From Anthoceros angustus (taxonomy: Eukaryota > Plantae > Anthocerotophyta), in assembly GCA_010909165.1 (NCBI GenBank), contig VJWM01000016.1, positions 62,001 through 126,000 on the forward strand: DNA of 64,000 bases. The letters run 5' to 3'. Both the position numbers and the translations under genes were made by a program. Positions 1 to 64,000 of the stretch are shown piece after piece. Under the pieces are notes generated by a model. It was given only the letters and a program-made list of their open reading frames with translations, was not told the DNA's origin and searched no databases. Position 1 is the stretch's first letter; each line of letters opens with the position of its first letter.

Positions 1-329
1 AAGAATGTAAGCGAACAAATCTTGAAATATGTGACTGGCATTTGCGAAACCCTTGGTAGCCGTCGAGATCTAGAAGTTACTAATACAAAAAATCCTCGTT
101 GGTGGCTTCAAGAAGACTCAGATGGCTCAGTGTGTCCGAATTGAACCTGTCCGTGAATTTATACCCCACCCCCTGCCTAGGACCTAGGATTTGGATTTGC
201 CCCTACTCAACTCCGAAACGTATGGGACTGAGAACTTGGGCTCGACACCAACTCCAACTAAACAATTGAAAGCCATATCATTAGGTGGTAGTAAAGTACC
301 AGGAACGGAGTAGGAAGTGAAGGCGAAAC

Positions 330-1937
330 TCAAACGTCCGCAGCTCCCCTGAGGCTCAGAGGGGACAGGCCAGCATGCGCAGAAGACCAGGTGGAGGTGA
401 CGATGGTGAAGGCAGTAGCGCCATCCAGAGTGTAGGCGCCGTTGAAGGAGAAGAACTGGTTGGCGACCTGCTTGCCCTGGACGTTAGCGATCTTGTACGC
501 AGCTTGGCCGGATTGGGTGGTCTCGTAGAAGTACCACCAGATGCGCGTTCCGTACACCTTGGTGGTGTCCACCACCTGAGAGTCCCGGTTATTGGAGAGG
601 AAGCCATCGCTGTAGGAGTTGAACAAGGTGACGAGGTTGGGCCCCGCGGAGTCGAAGCCCACCTGCCACCAGGTGCCGGGGTAGTTTTTGTCCGTGGTGC
701 CTGCCACTCCGGCGCCGGCAGCGTAGGCGTACCAGGTGGTGGTGCCCACAACGTAGGCGAGCTGGATGGGACCCGTGCCCACCCGGCCCCTGATGTCCAC
801 CGTGCCGGCCGGAGGAGGCGTCGCCCAGGTGACCCCGGTCAGGGTCCAGGCGGTGGCCCCCTCTTTTGTGTACACGCCCGTGGCCGACAGGAATTCCTTG
901 AACACCTGCTTCCCGAGGACGTTTCCGATCTTGTAGGTCCCGGCGCTGTCGATGGTGGGGTAGAAGTACCACCACACGCGGGTGTCGTAGTTGTGGTTCA
1001 CGTTCACGACCTGGACGTCGCGGTTGTTGGATAGGTTGGCGTTGGTGTAGGAGTGGTAGATGGTGACTGCGGTGCGCGCGGGGCCGGCGTCGAAGTTGCC
1101 CACCGTCCACCAGGTGCTGGGGTGGTTCTTGTCCGTGGTGACGCCCACGCCCTCGCCCGTGGCGTAGGCGAGCCAGGTGGTGGTGCCGGACACGTAGGTG
1201 AGCTGGACGGGGCCTGTGCCGACCTTGTCGCGGATGTCCACGGTGCCCGGGGGAGGGACCGGGTCCGGGGAGGGCACGATGGTGAAGGCGGTGGCCCCGT
1301 CCTGGGTGTAGATGCCGTTGAGGGAGAAGAACTCGTACAACACCTGCTTGCCCAGGGCGTTGCCGATTTTGAAGGTGCCGGTGCCGGCGCTCGTCTCGTA
1401 GAAGTACCACCAGATGCGCTGCTGGTATGCCTTGGAGGTGTCCAGCACCTGGGCGTCGCGGTTGTTGGAAATGTAGGACTGGTAGCCGAAGGAGCTGTAG
1501 ATGGTGACGGCATTGGTTGGCCCGGAGTCGAAGCCGATCTGCCACCAGATGCCCGGGTAGGTTTTGTCCAGAGTTCCGGCGAAGCCGCCGCCGTCGGTGT
1601 ACAGGTAGTAGGTGGTGGTGCCCACCAGATAGGTCAGCTGGACGAGGCCGGTGCCCACCCTGCCCCTGATGTCCGAGGTGCCGGCTTTAGCAGCAGGAGG
1701 AGGAGGGGGAGATGGCGGCGGCGGGGGGCTTGGAGGAGGAGGCGACGGCGGCGGGGGAGGCGAGCTAGGAGGAGGAGGAGACGCAGATGGCGGTGGCGGG
1801 GAGGGAGTAGGAGGAGGAGGAGAGGCCTTGGGCGGAGGAGGACTTGACAATCGCTGAGCCTCGGCATCCATGGCCAGGCCGAAGAGCATAGCCACCAATG
1901 CCACTGCTCCCACAACCCGCAGCCTGGAGGTCGCCAT
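330..1937 (-). CDS. Secreted extensin-like chimeric protein: signal peptide, Ser-Pro4-5 stalk, three tandem ~146-aa beta-trefoil/lectin-like domains (535 aa, intronless CDS)
   Basis: The first ATG of ORF 330..2009 is at 1937 and gives MATSRLRVVGAVALVAMLFGLAMDAEA (signal peptide). SPPPP repeats lie at ~1700-1845. Three repeats begin GT(S/V)DIR(G/D)(R/K)VGTG at ~1683, ~1248 and ~806 and share WW, SNNRD and (F/Y)KI(G/A)N motifs. Strong GC3 bias. The fold is inferred. Confidence 0.85.
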   Translation of the reverse strand: MATSRLRVVGAVALVAMLFGLAMDAEAQRLSSPPPPKASPPPPTPSPPPPSASPPPPSSPPPPPSPPPPSPPPPPSPPPPPAAKAGTSDIRGRVGTGLVQLTYLVGTTTYYLYTDGGGFAGTLDKTYPGIWWQIGFDSGPTNAVTIYSSFGYQSYISNNRDAQVLDTSKAYQQRIWWYFYETSAGTGTFKIGNALGKQVLYEFFSLNGIYTQDGATAFTIVPSPDPVPPPGTVDIRDKVGTGPVQLTYVSGTTTWLAYATGEGVGVTTDKNHPSTWWTVGNFDAGPARTAVTIYHSYTNANLSNNRDVQVVNVNHNYDTRVWWYFYPTIDSAGTYKIGNVLGKQVFKEFLSATGVYTKEGATAWTLTGVTWATPPPAGTVDIRGRVGTGPIQLAYVVGTTTWYAYAAGAGVAGTTDKNYPGTWWQVGFDSAGPNLVTLFNSYSDGFLSNNRDSQVVDTTKVYGTRIWWYFYETTQSGQAAYKIANVQGKQVANQFFSFNGAYTLDGATAFTIVTSTWSSAHAGLSPLSLRGAADV

Positions 1938-2215
1938 TGCGGGAATCCGTGGGCAACCCTTGAAAGAAGCCCTGGCCTGTACAACCAATTCATCGACCCA
2001 CAACCACACCGCTGGTCAGCTTACAAATTTCAAACACACCTGCAAACATACACATAGCTACGAACGTCTCTGCTAGTCTAGCGATAGCGAAATGTTCACA
2101 AGTGTTCACAACTGGAATGTAGACAATGTGATGAGGGCGAACCAGACGCTACAAGTACTCGGGTGCCAGCCTTCAGCTTGCCGCGCGCCGCTCCGAATGC
2201 CTCCCCCCAGGCCCC

Positions 2216-2221
2216 TTTATA
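2216..2221 (-). promoter_or_regulatory. Putative TATA box (TATAAA) of the extensin-chimera gene
   Basis: TATAAA on the minus strand ~280 bp upstream of the ATG; a probable 5'UTR intron acceptor (TACAG) is near 1978. Confidence 0.4.
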
Positions 2222-3500
2222 CAGGTATGGTGACACCCGGCATATGATTATTTTAATGAGCAGCCAATGCGGCTGGCACCACAGACTTGTGGATTGACAC
2301 GTATTTCTCTCAGGGAGCTGGGAATCTTGCGAATGCGGAGGCGAGGCGCTGCAAGCGCGAAGGGCAATGTTGGAATTGTCTGATGATCCCGAAGCCGCAG
2401 GAGAGATACTGCTCTCAATCTTGCGACTCCCACGACAAACATTTCCAGCGGCGAGAGCGTCGAGTCGCCAGCGTGTCGCTGCAGGCGGCAGGCCAGGCGG
2501 ATCCGGACATTGTGCACACATGCGAGCTATCGGATTGGACAACTTTACTCAACACATGTGTGAATTTGTAGGCAGCTGATGCGCGTGCCCCGTCCTGCGC
2601 TGTCCTCTGTATCCCAGGTTGGTGTCGGTTTTTTACTCTCCACAGGCGCAGACCGACGCTGTGCAGAATTATGACGCAGGCCAGGCCTAGGGGGGAGAGC
2701 TGGGGCAGGGAAGGGAAGGAGCATGCACAGGGCCAGGAGTGAGGAACCCGTACTGTACAGAAGCATATATATAGCCAATGGAATAAAAAGCTCATGGGCA
2801 GGCAGGCAGGCCCAGGGGAGGGCAGCGCTGCGCAGTCTGCAGATCAGGGGCATGCACTTCACCGCGTTCGCATCCATATCCTCCGATTCCTCCTGATTCC
2901 ACAGACCACGTGCTACACTTTGTAACGCGCACTCGGCTTGAACTGATTCGTTTAGAAAACGGATACATCCTGCAGATATCAGCAGTGTCATCTAAAAACT
3001 GTAAAGAACGAGGCCGCCCGGGGCCCGGCTGGGGATGTGCCTGCAACTGCCACTCTGCAAGCTATTATCCATACATGGCAATGTACTGCGACCTCTACTC
3101 GTCAGCCAAGACACTCTAATGGCAGTACCGGCGCCTTGCGTGTAAACTTGGCACTGTAAATTTACTCTCTCTCATCTCGCCTCTGTGGATGCCAGTCAAT
3201 TATTTCCAGGAAGGACCCCGAGAAGCTACCTCCACGTTTCTTTAATATACACAATAAAGGTGTAATAAAAAACGATATCCAGGAAGGAAGCTGCTTGTGC
3301 TACATGGTGACGAAACCTTATTTTATTGATTAGAGCATATCGAGTTACCAGCTTGCCTCTCGTTCCTACCCCTTACCTCCTATGCCGCGCTGGCTACAAA
3401 GAAGCAGCAATGTGATGGCAAGATCAATGCGGCCAGCTACCTCTGCTCGTGATCTTGACCTGAACCTCTGTGGATAGACTGCCTGCACACGGACATACCC

Positions 3501-5624
3501 ATGGGTGTGACCACGGAAGCTTGGGCTGGCTGGTACGAGCAAGACGGAACCAAAGAGCCCATCTCTGCGGGATCCGAGTTCACCTTGTTGATCACTACTG
3601 CCGATGGCTTCACGCTCTCCGGCTCGGGTATCGACGGCCTGGGCTCCTGGACTTGGAAAGGCCAGATCGATAGCAGCCGGAATGTGGTTCTTGAGAAGCG
3701 GTATGTAGGTGGCAAGCCACATGACCATGTCATCACCTACACCGGCACCAGGAGTACGTCCGCTGCTGGAGTGGACACAATCGACGGCACATGGAAACTT
3801 GACTCCGATTCTGGCGCCTTCCAACTTCAACAGCAGCCATATGTACGAAATCCTTCCTATTCTTCACTTGCATCTTTTCATCTCGGGCATTTCATGTCCT
3901 AGCTAGCTCGCGTCTAGACTAGGCCCTCCTTTCATGGATTCTTTCACGAGTTCCACTTGAGGCAAGAAACGTCCATGTCGGTAAATTTGCTTACTAGGTT
4001 TTCTCGCTTGTTGCTGGTGAATCAGGCGCTGGAGGAGAGCTACACTGGCTACTATGAGCAGGACGGTACTCGGTACCCCGTGACCACCACCCTGTATGCC
4101 ACCCCCGACAACAAGATCTACGGCAGTGGCTCCGACGATCAAGGGAATTTCACCTGGACCGGTATGCCCAGCTAGGAGCTGTCCTACGTTCTTACCAAGC
4201 AAATGTTTGAATCGGTTGCTTGTCCCTCCACTGGGTTGGATCTGAGAACTCGTCAAATTCATGGTTGATGCTCTCCATCGGAGCCCCGCAGGTGAAATCG
4301 ATCCTACTACCGGCAAAGTCACACTTCACAAACTCTACCTCGACTCCACAGTATCTCTTGATTACACTGGCACTAAGTCTTTTGAGAATGGCCGGAATGT
4401 GATTCAAGGTTTGTGGGGCGATGCCTCTGCCAACAACAAATTCTTCCTTGGAGTCAAGGTAAACCAAGCTTAAAACCCGAAGGCGCTGAATTCATTCGTT
4501 TTCTCAATTCAGCTCCACACATTAATTCATTTGCTTGCTGTAGACTTGCTTTAGATTTCTTGCAATATCAACCTTTCGTGATTTGGAAATGTGGCAGGGG
4601 ACGCCTTACACAGGACCCTGGACAGGATATTATGTGCAACATGGGCACCAACACCCAGGAACCAGTTTCAACTTGGATGTGGCAGGCTCCAGCTACACTG
4701 GCCATGGTTACGACGACGTCGGTGAATTCATATGGGAAGGTTTGTATAACCACCACCTTCCACTTGTGACACCCCTTGCTAAAAACTTTCAAGAGAACTT
4801 CTTATCAATCCATTATCAGTGCAATGGCTTGGAATGATGGATGGATATCTAAGCATGCCTACCTGCCTGCCTACCTGCCTGCCTCCCTGCCTGCAGGTGA
4901 ACTTGTGGGCAAGGACCAGGTCGTCCTCCGCAAGAAGTACCTCGACGCCAACAGCGTACCCAGCCCCAACCCCGACGTGCTCTACACCGGCACTCTAGCT
5001 TTCAAGGATGGCAAGCAGGTGATTGACGGCACCTGGAATTTCCCCGGCAACACCGCCACCAGCCTATTCCACTTCGAGCTGCCGTCGCCTCCACCGGATG
5101 CACGGCCCTTCGGCATCCCCGTGTCCATCCGCTCCACAGGCACACCCAACGCCTATCTCCGCTTCGACGGGTCCGGGGGTGTGGTAAATTTGCAAGTGGG
5201 TCGTTTCTCCTACGAAAGATTCCAGCTAGTTCTGCAGGACCTCACCACCGACGGAGAGGAGGTGTACGCCATCAAGTCGCTTCTCTTCGACCAGTATCTG
5301 CACCTCGATCCCACTGTGTCCGAAGAACAGAAACCAAGTGCCGACAGCCCCACCTTCCACCCCAAAGGCGTCGGCCGTACTTACCCGGTCAAGACTGTGG
5401 ATAATCTCACCAAGTTCACCGTGCGCTTGAACAGTGTAGACGGCTTCACAAGCCATTCCTTGAGGCTTCTAAACTCCGGCGTCCCCGACCTTCCTAATGT
5501 CTTCCTCCGCCTCAACGCCGACAAACTTGCTGCCGACAAAACTCCCCAAGGAAGCGGCGAGGTGAACGGCCAAACTTACATTGGCCCCTATGAGAGACTG
5601 ATCATAGAGCCATATCCCTACTGA
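3501..5624 (+). CDS. Five-exon protein (504 aa): three ~105-120-aa beta-barrel-like repeats plus a C-terminal fascin-like beta-trefoil; join(3501..3842,4026..4161,4292..4458,4598..4739,4897..5624)
   Basis: All four introns are GT-AG with matching phases (0,1,0,1) and give an open 1515-nt CDS. Repeat consensus is (W/Y)xG(W/Y)YxQxG...G(S/H)GxDxxGx(F/W)xWxG...VxLxKxY...YTGT...IxGxW. The C-terminus has fascin-like YLRFDGSGGVVNLQ...ERF and VFLRLNA...GEVNGQ...GPYERL. No signal peptide. Confidence 0.85.
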
Positions 5625-5862
5625 AATATAATAAGATATATGTAACTTGGCGCTATTGTGCTCTGTGTTGTGTGGCAGACCTTGGCCTGCCCTTGTATGA
5701 CGATGTGGATCTTAACATTTGGGTGAAAAGAATTCTATTCGTTATGCATTGTCCCGTACGCAAAGTCCATAACCTACCCATGACTTGATTGGGAAGTAAA
5801 ACCTTGTCACAAGATCAAGTTAACTATACAGCAACACTTCTCGCGCTGTTTGTGTAGGTGTC

Positions 5863-6302
5863 CTAATTATAAGTTCATATCATAAGATGGCTACTCTTAC
5901 CTTTGCAATACCGTACACCCCACTTCATCAACTATATGGCTATGGGTCTATGGAACCCAAGAATTTGGTTCTCATATGCTTGCCCTGTCCCTAATAGAGT
6001 CTTTGTGTCTCAATTATAAGTTCATATCACAAGATGGCGTGCACGTCTACTCTTACCTTTTGCAATACTGTACACCCCACTTCATGAACTATATGGCTAT
6101 GGGTCTATGGAACCCAAGAATTTGGTTCTCATATGCTTGCCCTGTCCCTAATAGAGTCTTTGTGTCTCAATTATAAGTTCATATCACAAGATGGCGTGCG
6201 TCTACTCTTACCTTTGCAATCACCCCACTTCATGAACTATATGGCTATGGGTCTATGGAACCCAAGAATTTGGTTCTCATATGCTTGCCCTGTCCCTAAT
6301 AG
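5863..6302. repeat. Tandem repeat, ~157-bp unit x ~3, partly homologous to 12575-12630
   Basis: ATGGCTATGGGTCTATGGAACCCAAGAATTTGGTTCTCATATGCTTGCCCTGTCCCTAATAGA recurs at ~5935, ~6092 and ~6241. Confidence 0.9.
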
Positions 6303-7784
6303 ACGCTTCAATCTCACCGCAGAGTGAATACGGCACTTTAGCAGCGGAGCGCTAAAACACATACATAAGTGACCCTGTTGGAATGACCAGTGCCATGTAA
6401 GTATGCGATCCTCACATGGAATGACCAGTGCCATAAAAATATGCGATCCTCACACCAGACCCGCATTGGAGGATGCAGCCAGAGGCACTAAGTAATCCTA
6501 CTAGAAAGGGTAGTCCTACTGGAAAGGGTAGCCTATGTTACAGTCATTGTTCCAATTTTATGTTACACTTTCATATTGCAACATGCTTTGGAGGCTTGGT
6601 ATTAAGTCGGTCACCTCCTTCCCATGTCATGCCACCATATTAACACGAACTTGGCTCTTTTTCCAACCACCTCACCCTCATAATTACACTCCTTTCTCAC
6701 AAGCATTGTTTATGATTTCCCACATGCACTTGCAACATGACTGTAAGAAGGAGCCCCTCTCTCTCCCCCTATCATCCTCCCCTCTTTATTACACCCCTTT
6801 GGAGAACTATTTGTTTATGTGTCACCTTGCCCTCTTCATTACACCCTTTCTTGACAACTATTTGTTTATGTCGTCCACACCAAAACATCATTGTAACATA
6901 TAACATGGACAGCAACTCTCATATTTTCCTCCTACCTCGTAATCACATTTTTTTTCCTACCTCATAACTTCATCGTTGCTTTATCAATTGCTTTATCACT
7001 GTTTTTTTACTTGACCATAGCTATTTATGGATTGAAGACTAATTGTTCTTTATTTCAACCATTCCTACAATGATAATAAATGTGCACCCTTCCATTGTGC
7101 ACTTATATCGATGATAAAGTACGGGATATGTATATACTTTTATGTAGATAGATATAGGGGATACATATATGTACATAAATATATATTATATAATATTATT
7201 AGATATAATTATATATTATATTAATGATTTTATTTTATATAAAGATATAAATTACTTATTCATTCTAGCCACCAGTATAACTTCTATCCCTTGCCCCTAA
7301 CCAAGTATTCCTATATGTATTCCATAATATTATGTTACACTATATAATATCATATTTTATTCCATAATAATATGCTACACTACATAATATTTTAGTATTA
7401 ATTATATATTATATTAAGGTATAAACATCAATGCTGAACATTAAAATTTAGCTTAGCACCCGTCAATACTCACTATTAGTGTAGACTAATATCAAACCCT
7501 AAACTTCCTAGTTCTAAGAAATATGCCTTGACCAACCCACTATATTCTATTTTAGTTAGAGCATTAAGATCTCTGGATTTATTTGTATGAAAAACCTAGA
7601 CATATTATTATTTGCTTATGTTTAGGTTCATGGGTGCGGGGCTCACTTTGCGTTCGGAGGGTTTTCCCCTTCCACAGCACAAGGTGGGCACTCCTGGCGA
7701 TCCAGAGCTAATTAGAACGCAGCGCAAGCGGGTAAGAGCCTTCCAAGCTCCCGTCACTTACGTGTGAGTAAGGCAAAGTAAGCC

Positions 7785-8798
7785 ATGGCATCTTGCTGGA
7801 GATGCGGGATTTGCTTGCCTCACAACTTAGTTGCATTTGTGATGGATGTCATCCAGATACAATCGGCCATATGCGCAGGTTGTATGGGCGTTATGTGAGG
7901 AAGCATGGTGTGCTAACACTCACTCCATCGTTGTCTTCTCCTGGTTGTGAGGGCACGAGGCGGCTTGATGATCAAAGCATCCATGTTCATCGTGCAAGAG
8001 GGATGAGAGTTGAAGTCCTCCTGGCGAGCATGAACCCCGGCCCTTCGGCATGGCTTAGGTAATGCTAAGTGTTGTTGGTCCTGCATGTGCTCGGAGTGAG
8101 GCAAGCAGAAGAACATTGTAGCAACCTCATGGGTGACTCACCGTGTTGTTGACATGACGTCCAGACGGGGATACCATTCGGAGACAGCGTCATTGTCACA
8201 TTTACGGGAATAAGCGGCAGGGTGGATCAGCCAAAGGTTGTCCACCCCAAGAGACCGATTGATGGCTTGACCTGTTCCAGGCGTGAGGTAGGTGGGAGGG
8301 AACAATAATGCCAATCCCAATAGCATCACCATTTCCTTGGCCATGCATTGAAGTAGCACTTTTGGTGGCGGCAGGTGAGCAGGCAAAGGCTCTGAGGTGC
8401 AATGGGCTCAAAAGCGTTTTACCTCGGCCACTTCGTTCTTCACTCGCTTCTGGGTGTACAATTTCTGTCCTATGTCATTCATGGAAGCCTCTGGCAAGTA
8501 AGTAAGTACGTTGTAATATGAGATGGCATGCACCTTGCCTTGGTTGTCCCCTAGAAAGAAAGCTCATTTCATTATTGGGGAGGGACACTGCAGGAACCGC
8601 ACACCTGACAAGATCAGACAATGCGAGCGGGAAGAGTTGGAGGCCCGGTGCGGGAAGATGCTGGCTCAAGTCATCCAATTGCTCCAACCCAGGCTGGTGG
8701 TGGGTGTAGGCGGCTATGCCAGGCGATGCGGTGTGCCGGATGTGGTGCACGTGCAGGTGGGGCAAATCATGCATCCAAGCTCAGCCAATCCCAAAGGC
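7785..8798 (+). pseudogene. SMUG1: SMUG1-type (family 3) uracil-DNA glycosylase pseudogene, ~5 exons (approx. 7785-7907, 8000-8058, 8165-8287, 8375-8497, 8594-8798)
   Basis: The spliced reading gives EVLLASMNPGP(fs)FGMA* | TGIPFGD...HPKRPIDGLTCSRRE | VSRQRL*G(fs)WAQKRF...FFTRFWVYNFCPMSFMEASGK | NRTPDKI...LVVGVGGYA...IMHPSSANP. This is collinear with the SMUG1 motifs GMNPGPFGMAQTGVPFG, HPKRP, EVSGxRxWG, NxCP, NxTP, VVGVG and HPSPxNP. Lesions: TAG 8056, TGA 8393 and several frameshifts. Confidence 0.88.
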
Positions 8799-9085
8799 AG
8801 GGAAAGGGGAAGGGGAGGAGGGGAAGAGGCAAGGAGGAAAAGGGGGAGAGGGATCTGAGGTAGAGGAGGAGGAGGAAGAGGAGGTAGAGGGTGAGAGGGA
8901 AACAAAGAGGAAGGGGAGGAGGAGGGGGAGAGGAAAAGGGAAAGGGAAAGGGAAAGGAAGAGGGAAGGGCAATCTCGAGTCCCAAAGATGAGGAGGGCGA
9001 GAGGGAAGGAGGAGGAGGGAAAAGCGGAAGGGCAGGAGGGGAAGATTATAAGGAGGAGGAGGGAGAGAGGGAAAAGAAGAGTGAC
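8799..9085. repeat. Polypurine (GA-rich) low-complexity tract
   Basis: Nearly pure G/A runs (GGAGGAGGAAGAGG, GGGAAAGGGAAAGG). Confidence 0.85.
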
Positions 9086-9104
9086 ATGACGTTGGTGAAG
9101 GGAT

Positions 9105-9553
9105 GGTGGCAGGGCGGGATCATGTGTACAGCCGCAAGCAGATCATGTACTTGCAGAGCTTTGCAAGGTCAGGCCAAGACCTGTTCCAATGCTATGATTT
9201 AAAATTTCCTCTCAATTTTCCAGCTGTTGCGTAACTAGTGCGATGTGATGTTAGAGAATGCGATGGTAGCATGGCGGGGTGTCTCGTGTACATGTACAGC
9301 TCCAAGTAGTTGCAAGGTGAGGCCAAGACCCTTTCCATGCTGTGATTTCCCATCTCAAATTTTCAGCTAATGCGTAACCAAACTGTGATGTGAAGTAAGA
9401 GAAGGCGATGGTAGAATGGCGGGGTCTCATATACATGTACTGCAAGCGGCTGCAAGGTGAGGCCAAGACTCATTCCATGCTGTGATTTCTTATCTCAAAA
9501 TTTTAGTTGATGTGTAACCAGACTGTGATGTGACGTTAGAGAAGGCGATGCTA
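9105..9553. repeat. Diverged tandem repeat, ~147-bp unit x3
   Basis: TGCAAGGT(C/G)AGGCCAAGAC...TTCCA(A)TGCT(A/G)TGATTT recurs at ~9162, ~9311 and ~9451. Confidence 0.85.
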
Positions 9554-10619
9554 GCAGGGGGGGTTTTGGGTGAGCGAGGGAGTGAGGCGATTACCGCAGC
9601 GAGAGATGTGTGGAGGCGAATCGATGTCGGGTCTTGTACTCGAAGGGGCGAGTGTCTTGTACCCGGCAACTAATAGACATGAGTCGAGTGTGGACAACAA
9701 AAACAACATAGGGGGAGTGGCAGGGACGGGTGGCGGAGAGAGGACAGGAGTGGAGCAGCCACCAGCAACCATGGTTGGGGCAGGGGCAAAAAGGTGCGTA
9801 ACGGACATAAGGCACTTGCCTAAGGGGAGAGAGAAGGAGGGAGGACTAGGGGAGGAACATTTAGGTGCATTAAAAAAGAGCCGGGGGTAGTCGATAGTTC
9901 GTAGCTAAGGGGGGGGACACGTAATGGCGGTGACGCAGAGGAGAACATGGAGGCAGAAGAGGAGGCTGTCGATGAAATTCAGGACGTCCCTTTTTAGGAG
10001 GCACCGGATAAAGAAAAACAGGTTGGTGTGCTAGAAATTTGGGGTATAAAGATGCGTTGAGATTTTCACAAATGGTAAATACAAAGTACCATATAATGAA
10101 TATGTACAGACTAGCATACGGATATAATCTCTATGATGTACATATTTATTATATATAAAATCTAATATGAATATATATCACTTGAAAGATATGACACTAT
10201 ATATATCACTATAAATAATATACATACAATATAAAAGATATATTGATACGGATATTTATATGTGGTAATATCATGAATATATTAATGATAACTACTAAGT
10301 AAAATATGATATTCTATAGAATAAAAATAAAAAGATAAATAGATGAGGAGGAGGTTCGATCATATCATAAAACTTCATAAAATTTTTCTTGTAACACTTT
10401 AATATTATAATCTTGTTATAATATTGAGAGAGAGCTTATTGCAATATTAAGAGAGTGGATAAAAATACCTCTCATAATTGAGACACATAATGTGGTTTCA
10501 AGCTAAAGTATAAGGGACTTAAAACGTGTTACATAACCCCAAAATTGCAACATGTTACATCCAAAGGGTCCAAATCTTAACATTTATGTAACATACGCAG
10601 GCGTTTCTAATAGGGTACA

Positions 10620-12273
10620 AGGAGCACAAATAGTACTCAAGGGAGGAGGTGGTGACATCCAGCTCTGTGCATCATTCTGGGAAAGACCAGGGAAGAGAGC
10701 TGCTGAAACACGTCACTGGCTAGAGATAGGAGCCAAGGGAGGAGGATCTCACCTCGCCTGCAGTGCATACATGCCCACCCTCTGCAAGCAACCCAGCTGG
10801 GTGGAGATAAATCAACACCACTGCATGGCTCACACCTTCACCAGTACACAAGCAAGCTTTACACAAGGACAAAATACAACCTTCTGCTTACTTTGTGCCC
10901 GCAGCCATTTCAGCATCGATCCTTCTGGTCTGCAGCCAGTACTGATGCATCGACGACATTGAAAGCCACCCAACTGCCTGCGCAGGCTCAGTACGACCCT
11001 CAGACAATAGGCTGATAGTATGAGGAAAGAAAAACTTGTTCAACACGCACTCTCCTCCCATTGGAATATACAGGGTCAGGAATGTTTCCAAACTACACAA
11101 GAACAGTGGGGCTGGTAGCAGACACTCACATGTCCAGCCACAGAAAATGTTGCGGACAGAGGGAATTGCTAGAACGGCTACATGAATTCTTCTGACATCT
11201 GGTTGCACAGTCTCAAGCTATTTGCGCTGAATGATCCTGGCATGCAGTTCCAGTATTCAACAGGCCTGCAGAACATACACGGATGACACAAGTTGGTGCA
11301 ACCGATTTCGCATGCATGATGGGCTGCCACATCACCTTGCGCATATTCTAACCCGCCCCTCCTGTTGCATTCTTGCATACATAGACAGTGCATTTTGACT
11401 CACCCCTGTTCAGGATATACTGCTGTCAACGGGTTTCCAGTTCCCCACATCTCTTGTAGGGAATCCGTCAAATCCCCTCAGATGCGTGCCTGTTCCAAGT
11501 ACTGACACTTTGCATACGGGTCAACCAAGGAGTCTCTTCACCATCTGGAACATCAGCTTCCATTCACTTGCACCAGATTCGCTAGAGAACCTCCTGCCTA
11601 AATGGACTCCCACTCAAGGAAGGGCAGGTTCTCTGCAGCCCCTCCTTGTCACCACAACCTTACTGCAATCAATATCCCTGCAGGAATACATAGAAGCCAC
11701 TGGGCAACATGCAGTAACCCAACAACCCTTTCTCTGATCACTCACAAGCCTCTGGAGCAGGAGAACACAAACAATGTCCTCTCCTCCTGCGCCAGCCCTG
11801 GCGGGAACCGGAGACCCCGCCCGAGCTGGAGCTCGTACCAGCGATCAGACGCGGGGGTCGTAGGCAGAGGAGAGCAGGGCCGGACTCCCACTCCGACTCG
11901 CCGAGTCGTAAGCCTGCCACCAACAACATCAGTTCCCCCCTCCTGCCATCCATTCCAGCCGCTCCTGCAACAACGAGCACGCCGAATCCACGGCCGCCTT
12001 CCATGCTCAGCGCCCCGCGCGCGACCGCACCAGGCTCACAAGCGGCAGCCGATCTTGGATCTTGGCTACAATGTCCTCCGGCAGCTCTGTCACCGCTGCT
12101 TCGCTATCGCTACAGGGAATCTCCATCTCCATCCTGCCTTCAGATGCTGGATAACGAAGCACGGACTCTGCTGCCGGGTTCTTATTAGGGTACCCTGGCA
12201 AACAGCAAGCTTGGCCTTCGGCAAAGAAAACAAGGACCGCGGGTGCCACGCTTGGTTTGAGAACGAGACTCAC
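10620..12273 (-). pseudogene. Degenerate F-box protein gene
   Basis: F-box motif LPEDIVAKIQDRLPLVSLVRSRA at ~12015-12085. Downstream coding-like sequence is broken by stops and frameshifts, and its 3' part is homologous to 12745-13090. Confidence 0.55.
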
Positions 12274-12574
12274 AACTCCTTTATGTTGCCAGACCTAACG
12301 GACTATGTACATACTATATGTACTCAAAATCCATTTGACTCGATTCGGAAGAAACACCTTGCCACAAAATCAACTATAAAACAAAAATGCTCGTCAGCCT
12401 GCACCAACACCAAAAGCCAGTTCTGTCTGGTATGACTCTCAACCTCTGGAGAGACACAAACCCCTGTAGCTACTCTGCTTCTCGTAATTCCTGGTCTTTT
12501 ATCTTTACGGTACACTCCACTTCAGGAAATACAAACGCACACCTCTCATGCCCTTCTCATGTCTAGACATGCAA

Positions 12575-13090
12575 ATTGCCATGGCCCTACGGAACCCAAG
12601 CATTTGGTTCTCATACGCTTGCCCTGCCCCGGTAGAAGCTTCAATCCCACCAGGCTGTAGGGTGAATCTCGCACTGCTGAAATGACCAGTGCCATGACAG
12701 TATGCGATCCACTCAACCGAACCACATTCGAGGATGCAGCCAGAGGAGCACAATTATTGATCCAAAGAGAAGGAGGTACCGGTGGTGGTATCCCTCACTA
12801 CCCCATTCTGGAAAAGACCTGGGACAAGAGCTGATGAAGTCACATGTAACTGGCTAGGGGTAAGGGCAAGGGAAGCAGGATCTCGCCTCGCCAGTGCATG
12901 CCCATCCTCTGCAAGCAACCCAGCTTGATGGAGAACTCCACTGCGTGGCTCGCACCTTCGCCCGCACACAGGCAAGCATACAACCTTGTTGCTTATTTCG
13001 TGCTCACAGCCATTTCAGCATCCATCCTTTTGGTCTTCTACAGCCCAGTTACAATGATGCATCGACGACCTTCAAATCCACCCAACGCAG
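12575..13090 (-). repeat. Paralogous fragment of the 3' region of the F-box pseudogene (uninterrupted version of 6240-6490 plus 10620-10980)
   Basis: Shared strings include GGAACCCAAG(A/C)ATTTGGTTCTCATA, ATGACCAGTGCCAT, GAGGATGCAGCCAGAGG and CTCTGCAAGCAACCCAGCT. Confidence 0.75.
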
Positions 13091-14011
13091 GCTTCCATTT
13101 CTACCCAGAGGTGCAGCGTACATCACGAACTAACATAACATCTGTTCTAGGGTTGCAGGGACAGGTCAAGTGAAGTGCACACAAAGGTCCTGCAGGTCAA
13201 GGTCAGGTCAGGTGACATGTGATCCAGATATGCGGGCTGCTAGCAGTAAACGTAAACCGGGCCAGGAGGACAACACTGTGCAGCAGTTGGAGGAAATGTA
13301 TGCATGTACCTACTGGAGAAGCAGCTCCCGGCAACAATGGGGGGCCAACCGTGACGTGCTTGCCGAGTTCGAGCACAATCGTTGTACTGGACTGCACTGC
13401 ACTGCTGGTTGTGTGCGTGTGTGTGTTTGCTTGATATTTTGATTTGATGATAATTATTGATGAGCCTCACGCTTGATGCATCGATCCCCCTCCTCGCAAG
13501 CCGAAACCAGCTTCACATCTGCGATGCATCCACAAACATTTTCCCCACAAGATTTGAGCCTGACGCACACAGCAGTGAGCCTGTGAGGAAAGGGTACGAG
13601 AAGAAGTCCCATGAGAGCCTGAGTTAGTGAGGGCTAATCCGAGCCCAAGCCCGATCCCCTCTCTCAAAAGAACCAGGAGCGGTAATGGCGCCCCCACAGT
13701 TCCCATAGTGCCATTTGCCAGCCACTCGCAAGTTGCGAGGTGGCTCTGGTCCTGGCTGCGCAGTCAAAGATGGGAGCCAATTTTGTGTTGTCCGCATGTC
13801 AGGAATGGCGGATTCATTACAATTAATATATGTATTTGATGTGGTTTGAAGGGCCTGACTCGCATGCGAGCGAACATGCCTTTGTGCTGCCCCTCGACTA
13901 CATCGTCTCGTGCCGCGGCCCGCGACCGAGACCGGCCGGGGCTGGGATATCCCTGCCTCTTCACGACGCGGAGGCGAAGACCAACCAGCCAGCGGAGTCG
14001 AGCTCGTGGGG

Positions 14012-15346
14012 ATGGCGACCATGGAGGCTGCCTTCCGCGCCGGGGCGATGGCCGCGAGGTGGCCGCCGCCCTCGGGCTCGCCCTCGCCCGACCCCGGGGC
14101 CTGCAGGCTCAGGCTCAGGCTGCGGCTGCGAGTGAAGCTGGGGCTGGATGTATTGCCGATGCGCATCGCCTTCGCGCAGGGGCGGGGGAGGAAGGCGGCG
14201 GTGGCCACGGCCATGGCGGGCGGCGGCAGCGGCACGCGCACCACGGCCGTGCCCGGCTTCACGCAGCTCGGGGAGGAGGTTCCGGAGGGGCTGACGCTCG
14301 GGGAGGTGGTGCGGTCGCTGCCCAAGGAGGTGTTCGAGGTGGACCACCGGAAGGCGTTCCGGAGCGTGGCCATCACGGTGGGCGCGGTGGCGGCGGGGTA
14401 CGCGGCGCTGGCCGTGGCGCCGGCCTGGCTCTACCCGGGGGTGTACGCCTTCCTGGGGACGGCGGTGACGGGGATGTTCGTGGTGGGGCACGACTGCGGC
14501 CACAACTCCTTCTCCCGATCGCAGCTGGTGAACGACGTGGTGGGCACGCTCATGATGGCGCCGCTCATGTACCCGTTCGAGGCGTGGCGGATCAAGCACA
14601 ACGCGCACCACGCGCACACCAACAAGCTGGTGATGGACACGGCGTGGCAGCCCTTCCGCCCGCACCACTTCCGGAGTGCCGGGCCCGGCCCGCGCCTGCT
14701 CATGCGCGCGGCCATGGGCCCCTTTTGGTGGGCGGCGTCCATCGGCCACTGGCTGCTCTGGCACTTCGACGTCGCCAAGTTCCGGCCCGCCGAGCGGGCC
14801 AGGGTCGCTGTGAGCCTGGCGGCGGTGGCGGCGTTCGGGCTGCTGGTCCTGGCCCCGCTGCTGCTGCTCGCGGGCCCCGTGGCCTTCGTCAAGTGGTGGC
14901 TGCTGCCTTGGCTGGGATTCCACTTCTGGATGAGCACCTTCACGCTGCTGCACCACACGGCGCCCCACATCCCCTTCAAGCGCGCCAGGGAGTGGGACGC
15001 CGCCGCCGCGCAGCTCAACGGGACCGTGCACTGCGACTACCCGGCCTGGGTCGACTTCCTCTGCCACGACATCAGCGTGCACATCCCGCACCACATCTCC
15101 TCCAGGATCCCCAGCTACAACCTCCGCAAGGCCTACCGATCGCTGCAGCAAAACTGGGATCGCCACCTCAACAAGGCTGTCTTCGGCGTGCCCCTCATCG
15201 TCACTGTCCTCTCCCACTGCAATCTCTTCGATGTGGAGGAGGGCAAGTGGGTGCCCTTCCCGGCTCGGGGCCGGGGCCGGGGCCGCCACCGCCCTCCTCA
15301 TGAAGCCATCACCTCCACTGATTCCCACTCCGCACCGAACCTGTAA
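14012..15346 (+). CDS. FAD6: Plastid-type omega-6 (delta-12) fatty acid desaturase, FAD6-like, intronless (444 aa from ATG 14012)
   Basis: Three His boxes HDCGH, HNAHH and HIPHH. FAD6-like segments GFTQLGEEVPEGLTLGEVVRSLPKEVFE, DTAWQP, FWMSTFT and QLNGTVHCDYP. The Ala/Arg-rich N-terminus resembles a transit peptide. Confidence 0.92.
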   Translation: MATMEAAFRAGAMAARWPPPSGSPSPDPGACRLRLRLRLRVKLGLDVLPMRIAFAQGRGRKAAVATAMAGGGSGTRTTAVPGFTQLGEEVPEGLTLGEVVRSLPKEVFEVDHRKAFRSVAITVGAVAAGYAALAVAPAWLYPGVYAFLGTAVTGMFVVGHDCGHNSFSRSQLVNDVVGTLMMAPLMYPFEAWRIKHNAHHAHTNKLVMDTAWQPFRPHHFRSAGPGPRLLMRAAMGPFWWAASIGHWLLWHFDVAKFRPAERARVAVSLAAVAAFGLLVLAPLLLLAGPVAFVKWWLLPWLGFHFWMSTFTLLHHTAPHIPFKRAREWDAAAAQLNGTVHCDYPAWVDFLCHDISVHIPHHISSRIPSYNLRKAYRSLQQNWDRHLNKAVFGVPLIVTVLSHCNLFDVEEGKWVPFPARGRGRGRHRPPHEAITSTDSHSAPNL

Positions 15347-16250
15347 CCTTCTCCTCACTCACTCACAATTGTTCCTTGCACTTGTTCCAGGCTAGCCTTT
15401 GATCCACTCCACGTCGCGCTCTCACACGCTTCTGGTTTGATTCAGTAAATGAGTACCTACTATCGGGGATGGAGAACCCGGCATAGGCCTAGGCATAGGC
15501 ATGGCATGCAATAAGCCTGCTGGAACGGAGAGCCGTCTCTCGGCCTACTCATCTGTGTGATCTCCTGAAACCCGTTTGGGCCGCCCACACCTGCAAAGGC
15601 GCGTACGCACCTCATCTCCAGCTGCTTCTGCCTCTGCTTCAGCTTTTGGGTTTTCAATTACCCCTGTGTTTACTAGCGTATAACTTGTGCCGGTTCTCTT
15701 TGCCGCTTCTTCAAGTCGCACGTTCCTCGCGCAACCTAGATCTGCAGCTCCTCCCATTGGCATCAATTACAAACCATCTTCTTACATACATATACCTATC
15801 TAGCTTCTCCTCTTTTTCAATCAGTCCAAGGTATTCTTAGTAAGGGTATTCGGTTCTCGAGTTAAAAATTAGCTAAATCAGAAAGGAAAAAGAGTTAAAT
15901 TAAGTAGATCTCAATTATTTTAAAAATAAAAATGTTAGATTGGAAGAAGTTTATATTGGGTATCTACCTAAAAGTTGTGAAGCTTCTTATAGTTGAGGAT
16001 CTCCCTCTCAACTACATGAGGAGTAATGAGCTTTGGTATGGTAGTTATTAGTAATAGTTGGATAATAACCTATTATCTTTGTGGTACAATATAGAGTATC
16101 TTTGGATTTAATGGTATAAAATAATAATAATATATGGGGATTATGGTGTTGACCGGCGTGTGGTACAATGTAAGGAAAGGTTTGCTTAATGGGGTGTTTG
16201 TTCCCTATATAAGAACTCCGAAACTAGGCTCTATAATCTTGTCATGCATG

Positions 16251-16545
16251 TATTGTGATGCATCTTGTTTAGTGCTCACAGCTCTTCTTATAAGCTTATG
16301 TTGTGTTACTAGCTTGTTTTGTACTTACTCATTATTTTAACACTTTGCCATCCATTAATATTAGGGAACGACTATCAAAAGTACACGATATACATACTAT
16401 TATTGTGATGCATCTTGTCTAGTGCTCACAGCTCTTGTTATAAGCTTATGTTGTGCTACTAGCTTGTTTTGAACTTACTCAATATTCTAACACTTTGCTA
16501 TTCATTAATATTACGGAACGTCTATCAAAAGTACTGGATATACGA
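16251..16545. repeat. Tandem duplication, ~151-bp unit x2
   Basis: TATTGTGATGCATCTTGT(T/C)TAGTGCTCACAGCTCTT at ~16251 and ~16402. Confidence 0.85.
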
Positions 16546-16892
16546 CATCTTGTCATCCATTAATACTTCCAAAGAAGAAACAAAAGATGGCCAAAGAAGA
16601 AGAAGTCGTCAAGATAGAAGAAAAGGAGATGGAAAAAAAGAAAAATGATATATTTGAAGAAAAAGAGCTTGTTGGAGTGGAAAAAAACGAGATGCCTGAG
16701 AAGAAAGAAGAAATTGTTGAGGTTTCACGAGGAGAAATAGTTCAACCTTTATCCGCCTCATTGGATGAGGCACTTAGTCTTTGGTATCAGACCACAACTG
16801 AAAGATTCAGAGACGGGTAACTTCATTCTACCTCACCGACTTTTTCAGACTTCTTAGTTTTCCTTTCTATTTTCATGTCTAAATTTAAGTAG

Positions 16893-17076
16893 GAATATAA
16901 GATGTCTTAATACATCCAATGACTCTACAAATATTCAGGGAAGAAGAGAAAATTGATGCAAAAAAAAAAAACCCAAGGGCATACTTACTGAATTCAACCC
17001 TAAATTTGGTTTAAGAATCAAAAAATTCTATTCCAAGTCTTAAATATTAAGCATAAAGTGAGTTAGTATGCTAGTG
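16893..17076. repeat. Diverged dispersed direct repeat; second copy at ~28132-28375
   Basis: AATATAAGATGTC..AATACATCCAATGACT...AAGTCTTAAATATTAAG...TAAAGTG.GTTAG..TGCTAGT occurs in both places. Confidence 0.7.
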
Positions 17077-18639
17077 AATCGTTAGGGAGGATAACGCCTC
17101 ACTTACTCTTGAGTATGTATGATTGATTATACACGAAAGAAGACCTCATAGATTTGTCCCTATTAATTGAGGCCGTGCAATGCAATAATGTATGTTGTAA
17201 CTAATTTGTAGTTTTCAAATACCAAAACTAAAAACATGAAATCAAAATTGTTATTGCAATATGAGCTTAGAGAGCCCATAAGCCTAAGCTACTTAAAGTA
17301 GCTTATAAGCGTATGAAGCCCATATGCTGTGGCTAACACTGTAAAAAACAAGTTCTTGCAACTTAGCTAAGACACACGCTTGATGATCATATATTAGGAT
17401 CATCTTTAGATTAGAGTATGTTTCATCAATACATTAGGTTTTGTTTGCAGCTTACAGACAATGACCTCCATTCATTGGGAGCATACGATGAAAGATCTAG
17501 TGCCCTGCTGGAAATGGAGAGTTGTCTCTTAGCCTGCTAATTCGGGTGATCCCCTTGGCCAGTGGCACGGTAGGTATCGTTGTAGGTATCTGATGGAGCA
17601 GCACGAGGAGGCGTGGCTGCTGCTTGGGAGTGAGTTGTGGTAACCCTAGTTGTTTGAGAGAATTTGGGTGTGTGAAGAGGTGTGTGCTGGTGCCTTGGAA
17701 GCTGGTTTCATGTTAAACGGAAGTCTCATGGGACGAAACCTATTGTACGTAGCGACAATAGGATAATTGTGGCCATTAGAGGGTAGTCTTGGGAGTCCCA
17801 AGGTCTTCCTCCCACAGCTTTGGCGCCGTTTCCAAGGACTTCCTTGCTTTAACAAGTTGCTGGTGAAAGAGACATGAGTGTGCTTGCAGATGTCTAGTCG
17901 AGGGAGAGGAGGAAGGAATTTTTGTGCAGGAGTTGAGAGGAGATTGCCCCGCCTTTATCTGCAAGGGATTTGCGAGCTGAACGGAGGAATCGTGTGCGAG
18001 AAGAAAGTTTGGTTGTGGGTGCACCACGTGTAGAGGAGGAGAGAGCTCTTGCGGAAAAAGAGAGGAGGAGAGGGCTCTTGCGGAGGAAAGAGCGGAGGAG
18101 ATAGCTCTTGGAGGAAAGAGCGGAGGAGAGAGCTCTTGTGGAGAAGGCTGCATTTGCTAACATCTTCAAGGGTACCGTTGAGGAAGGAGAGGTAGCTACT
18201 AGTGGAGGGGAGAAAGTCGAGCTCACTGACAACGAGAGGAAGGAGGTTGTCGCAGAGGAATTGCTAATCGAGGGTGAGGATCCAGAGTACGAGTCTGTAG
18301 CTAGTAATTTTCGAAGTGCTTTCTCTGTTCCTATAAGAGAACTTTTGCGACGCCCTGAAGTGCGCCATGGCGAAGAGGGCCCTCTGCGACGAGGACTAGG
18401 CATAGGGACTCTATCTACCTAATCCCCATCGCCGAGTCTTTTTCACGTCACACATATCTCGAGCTGACTGGATCTGTGGCTCCCCCCATTGGTATCAACA
18501 AACGATCTTCTTATTATATATGTACCTTCTTCTCTTTTTCAGGCAACTTTTGGACTTTTAAAGATCAAAATTAAACTGCATACTAAAATTGAGGGTTGTA
18601 TATCCCGTTTGCAACTTATGGGTAGATAATGACAATGAC

Positions 18640-19024
18640 TGTCACATGGGTGACCATCCCGAATCCTCAGCCGGCACAGTCACAAGGGGCAGGAACCTTG
18701 GCCGTAAGTTGGGGACCTAGGTCAGAGTGGGGGCAGCTAGGGCAACCCCTTTTTCGTCCGAGGAGAGGCAGGCCTGGCCCGGATCGTAGCTCGGCATGCC
18801 GTTCGTAATAAGGCCTCGTAAACTAGGTTAACCCGAAATACATAGATGAATAGTCGGTTTAGATAAATAATTAGCTTAGTATAGTTCCAACCGTATTAGT
18901 TAGGAAATACTTCTTGACACATAACTTGAATACCCTATATGTACACTACATCACAGCAACAAAGACAGCTTGTTCCAGGCTCATTTGCTTCCAAGGTCCA
19001 CAGCACGGATCGAGGCTTGCAACA
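18640..19024 (+). repeat. 5' LTR (385 bp)
   Basis: TGTCACATGGGTGACC...GAGGCTTGCAACA; matches 26946-27337 except for a noisy ~100-bp patch. Confidence 0.95.
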
Positions 19025-19026
19025 TT

Positions 19027-19038
19027 TGGTATCAGAGC
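19027..19038 (+). promoter_or_regulatory. Primer-binding site complementary to initiator tRNA-Met
   Basis: TGGTATCAGAGC, 2 nt after the 5' LTR. Confidence 0.9.
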
Positions 19039-19097
19039 GCGCGATCCCCAGGCATCCAGATCTTTGCCAACGGGAATCTGTGGGCTATAGGCCAAGG

Positions 19098-21925
19098 ATG
19101 AGTGACCGACTGTCCCCACGGGAGGTGGAGATGCAAATCTCCAGCGGCAGCGAGGACGACCTGCTCTCCGAAGGGATTGCTGATCGAGTGCGCCTCAGAG
19201 GTAGGCAGCGCCCACCTCCCTCTCGCCGCGATCTGCTGACAGAAGTCCGGGTGCTCGGACGGGAGCCTGCAGTAGAAACGGAGGGTCAGATTCGGAGGCG
19301 GAACAAGATCGCCCTCCGGCGGCAAGCGGCAGCAGAACGAGCAGCGGCCAGCTTACCGGAGGAAGGAGGCGAGACGGACGCCGCGGGTGGAATGGCGGAT
19401 TATGCCACCGATCCGCCCGCGGCCCGGGCGAGCCGCGCAAAGCCCGAGGTGGCGCGTCCTCCCTCACAACCGCCGACATCCGGCCTCCTGTTCAGACCAC
19501 GCCCGACGAAGAGCAACAAGAACCGGACGCGGGTGGAAGCCCGAGGTGGCGGCGCCCGCCGTTGGCGATCCCGCACTCGGATCTCGAAAACTGTGAAAGG
19601 TCAGGAATTCCACGCCTGTCGAGGACACCGGATGCAGGTTGTAGAGTCAGCCCTCAATCGGGTGGAAGCCCGATGGGAGGAAGGGCAGAGCCGCCTCGAG
19701 CGCCAGCTCCAAGGCGTGCTCGAGCCCTCGACGGCTGCGCATCGCTCACTGCGGCACCAATGATCGCTCCCCATCCGGCACTGCCAGCGCCCGTGAAGAC
19801 TCACCGCTTGGCAACAGCCCCATGCTGCATCACCGGATCGGTGAATCGTGAGAAGAGGAGAAGCGGCGAGTAGCAAACCACGACCAACCCGAGTATGGAC
19901 GAAGATCACCTCCGAAAGTTGGTGGTCGAACCGCCGGAGAAGGGAGAACAAGGACATCAAAGCCCTTGTCCGCCGCCTGCAACTCCTCCGCTATGAGCAC
20001 TGGGAGGCACAAAAGGGTAAGGCTTACCAAGACCAAGTGGAATCGCTGGGGGAGGATCCCATCTTCAAACCGCGAGCACAGCTGGACAAAGAGCTCCAAA
20101 GGAAGATCAGAACCACGACATTCAACGGGAATGAAAAAGACGCTCAAGCGGTGCATGACTGGCTCGATAAGCTGGACAAATACCTGAGTGCCACAGAAAA
20201 GGATGACCAGCAGAAGATCCAATTTTGTGTGATGTCCCTTGAGGGATACGCCTATCGATGGTGGCGGCAGCGGGAGAAGCAGGTCGAGTTAGGCATGGAG
20301 GCCCCGATCTACACCTGGCCCACGTTCCGCCAGGTCTTCTTGGAACACTTCCTGCCAGTAAACCATCGCCGGGAATTATATCACCAGTTCTGGAAAATCC
20401 AACAGCAAGGCACTGTGCAGGAGTACTGCGACAAATTTCTACAACTCACACTAGACATGCCTCGCCTCGACGAGGAACAGAAGATTGAGAAATTCATTGA
20501 CGGACTCAAGTCCGACCTCAGCCAGATCAACCACCAATCCGGACCTGGTGGATGCCATGAAGGCGCCATAAATTATGGTAGTAACAAGTACAAGCGAACG
20601 CAGCCGGCCCCGCCAAGCCTGATGGGGTCGTCATGCGTGAGTGCAGAGAAAAGCCCGTCTTCAAGATCCTTACTAAGAGGAAAGGAAAAATACCATGAGC
20701 GACGATGTGTTTTGCACCTCGACCGAAACGCCTCAAAACTCCCTCACCGCGACTTCATCAAATGGCTGAAGAGACAGCCACACGAACCCGCCACATCGGC
20801 ACCGGCGTGAAGAGTGGCCACTCATCAGATCAAGAGGTGGCCGACACCAAATCGTCGCAGCCTCCTCCAAACTCGCACGGTGCGAAATCGCTCCCCATCC
20901 GGCACTGCCAGCGCCCGCCGTGAAGACTCACCGCTTGGCATAACGACAGCCTGTCGACTCGGTCAAGCGGTCGGAATCGTGAGAAGGGCACCAGCAAACC
21001 AGACCCAACCCGGAGTATGGACGAAGATCACCTCCGAAAGTTGGTGGTCGAACTGCTGCCGGGAGAAGGGGAGAACAAGGACATCAAAGCCCTTGTCCGC
21101 CGCCTGCAACTCCTCCGCTATGAGCACTGGGAGGCACAAAAGGGTAAGGCTTACCAAGACCAAGTGGAATCGCTGGGGGAGGATCCCATCTTCAAACCGC
21201 GAGCACAGCTGGACAAAGAGCTCCAAAGGAAGATCAGAACCACGACATTCAACGGGAATGAAAAAGACGCTCAAGCGGTGCATGACTGGCGATAAAATTT
21301 GGACAAATACGGTGCCATGAAAGGATGACCAGCAGAAGATCCAATTTTGTGTGATGTCCCTTGAGGGATACGCCTATCGATGGTGGCGGCGGAGAAGCAG
21401 GTCGAGTTAGGCATGGGCCCGATCTACACACCACGTTCGCGTGTCTTCTTGGAACACTTCTCGCCAAGAAACCATCGCCGGAATTATATCACCGCCTGAA
21501 AATCCAACGGAAGGCACTGTGCGAAATCTGCGACAAATTTCTACAACTCACACATTGCCTCGCCTCGACGAGGAACAGAAGATTGAGAAATTCATTGACG
21601 GACTCAAGTCCGACCTCCGCGCAGACGTCAACCAGACCAATCCCGGGACCCTGGTGGATGCCATGAAGACTGCCATAAATTATGGTAGTAACAAGTACAA
21701 GCAGCAGAACGCAGCCGGCCCTGCCAAGCCCAGATGGGGTCAGTCGTCTGTGAGTGCAGCCGAGAAAAAGCCCGTCTTCAAGATCCTTACGGAAGAGGAA
21801 AGGAAAAAATACCATGAGCGACGCATGTGTTTTACCTCGGGCACTCCAAACCCGCCTCACCGCGACTTCATCAAATGGTCAAGGAGACAGGCCACTACAC
21901 CCCGCCGGCACCAGCGTGAAGAGTG
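19098..21925 (+). pseudogene. Retrotransposon gag region (frameshifted, tandemly duplicated with ~1.1 kb offset)
   Basis: Retrotrans_gag-like LEGYAYRWW...TWPTFRQVFLEHF...QQGTVQEYCDKF...FIDGLK; a second copy spans ~20890-21920. Confidence 0.85.
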
Positions 21926-24900
21926 GCCACCGTTAAGATCGAAGAGGTGGCCGACACCCCGAAATCGGTCGCAGCCTCCTCCAAACTGCCCGCAGCCCGA
22001 TCCAGTGCCGACTTGAACCATGTGCCCATCAAACTGCAGGTGAAGCTGCACGGCGTCACGGCCACGGGACTGTTGGACAGGGGCGCCAGCCACCACTACA
22101 TGTCCCACGCGGCCGCGCTCAGGGCTGGCCTCCCCATACAAGACACGGGACATGAGTCCACGGTAGTGACGGCTCTGGACAGCAGGGACACGGGCAAGGA
22201 ATTCAACACCTCGTCAGTGGTTACCTTCCCGGGCGGTTATGAGGAGACTCTTCAGTTCACCGTTATGCCTACGTTGTGCCATGATCTCATTATTGGTAAG
22301 CCCTGGCTCGCCCAGCACTCCGGCCAGCTGAACATCGACTGGGCGAACAACATCGTCAGGTTAGCCACAGGACATGAGCAGCACGTCATGTCAGGAGACA
22401 AGTACGTGCCGGACAAACATCTGTTTGCAGTCTCAGCCTTAAATAAAGCAACTGCCCCGGGCAGCTTCCTGTATGTCGCAAGGCTAAAGAGAGTCTTACC
22501 TCTGGAGGGCACCCCCGAGTCCCGTGCAGCCAAGGCGCAGGAGGCCGAGGATGCCCTACCTGCCGAAATGAAGGAGCTGCTGCATGACTATGCAGACCTC
22601 TTCGCCGTGCCCACGGAGCTGCCGCCGAGCCATAGATCACGCTATCGAGCTCATCCCAGGCCACAAGCCCGTCAGCATCCCGCCCTACAGGACGTCAGCA
22701 GTGGAAAACGAGGAGATTAAGAGACAGGTAGACGAATTCCTTCAACAAGGGTTCGTCAGGGCTTCGGTCTCACCTTTCGGCGGCCCCGTCCTGCTGGTAG
22801 GAAAACCCGATGGGGGATGGCGTCTCTGCATCGATTACAGGGGCCTCAATCGAGCCACAGTCAGAAACGTGTATCAGATGCCCCGGGTGGATGAGATATT
22901 AGATCAACTACACGGAGCGAAATTTTTCACGAAGATTGACTTACGTTCAGGGTTTCACCAAATCCGCATCCGAGAGGGGCAGTACATTGCGTTGGTAACG
23001 CCACGCCGGTTTTGTGTAATGCCGTTTGGGCTCACAAACGCGCCCGCCACCTTTCAGTGTCTGATGCAGGAGCTCCTCCGGCCCCTCCTCGGCCATGGTG
23101 TGGAAGTCTTCTTGGACGACATACTCATATACACAGCGGATCCTGCCAGTCACTACAAGCTGGTTAGACAAGTATTTGAGCTGCTCAAGACACACAGGCT
23201 GTGCGCCAAACGCAGCAAGTGTGTATTCTTCCAAACAGAGTGCGAGTACCTGGGCCATATAATCAGCGGGGACGGCATTCGGGTGGACACCAGAAAGATC
23301 CGAGCCATCTCCGACTGGCCGTTACCACAAGACCTCACTCAGCTCCGAGGGTTCCTAGGTATGGCCGGATTTTACCGAAGATTCGTCAAAGACTTCAGTA
23401 AGATGGCTCTCCCTCTGACAGACGCACTCCGCCAGTCTGCAACCAAGACATTCCAGTTGGGTCAAGACGGGCACCAGGCCTTTCTCAAGCTCAAGGCGGC
23501 CCTCTGCACTGCCCCAATCCTCGCCGTAGCGAACCCACACTTACCTTATGTGGTGCACACAGATGCAAGCGACTACGCCGTTGGAGCGGTCCTCTCCCAA
23601 GATGGCCGAGTCATCGCTTATGAGTCGAAGAAGTTACAGGGGGCGCAGGTGAACTACGCCGTCCACGACAAGGAAATGTTCGCAATCGTCCATGCGCTCA
23701 AGCTCGGAGACACTACTTGCTTTGGGCTCACAAACGCCGCCACCTTCGATGTCGATGCAGAGCTCCTCCGGCCCCTCCTCGGCCATGGTGGAAGTCTTCG
23801 ACGACATACTCATATACACTGGATCCCGCCACTACCATGTCGGTTAGACAAGTATTTGAGCACTCAAGACACACAGTGTCGTAACGCAGCAAGTGTGTAT
23901 TCTTCCAAACAGTCAGTACAGGCCATATAATCAGCGGGGACGGCATTCGGGTGGACACCAGAAAGATCCGAGCCATCTCCGACTGGCCGTTACCACAAGA
24001 CCTCACTCAGCTCCGAGGGTTCCTAGGTATGGCCGGATTTTACCGAAGATTCGTCAAAGACTTCAGTAAGATGGCTCTCCCTCGGCACGCACTCGCATCA
24101 ACCAAGACATTCCAGTTGGGTCAAGACGGGCACCAGGCCTTTCTCAAGCTCAAGGCGGCCCTCTGCACTGCCCCAATCCTCGCCGTAGCGAACCCACACT
24201 TACCTTATGTGGTGCACACAGATGCAAGCGACTACGCCGTTGGAGCGGTCCTCTCCCAAGATGGCCGAGTCATCGCTTATGAGTCGAAGAAGTTACAGGG
24301 GGCGCAGGTGAACTACGCCGTCCACGACAAGGAAATGTTCGCAATCGTCCATGCGCTCAAGCTCTGGAGACACTACTTGCTGGGCCAGCGCTTCACCTGC
24401 CACACCGACCATCATTCATTGCAACATTTCTTCAGTCAGCCCAATTTGAATGCACGCCAACGACGCTGGGCAGAATACCTGGCAGATTTCAACTTCGATA
24501 TCCGCTATGTCACAGGGCCCTCGAATGTTGTTGCGGACGCTCTCAGTCGCCGGGCGTGCACCCTCATGACGACTCAGTTAGACACCATCCGCCAGGTACG
24601 GGAAGCCCTCCCACAGGATAGTACCTTGTGGCAAGTGTACCAGCAGTTACTCTCAGATGTGCAGACGGGACACCCCACGCAGCTCATGCAAGAGTACATG
24701 ATCAAGGACGCTTGCCTGTATAGGAAGGGACGCTTGGTCATCCCTTCGCACCTCACAGGCCTCAAGACCGCAATCCTCCATGATCTCCATGATAGCCCCA
24801 TGGCAGGGCATCTCGGCGTGGACAAAACCTATGCCCGCGCCAAGGATCATTTCTACTGGGATGGCCTCCGTGCAGACGCAATCAACTGGGTCCGGTCTTG

Positions 24901-26945
24901 CACCTCCGCCGCAGCCAAAACCGACAATCGAAAAGCTTGAGCAAGTTGCTTCCCTACAAATTCCCCTTTGAGGTTGAATCCATTTCCATGGATTTCATTA
25001 CCCACCTGCCCAGGACCAGGTCGGGAAAGGATAGCATCTGGGTCGTTATGGATCGGCTCTCCAAGACCTGCCATTTTGTCCCAACCACTGGTACGATCAC
25101 GGCACCCAAGTTGGCTCAGCTGTTCCTACGGGAGATATTCAGATTGCATGGAATTCCCGCCAGCATTGTCTCAGATCGAGACACCAAGTTTACAGCAGGC
25201 TTCTGGAAATGTTTCACAGAATCCCTCGGCATCAGCCAGAACTTATCTTCGGCTTGCCATCCTGAGTCGGATGGGCAAACCGAAAAACAGAACCAAGTTC
25301 TTGAAGACATGCTCAGGCACTTCACACATGAGAAGCAAAGCAATTGGGAGGCTATGCTACCTCTCCTCGAATACGCTTACAATACCTCAAAACACGCCGC
25401 CACAGGGGTGGCGCCCTTCAAGCTCCTTTATGGCTCATGCCCGCCACCTCCCGGCCTCTGGCCCTCTGCCCAAGAAAAATGGTCCAGCGCCGCAAAACTG
25501 GCAGAGGATGTGTATCACGAGGTTCAGCAAGCGCGCAAGAAATTGTCTGCAGCACAGAACCGGTACAGCAAGTGCGCCAACAAACACCGCAGAGATATTA
25601 CTTACACAGTTGGGCAACAGGTATGGCTCCGCATACGCCCTCACCGGTATCCATCGCTCATCCAGCCCAAGGGGAAGCTCTCCTACAGGTTCGCTGGTCC
25701 ATTTGCGATCACCAAGCAAATCAATCCGGTGGCGTATCAGCTCGCACTTCCTGCAGACTGGAAGATCTGCAAGACCTTCCATGTGTCGATGCTCAAACCA
25801 GTGGTCTCTCGCGCCCCGCATCTCTGCCAGGACGTACCACCATCGCCCTCACCGGTATCCCATGGCTCGAGTCCCACCACACAACCCAAGACTCACGGCC
25901 CCAGCTCCACCGGCCGACCACCGCCATTTTGTACACGCTCACCCACGACAAGAACCCGGCCTCACGGTCTCGCCGGCCAAGCACCACGGCTGTGATCTCA
26001 CGGCCCCAGCTCCACCCGACAGTAACCCGCCGGCCGACCACCGCCATGGCAAGGGCGTTGTTTCACACTCGCCCCACGCCGCTCCACGCCCGCATAACGC
26101 CGACCTCTTCGCCAACTCACCGCCACCACTACCCGCACAACGCGAATCGACGACACTAGCCCGACACCGGCCCCACGTGGCCCCGACCGCATCCTCCAGG
26201 TTAGACACCGCAAGCTTCGTAATCGAACTCGATCGATTGTCTGCGGCACAGGCAGTGCAAGTGCGCCAACAAACACCGCAGAGATATTACTTACGGTTGG
26301 GCAGTATGGCTCACGCCGCCCTCACCATTATCCATCGCTCATCCGGAGGAAGCTCTCCTCTGAGTTCGCTGGTCCATTTGCGATCACCAAATCAATCCGG
26401 TGGCGTGCTCATTTCGCACTTCCTGCGGTGGAAGATGCAAGACCTTCCCGATGCTCAAACGGTGGTCTCGCGCCCGCATCTCGGGCGTACCACCATGGTG
26501 AGACCGTCAGGCGGTATCCCATGGCCAGTCTGCCACAACCCGGCCTCACGGTCTCGCCGGCCAGCACCAGCTGGCTAGCGATCGCGAGCTCCACCGGCAG
26601 CACCGGCCGACCACCGCCATGGCAAGGCGTTGTTTCCACACTTCGCCCACGCCCACGCCCCTGTGATCGGACCTCGGCCGGCCCTCTTCGCCAACCAGCG
26701 TCCACCGGCCCTACACCGCTGGCGTGCGAATCGACGACACTGGCAGGCCGCAGGCCCCGCGTGGCCCCGACCGCATCCTCCGGGTTAGACACAGCCGTGT
26801 CGAACTCGATCGATTGTCGGTAGGATGGAGCAACGAAGCCGACACCTTGGCCACCTGGGAACCGGCTATCTGGTGTCGACAATTCCCTCAGCTCCAGCAA
26901 CAGCTCCAAGGTCTGGAGGACCAGCCCTCGCTCAGTGGGGGAGAA
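21926..26945 (+). pseudogene. Retrotransposon pol (PR-RT-RH-IN-chromodomain), frameshifted with two internal duplications
   Basis: ORFs 21923..22720 (PR), 22584..23930 (RT/RH), 23951..24940 (RH and IN zinc finger), 24898..25995 (IN core) and 26724..27029 (chromodomain-like). Confidence 0.9.
26934..26945 (+). promoter_or_regulatory. Polypurine tract
   Basis: AGTGGGGGAGAA-like purine run immediately before the 3' LTR. Confidence 0.85.
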
Positions 26946-27337
26946 TGTCACATGGGTGACCATCCCGAATCCTCAGCCGGCACAGTCACAAGGGGCAGGA
27001 ACCTTGGCCGTAAGTTGGGGACCAGCTAGGTCAGAAAGGTGGGGGGCAGCTAACCCCTTTTTCGCGTCCGAGCGGAGGCGAGCTCCTACGGCCGGATCGT
27101 ATTTCGACATCTTGGTTCGTAATAAGGCCTCGTAAACTAGGTTAACCCAAATACATAGATGAATAGTCGGTTTAGATAAATAATTAGCTTAGTATAGTTC
27201 CAACCGTATTAGTTAGGAAATACTTCTTGACACATAACTTGAATACCCTATATGTACACTACATCACAGCAACAAAGACAGCTTGTTCCAGGCTCATTTG
27301 CTTCCAAGGTCCACAGCACGGATCGAGGCTTGCAACA
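26946..27337 (+). repeat. 3' LTR (392 bp)
   Basis: Direct repeat of 18640-19024, followed by TSD ATGAC. Confidence 0.95.
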
Positions 27338-27401
27338 ATGACCTTCATAACAACCTTAAAATAATCTATTCCTCATTTATGATATTATGTTGAATTACTT
27401 A

Positions 27402-27866
27402 GGACCGCGCTGGCGGTTTGGGTGTAGTTGAATTGTAGAGTTCAGCTGCTAGTTGGACACGTGGCGGATTTGAACTACATGAACTAGAACACAGACACAA
27501 TTCGATGTGGCATGTAGTTGGTTGATGTGGCAGAGTGTAGTTTAGTTTAGATCAAACTTATTAGTGAGCTAAACTATCTGCAAATCCTCAATTATTCAGT
27601 TGAACTGAGGTAAAATAATAAATTTATTTTTTACTTCTTATTATTTAACTTTTTTTCTTACCAAATACCCTTTACTTTCTATCTCATTCGTTTCCCTCCC
27701 CCTTCTCTCATGCTTCCCTCCCGTTTCCCTCCACACCTCCATTTTGTACACGTTCACCCATGGCTGCACGAGACTGGGCCCTACTCTAGTTGATGTATGT
27801 GGTTTAATTCGTGTTGTTTGATCGAACTGCTTAGCAGTTCTACACTAGCCTAGTGTGGAGAGGTCC
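27402..27866. mobile_element. Putative Tourist/PIF-Harbinger-like MITE (465 bp)
   Basis: Flanked by TTA on both sides (27399-27401, 27867-27869). Ends GGACC...GGTCC, with weak further inverted similarity (GTGTAG/CTACAC). Non-coding interior. Confidence 0.5.
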
Positions 27867-29750
27867 TTAGATTAACTGACGATTGATGAATATGAGCAAA
27901 AAAAATTAAATAAACCCTCGTTTAATTTAATGCATGTCTAATAGATTAAGTGTTACTTGGCAATGACACCCACTATAAAAATAAAGTAAGTTCTATTAAA
28001 AAGGTATTCTTACTAAATGTTATCCTTTGCTGAAAAATTTAAACATAGGTAAATTCATTTTACCTCATTAACTTTTTTAGACTTATTAGTTTGTTGTCCC
28101 TCGCTAATTTTGTATTTAAAAGTTATCTTGAAATATAAGATGTCCCAATACATCCAATGACTTTTAAAATATTCAGATTGTAAAAATATGAAGAACGGAA
28201 AATGGATGCAAAAACGAAATGCGAAGCACATACATACTTTAGCCCCAAATTTTGTTTAAGCATCAACAAATATCATTCTAAGTCTTAAATATTAAGAATA
28301 AAATGTTATTCAAAAACCAACAAATCCTATTCTAAGTCTTAAATATTAAGACTAAAGTGTGTTAGCTTGCTAGTAACATCCATTAGCAACCGCATGGCAT
28401 TGCAATTTTTGGATGTGAGCGCCAACAAGGTTACCGGACATCAATAAGTGGTGAAGTTTTAAGAGAACAATGAGAGAGGCCATTGCAAGTAGGAGATCTC
28501 GACTATGATGGATGGCCTTCAAAGTTTCGCAAATGGGTGATAGAGCAGCTAGAGCAATATACTTGCCATTATCTCCAAAGTTAACTCCAAGCAGAACCGC
28601 CAAAGCACAAGCACAAAAATGTGCAATTCACAATATTACCGATAACAACAATGCTAGAAATCAATCTGCTTTTTTTCCGCTCAGAAGTGCCTTAGGTCTG
28701 GGGCTCGTTATAACCCGCTTTGATTAATTATTTTGGGAAGAACACTCTACCAAAAAAACAACAAAAGCAAAAACCGGAAGCCCATATGATCCCAAAGCCA
28801 ACAACATCCAAAGCTCCAAACACACCACAGTGAAGTCGGAAGACCTATCAAGTATCTCAAAATACCCAGCTCTGTCTCCAAACCCCGAGAGGGGCCTTTG
28901 AATGCCGCTTGTAAATAATGTTTTCCCAACATTTCTATGCTTAGTAAAGAAATCTTGCTAAATTAGGAAATATTACCAATTTAAATAAAACTAGTCTTAT
29001 TATTAAGATAATCTCTCCAAATTTTTAAAGTATTCATTTTCCTATTTAGGGAATAAATTTTGATAATATCTCCAAATTTATAAAGTCTTCATTTTCCTAT
29101 TTAGGGAACGAATGAAAAAGTATAAGAAAGGTCATTGAGCGGTGTCGATGGAGCTGGTAGCGCACCAATTGAGCTTCTACGACAATAGATAGGGGTCAGG
29201 ATGAATTGATGAACTTGACTCAGCTCCCATATTCATCAATTCCCGTATTTGGTAGCTTTTGTTTCCACGATACAAAATTTTATACTATATTTATCTCTGA
29301 GCCTTATTTAAGAATGTCTAAGCCGTATTTTAGCATACATGCCTGGGCCTTATTTTAGCGGCTATTCATTTATTGTTTTCACGGCACAGGGTTCCATTCT
29401 ATGTTTATCTCTATACCTTATTTTAGCATCTCTAAGACTTATTTTAGCATACCTCGCCATTAACGGTTTGCCATGCGTTCCTCCATTTTGCATAGTTATG
29501 ATGGTCCATCCATTTTGCGGAATTATGATGTGTTTGAGGGTCTACATCTCTTTTGCTTCATGCCAAATTCTTTGATCTTCTACCGCCTCTGCATATGGGA
29601 GGGCAGGTTTGCTGATAGAGCACCTAATTATTGCATATGGGAGGGCAACAAATGGGAGGGCAGGCCTGTTGATAGAATACCTAGTTATTGGATTATCAGT
29701 TGTGGATTTTATTGTTGGGCTTTGGCGTTTAGGATCTATTGTTTTGTTCC

Positions 29751-30458
29751 ATGGGATCGTGGAAGTTTTTGGAGTTGGCCACAATTGCAATATGCGTGCT
29801 TGTAGTAATAGTGGACTGCGTCCACCCTGCAGAAGCGAGGTCTATTCGTGTGATGCGAGTTTTTCATAAACGACGGCCATTACAATTTCATCCTGGTGTG
29901 CATAATCGTGGAGCATCCAATTATGCTGTGCTATGGAAGGGTGGTGGAGAATGGTCATGGAAAGGCGGTGTAAATTGGTCACGGAAAGGCACTTTAGACT
30001 GGCACCATGGTACTGATGCAACATACACTGGATTTAAGGGAGTCAGCGGAAAAGTTTCCTTTAAGCATGAAGCGGATGCTGTAGCTTTCACCTCGGATGC
30101 AAGACCTATATCCATAACAAAGAGTGTGGAGCCTAAAGACAGCCTTAAAGGTGATTGGATCACTTATGTTGAGAATTTTATTGGCAATACACCAGCCTCT
30201 GCTCCCGTCGTCATGCCTGGGCTTTTCAAAGGACCTCCTTTTTTAGAATCACCACCGAATCCGGTGGGCACAGCGCGACAACCTTTTAAGGGCTCAAAGC
30301 GGCCTTCCGTGCCAGATAAAGTAGCATATAAAGGTGGTGATTTTATGCTGCTTTTAGCTATGTTGATCTTGTTTGCAATGTGTGAGATTTGTCCGGCAAG
30401 ACTTACCTTATGTTGTGCGGGCATGCCAGAACGTAAGAGAGGAGACAACAACGACTGA
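29751..30458 (+). CDS. Orphan secreted protein with a Trp/Gly/Lys repeat segment; possible 96-bp intron 30334-30429
   Basis: Signal peptide MGSWKFLELATIAICVLVVIVDCVHPAEA-RS; LWKGGGEWSWKGGVNWSRKGTLDW segment; long ORF in AT-rich surroundings. An in-frame GT...AG segment would remove a spurious-looking hydrophobic stretch. Confidence 0.6.
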   Translation: MGSWKFLELATIAICVLVVIVDCVHPAEARSIRVMRVFHKRRPLQFHPGVHNRGASNYAVLWKGGGEWSWKGGVNWSRKGTLDWHHGTDATYTGFKGVSGKVSFKHEADAVAFTSDARPISITKSVEPKDSLKGDWITYVENFIGNTPASAPVVMPGLFKGPPFLESPPNPVGTARQPFKGSKRPSVPDKVAYKGGDFMLLLAMLILFAMCEICPARLTLCCAGMPERKRGDNND

Positions 30459-30677
30459 TTTTCGTAGCACAATCCAGAATACTGTTTTAGGTGAGTGAAA
30501 GTGCTGAAAGTAATTGTGGAGTCTAGAAAGGTCAATGAAACGTAGATTTCAAAACATTTTGTTTGGAATGTATCTTTGTTCCTAGTTTCGACTCACAATA
30601 GTTCCTTCTATGTATTTTTACATAGATTGTCTACCTAGTTCAAACTCAAAGATTTTTACGCAGGTCCTCAACTCTAA

Positions 30678-30765
30678 CTTAGAGTACGGGACAATGGGCT
30701 TAGAGTACAGGACAATGGGCTAAGAGTATAGGACAATGGGCTTTAGAGTACAAAACAATGGGCTC
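30678..30765. repeat. Minisatellite, 21-bp unit x4
   Basis: CTTAGAGTACAGGACAATGGG variants. Confidence 0.85.
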
Positions 30766-31394
30766 TATGCATTGCTATTGTATTGTTATTGTGTTAGTTT
30801 GACAAATGAAAATGAAAAATCAAATGCATTTTTTTGGAGTATATCTTTATTCTTGTCTCAAACTGGAAGATTTTTACATGGGTCCCAAACTTTAAGATTA
30901 AGGACAATAGGCTCTGGATATTGACTTCATATTTCTAAAATTTTAAGATTAGAGGATAATAGGCTCTGGGTATTGACTTTATATTTCTATTTATTGTATC
31001 AGATTGATAAATGCTTGTGAGAGTCAAATGCAAATCACCTCTGTACACCCAGCTCTAGGTGGGAGCTGAACTAGAACCATATTGGTATAAAAAATGCGAA
31101 CTTGCATGCCAAAATTTTTTTCTGTTAATTATTTATATTTTAACATCTTATGAATATATCTCTAGTATACATCCACCCAAAATCTCCATTGAGACAAGAT
31201 GTGCCCAGAATTTTTCATTGAAACTAGATGTGCATGTTATTTTGATTTCTAAAAGATCCTAAGACTAACAAGTAAGAAGGCCATGTTAGCCATGAGGTAG
31301 CTAAAGACATAAGTGATACTAAGAGTTAGTCAAGCTAGCTAAAGACATGAGTGATAAGACATAAGTGATAACAAAGAGTTAGTCAGCCAATAGG

Positions 31395-31532
31395 GGTGTA
31401 CCTCGGGGCTATGAAGGAGCTAGGTGTACCTCGGGGCTATAAAGGAGCTAGGTGTACCTCGGGGCTATAAAGGAGCTAGGTGTACCTCGGAGTCATAAAG
31501 GAGCTAGGTGTAACTTGGGGCTATGAAGGAGC
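31395..31532. repeat. Minisatellite, 28-bp unit x~5
   Basis: GGTGTACCTCGGGGCTATAAAGGAGCTA variants. Confidence 0.9.
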
Positions 31533-31792
31533 ACTGTGGGGACGTCAAGGAGCGCGCTTTAGTGTTCGTGTTTTTCTTGTACAGGGATTATTTTAAAACA
31601 ATTTCTTCGAAACTTACAAAGTTAGTCCGAAGCCTGCATAGAGCACAACGCTGCTCAGAAGATATGCAACTAGATACCAATCGTTCCGGGCTTAATCCAA
31701 ACCTCAGCCAGATAACAGCATATACTCGAGGCATAACACCCGTGACCAATCAGCTGAAAGATTAGATTGCTATATCTAGGGACTGTTCTCCG

Positions 31793-32932
31793 TCATTGGC
31801 CATCTACCAATTTCCCGTCTCCTGCCCCAACTGGACCAGTTCTTAAGTCCTGACAAGGTCTTGCGACATGCTGCCTAAGATTGGAGAGACCGGGACAACA
31901 CTGATTCATGGCTTGGCAAAGATGCTGAGTACTGTGAGAACGAAACAACTGACAACAAGGTGCTTGTTGCTGCGTATGCACAGCACACGGGAAGTATACA
32001 GGTGGCACAAAGCCACAAGGTGATCTACAAGGCCAAAAATTTGGATGGTGACAATGGTAGTGGCAGTAGCACGGGTAGACAGCAGGAGAGCCTGACGGGT
32101 AGGAGTGACCGCTGTATGTCTGAGCAAAATTATTGCTGTCATACTGGTGCATACCTTGCCAGCCAGCATAAGCTGCCCACGACTGTAACTGCTGTCGCAA
32201 TAACTGCTGCTGATGTTCCAACTCGTGGAGATGATTAAAGATCTGCTGCAAAGCAGGATGCTGGTCATTTCCGGAAAAGTTTTCATACGCTTTGGCCGTG
32301 TCATACCCATAAGGCTCGTTCCATGTTGCTTGCTCTTGCTCGATAGTTTCTTCGACACCAGGAGTCATGGACACACCTGCCTGTGCATCAGCATCAGCTG
32401 CACACCCCACCACCTCCACATAATCCTCAATTCCATTATCCCTGTCCATCCACCAACAACGCTCACCCCATGTAAGAGGACAACCCCGCTGGATTCCTCA
32501 AAATGATGTCGCTCAACCTGGAGTAAGTAGAGATACGAAACTTAAGAGAGTTGTCGGATTTTACCTTCCTAACTGCTCGTCAACAGGAGAAAGATCTCCT
32601 CCCACGAAATCAGAGCTGGTAGTAGCAATTTCGTGACCCTCATCACCGCCAGTGTTCGCACCTTTTCGCTTGGGTGCCATTCCATGCATTTCCTGCTACA
32701 TCATTTAAACTAGAGACTGTTAGAACACAGAAAGAAGCCCACCTTCTCAGCAAGAGCTTACGCAGCAGGCCGTGACCTGCAATCCGCAAACTCCAGCCAC
32801 ATTTGGGCTCACCACCAGAATGCCTCAGAAGCGGAGGTCAGGGTTTCGAAGCGCGCAAGGTACCTGATACTTGGACATTGCGGAATTGAAAGCGTTGATA
32901 AGCGCGGAGTCGTCCCATTCCGCTAGAGCCAT
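31793..32932 (-). CDS. Plant survival-motor-neuron (SMN) N-terminal-domain protein; complement(join(31793..32441,32565..32692,32864..32932)); 3' end uncertain
   Basis: Exon 1 MALAEWDDSALINAFNSAMSKYQ is the SMN Gemin2-binding motif and is missed by the ORF track. Introns are GT-AG with consistent phases (0,2). Exon 3 has HELEHQQQLLRQQLQ followed by a Cys/His/Pro-rich region. Confidence 0.78.
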
Positions 32933-33190
32933 GGCTGCTGCTTGCTCCGGTGCCGAGCACGGCAGCCATGAAACCTAGCTAAAAGCTTAACCCTAGACTA
33001 CACTGCATCCCAGTAGCCGTCACCTAACCTAGGGCTGACGACCGTGGAGTCGAGTTGAGGCTGAAAGGCTGGAGAGCCCGTGAGTAAAAAATCCTGGTCT
33101 CGTTTCGTTATCATTTACGGGCAACTGTGCACACTCAGAACTCTGTAGCTAACAAAATTAAAAACAGATCATTAGTTCACAAATTGCGTA

Positions 33191-33284
33191 ACAGCTTTGA
33201 CCGAGTGGTTACGGCGCGTGTTGTTGTTGTGTGTCTGCTTACAACATGGGTCTGCTAGTGAGAGTTCGAATCTCTCAGGCTGCG
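33191..33284 (+). pseudogene. tRNA-Ser(GCT)-derived pseudogene
   Basis: A-box TGACCGAGTGG and T-arm/acceptor GAGAGTTCGAATCTCTCAGGCTGCG resemble plant tRNA-Ser(GCT). CTGCTTA loop at 33235-33241. There is a (TTG)n insertion before the anticodon loop and a 1:72 mismatch. Confidence 0.7.
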
Positions 33285-34071
33285 TTCGTTCTCATGCTCA
33301 TGCTGCCCTTGTCCGGGTATTCATTAGCGCTGTCCTCACCATAAGTGATTTTGCGAGAGGTCCCCAGTTCTTTCTGGCTTGTCTTTAAACTTTCTTATGT
33401 GGGTAGTGTGCAGTGTTGCAAGCGATGTCAGGTTGCTTGAGAACCTGTCGAGACGCAGGACCGACCTAAGTACAGGATAAAAATCTATGTTGATCACACC
33501 AGGCTTACAAAAGGTGCTGAGCCTCCAGTTTGTAGCTTAGGCTCGGAAGCTGGTACAGCACTCATCTTTACTCCTCAGTCTAGTCTCGTTATGAAATTGT
33601 TCAAAGACTCTGTTGGAGCAACTCGCTGGACCATGGCTAGTCTCCACCCTGTACATGCTCATAGACGACACCTGCTATACCATGTCACTTGACTATGGTG
33701 AGAGAAAGTCACAATAGGAAAGGACATGGAGAGATGGAAGAAACTATACAGAGACGGAAGAAACTATCCAGAGATAGAAGAAACTCCGATTGGCGGCGGA
33801 AGACCCATGTAGAATATGGTAGCTTCCGGTTCTCAGCCTTTCCAACCGCTCACACTGCATGTCATTCTGGGTTGTGGATGACATGCCGCGTGAGCGGCGT
33901 CCTATCCTCAGCGTCTCCAGCGTGGGCGAAAGATCCATTCAAAGGCACGAGGGCCCCGTTCCCTCTCACCGCATTATGCTGTTTTCGGCTTGCAGTCTCC
34001 GCGGGTTATTAGCAGCCTCTGCCGGACTGTCGCCCGCCATGGCCATAATGTACATCACGGTAATGGTGGAG

Positions 34072-35971
34072 TCATGGTAAGGATTGAGAAGAGCTTTGAA
34101 GCTGGGTCCGATTTGGATGTTTCCTTTCCCTGAGCCTGGCATGCAAGGGATTGAGCATTTTCACGGTGAAGAGGGTGGTGTGGGTCATGTCCACGACTTG
34201 GCCGTCTTTGGCAGGAAGCCATTGGAACGCCTGCACCAGCCTACCAATGGTCAGCTGTGCTTGCAGCAAGGCGACGCTGAAGCCGGGGCAAATTCTCCTT
34301 CCAGCGCCGAAGGGGACCATTGTGAACCTGGAACCTCGTCTTCCAGTCACGTCCACGTCCCAGCCTTGCAAAAATCTCTCCGGATCGAACACCTCCGGAT
34401 CCTCCCACATCTCCTTGTCCACCGAAATTGCGTGGAGGCAGACGAGGATTTCCGCATTCTTGGGCACACGGTACTCGCCCAAGGTGGCGTCTCTCAGTGC
34501 GGCATGCGGCAATGTGAAGTAGGACGGGGAATGGAGCCGGAGCGTCTCCAGCACCACAGCCCGCAGATAGGGCAGGTGCGGCAAATGGCACTTGGACACG
34601 GGAGCGTCCCCGCACACATCCCAGATTTCCTGGGCCAGCCGGGTCTGCATTGCGGGATTCCTCACCATCTCGGCCATGGCGAACTCCATGGTGATGGCCG
34701 TCGTGTCGCTGCCCGCGTTGAGGACCTCGTTGCACAGAAGCATGATGTCGGTGTCGTCCGCGATGTCCATCTCTCCCCGCTCCTGCGCTGCCAGGAGGGT
34801 GTCCACGTAGTCGCGATCGGAGTCCTCCACCGCCGCAAGGCCCGCGGAAAGCCTCCTCCGCTGCCTGTGCTGCTCGATGATGGGCAGCATGATCTGGGAC
34901 ACCTTGGCCCTCACTCGTTTGCATCGCCTGTAATGCGAGGGGTTGACGAAAAGGTGAAGCAAGGGAAGGTAGTCCCCCATGTTGGGCCCTGCCACCTTCA
35001 GCGTCTCCTTCAACGTCTCTCTGAACACGATCACCTCCTCGTCCTCGAATGTCTGCATGAAGTTCACAACGGAGTCATCATCAGTTGGTTCACTCCTGAC
35101 GATACGATGGTGATGGATTACCGAGAGTTTGAGATCGACGAATTCTCGGTCAGGAAGTCGAGATTACCTTGCCGAAGCAGACGTGGAGGAGAATTCTGAA
35201 GCTGACGATCAACAGGTTGTCCATGACCGGCACAGCCTCTTCAGGCCTTTCCACAGCGTGCGTCCTCAGCTTCCGCACCATATCCTCGATCTGAGCGTGT
35301 CTGACGGGAGCGCAGTCGGCCACTTTGGCGGGGCTCAGCACCGAGCTGACGAGGCTCCTTCTCAGCGCTCTCCACCTCGGCCCGTAGGGCGATGTGTTGA
35401 TATTCCGATGATTATTTGTCAGGAAAATCCTGGATCTCCGATGCGGCCTCGACGCAAACAGGGAGCCCTCCTTGAGCAGAACGTCCCTGGCCTCTGCAGC
35501 CCCGGTGACGATGATGGTGGGCACGAAACCGAGCCAGACAGTGAAGACGGGGCCGTATTGTCTGGACCACCTCTCCACGTGGGCACTCTCGTTCGGGTTT
35601 CCTTCGTACAGACTGCCGAAGAGAAAGTGGCCCTTGGGCCCTGGCGGCAGTGCCCGGCGCCGGAGCCCTTGCGGCTTCCAGAAGGGCCACACAGAATTCA
35701 TGAAATGCAAGACCAACAGGCCTAGGGCGGCAGTCAGACAAACCAGGAGGGCGGAGGCCCATGGTGCCCTGGCCATGGCAGGGCTGTGCACAAGTCCAGC
35801 GGCTCTCGCAGTCAGCAGAAAGGCATTCCCACGGCCGATGTCAGCAAACATGGCTGAAACATTGGCGGCCACCATGCGAGAAGCATTTCCCTCAACACCA
35901 GTGCTGCACAACAGCAACCCTGCCAAGTCCATCGTACCAGAGGGCAGCCTGTATGCAAGCTCCGACGTCAT
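34072..35971 (-). CDS. Cytochrome P450, CYP71 clan, CYP77/CYP89-like; complement(join(34072..35052,35168..35971))
   Basis: Membrane anchor plus LPPGP, FASRP, NINTSPYGPRWRALRR, I-helix NAGSDTT, ETLR, PERF and heme motif PFGAGRRICPG. A phase-0 GT-AG intron joins CFGK|TFED. Confidence 0.93.
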
Positions 35972-36399
35972 GATTGCACTCGTATCCTAACGCATAACTC
36001 GACAGCAGGCGCAGCGGATATGGAACGGCCTCCTTCACATCAGCGTCAGCTTCGGAGTCGCAACAGAGAAGCTCTGACATTCGGAGCTTTATGGATAGTA
36101 TGCCTTTGCGAGCTGTACATGTGCCGAATGCGGCGCTTCCGGGCATTCGTGCTCACCCGACCCCGGACCCCCAAAAATACGAATCAACTCTTCCCATATA
36201 CTGTAGATGAGGATCTTCAATGCCCTCTCTCCCGCGTCTCTGCCTCTCTCTCAGCGTAGAGCCGTGGAGTCTCCATGTCTCCAGGTCTACAGGTGCGCCT
36301 TCCACAACAAGGCAAGTGGGCAAGACACCTTTCGAGTGGATCCGGTGGGTGTCTGTGCGGACTCCTCTACTTGGTCCTGTAACCACGGCCCGCATACAA

Positions 36400-36720
36400 A
36401 TGGTCGCTTTTGTTCGCAAGAAATGACCGACATCTTGCCAGTTTTGCGTTTTGTCATGACCTACGGTGGGCACTGGATTCGACCATGGCTACGGATAGGG
36501 CAGCTTTTCGAGGAAACTGGGTTTTGGGCAACCACATGTCCACATGTCCACACATGTCCACAAATTCAACCTTAGTGGACATGTGGATCCTTTTGCGACC
36601 GAAGTCCAACACATTTTATACCGTTTTCATAACGGTCGTTGTAAGATTTGTGCTATAAAAACCTTTTCTTAAACATCATTGTAATTATTTTAAATATATT
36701 CATACTTGTATTTTATATGA
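36400..36720. repeat. Diverged direct repeat of segments at ~40240-40325 and ~40770-40900
   Basis: Shared CGC(T)TTTTGTT(C)CGCAAG.AATGAC.GACAT...GTCATGACCTACG...TGGATTCGAC and ACATTTTA...TTGTAA.ATTT.TG strings. Confidence 0.6.
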
Positions 36721-37199
36721 TATATATACATTTCTTATGGATCTCATTACAAGGCATTTTTTTACAACCAGCTAATCATGGTCATAAAATTGAGGTTAAG
36801 TACTCAGATATACTAACCATGGTTATATTAACTATAATTTAATGACTCTAGATACATAATTAGGTTTTGTTGACCACATTATAACTATAAATATTTAATA
36901 ATAATTAGTTAATGTGATACTTGGTTTAAAACTAAAATTTCAATATTTTTTTAAAAGATTTAAATATTGTAAATAAAAACCATTGTAAATAATTTCTTGT
37001 AACCTATTTAGGGTTCAATATTTTATTATATTATTTTTAAATTTTATAAAACCTTATAAAATTTTATAGAATATTTAACTAGTTTCAATTAAGTTCAATA
37101 TAATATAACTCTGTTGGAAAATGTGTCATCCATCATTACATCTATCATATGTCAATAAATGTGTCATCCAATCATTACATCTATCATTACATTTAGCAC

Positions 37200-37605
37200 A
37201 AAGCAATATGATATGATTACGATCACCAGGGTTTGCACACCCTTAACATGCAAGTCCTTTTCTAGTTTTCTAGGAACAAATGCAAACAAATCTATTGTTG
37301 AATTCAAATATGGTAAGTGACAAGAAGCACAATTCTTCCAAACATGTCCTTCCATCGCTTCCTTCCAACAACAATACTCCACAAGGTTTAATTTGTTTCA
37401 CTCTCAATATTACTCTGCTAACACGAGCATCAATTGTTGTGATTGTCCTTCTTTGCAAATGAACATAATCACCAACTTCAAATTTCCTAGTTTTGGTTTG
37501 AAATGACCACTTCTTCTATTTTTGTATCTTGATTCATCTCTGTGTTGAGCAATTAATAAATTGTCCATAGCCATAGGCATAATTTTCTGAATAATTTCCG
37601 TGATT
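37200..37605 (-). mobile_element. Degenerate Ty3/gypsy integrase C-terminal fragment (PHD-finger type), copy 1
   Basis: Across frameshifts it reads IMPMAMDNLLIAQHRD...KFEVGDYVHLQRR...VILRVKQIKPCGVLLLEGSDG...KNCASCHLPYLNSTID. Confidence 0.7.
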
Positions 37606-38042
37606 TGAAGAGTCTTCCTTCTAAATATCTTATATCAAAGCCTCTCATGTATATATTTTATTTATATTCGTATATAGGTCTAGTGGGGAGGCCAGCCCCT
37701 ATTGATATATATGCACATGCTTTCCCTTCTGCATTTCCTCTCCATCGTATGCAGCAAAACTACTCAACATCATCCACTCTTAATGGTGGTTCACAACATG
37801 CAAGATCGACAAGGGAACCAAACTTACTTGGTCCTCTATCTTGTATGGCTGAGTGAATTAACACTCATCCAATGCTTTCCTTAGTGCATTTTTTCTTCAT
37901 CGTATAGAATAAGGCTACTCGTCATCATCCACTCTTAATGGTGGTTCATAATATATAAGATCGATAAGGGTTCAACAAAAGTTACTTGGCCCTCTACCTT
38001 GTATGCATGAAAATATTTTATTACACTTGTTAAATGGGTCTC

Positions 38043-38489
38043 ACTTCTCCCCCCCTTAATCTGGGGCTCAACTTTTGTTGACAAGCTAGATTAATTAAAC
38101 TCTTTATACAACATTACATACATCTTCAAAGTCTTTCATTACTTTTTATCAATTGTAATATACATTGGACAAAAGTACGGCCTATCAGGCAGTGCATCCA
38201 ATTGAGGTTCCAGGCAATAGATATGCCAACCATCATTGCACCTATCACACAACAACATGCAATGTTCATTACCAAGACCTCCACATGCTATATAGGCAAA
38301 TGCCTTTTTGGGCACAAACGCATGCAAGTCAATCGTTGGGTCCAAATGTGGCAAATGGTATGGGGCACAATTTTTCATGTGTTCCAAACGCATCGTGCCA
38401 TCTCTTCCCTCCAGCTCTAAAATTCCACTTCCCTTTATGTTCTTCACCCTTAATATTACCCTACTCGCACTTATGTCAATTGTAGCCAT
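38043..38489 (-). mobile_element. Degenerate Ty3/gypsy integrase C-terminus with PHD finger and downstream PPT, copy 2
   Basis: VILRVKNIKGSGILELEGRDG...KNCAPYHLPHLDPTID...MLLCDRCNDGWHIYCLEPQLDALPDRPYFCP (PHD with some Cys mutated to Tyr). A purine tract AAGGGGGGGAGAAG then TG lies on the minus strand at ~38058-38042. Confidence 0.75.
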
Positions 38490-39699
38490 AGTCTTCTATG
38501 AAGACAACTTTAGCAGATCAACCAATTTGATCGCAAAAGAACGTGTTCGTGTCAACTACGCAATATCTGTCCTAAAAGCACCCTTCAGGCTATTCTCGAG
38601 CACACAACCTATCTGACTCACTGTAGTCAAGTTTCAACGATGGTGGTTCACTTCTGTACAACCACTGTGCCTCGTTCTGAGGATAAAGTGGCTCAAAACC
38701 CCAAAGCCACCTTGGTTGTTCACCAGTATTTTTGTATAGTCTTCGCCTCCGAGTTTCCGCTGTTTCAACACGGCGCACAACAACAGACCATGGCACACTT
38801 CACTCGGGCAACACTCAACCCACTCTTTCTATGCATCCTCTTCTCTTCATACATTCGTTTTCTCTTTCTCTCCATCCCCTCTCTTGTTAGAATAGTTTAC
38901 ACACAAATGTACACAGTTCAGCCTACAAAGATTTAGGGTCACAAGGGTAGCTAGCCCACGCTCTTAAGTTTCTCGAATTCTGCGGTTTGCCTTAATCATG
39001 CGTGACAAACGGCTCTCACTGTATTGTATGGGCAACGGCTTTTCTCTTTAAGGTTCGCCACAGCCTTATCACCTCCTTAGCCTACACATGTACAAATTTA
39101 GCGGAGCCTGAAATTGCACCCCATAAAATTGCACAATGAAAACGGTCGTTTTGAACTGCAAATTGCACCCCAGAAAATCCACACTCAAAATGGCCGTTTT
39201 GAAGAGTTGAGGTCTTATTTACACGTATATAACCCTACTTGACTTCAAGCAATATTAGATTTTGAAGGTTTAGGGTAATAAGGTCATTCTCAAACCCTAA
39301 ACCATTTTAGAGTTTGGTATATACAGAAACAGCATGATACCTCCTCAGAGCGTAGATAATTACAGCTGCATCATACTTTGCAAGCAACACACAGCTTATG
39401 TTTTCGTCAATATACTCCGAACCCAAGGAACTTGTGGAATCTAGTAAAATAGAAGGAACTTTTCTGTGTTGTTTTGCTATGTAGTGGAACTTTATTTTAT
39501 GAACAACAAGATTATTACAAGACACGACACTAGGCCTCCAAGTAGCTGGCAGTGTAGTAACCGCTCTACTGCTCAATTGATTACTCTCAAAAAGAGTACA
39601 CACAAGAGTCTGGCCATCTACACGTACACCTAGCTCTGGCAATTAGACTCCAGGCGCATGTTATTTTACTTATGCCATGCGAGACGTAACGCGGAGTCA

Positions 39700-39960
39700 G
39701 GGCTTAGGCTCCAAGGGGTCAGGCTCCAAGGGTTCGGCCTCCAAGAGTTTGGGCTCTAGATGTCGTGCTCCCAAGCATCTGCTCTGGGCTCCCAGGGGTT
39801 AGGCTCCTAAGAGCCGGGTTCCTAGGGATCGGGCTCCCAGGGGCCGGGCTCCCAGGGGCCGGGGCTCCCAGGGGCCGGGCTCTCAGGGGCCGGGCTCCCA
39901 GGGGCCGGGCTCCCAGGGGCCGGGCTCCCAGGGGCCAGGCTCCCAGGGGTCAGGCTCCCA
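39700..39960. repeat. GC-rich minisatellite, 15-bp unit
   Basis: GGGCTCCCAGGGGCC x~9 near-perfect (39828-39960), with degenerate copies upstream. Confidence 0.9.
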
Positions 39961-40512
39961 TGGGTGGAGTGCCCTTGAATGTGCCCCTTTGAACGTGGAA
40001 CTCTCGTGCGACGTATGGACCCAACAGATAGTGGATCTCTTCCCCTATTGCTAATTCAAGTCCCTTGAATCATATGCAGTGTAGAGGCCTTGGGCTTTAC
40101 TAACCTTCCTCTTGCCATCTCTTTGGTGGCCTCGCTTGTGAGGTTTTGTAGTCACGGATTTGCTGGATTTGCATTTTGCTCTACTTGGTGCAGTATCCAC
40201 GACCTGGGTTTGGCTATACACTCGCATGCTCATACTTGGCCGCTTTTGTTCCGCAAGTAATGACTGACATTGGCAGTTTTCATTCAGTCATGACCTACGA
40301 TGCTCAGTGGATTCGACAATGGGCTAGGGGAAGTCACGGTACGTAGACGACTTTTAGGGCGGCTTGGCACTGGTCACCCGACGACCAAATACATAGGCCA
40401 GTTTTGGCCGTGTCAGGAAATAGATGGGCAAGTCGCAATAAATAAATTTTGTAGCATGCTCAAGGAAACTTAGTTTTGGGCAAGTTCAGTGACCATCAAG
40501 CCCAACCTTATT

Positions 40513-40770
40513 GGATATGTAGATTCTTTTGTGATTGGAGTTCACTCGATTGGATTATATGAGGATTCTTTTGCAATCGAAGTTCACTCAAGTAGATTAT
40601 ATGTGGATTCTTTTGCAATCAGAGTTCACTCAAGTGGATTATATGTGGATTCTTTTGCAATCGGAGTTCACTCAAGTGGATTATATATGGATTCTTTTGC
40701 AATCGGAGTTCACTCAAGTCCATTATATGTGGATTTTTTTTGCAATTGGAGATAACTCAAGTGGATTACA
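40513..40770. repeat. Minisatellite, 42-bp unit x~6
   Basis: GGATTATATGTGGATTCTTTTGCAATCGGAGTTCACTCAAGT variants. Confidence 0.9.
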
Positions 40771-41064
40771 ACACATTTTACATTGTTTTTATAATAGTCA
40801 TTGTAAAATTTATGTGATAAAAAAATTGTTTTAAAAATCGTTGTATTTTTCTCAAATACATCTGTACTTGGTACATATGGTATTTTGTATGATGTACATG
40901 TTTTTTATATGGAGTCTTCTTCAAGGGTAACCATTACCTATCAAATACATTACAACGCAATATAACAACAAAGCATTTACAATGCAACTTTACAACAAGA
41001 CACTTAATGAGAACGTTACAAGGCATTTATCACATGACTTTTGAATACGAAATCTATTACATGA

Positions 41065-41290
41065 CTTTACAATAGGATATGACTACTAGGTTCATAACAT
41101 GATATAACTATTACTTTTACAACAAGATATTACTACTTCGTTTACAACAAGATATTATTTTTATGTTTACAACAGGATATTACTACTAGGTTTACAATAT
41201 GATATTACTATGTGGTTTACAATAGGATATTACTACGTGGTTTACAACTGTAAAATTACCTCTAGGTTTTTAACAGGATATTTACAACCT
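41065..41290. repeat. AT-rich minisatellite, ~25-bp unit
   Basis: TTTACAACAGGATATTACTACTAGG variants. Confidence 0.8.
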
Positions 41291-41845
41291 TGTATTCGCC
41301 TGGTTTAGCTTCTGAATAGAGTTCCCGGGGTCGAGTCAATACAACCTTATATTTGCCTAGTTTAGCTTATGAATAAAGTTCCCGAGGTCAAGGTCTAGGG
41401 TTCCGATGTTCCATGTTGATCAAATATTCACCGCAATTCTAGACGCTTATTCCTAGGGTTCCCGGGATCGAGATCCCCAGTTCCGATGTTCCATGTGGAT
41501 CAAACATTCTAGATACTTGTTACTACCTCATGATAATATATAGTAATAATAGATGTTGTGAAGCACTAATAGGTAATATCCTATAAATTTGAAAAAAAAG
41601 ACATATAATATTATATTACTTAGATCATAACCTACTCCATAAGAGGAAAAACATTACTCACCCAAAAGTCCATGTTTGTTGTTTATACATTTTTATCACC
41701 TTTACAAGACCAATACATATGTACATCTAAGATAGACTTTCTAATTTTATGCTTCGATGTACGTATCGTCCTACATTCAAAATAGTGGGTGACGACATGA
41801 GACGTAAACAGGGGCATCATAATCAAGCATAGCTTCGAAGGCGGC

Positions 41846-43720
41846 TCAACAGCGAAATCTCCTTTCCCTGACCCTGGCGTGCAAAGGGTTGAGCATTTTG
41901 ACAGTGAAGAGGGTGGTGTGGGTGATGTCCACTGCATGGCCATGTTTGGCAGGAAGCCACTGGAACGCCTGGACCAGTCTGCCTATTATCAGCTGCGCTT
42001 GCAGCAAGGCAAAGCTGATGCCAGGGCACATTCTCCTACCAGCGCCGAAGGGGATCATGCTGAGCTTGGACCCTCTGCTTCCAGTCAAGTCCACATCCCA
42101 ACCTTGCAAAAACCTGTCGGGATTGAACACGTCGGGATTCTCCCAGGTTTCCCTGTCCATGCCGATAGACTGGACGCAGACGAGGATCTCTGCATTCTTG
42201 GGCACATAGTAGTCGCCCAAGGTAGCGTCTCTCGATGCGGCATGTGGCAGTGTGAAGTAGGATGGAGAATGGAGCCGGAGCGTTTCCAGCACCACAGCCC
42301 GTAGGTAGGGCAGCTGCTGCACATGGGACTGAGACACAGGCGCGTCCCCGCACACGTTCCAGATTTCCTGGGCCAGCCGGGTCTGCATGGCGGGATTTCT
42401 CACCATCTCGGCCATGGCGAACTCCATGGTGATGGCCGTCGTGTCGTTGCCCGCATTCAGCACCTCGTTGCACAGAAGCATGATGTCGGTATCGTCCGCG
42501 ATGTCCATCTCTCCCCGCTCCTGCGCTGCCAGGAGAGAGTGCACGTAGTCCGAGTCCTCCACTGCAGCACGGCCCGCGGAAAGCCTCCTCCTCTGCCTGT
42601 GCTGCTCGATGATGGGCAGCATGATCTGGGCCACTTTGGCCCTCGCTTCTTTGCATCGCCTGTAATGCGAAGGGTTGAGGATGAGGTGAAGCAAGGGAAG
42701 GTAGTCCCCCAAGTTGGGCCCTGCCACCTTCAGAGTCTCCTTCATTGCTTCTCTGAAGACGATCACCTTCTCCTCCTCGAATGTCTGCATGAATTCAGTA
42801 ACGCACAGCAAACTCGGTCGGTGATATCATTGGTTTGTGAACTTCGTGAAATGCACATGATAAGCTCACGACATAGACCAATTGTGTGACAAAATTTCAG
42901 ATAGATTACGTACCTGACCAAAGCACACGTGGAGGAGAATGTTGAAGCTGACCACCAACAGGTTGTCGATGACAGGCACAGCCTCTTCAGGCCGTTCCAC
43001 AGCGTGCTTCCTCAGCTTCTGCACCATATCCTCGATGTGAGCGTGTCTAAACGGAGCGGACTTGGCCACTTTTGTGGGGCTAAGTGCCGAGCTGACGAGG
43101 TTCTTTTTCAGCGCTCTCCACCTCGGCCCGTATGGAGAGGTATTGATATTCCGATGATTATTGGTCAAGAAAATCCTGGATTTTCGATGCGGCCTAGAAG
43201 CAAAGAGGGAGCCCTCCTTCACCAAAACCTCCCTGGCCTCTGCTGCTCCGGTCACGATGATGGTGGGCACAAAGCCGAGCCAGACAGTGATGACGGGGCC
43301 GTAGTGTTTGGCCCATCTCTCCACAGCGGCACTCTCGTTCGGCTTTCGGTGGTACAGGCTGCCGAAGAGGAAATGGCCCTTGGGTCCTGGAGGCAAGTTT
43401 TGCCTGAACCCAAACTTCCAGAACGGAAACACAGAATTCATGAAATGCAAGACCAAAATGACGGCAGTCAAACCAACCAGCAAAGTGGAGGCCCATCGTG
43501 CACTGGCCATGGAAGAGCTGTGCACATGTCCAGCAGCATGTGCTGTCAGAAAAGCATTCTCATGGCTATTTCCAGCAAGCAGGCCTGAAGCATGCCGTGC
43601 AGACACGTTGCTCATCACCACCATGCGTGAGGCATTTCCATCAACACAAATGTTACAGGCCAGCAAACTGGTAAAGTCCATTCTATTAGAGGGCAGCCAG
43701 TCTACAAGCTCCATCGTCAT
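41846..43720 (-). CDS. Cytochrome P450, CYP77/CYP89-like tandem paralog; complement(join(41846..42784,42914..43720))
   Basis: Highly similar to 34072-35971 with the same intron position (CFGQ|TFEE); motifs NAGNDTT, ETLR, PDRF and PFGAGRRMCPG. Confidence 0.93.
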
Positions 43721-46700
43721 GGTTGCACTTGTAACTTGTAACCTGTCGCTCAATTCTGTAATAGGAGGCCCAAGACGCAGATAGATTTCAGACAGACAGA
43801 CCTTATGGAATGACTCTTGGCATCCACTGACATCTGAACCAAAGTCTGTCACAATCGGAGCTTTATCGTCAGCGGTTGTGGGCCTGCAGATATTTGGTCT
43901 TGTAGGCCCCCGACTCCTGAGAGGCACACGTTCCTAATCGGTGTGTACCCCGACCTGCCCCCTTCCCAAAAAATACGATTCACGTCCTTCAACATCCAGC
44001 ATATGAGGCTGGAGCCTAGAGCACCGCTCCCTGAACCTCAAGATCATCTAACTGCCCTCTCTCCCTCTACTTTCGACTGGACCGCCAGCATCACCCAGCC
44101 GGCTACAAGAACCGCAGCAATCAGGTGCTCCCTGAAACCAAGCAAGCGGCAAAGGAAGGTGCACGTCCACAGTTGTCCACATATTACCGAAACTTCGAAA
44201 CCTGATTTTATTTCCAGGTAGGGTTTACTTTGCCTAGAAACAAACCCGTGAAACTGAAACAAAAGCTCTGGCACACTGGCACAGGTATCTTGAACAGTTA
44301 TCAGACTAGGCATATGTTACCTGCAGACAGAAACAGCAGAATCTTCAGGGACCATGCTCCTGCGGCAAATCATGCCCATCATTCGAGGATTCAGGGTTCG
44401 AGGGAATCCACCAAATCCTCCCTGGCTAGCAAGCATCTGTGGCAGGCTCCTGTCTGCTTAAGGAAATTAATATTGCTACAGCTCTTGGTAGTTTCACCTG
44501 CACTCTGAATTTCTGATCACCTGTTTTTGATTGTTTGTGCTCTTTACGATTGATCCGAAAACGTATCGTTGTTAACGACGGCTAAGCGTAATGCTCGGGA
44601 AACCAGGGCCAAGTCTAACACGGATTCAGGTCACCAAACATCCTAAGCTAGCTGTCCTTGGCTCGAATTGCTGCTGGAAGTTCGATGAGAATCGAAAGCC
44701 CTCAGGCTGTGAAAAGTTTTGTTTGAAGTCAATGTTTGTGATGCGAGTCCGATTGCTGGAGATGAGAAACAAGGCTTTTGTCCGACCTCGATGGATCACT
44801 CAAAATGCAGCGCTCCCGCTCTTCACAGATTCTCAGTCTCCCTCCGGAGAATTCGGCAGTCGATGAGGAGGGCAGGTTCCTGATCTTGAATTTGGGGCAG
44901 GTGGGTGGTGCCGTGTCCTTCTTGGAAGGGGCTTCACGAGTGATTTGAAGTTTAGTTGCAATGCAGTCTTCCTGCTGTGGGAGCGGGAGGTAGGGGGTTT
45001 GGAAGGTGATTGCTCCATAATCGCTGCTCAGGACCTTGAACCAGACGAAAGCTTGAAACCCTTGAAGCTGGACTTGCATCAGGTGACAAGAATATTATTG
45101 CACTGCCCTGAAATGTGCTGAAGCAGCACGGCACTACCATGATGCCATTTGTGATTCTCTTTCAACTTTGAACCACTGTAAGCTGAAGCCCAGTGAGTTT
45201 CTGCAAACACATTGAGTTTTTCAGGTGGATCTGGATGGCCTAAGCAAGCCCATTCATAAGAATTTCTTGTTCCATTTCATTTTGAAACAGGTGCAGAATC
45301 CTTCCTCTGGATGCTCCCATCCTTCCTAGTACGGTATACTGGGTGTCAGGGGTCCTATGAGGAGCACATTAGCTGCCATTCAATTTCCGGCAGATGATAG
45401 GTGTGAGCATTCTCAGGTAAAATGTACATTTGTGACTAAACATTTGGTTTCACTGGTGTAGATTTCCTTGAGGCACTGTTGTTGATACCAACATGCTTCT
45501 TACTACAGCTATCTCAAGAAATGCGAGAATGACTTTTGGGAATTTTCAAATGTAGGCGTTGAAGGTGGTCATGAAGGTTCAGTTCATTGGCCAGTGTTTC
45601 TCTCCATGCAAGCAAGCAAACCTCCCTGAGGCTGTACACCCACGAGGTGATCAGGAGTAGGACTTTTGTTTGGCTGAAGCGTCCGTACGTCTAGTTCCAG
45701 CATTAACAAGATGACTCTATGCATGCTTCTGCGAAAGGTGCTAGGATCTGCACCATTGGATAAAACATTCCAACAGAAGATGAAGTGACGTGGAGGAGGC
45801 TGTCCACACTCATAAGATGCTTACTGACTGCTGGAATGATTCGCTGGCACTTTGAACCTGTTGAAGCAGTGCAAACGGGCGTTGAAGGACATGGTGATGT
45901 GGCTGGTGGGAGAGGCTTATGGGGGATAAGGAGAACTGTAGCTATATCAAGTTTTGGGGAATTCATGGTGACCATATTTTTTCTGCTGATCGATGGAGCG
46001 GACACAGTCCTTATAATTAGCTGGAGTACATTCGTATGTATTCTGTGACGGAAGAGGTTTCTATGTCCTTTTTCTATCCGCAGTCTTCTTGTTGGTCAGT
46101 ACCTATCAGATGTCTGCCACCCCTGGAAAGAGGCACTGAAAAGATGTGTTTGTGGCAGTGCTTGCTTCAGAGCTCAAAGAACAGTCATTTATTAAATAAA
46201 GTGTGCTGGATGAATTCAGTTGCAAGAACATGACAAGTGCTCCGCGGCTTGGACTTGATCAATGGCTGGGGAAAATTCAGTAGCTTTGGAAAGGAAAAAC
46301 CATAGGCCTTCCTGTACATATTGAGTTACTGCATCCTGTTGTGAGAACCCACGCTGTATCCCAAGCTCATTTTCCTACCGCTAGACCGACATAGAAAAGG
46401 TAGTTGCTGAAACGAAGTTATTGGGAGGACGATATTTCCGAGTTTACGGCATCTAATTGGGTGACTCCCAAAAGCAGCGATGTTGGCTCCGTTCGCCGCG
46501 AAGGAGTTTCAGAGAATGTCGTACCGAGGTTTTTGTCTGCGAGAATGCCGGGACGTGAGGTGCTCAGCGAATGGATGGTGCAGTCTCGATTGTCGAAAAT
46601 TTCGCTGCTGAGCATCTCGGTCACTGGCTGTTATTGCTATAGACGATGGGATGGCTGCCAGTTTGAAGCACAGCTTGAGAGGAGCATAGGTTCACTGGGG

Positions 46701-49564
46701 GAGGGGATGGTGCGAGTATCCATGCTGCTCAAGAAGACGTTCCAGCATCGGTGTAAGATTAAGGGCTGACAGGAGCGGCTGTGAAAGTTGTGCATCCCAA
46801 CTTGGATATCGCCGAACTACTTCCCAAGTAGGAATGCGAGTTTTTCCAGTTTGTTGTGTGAGACTCTTCCTCGAGTTGCAATCTGGGCAAAGTCACAAGC
46901 ATACTCGATCTACAGACTCGCTGTTGAAGGACCCCAGGACCCCATGGAGACGGCCGGTGGAGTGCAGGAAGCATGGCCAGAGATAGTCCCTCCTCATTAC
47001 ACAGTCTTGCCAAACTCGTGTGTCCTGATACCTCCACTGTTGTAGAGCGGCCATCGCTATGGCAAGGGAGATGAAGCAATGTAGTGTACAGGAATTCAAG
47101 AATACTGCAAGATGCCCAAAGTAGGCTTGAAATTACAACGAAAACCAACACCTTACATAGTGGCCAGCAGCCACTTATCATAAGACGAGCAACCGGTGTG
47201 ATGACTGGCACCTATTATATGCTTACATTTTTCTAAGGTCGATTGGTCTTATGAGCAACACACACAAACAGATCCTGCTAACATCCACGACAACAAGAAC
47301 TGCAAGGCAACGATTTTACTCCGTATTGTGTTTATCAACCTTGCGCAGGCATTCCAGTTTATTCGTGTGCATATGCTGTATAACATGAGAGCCGCAGCGA
47401 GGCTTTCCATACCTTCCTGTGCTGGTTTCCTTTGGCTGGAGTCCTGAACAAACCCCGCCTAGCTATCAGTCGGTCGGAAAGCAGACGTTGAGCCTGCAAC
47501 CTGCAGCTCTAGAGATTGAAGACTGAAATGAAGGTACCTGCAAGTTGGCACTTAGCTTGATGATGCCGCTGATCAGGGGGAGTACCCCAGTGCGAGCTTG
47601 CTACGGGAAGGTGAGCCAAGACTGCAAGGTGTGTCGAATCTCACCAAGGTTTCATCAATTTGTACATGCTATAAAATGAAGGCGACAGCTCGCTTGCGGA
47701 TGCAAGCACAGGTGTACACAAGACTCGTGGTGATGAAACCACGCGCGTTTAAAGGGACCTGAATGAAACTGCTTCGACGTACCTTTGTCAAATGAAGTTG
47801 TTGGCGCTCAGTGTAGACCTCGGCTCTGGATGTGCAGCAACCCTTAACGCAAAGCCACGTCGGTAAGTGATCAAGCATAGCACCGGGGACTGCCTACCTC
47901 CCTCCTGCATCTCAGACTCCTGACACCTCTATTCCCTCTGTTCCCTCTCAGACGTGTTCCCTCTCTCCCCTCTCAGACTACAACCGGGCTTCATCTTCTA
48001 GCCTGAATCCTTTTCCCCCACCCTGTCCTCCCATCTCAGTGAACGCTTCTATATGTCGTTCTCGAGCTCCCCTGTACATGAATTGGCCTAGCTGCAGTTT
48101 GTGGATCGGTCCACGTACTGACAGTTCTTGTGACAGCTTTCGGAAGGATTTCTTGCAATTTTCCACTGCTAGCGCTGGCACTACCTGAAACAGTGCTATA
48201 TGCAACATCCTCCTCACGCGGCAACCTCCGGATGTCACAACCGGAGCGCTAACTTCAGCCCTTCCCTTAATGGTCTCGCATGAGCCTGGTTATTTTCGGG
48301 AGTATGTGAGGAGGTGCAACCTCCATGGACTGTACAGTCTGTGGGAGGCTTTCTGGAAGGTCAATCTAGCTCCAAAGGCAGCTGTGGGAGCACTGTTCTC
48401 GTAAACACATTTCGCTTCCATCGATCTACATGGAAGCGAAATGCTGTACCCTCAACCTGTATTTTGTAGTGAAACTTTATTTCAGAACAAAAGCCAAATA
48501 TGGCTCTGCCCCTGGCTCCTACTCTTTTTTTTCCATTGTGTTCGGGTATGGGAATGCGTTCCCCACATCTGATCGATTCTACAGACCTAGCTCGTGATAG
48601 GAGCTCTTGTATTATTTTATTCTTTATAAAGATCTTTAGTTTTTAAAAAAAATATGTATGCTCAACGTTGACCAACCTAGGGCTCAAGTAAGTTTTATAT
48701 TGAAACTTGGGCAACCTAGGGTTCCAGGGCTACTTGCAAAGTTGGCAAATTCTTTAACAAGGCTTGGAGCTCTCCTATCTCAACCAAATCCAGAGATAGC
48801 TAAGATTGGCTGGATGAGCTTGGAGAGACTTCCTTTCAGTTCCATATGGTTCTTGTCTAGAGTAGTTTATCTCCTCCCATCAAAAAAGAATTTTTAGAGT
48901 AGCTTTATATTAAGAGTTTAATATAGTTAACTAGGTAGTGTGTAAGATCATGATATTATATATATATATATATATAATTTATTAAGATTTGAGGATATTC
49001 TAGTTTCTAGTTCTTTTGTCATCAGTATATGGCTGCCCATACATATGATGGCATCTTAGAATCAATTTATTTTTATGTTGTTTTTGTTGTAAGATTTTGA
49101 AGATCGTGTCTAACCACTTAGAGTTTGAACTTCGAAGTGCACTTCAAATGAGTTGAAGGTGGAATTGCAATTCAAAATTCTTCATTTGCTGTTATGAGTG
49201 GTTCCAATTAGAGAGGGTCGACTGTATCTTTGTCGTAGAAGTGAGACTCATATTCCTTGTCGATTTGTGAAGTATACATCTTTCTCTCGTACATAGAAGT
49301 GCGGGCTCACATTCTTGTGTCTGTTTGTTGTTTTGTTGTCGAAACCTAGAAGTACATATATTTGTCGTAGAAGTGCGAGCGCATGTCGGTGTTGACGTTT
49401 CATTTGTTGTTATGCTCTTAATGTTATTGTTTGCCACTTTGTCCTCTAAACCTGGAAGTATCTTTGTCATAGAAGTGTGGGTGAAACACGTTTGTCATTT
49501 TGTTGTTGGTTTGTTGGGAGTACTTTTTCACTAAAGTGCTAGAATGCCCCTCAAATTTCTATGT

Positions 49565-49845
49565 CATTTTGTTGTCGGTTGTCAACCCGCAAGGAGTATG
49601 AGAAGTCGTAACAGTGCTAGAAATGCTGCTCAAATTCCCTTGTCGTTTTGTTTGTTGTCGGCTGAGGAGTATGAGAGGTTCAAAACTTAGTTTTGTTTTG
49701 TTGTCGGTCCATGAGGAGTATGAGCGGCTCAAAACTCTGTTTTGTTTTGTTGTCGGTCCATGAGGAGTATGAGCGGGTATGAGCAGCTCAAAACTCTATT
49801 TTGTTTTGTTGTCGGTCCGTGAGGAGTATGAGCGGCTCCAAACTC
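49565..49845. repeat. Minisatellite, ~49-bp unit x~5
   Basis: TTTTGTTTTGTTGTCGGTCCATGAGGAGTATGAGCGGCTCAAAACTCTG variants. Confidence 0.85.
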
Positions 49846-49892
49846 TCCTTTGTCCGTTTCGTTCCTTGCCTATGTGGAGGAATTAGTACGTA

Positions 49893-50287
49893 CAGTCCAC
49901 CCCCCCTAATTGGGACTGGTTCGGAGTGCCTTTAGAGGTCCCATTAAGGGAGGTGTCCCGATTATATTTTCCCTATTTAAAAATAATAAAATATTATAAA
50001 CTCTAAAATAAAAAATACCGGAAAAGGTTAGCTTAAGAGTCTTCAATCACAACTAAAAGTCTATTGTGCTCAAATAATCGATTCTTTTTTCTTTTTAATT
50101 TTTAAGTAAAACAAATAAAAATCCCATTTAGGAGGTGAAACTAACATGAATGTATGTTTCAAAAGGTCCCAATTATCATTTAGGAAAAGTCCCATTTATT
50201 ACATTGTAAACTAAAGGGAGTAGGATGGGAGGTCCCATTTAGAGAGGAATCCCATTTATAGAGTTCCCAATTAGGGGGGGCCGACTG
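49893..50287. mobile_element. Tc1/mariner-superfamily (pogo-like ends) MITE, copy 1 (~395 bp)
   Basis: TA TSD; TIRs CAGTCCACCCCCCCTAATTGGGA ... TCCCAATTAGGGGGGGCCGACTG; near-identical copy at 56567-56964 with different flanks. Confidence 0.92.
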
Positions 50288-51292
50288 TAGTTTGTTACAT
50301 GCATACTCATACTTATTTATATTTTTTTATAGATTATACTATATTTCAAATATATTTACCTGAGACTTGAGATCTTTATACATCTTATGTCGTCTTCAAT
50401 AGTACTGTACTTTCATACTTATATCCTTCCTGTTTTGACTTATTCTTTTTTTATCTGTCTTGATCTTGTATGATTTAAGGTCTACTTTATCTACTTTATT
50501 TTTATAAATATATTTATTTTAATTATTAATAAAAATAAAATAATTAAAACTTAATCTATATATGTATGTATTGACGGAACACGTATACGTAAAGGGTGCA
50601 TTTTGCAGGCCCCAAAGGCCCAACCGGGCCGAAGCGTGGGAAGCCTTCAGATGTGAAGGAAGTATGTAGCAAACCATTCAATTCAATTTCAATGGGTGGT
50701 CTCATGTGATGAGCTCGGGCGTTATTATACCTGGGTTGGTATAGGTATACATACGTCTTGACGGAACAGAGAGATACAGCCCAAGGCCCGACAGGGCCCC
50801 GACATGCCGAAGCGTGACAGACATGTAGGTGTGAAGTTACTACGTCCGTGGAGAGATTCCGAAACGATGAATGGACGTTTTGTGAGGGGGCAGGGGCGGG
50901 GCAGGCAGCGGCATGAGAGGGGCCCGGGGCGGTGGTGGAGGCAGCTCGCTGAAGGTGGGCCACCATCGAAGGACACTCGAGCTGAAGCCGCCCTCGGGGT
51001 TGAGCCAATGAGAACGCTCACCTGGCTGGCAGTCCCCTCCCAGTTCAGCCTTCTTAAACGCCCGCCATGGCCAGTTCCTCCCACATTCCTCAACCACGCT
51101 CGACGTAGCAAGCTCCCTTCCTGCCTGCACCTGCCTGCCCCTGCTTGCATTTGCAAGCCGGCGCCGATTGGCACCAAGGGATCGATCTTCTGCTCTTGCT
51201 CTCTACCGCCGCGCTCTCGAGCAATCGCAAGCTCGATCCTCCAGTGCGGCGGGTGTGCTTGGCTATCAGCCCGGCTGGAGCAAGGTTCTACC

Positions 51293-53398
51293 ATGGGTGC
51301 CCATTATTTGTGGGCGTGGTTTGTGGCGGCGCTGCTGCTGCTTGTGGTGGTGGTGGTGGTTGAAGGAAGGGCGTGCTGAAGCGGCGCCGGGAGGCGCGAT
51401 GCCGCCCACGGCCCCGGGCCCAGGCCGCTTCCCCGGGCGCCGCCCCTCCCGCTGGCCGACTTCGACTTCCATCTGCGAGACCCGAACTCGCCCGTCGCCT
51501 TCCTTGCCGACCTGGTGACCCGGGTCGGCCGGATCCTGAGCCTGCGCCTGGGCGCCTTCCCATCCATCCTCGTCGCAAAGGCAAGCATCGCGGAGGAGGC
51601 GCTGCGGGAGGAGAAGTACGCCACCGTCTTCCACTCCCAGCTCCACATGCCCCCGTGGAGGCGCCTGGTCGGAAGCCACGCCCACTGCGTGCCCAACCAG
51701 GATCTCCGCTGGCAGGCCATCCGCTGCGGCGCCGCCAGGGTAATCAAGCAACGCAAACTCCAACTCCCTCGCTGTGTGTTCTTGACGAATCCATCGGCCT
51801 GGGGAGCAGCTTGCCTGCTTGCTATGGTCGACCTGTGTTGGAACAACCTTGGACTGATGTATCCTTGTGCGGTGTACGTGTGCAGCTCATGATGTCGCAG
51901 GACAGCCTGGCCACATGTACCGCCCACAACCCTCGGAGGCAGGCGGCCATCGCTCACGCCCTGGCCATGTTCGCGCAGCGGGCCGGCCAGCTGGGAGCTG
52001 TGGTGACCGTGATGGACGTCTTCGGGCCGATGGTATGCGACCTCATGCTGCTGCTCTGCTTCGGGGAGTACCCGGTGCAGCTGGGATCAGCGCTAGCGTC
52101 GGTCCAAGTGCGGGCGGTGCTGGAGGCTATGGTGACGACCGGCACCGCGTCCCAGGCGAACCCCTTGCTCTGCGCCCTGGACTGGATTCAAGGGGTCCGC
52201 CTCCTCCACCGCGTCCACACCACCATCAAGCAGCGGAGCTACAACTTAATGCTGGCCACCTTCACGTCTGCGGTTCTGCCGCTCATCGAGCGATGCCGCA
52301 CCCGACACGGCATCCCCGCTCACATCCCCGACCAGGAGGCGCCTACCCGGACCCCGACCCCGACCCCGACCCCGACGGCAGCCCCCGGCAGCGGAAGCAG
52401 TGACACTGACTCGGACGAGTCCGACGAAGATCAAGAGGCCGGGCTCCTTCCCGAGGGGCGAGCAGGGGAGGGCAGCACGTTCGAATTCGATGTTTCAGCC
52501 GAGGACTTCTCGCTGAAGCCATCGGCCCCGGTTGATCCCCAGCTTGTGGCCTTCGTCTCGGAGATCTCCTCGCACGGGTCGGGAATGTGTGGGCTCGGGG
52601 CCGAATCCCCGTATCTCATCCCCTTCCTGTATGCAGGTCGAGGGATGCGGATGACGGCGGAAGAAACGGTGGCAGTGTGTCTGGAGTTTTTGCAGGCAGG
52701 CTACTTGACCATGACGCGTGCTCTGGAATGCGCAATGTCCCATCTTATCAACAACCCAGAAATTCAAGAGAAGCTGTTCATGGAGATCAGCAGTGTTGTT
52801 GGTACCACTAGACCCGTCGTCGAGACCGACCTGCGGAATCTCCACTATCTGGATGCTCTTGTGCGAGAGACACTGCGACTCAACCCTCCGGTGCCTCTCA
52901 TGACTGTCCCGTCCCCGACCAGAGCATGCGAGCTTGCAGGGTTCAACATCCCTCAGAACGCGACGATGCAGGTCCATCTCAAGGCCATCGGTGAGTGCCT
53001 GGAATACCACAGAAACGTCTGCAACTTTCAATGTTTTTATTTTCCGATGTCGCTTAGGTTCTGGAGTCACGAGTCATGTCCGTTGTTTGTAAGCTCACCG
53101 GATTCCATGTACAGGCCAGGACCCTGAGGTGTGGAATGACCCAGATCGCTTCATTCCAGAGAGATTCCTGGTGGATTCCAGCGCAGAACTCGGTCGCAGC
53201 ATGCTCCCCTTCGGCGTCGGCAAGATCTCATGTCCCGCCAAGAAACTGGCAGCTGTGAGTCTCAAGTTGGCGATTGCCCGCATGGTGCAACGCTTCCGCT
53301 GGAACCCACCTCCGGGGGATGAGCGTGTGCCGTTGGGAGTGCCAGGCAACCAAATCTCCAGGTCCTCTGTCAAAGCATCCATTACTTCGCGGACCTGA
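51293..53398 (+). pseudogene. Divergent cytochrome P450 with one in-frame TGA at codon 29; join(51293..51739,51886..52990,53115..53398)
   Basis: Anchor MGAHYLWAWFVAALLLLVVVVVV, then TGA at 51377-51379, then the same frame continues (…ILSLRLGAFPSILV…). GT-AG introns in phase 0 and 1. Motifs ETLR, PERF, heme PFGVGKISCPA and I-helix QAGYLT. Confidence 0.8.
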
Positions 53399-54698
53399 TG
53401 GCTTCATGAGATGGAACAACGGTAGCGGCACAAGCGCCTGTTACAGCTAGGTAGATAACTACTACATACTTGGTTTGGTTTAAAACGCGGAAGGAAAGTT
53501 TTGGTTTGGTTTCTTGAACTTGCTTGCAAGTGTCTGTCGGCAAGATACAATGTCCAATGTTGTGCTAGTAGCCGCTATTAAGGGCTGTTGTTGCCCACGA
53601 TCTCAACATTATGGAGCCCATGTGGACTCCTCCACGACAGTAAGCTATCGGTACTCGGGACATTTAAGCCGGATTCCAACGATAAATGTTCTTGAAATCT
53701 CTGTGCATTAACAGTGTGCCGTCCGAAGCCAAAAACGAGACATGGATTCTTTGATCGATTGATGAGCAAAGAATTTTATCAGCACCAGCAGGATGGAGGC
53801 AAAACATATCGGTGAGTTGCCTTGTCTTCGGGTGTAAGAAATACACTCCTCAGGATGCTATTTGCACGCGGCAAATGACGCTCCACTTTAGCTGTGGACA
53901 GATCTACACAACCTGGCCACTGGCCACTGGCCATGGGCAGCAACCAGAAATCAATACATGCTGAACAGCCCTTCTCACAGACTACCAGTCGCTGTCCACC
54001 GCGCAATATCAACCACACGCTGCAGAATTGGTTATGGTAAAACCACAAGAAGAAGCTTGCGTACACGATCAGTATTGTGAGGATGGTCTCTGAGCCTGTT
54101 CATGAATGGTTGCATGCTTGTAGTCGTCAAGCGTACAAAGTGCAGCAAGCGAAATACAAGGTGCACGCATGTGTAACGTGTTTGGTCTTGATACTTGTTC
54201 ATTTTGGGCATGCTAACCTTACAGGCCAGAGGACAGCCCTGCTGCGTTATGAGGCAACAACTTCTCCCGAAGGGCGAGTCCTGGAAATTCTCACTCATTC
54301 CAGTGGAGACTGCCTGGTAGGCCACATCATCAGAATCGTCCAAACAGCTCTTTGTGTTGCATCGCAACATGCAAGGCCCACCATTGCTCACGTCAGGCCC
54401 TGCTCTCCTGTACCAGAGCTCTTGAAGATATGCACGGAGTAATGCACCAGCTGATGTAGCAGGACCCTGCAAACTCCGGGCCTTACCGATCTAGTGTGGC
54501 TGTAAGGCTTGCTAGGGACCAGAAGCGACCAGCTACATCTACAGGGCTACGATTCCGCCATCTGTGCATACTGCTGGACAGGCACAGCAGAAACGATGTT
54601 TTTTGGCCGATACCTCACCACTCTCCACTATGCGACCAGGCACCAAGGTTACTGCTTGAACACAACATGATTCGGTGGAAGAAGGGAGCTTGCAACAG

Positions 54699-55688
54699 TG
54701 GTGGCCCAACTTCCACATATGGCACACACCTCATGGCACACTTCATGAGACGGCTATCTGAGGTGTCACAGCATACTGCAGAGCAAAGGAAAAATTCGCA
54801 GCAAGCTGCTGCTGCACCTTCTGGTGCTACCAAGTGACAATTTTTCCTCACAGAAGCGTTGTCACACAGCTACCACTATCACCAGGGTGCACATCATTAG
54901 TGACTGGCCCGAACTGCCAAGAAATTACTCCTGCCTGGCTTACGGGCTGAACTTGGCACTCCCAACATGCACGCTGATCCGGCGTGTTCAGAAGACCGTT
55001 CCAGTTTCGTGAGGCGCACTTCCATTTTTTCAGAGAGCTGAGTGAGGTACGGCTAGAATAGCTTCCTCTTTGATGGTCAGAATATCCACGATCTCCAACA
55101 TCTATCTTCTGAACACTGTTATGCATAGATCAGGGTTAAAGGGACATGCAAGGTTAGCTTCCTCTCAGCATCTCAGCACCTACTTCGTACAGCCACACGG
55201 GTAGATTAGACTTTTCACATTTCGTTTTTTCTCCACAATCAGGGACCTTCTTCATACAGGAATGCCAGAACAGCAGGGCTAGCCTGTGAGCAGAATGCCA
55301 GTATGCGGATATCAGAATTGACAGCAGCCTGAGACCCGCTGGATCACACGAAGTCACTGTCCAGGTTGCAGACAGCACCGGTCAGTCAATCCTGGGATAG
55401 ATTAGCTGGGAAAATCTGGATCCACACTCTGAAGGTATGGTAGGATCGCTGGACGACCTGGAGAAAAAGGCAGCACTCACAGCAACACAGGCAGATGTAA
55501 ATGGATGAAAAGTCGTTGGTGTTGTGGACCACAAAATGTCATCTTACAGCGCCCACCTCCTGTTGGAACGACTCCCGACTCCCACATAAAGAGTTCACCT
55601 TCTGAGCACTGGCTAGTTCTTCTTCATGTTCGACCTTTACAGCTGCAACAAGCAGCTGCGAATCGATGCACAAGGTACCCATCCCTTA
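54699..55688. repeat. ~0.99-kb near-identical direct repeat, copy 1
   Basis: TGGTGGCCCAACTTCCACATATGG...GGTACCCATCCCTT, repeated at 57979-58960 with only small indels. Confidence 0.95.
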
Positions 55689-56566
55689 CAACAATGTCCC
55701 TGCTTTCAACCGTTGACATGATCTCGGTGGAACTGTGGCAGTCACTGCACATGTGTAGATTCTTTGTTACCAACAGAGGTGTGCCACTCGGAGTGTTCAA
55801 CAGACCAAACGCCAGATCTTCTCAGCATGCCCACAAAGCACATATATCTTCCTTTTCCTTGTCACACAGGGGCTCCGGAGCACTTTGTGTGCGGCACGTG
55901 GTCCCCCCTGCTTCACATGTGTATTCATGCTCTCCACCTTGAGCACAATATCATCTCTGTTTCCTCCCACGAATGTATGTACCTGCTTCTTCACTTGAAT
56001 GCTCGCCACTGCAGGTTTCTTGTTAGCTCCTGCTACCCTTCTCTGTGTTTCAATCCACTCTCCATCAATCCGCCGGAATTCGCTCTGTTCTGTGCAGTCT
56101 GTTTCTCAAGGCGGAAGAAACTCGGTCAAGGGCAAAGGGCAAGGACAACCTGGTAGGGCTCAAATAGGTCTCCACGGTCACCAGGCCACCGAGGCTGTCA
56201 CCCATCCGATAGCCTTCACCACCGGCTTCCCGTCCTTCTTCTTTGTGGGTATGACTCCGCATTATTCTGCTCACCCTCCAAAGTATGGGGAAATGGCTGT
56301 GGACTTCCATAAATTTCTCAAGTCCTATACTAAATCCTCCCGGGCTGTCCTTTCTTATTTTCTCAAGTCCTATACTAAATCCTCCCGGGCTGTCCTTTCT
56401 TATTTCACAGTTTACTTCAAACAGCAGCTCTTCATTACCTTGCAGGCCCTCTTGCTCTCCATTACCTTGCAGGCCCTCTTGACAGTAATCCTTCAAAAGA
56501 TGGTAATGGCCGTGACGTTTTTTCTTCTCCGTCCATAATTTACAGGCCATTTGTTCTTCCTATATA

Positions 56567-56964
56567 CAGTCCACCCCCCCTAATTGGGACTGGTTCGGAG
56601 TGCCTTTAGAGGTCCCATTAAGGGAGGTGTCCCGATTATATTTTCCCTATTTAAAAATAATAAAATATTATAAACTCTAAAAATAAAAAAAATACCGGAA
56701 AAGGTTAGCTTAAGAGTCTTCAATCACAACTAAAAGTCTATTGTGCTCAAATAATCGATTCTTTTTCTTTTTAATTTTTTAAGTAAAACAAATAAAATCC
56801 CATTTAGGAGGTGAAACTAACATGAATGTATGTTTCAAAAGGTCCCAATTATCATTTAGGGAAAAGTCCCATTTATTACATTGTAAACTAAAGGGAGTAG
56901 GATGGGAGGTCCCATTTAGAGAGGAATCCCATTTATAGAGTTCCCAATTAGGGGGGGCCGACTG
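56567..56964. mobile_element. Tc1/mariner-superfamily MITE, copy 2
   Basis: Same TIRs and TA TSD as 49893-50287; differs essentially in homopolymer lengths. Confidence 0.92.
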
Positions 56965-57978
56965 TATAAGGTTCTGGGAGTAATAAATAACTTTAGATAA
57001 AGAATTTAATCACTCCTTTTTACCTTAGGTATTTTTTTATCGTTTTTTTCCTCAATAAAATATATCGCTATATGGGGGCTTTCTCTTTCTGGTTGTCTCA
57101 TATGCCACTGCGGGGCTGCAGCTCGGCATGCCAAGCCTGCTGCCGTTGGCAGGCCGGTGATGAGCGATGAAATTACCGGTGGGGATTGCATCAACACCAG
57201 CGTGCTGACGCTATGTACGTGGACTTCCTGCAAAGCCTGTCCTTCCCCGATTCCCGGGAGTCCTGCTACCCGAGCTTCTGGACACCGTCGCCGCACGAGT
57301 CAGAGCAAACGGCGGATCCCACCTGCCGGAAGGGCACATCAAAACGGGAGTTGCGTACGGGCATCTAGTTCACAGCTTCCACCCCGTCGACGCACAAGCA
57401 AAGATCGAACATTGCGCGGCTGTCCCTGGTGGTGGACGGGGCAGGTTCAAGTCCGGAATAGCTGAGCTCTTCTCGTCCTCGGGCTCTGCCTCGCAAGATG
57501 AGCTCTTCTTCAACAGCCTGTATCCGATGGTCCCCGACCTTATGGATGTGATTGACTTCGGGAACGACGTGATGTCCTTGGACAGCTACAGGAAGGAGAG
57601 GATTCCATCGCCATTCTGGCCCACGCCAGGATCCACAATCTGCCGCTTCTTCAATCTCTTCGGGACAGAATGCAGGCTGTGATCCATTCGAGGTGTGTCA
57701 TGACTGACGGCCCTGGCCGACAGAACTGGTTCTGATGCAATCAAGGACAGGATTGTGATCTTCTTTCAAGAATATCTGAGTTGGCATGTCGCAATCAAAC
57801 GGTATCGGCTGGATGAAATTTTGGGCGGGTGGTACAACGGCGGCTTCTGGACATCAACACGTACAAGAGTTACTTTCCAAGTGTGCTCCCTGCAGCTGCA
57901 TACCATCGACCTTGCAAATCAGCACTCCGTGGATGTATGGAATGTGGGTGATCTTCAATGATGAAAAATGTACTCCAA

Positions 57979-58960
57979 TGGTGGCCCAACTTCCACATAT
58001 GGCACACACCTCATGGCACACACTTCATGAGACGGCTATCTGAGGTGTCACAGCATACTGCAGAGCAAAGGAAAAATTCGCAGCAAGCTGCTGCACCTTC
58101 TGGTGCTACCAAGTGACAATTTTTCCTCACAGAAGCGTTGTCACACAGCTACCACTATCACCAGGGTGCACATCATTAGTGACTGGCCCGAACTGCCAAG
58201 AAATTACTCCTGCCTGGCTTACGGGCTGAACTTGGCACTCCCAACATGCACGCTGATCCGGCGTGTTCAGAAGACCGTTCCAGTTTCGTGAGGCGCACTT
58301 CCATTTTTCAGAGAGCTGAGTGAGGTACGGCTAGAATAGCTTCCTCTTTGATGGTCAGAATATCCACGATCTCCAACATCTATCTTCTGAACACTGTTAT
58401 GCATAGATCAGGGTTAAAGGGACATGCAAGGTTAGCTTCCTCTCAGCATCTCAGCACCTACTTCGTACAGCCACACGGGTAGATTAGACTTTTCACATTT
58501 CGTTTTTCTCCACAATCAGGGACCTTCTTCATACAGGAATGCCAGAACAGCAGGGCTAGCCTGTGAGCAGAATGCCAGTATGCGGATATCAGAATTGACA
58601 GCAGCCTGAGACCCGCTGGATCACACGAAGTCACTGTCCAGGTTGCAGACAGCACCGGTCAGTCAATCCTGGGATAGATTAGCTGGGAAAATCTGGATCC
58701 ACACTCTGAAGGTATGGTAGGATCGCTGGACGACCTGGAGAAAAGGCAGCACTCACAGCAACACAGGCAGATGTAAATGGATGAAAAGTCGTTGGTGTTG
58801 TGGACCACAAAATGTCATCTTACAGCGCCCACCTCCTGTTGGAACGACTGACTCCCACATAAAGAGTTCACCTTCTGAGCACTGGCTAGTTCTTCTTCAT
58901 GTTCGACCTTTACAGCTGCAACAAGCAGCTGCGAATCGATGCACAAGGTACCCATCCCTT
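57979..58960. repeat. ~0.98-kb near-identical direct repeat, copy 2
   Basis: Copy of 54699-55688. Confidence 0.95.
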
Positions 58961-59683
58961 TCGTCCTAGATGAAGTCCGAGAATTCTTCCCCTTCTATAG
59001 ACCCTTCTCCACCTCATTGACCTTAGAGGCTAGTTCTCCACCCCACTTCACCTTCTTTATCTGGTACATAAAAGCCCTCCATTGACTTCACTTCCTCTTC
59101 CGGGCCTCCTCTAAAGAACTTGTAAATCTTTCTCATAGTAATGTAAAGCTCTTCACCTCACTCCCATCTAGAAATATCCTTGAAACGGAAGTTTCCGTCC
59201 CATCTAGAAATATCCTTGAAAAGAAAGTTTCCGTCATTTTCTGGTCCACTTGTTTCGGATCTCTATGCGTTTAACCAAGTGACCTAATATTGACCTTTCC
59301 AGAATGCCTACTATTGAGCTTTATGACTCTTCAGCTTTACGACTTCAATTGCTCTTGTGCCTCACGACTTCAATTGCTCTTGAGTGCTCTGAACCTTTGA
59401 GTTGCTCTAAACGTTCAGGGAGTGAAAGTAGCTACCTGCCTATTCTCAACTGGTTAATTCTAAAAGTTTAAAAATACCACATAATATAACTGTGTAGAAT
59501 ATTCACTATAGCTTGAATAAACTGTTCAATTTCTCGTTAGATTTGCCACCCTTTTCTCTCTCAGGTATTTCCCTTCAGCGTTGGTAGAAAACTAGACCCC
59601 AATCTTAGTTTTAACATGTTTCCTAGCCTAGAAACCCAAAAGCCAGAACAACAATTGTTCCCCTGTACAAGGTATGTCAAGTG

Positions 59684-60729
59684 TCAAAACCACGAGCTGT
59701 CTCGTGGTCCTCTGCGTCGAAGCATCCTAGTGAGCGATGACTCTGGCATCAAGGCGCCCTCCTCAAAGAGCTGCTCCTCCTTTGATTTTGGCAAACCATC
59801 GGGCTCATGATCATGAACAGGCTGCACTATTTCCTCAGCTCTTACCGTGTCCACATGCCCGGGTTGTGTGGCTGTGCGATCTGTTTCACTCTTGCCATCC
59901 CCTGAGGGCTGCTTGCCACTGGCCGAGTGCTTGGTCACCTCCTCATTCTCTGCTAATTTCTTGTTTGCGAAGGCAACGGATCTCACGTTGTCAATCAGGG
60001 ACGAGGCCCCGCCCGACTGCCTCACCAGATTTTCAAACCTTTCCAGCGGTGCACAAGCGGAGGACCGATCTTCCTCCGTAGCTACGTCACATCCCTCCTC
60101 ATATTCTTTCTGCACAGCAAGTTTCCAATTTTTCGGAACTGTCACACAAGGAAACCGTTCCAAAACATGATAACTGAACCATAGCACGCAGCATAAATTG
60201 CAAGGAAAGTTCAGATGAGACCAGACCTTCAGATCTTCAAACTCGAAAACAGCCTCCCAGCATTTGTATGCTTCATCACCGTCCAAGCTCATGCACCGAT
60301 CTGGACCAGACGACGTCAGACAATTGATCCCTTAGTGGCAGGGATGAATGCGTCCAAAGAGCCAGAGCATGATCGGAATTAAGCAAGGAGGACAAGGCGT
60401 AGGGTACAACCTGTCATTGCCTGCTCCGCTTTCCGCAGCAGCGAGGGTTCCTTCATGAGGCGAGTGATGCGGCTCCTGTTGAAGGGCTCCAGCTTGGGAA
60501 TGGAGTCTGCAGAAGGGGGGGACGAGCTCTCCGACTTCCCCTCCATTTGCGCCAGGGTAGGAGACAGCACCGAACCCCTGGCGGAAAAGCCAGTGGCGGC
60601 CAGCGCCCTCGGACTCCTGCACCCTGTGATAGAATGGGCTTGGCACTGCGACTGCGGGGAGGTGATGAGCTGCGCGGGGGGCGGCATAAGCGGCGGCATG
60701 ATGGGGCCAGGCGCCATCCTCGACACCAT
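59684..60729 (-). CDS. MEE14: CCG-binding protein 1 / MEE14-like protein (272 aa); complement(join(59684..60109,60227..60300,60411..60729))
   Basis: The spliced product contains IPKLEPFNRSRITRLMKEPSLLRKAEQAMTDRCMSLDGDEAYKCWEAVFEFEDLK...ENLVRQSGGASSLI, matching the recalled CBP1/MEE14 core. GT-AG introns in phase 1 and 0. The start codon is uncertain. Confidence 0.75.
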
Positions 60730-61624
60730 CTCCACTGTGAAACAACAAAGCCTCCACTCCACTCCCCTCCGCTGCTGCTCTGCAGCAATCTGCCGGCTAC
60801 ACAAACGCTACTGCCAAGGAGCAGATGAGGCAAGCCGCCAACAAGACACAGCACGAGGGGGGACAGTCTCTCAGTGAGGTAAGACGTACGGGCTGCCCCA
60901 AAGCGGGTGAGGGTGAATTGTGAGCAAACCGAACCAAATTGCAGGAGAGTCAGTCAATCGCAAACATGCAACAGCTTGGCAATTGCCGATTGAGGAGAAC
61001 AAAATTATGTCGACAAATTGAAGAGAGGCGGTGACAGCACAAGCTGCTCTCCCCCTACTGGAAAGAACACCCGGAAAACCTCCACAGCAACACAGACTTA
61101 CGGAAGTGAAAGCAGATCGAGAGATGCTGGCTACTAGGATGAGCGGTGAATCACCGCCGGTGCTACACTCGCCAAAGATGAGGAGGCAGCACGAGAAACA
61201 GGGACAATTGGTGTGTCGCAGCAGCACACATGGCAACAATGAAGGATCCCGAATTTGGACGACGGCGGCCAAATATCTTCGCACCCGCTCAGCCCTTTGT
61301 GCTTATCTCCGAGTCGGCCCAAAGCTTCCGAACCTGGACCTGACGTGGATCGGTGCAGTGACGAGGCCACGTGGCCCGAGGCTCTACATACTGCACAGTG
61401 TACAGTGCTAGTTATTGATGAGATACGGTATAGGTCTACATTTATCGTTCTATGAGGCCTCGACCCTGTTCACGTTCACTACAGACTACAGTTCGTCGAG
61501 GGTATAGATATGTATACATAGTACATACGCGTAGCTTGAACTGGTGAATCCCGGCACGGCAAACCGGTTGCCGGTCTCCCTCCCGCCCCGGGGCGTATGG
61601 GTGCCCACGCGCAGCAGGCCCATG

Positions 61625-61781
61625 CTCCGAAGCGTCTCAATCTCCGAAGCGTCTCAATCTCCGAAGCGTCTCAATCTCCGAAGCGTCTCAATCCCCGGAC
61701 GCGTCTCAATCTCCGACGCGTCTCAATCTCCGAAGCGTCTCAATCTCCGACGCGTCTCAATCTCCGAAGCGAATCAATCTC
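61625..61781. repeat. Minisatellite, 17-bp unit x~9
   Basis: CTCCGAAGCGTCTCAAT in tandem, no spacers. Confidence 0.92.
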
Positions 61782-62893
61782 CTATGCTTCGCGCGTGTCA
61801 CGTCCTCCGTGGCATGTGATGTCCATGGCTTCTCAATAGCCTGCCGATACGCGCTAATCAATTCGCCTACCATTTCGATCGTATGATCGTATAGCCTGCA
61901 GGACATGCCTTACCGTGCGCCTCTCTTGCAACCGTGCGGGTTTGCCCTGAAACCCTAAACCCAAGTTTCAAACAGCTTCAAACTAGCAGGGAGATGAGCG
62001 GGGAGCGGGGCTAGGGGAGCGGGGTTTCACCATCGGGCCGAGGAGACGATATGAGCGGGGAGCGGGGAGAAGGGGAGGAGAGGAGAAGAAGAGGCGTGGC
62101 AGCAGGGAGCGTGTTGGGACTCCCTACTTCCTCCCAAGTTGGGAGGTAGCAGTTCAAGGGCAGCAGATTGGAGCCTCTGCTTCGCCAGGGGCGCGGACAA
62201 CATTTCTTGATTTCCAAGGTTGGAAGATACGCACGATGAATTCGAAGAGGACGTACGTCTTCGCCATCCATTGGGAGCTTAACAAATGAATAGTGAGACC
62301 AGACATCGATTTGTTTCTGAGCTTACGTTTCAGGACAGGAACGGTGGCCTCAAGTCCATTTTGCAAAAGCTTTGGCTGCGCTACATCTGTTGGTTCAAGA
62401 ACACATGACCCGCGCACGGTTGTTATTAGAGCCCCGCGCGTGGCGCAGAGTATTCCCTACCATATTCTACATGTCTACATGCCGTGGCGAAATATGGAAG
62501 TTACGACAATGTATGTCACTTTATACAAGTAGAGTGCGCATGGCCAGGCTATGAGGAGGCCATGGACACAGATGCCACGGAGGCTTTGGCACGCGCGAAG
62601 CGATTTTTATTTACCGCTTCGGAGTTAGAGAAGCAGGCGCCTACGCTCGACCCGCAGGATCCCGGCCAGAAGAGGGTGACCCTAACCATACACCCCAGCA
62701 TGATGTAGCATGAAAAAATCCATTTCCGCCCCGTAGTATAATGCAGGATGAAATTAACATCATTTTTGTCTCCCCGACCTAGATAAAGTTTCTAAAATGG
62801 ATAGAATAGTCATAAAATTACCACACTTAAAATATTGAATTTGATTTCACTTTCACTACATTTAGGAGAACATAATCAATATCTAAAAAATTA

Positions 62894-63627
62894 AAAATAC
62901 CACATAATATAACTGTGTAGAATATTCACTATAGCTTGAATAAACTGTTCAATTTCTCGTTAGATTTGCCACCCTTTTCTCTCTCAGGTATTTCCTTCAG
63001 CGTTGGTAGAAAACTAGACCCCAATCTTAGTTTTAACATGTTTCCTAGCCTAGAAACCCAAAAGCCAGAACAACAATTGTTCCCCTGTACAAGGTATGTC
63101 AAGTGTCAAAACCACGAGCTGTCTCGTGGTCCTCTGCGTCGAAGCATCCTAGTGAGCGATGACTCTGGCATCAAGGCGCCCTCCTCAAAGAGCTGCTCCT
63201 CCTTTGATTTTGGCAAACCATCGGGCTCATGATCATGAACAGGCTGCACTATTTCCTCAGCTCTTACCGTGTCCACATGCCCGGGTTGTGTGGCTGTGCG
63301 ATCTGTTTCACTCTTGCCATCCCCTGAGGGCTGCTTGCCACTGGCCGAGTGCTTGGTCACCTCCTCATTCTCTGCTAATTTCTTGTTTGCGAAGGCAACG
63401 GATCTCACGTTGTCAATCAGGACGAGGCCCCGCCCGACTGCCTCACCAGATTTTCAAACCTTTCCAGCGGTGCACAAGCGGAGGACCGATCTTCCTCCGT
63501 AGCTACGTCACATCCCTCCTCATATTCTTTCTGCACAGCAAGTTTCCAATTTTTCGGAACTGTCACACAAGGAAACCGTTCCAAAACATGATAACTGAAC
63601 CATAGCACGCAGCATAAATTGCAAGGA
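62894..63627 (-). pseudogene. Partial duplicate of the CBP1/MEE14-like gene (part of intron 2, last exon and 3' flank; copy of 59471-60206)
   Basis: Near-identical to 59471-60206; a 1-bp deletion at ~63420 frameshifts the exon; exons 1-2 are absent. Confidence 0.9.
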
Positions 63628-63702
63628 TCTTCGACGGCCCATACCATGTGTAGTCACAGACTGTACGAAGACTTGCTCCCTACTTGTAGAACTTTCTTCT
63701 AT

Positions 63703-64000
63703 CTATATATTCTTCTTTTTGTGGATATTCTGTTGTGGCACAACCCCGTCGGTTCCAGCGAGTATGTTGTACTTGTCCTTCCTTGTCAAATTTGTGCACT
63801 GAAATCCTAGTTCAGCAGCCAATATTTGTTGTACATTGTTGGCCACATCAAAAGATGTAAGCTCCCGTTCATTACCCTCAACATCTATATACTTTGCACC
63901 TGGCAACTGAGTAGGAACTAACTTCTCCAAGAAAGTGACTTCATATGTAGGATTAGGGTTCATATAGAAGAAAAAGCTATCAAATCCTTCCATCCCCTTG
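63703..64000 (-). CDS. GPAT: 3' end of a land-plant sn-2 glycerol-3-phosphate acyltransferase (GPAT1-8 family), truncated by the window edge
   Basis: GMEGFDSFFFYMNPNPTYEVTFL...DVANNVQQILAAELGFQCTNLTRKDKYNILAGTDG matches the conserved GPAT C-terminus (MNPxPxYEVTFL...VANxVQxxLAxxLGFECTxxTRKDKYxxLAGxDG). Confidence 0.88.
   Translation of the reverse strand, partial: KGMEGFDSFFFYMNPNPTYEVTFLEKLVPTQLPGAKYIDVEGNERELTSFDVANNVQQILAAELGFQCTNLTRKDKYNILAGTDGVVPQQNIHKKKNI

Follow-up and report, generated by a model that had tools for sequence, protein, structure and literature searches.

Does a DNA transposon in a plant genome carry its own base-excision enzyme, or has it picked up part of an ordinary host gene? 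The question is raised by a block of ~4.1 kb in a hornwort window (the whole 64-kb stretch of DNA that was analysed, to which all positions refer), in which exons resembling those of the uracil-DNA glycosylase (UDG) SMUG1 lie between inverted ends. The original prediction allowed for either answer.

A true insertion with CACTA-like ends

That the block interrupts sequence found uninterrupted nearby had been predicted and is borne out: both of its flanks align, at 74–89% identity, to one continuous stretch at 12575–13086. Since the flanks are continuous in this paralog, the ~4.1-kb block is a true insertion. Its limits and structural parts are as follows.

6496–10615 (model B, preferred; alternative 6486–10619, model A), unstranded: non-autonomous element with terminal inverted repeats (TIRs), missing from the paralog at 12575–13086
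12575–13086, plus strand: paralogous empty site, outside the element; uninterrupted match to both flanks
6483–6495, plus strand: left junction; AGG at 6483–6485 (model A) or TAA at 6493–6495 (model B)
10616–10622, plus strand: right junction; TAC at 10616–10618 (model B) or AGG at 10620–10622 (model A)
6496–6542, plus strand: left TIR, beginning TCCTA (one change from CCCTA); with an 18-bp tandem duplication (6492–6535); 9/13 to the Tgm1 TIR
10587–10615, minus strand: right TIR, beginning CCCTA on the minus strand; 11/13 to the Tgm1 TIR, 21/29 to the left end
6536–7600, unstranded: left subterminal arm, AT-rich; TGTTACA at 6536+, 6561+, 6898− and 7333+
10050–10593, unstranded: right subterminal arm, AT-rich; TGTTACA at 10396−, 10527+, 10553+ and 10593−
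8796–9100, plus strand: purine-rich low-complexity tract, 3′ of the truncated gene
9161–9554, plus strand: internal tandem repeat, unit of ~140–149 bp, 2.7 copies, ~80% matches

Two models were considered for the exact boundaries. In model A (6486–10619), a perfect AGG/AGG duplication flanks the block and its removal restores the paralog cleanly; the outer ends do not pair. In model B (6496–10615), CCCTA-type ends do pair, the flanks read TAA/TAC (2/3 identical) and ~14 flank bases are left over. Model B is preferred since the ends pair there. A target duplication of 3 bp is likely but ambiguous: both models give this length, with an imperfect copy in model B. A CACTA pentamer is present at 6486, with no TAGTG partner. 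The left junction also harbors a cluster of tandem duplications (157 bp ×2.7 at 95%, 5891–6303; 38 bp ×2, 6379–6454; 18 bp ×2.5, 6492–6535), by which the element boundary is blurred.

Outside the element, the segments 10620–12198 (minus strand) and 5858–6485 appear to be parts of one decayed minus-strand gene split by the insertion. An F-box-like start was noticed by eye at 12010–12110, where Pfam gave no match. The 3′ part of this gene is duplicated at 12575–13086, and the frame there also has a stop.

The imperfect inverted ends of the original prediction are confirmed at 6514–6542 versus 10587–10615, with 21 of 29 positions (72%) complementary (among 1000 random window pairs, 2 did as well); the match begins at 6514 because of the 18-bp duplication within the left end. 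Its AT-rich arms around a GC-richer core are likewise found, with GC contents of 0.22–0.27 at 7001–7500 and 10001–10500 against 0.44–0.57 in the core. The right end, which lies within 4 bp of the junction, agrees at 11 of 13 positions with the TIR of soybean Tgm1 (reference taken from Table 2 of PMC3193017), and is one of only 2 sites, out of ~128,000 in the window, that do so. At 61053 lies a third CCCTA-like site, which lacks both motif and partner. Furthermore, eight of the 11 window copies of TGTTACA fall within the block, four per arm and in both orientations. This 4+4 arrangement was matched by 0 of 500 shuffles and by 2 of 474 real segment pairs, even with the best motif chosen post hoc. 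Longer inverted matches between the arms were not above shuffles, and long degenerate inverted arms were rejected on that ground.

How should such an element be classified? Strict CACTA termini (5′-CACTA...TAGTG-3′) are absent, with CCCTA on the right and TCCTA on the left, and we therefore class the element as Pack-TYPE, its ends being CACTA-like only. As in Pack-TYPE elements, TIRs stand at the insertion limits (which the empty paralog sets independently), the interior is intron-bearing and of host type, and transposase matches are absent, none having been found by Pfam in six internal ORFs. The subterminal direct and inverted short repeats of CACTA/EnSpm elements are also present, in the form of TGTTACA. 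CACTA elements are described as having TIRs, subterminal repeats, a 3-bp target site duplication (TSD) and internal tandem arrays (PMC8978399). No mention of CCCTA termini was found in the literature searched.

No sibling element was found in the 64-kb window; tblastx self-matches within it were rejected as sum-statistic noise. A pattern combining TIR and motif gave 25 matches in metagenomes. The comparison covered the 12 of these on JGI (Ga-prefixed) contigs, as distinct from 13 others, among them those labelled human gut; the 12 showed no further similarity and were taken as chance.

It might be argued that the SMUG1 fragment never moved as cargo, but was duplicated or inserted independently into a resident element, as gap-repair filler or a segmental copy. 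The many local duplications (of 157, 38 and 18 bp, above) would suit such a history, as would the lack of a second cargo-bearing copy within the window. Against this, the fragment lies cleanly between both arms, which is the layout of Pack elements, and an informal look around it revealed no second junction duplication. We consider an independent insertion unlikely.

Identity and decay of the SMUG1 exons

Three-frame translation of 7560–8900 on the plus strand yielded SMUG1 segments in collinear order, which were then searched and phylogenetically placed exon by exon, rather than as a joined peptide. Six exon pieces, all on the plus strand, are separated by five introns of 87–106 bp. Lesions were called against Sphagnum and Cryptomeria SMUG1.

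7678–7763: exon 1, decayed, start approximate; 3′ end in the APV-x-V segment; donor in phase 2, like that of mosses
7857–7907: exon 2, frameshifted
7998–8058: exon 3, with catalytic motif 1; CAA as acceptor, one nt lost, stop at 8056–8058
8165–8287: exon 4, open frame; PDB E = 4e-7; land-plant clade
8375–8497: exon 5, stop at 8393–8395; 4 extra nt at 8399–8402
8594–8795: exon 6, NRTPDK to HPSS motif; PDB E = 1.2e-11; 58% identity to Cryptomeria; land-plant clade

The SMUG1 identity claimed for the gene holds exon by exon. Among PDB sequences, 8595–8798 matched Geobacter SMUG1 at E = 1.2e-11 and vertebrate (human-type) SMUG1 at ~7e-6, while 8165–8287 matched the bacterial protein (Geobacter) at E = 4e-7 and vertebrate SMUG1 at 5e-5; with these two queries, no significant protein other than SMUG1 was returned from the PDB. 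The PDB sequences were more informative than Pfam, whose sole match to single exons was a weak UDG (E = 0.023). The ORF at 8523–8855, used as a query among proteins of similar length only, found no homologues, a negative that carries no weight given this restriction. By similarity to solved SMUG1 proteins, we assign the pieces at 7678–8795 to UDG family 3 (SMUG1).

Two features of the predicted gene need amendment. First, the multi-exon structure stands, with six exon pieces in place of the five exons proposed, the first being strongly decayed. Second, the SMUG1 motifs do occur in order, but they are not intact. Stops occur twice and frameshifts at least three times, one splice acceptor is lost, and both gene ends are missing. 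In exon 3, one nucleotide is lost within the NPGPFG motif near 8041, the stop at 8056–8058 closes the exon, and the splice acceptor reads CAA (7995–7997); in exon 6, HPSS stands in place of HPSP. The two catalytic motifs, GMNPGP and HPSP, are hence not intact in one open frame, motif 1 being frameshifted and followed by a stop, with the second stop and HPSS beyond. The homology ends near 8795, just past HPSS, where the purine-rich tract starts, and no counterpart of the N-terminal exon or of the ~20 C-terminal residues of plant SMUG1 was recognised in the block. Judged by its reading frame, the SMUG1 copy in the element is a dead pseudogene rather than an enzyme. The truncations of the gene could be later than the capture.

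C:G to T:A transitions account for both stops, for the lost acceptor and for the change at the left end, when moss SMUG1 or the terminal consensus is taken as reference. These four sites would fit methylated, silenced DNA, although they are suggestive only.

Origin of the SMUG1 fragment

A search with the last exon retrieved 101 proteins, with Chlorokybus, Spirogloea and a fern-type transcript among the best. Using the fern-type transcript as query for plant SMUG1, intact proteins were found in Adiantum, Sphagnum, Ceratodon, Physcomitrium, Cryptomeria and Spirogloea, and a partial one in Ceratopteris; Chlorokybus, from the first search, has an intact SMUG1 as well. There is one locus in Physcomitrium, one in Cryptomeria and about one per Sphagnum assembly. 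In the Chlorokybus model, the N-terminal part is long and unrelated, and PF01541 is present as an additional domain in two SMUG1 proteins from NCBI.

An older review holds UDG family 3 to be absent from plants (PMC6728418), in agreement with the original prediction, in which SMUG1 was given as described from animals and some bacteria and as considered absent from Arabidopsis. SMUG1 was already known from mosses, ferns and gymnosperms, although the biochemistry of the plant protein has yet to be characterised (PMC10573277). We found no paper combining SMUG1 with hornwort, nor one joining SMUG1, Physcomitrium and uracil.

The phylogeny called for in the original prediction, with bacterial, algal, bryophyte and animal SMUG1, follows that of plants. 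In the 53-protein tree, Spirogloea is followed by mosses and then by conifers plus ferns (starred support), land plants are supported at 100/97, and the green-plant clade takes in Chlorokybus and Spirogloea; with two animal sequences only, the deep origin of this clade is beyond the resolution of the tree. Exons 4, 5 (3′ part) and 6, each added alone, fell within the land-plant SMUG1 clade (SH-aLRT 97), in which their position is not resolvable as the fragments cover 13–26% of columns. The best exon identities are 58–78% to plants and at most 49–59% to non-plants.

The gene structure leads to the same place. When genomic loci were compared, all five introns of the fragment coincided in position and phase with introns of Ceratodon and Sphagnum SMUG1. 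Moss SMUG1 has two further introns, inside the window exons 4 and 6, which are absent here; this difference reflects either loss in this lineage or gain in mosses. The five shared introns, together with the land-plant placement, point to genomic DNA of a vertically inherited host gene, and not to a cDNA or to a bacterial gene imported recently. In other words, the ordinary SMUG1 inherited vertically across streptophytes, which the original prediction had set against its own proposal, is what we find: intact homologues, a species-like tree and moss-shared introns.

The NRTPDK segment had been noted as bacterial-looking. The likeness is real, and the best PDB matches are indeed bacterial rather than vertebrate, as would be expected had the element recently brought in a bacterial SMUG1. 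However, the likeness is a trait of the whole plant clade and is no sign of recent transfer into the element. The higher identities to plants and a green-plant clade that includes Chlorokybus and Spirogloea speak against recent horizontal gain, and for the copy here it is refuted by the five spliceosomal introns common to the fragment and mosses; we give it next to no credence. The bacterial resemblance of plant SMUG1 has been published (PMC10573277), and an ancient transfer into the ancestor of green plants, as suggested there, may have taken place.

Gene capture or accessory enzyme

With the host gene in view, we return to the idea that a transposon family keeps SMUG1 as an accessory gene, ridding its DNA of U or 5hmU, and that the copy here is a decayed member. 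It has its attractions: SMUG1 does lie within a genuine TIR element, six exons were captured together, and fungi provide a precedent for base-modifying cargo (PMC12730594). Several observations argue otherwise. First, SMUG1 is truncated at both ends. Second, its relatives look like ordinary host genes, given their locus counts in Physcomitrium, Cryptomeria and Sphagnum. Third, an arrangement like that of the fungal TET/JBP genes is not seen for the copy here, the gene being dead and a transposase match lacking. Fourth, the anti-silencing logic is weak on chemistry, because deamination turns 5-methylcytosine into thymine, a base that SMUG1 does not remove from DNA. With a dead, truncated gene, no transposase match and a vertically inherited host SMUG1, a family equipped with its own base-excision enzyme is not borne out, and we regard it as very improbable. 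Much the same low weight goes to a variant in which a CCCTA-ended family adopted the host SMUG1 and keeps intact accessory copies, the locus here being a dead derivative.

The shared introns, the land-plant placement and the TIR-bounded insertion support the other half of the original prediction, in which a host SMUG1 underwent Pack-type capture. We propose that ~1.1–1.2 kb of the host SMUG1, introns included, was picked up by a non-autonomous DNA transposon of the cut-and-paste kind, whose ends are CACTA-like (CCCTA). The capture would have taken place at the DNA level, probably via aberrant excision of neighbouring elements, the route described for Arabidopsis Pack-CACTA, where neighbouring insertions are involved (PMC6379663; PMC13317346). 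Mobilised in trans by a CCCTA-family transposase, the element would then have inserted here, after which the fragment presumably decayed without selection; captured gene fragments are usually pseudogenes (PMC13317346). The element is thus most probably an ordinary Pack-type gene capture with a dead host SMUG1 fragment inside; its membership in a CCCTA family and its donor gene are putative. The cargo makes no enzyme and gives the element no service.

By itself, the element is of little weight, being one more Pack-type capture. It does bring a CACTA-like family whose ends read CCCTA, in a hornwort, into the range of such capture, and it implies that this lineage has a SMUG1 gene, with introns conserved back to the split from mosses. 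The object worth study is the intact host SMUG1, not the fragment, and the CCCTA-ended family may merit one consolidated description.

Other features of the window

Beyond the element, the following were observed.

13910–15346, plus strand: one GC-rich ORF that encodes a fatty-acid desaturase (Pfam FA_desaturase, E = 6e-34)
18833–27337: LTR retrotransposon of Gypsy type, judged by its gag, protease, RT and integrase ORFs; direct repeats 99% identical and 8.3 kb apart; internal duplications
34072–35971 and 41846–43927, minus strand: tandem cytochrome P450 genes, 7.7 kb apart and 84–91% identical
51373–53127, minus strand: third P450-like ORF
54808–58744 and 59569–63627: 100%-identical duplications, with spacings of 3.28 and 3.42 kb; either very recent duplication or an assembly artefact

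Comparison with known systems

The closest counterparts are Pack-CACTA/Pack-TYPE elements, such as Arabidopsis Pack-CACTA1a (PMC6379663) and those of a rice and maize survey (PMC8903248). Like them, the element here is non-autonomous and has short TIRs, a probable 3-bp TSD and captured gene DNA inside; unlike them, it has CCCTA/TCCTA rather than CACTA ends, resides in a non-flowering host and is decayed, and its mobility is presumed. With CACTA/EnSpm elements (Tgm1, En1; PMC3193017), it shares the Tgm1-like right end, a subterminal motif in two orientations and an internal tandem repeat, but the second base is C instead of A, the left end reaches 9/13 only and there is no transposase. The DNA transposons of fungi that encode TET/JBP (PMC12730594) also contain a gene for a base-processing enzyme; there, however, the genes recur in families and are linked to transposases, whereas here one dead host fragment is found, with no transposase. 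Finally, the fragment resembles land-plant SMUG1 of mosses, ferns and gymnosperms (PMC10573277) in clade, in five intron positions and in motif order, and differs in being a truncated pseudogene without the two additional moss introns.
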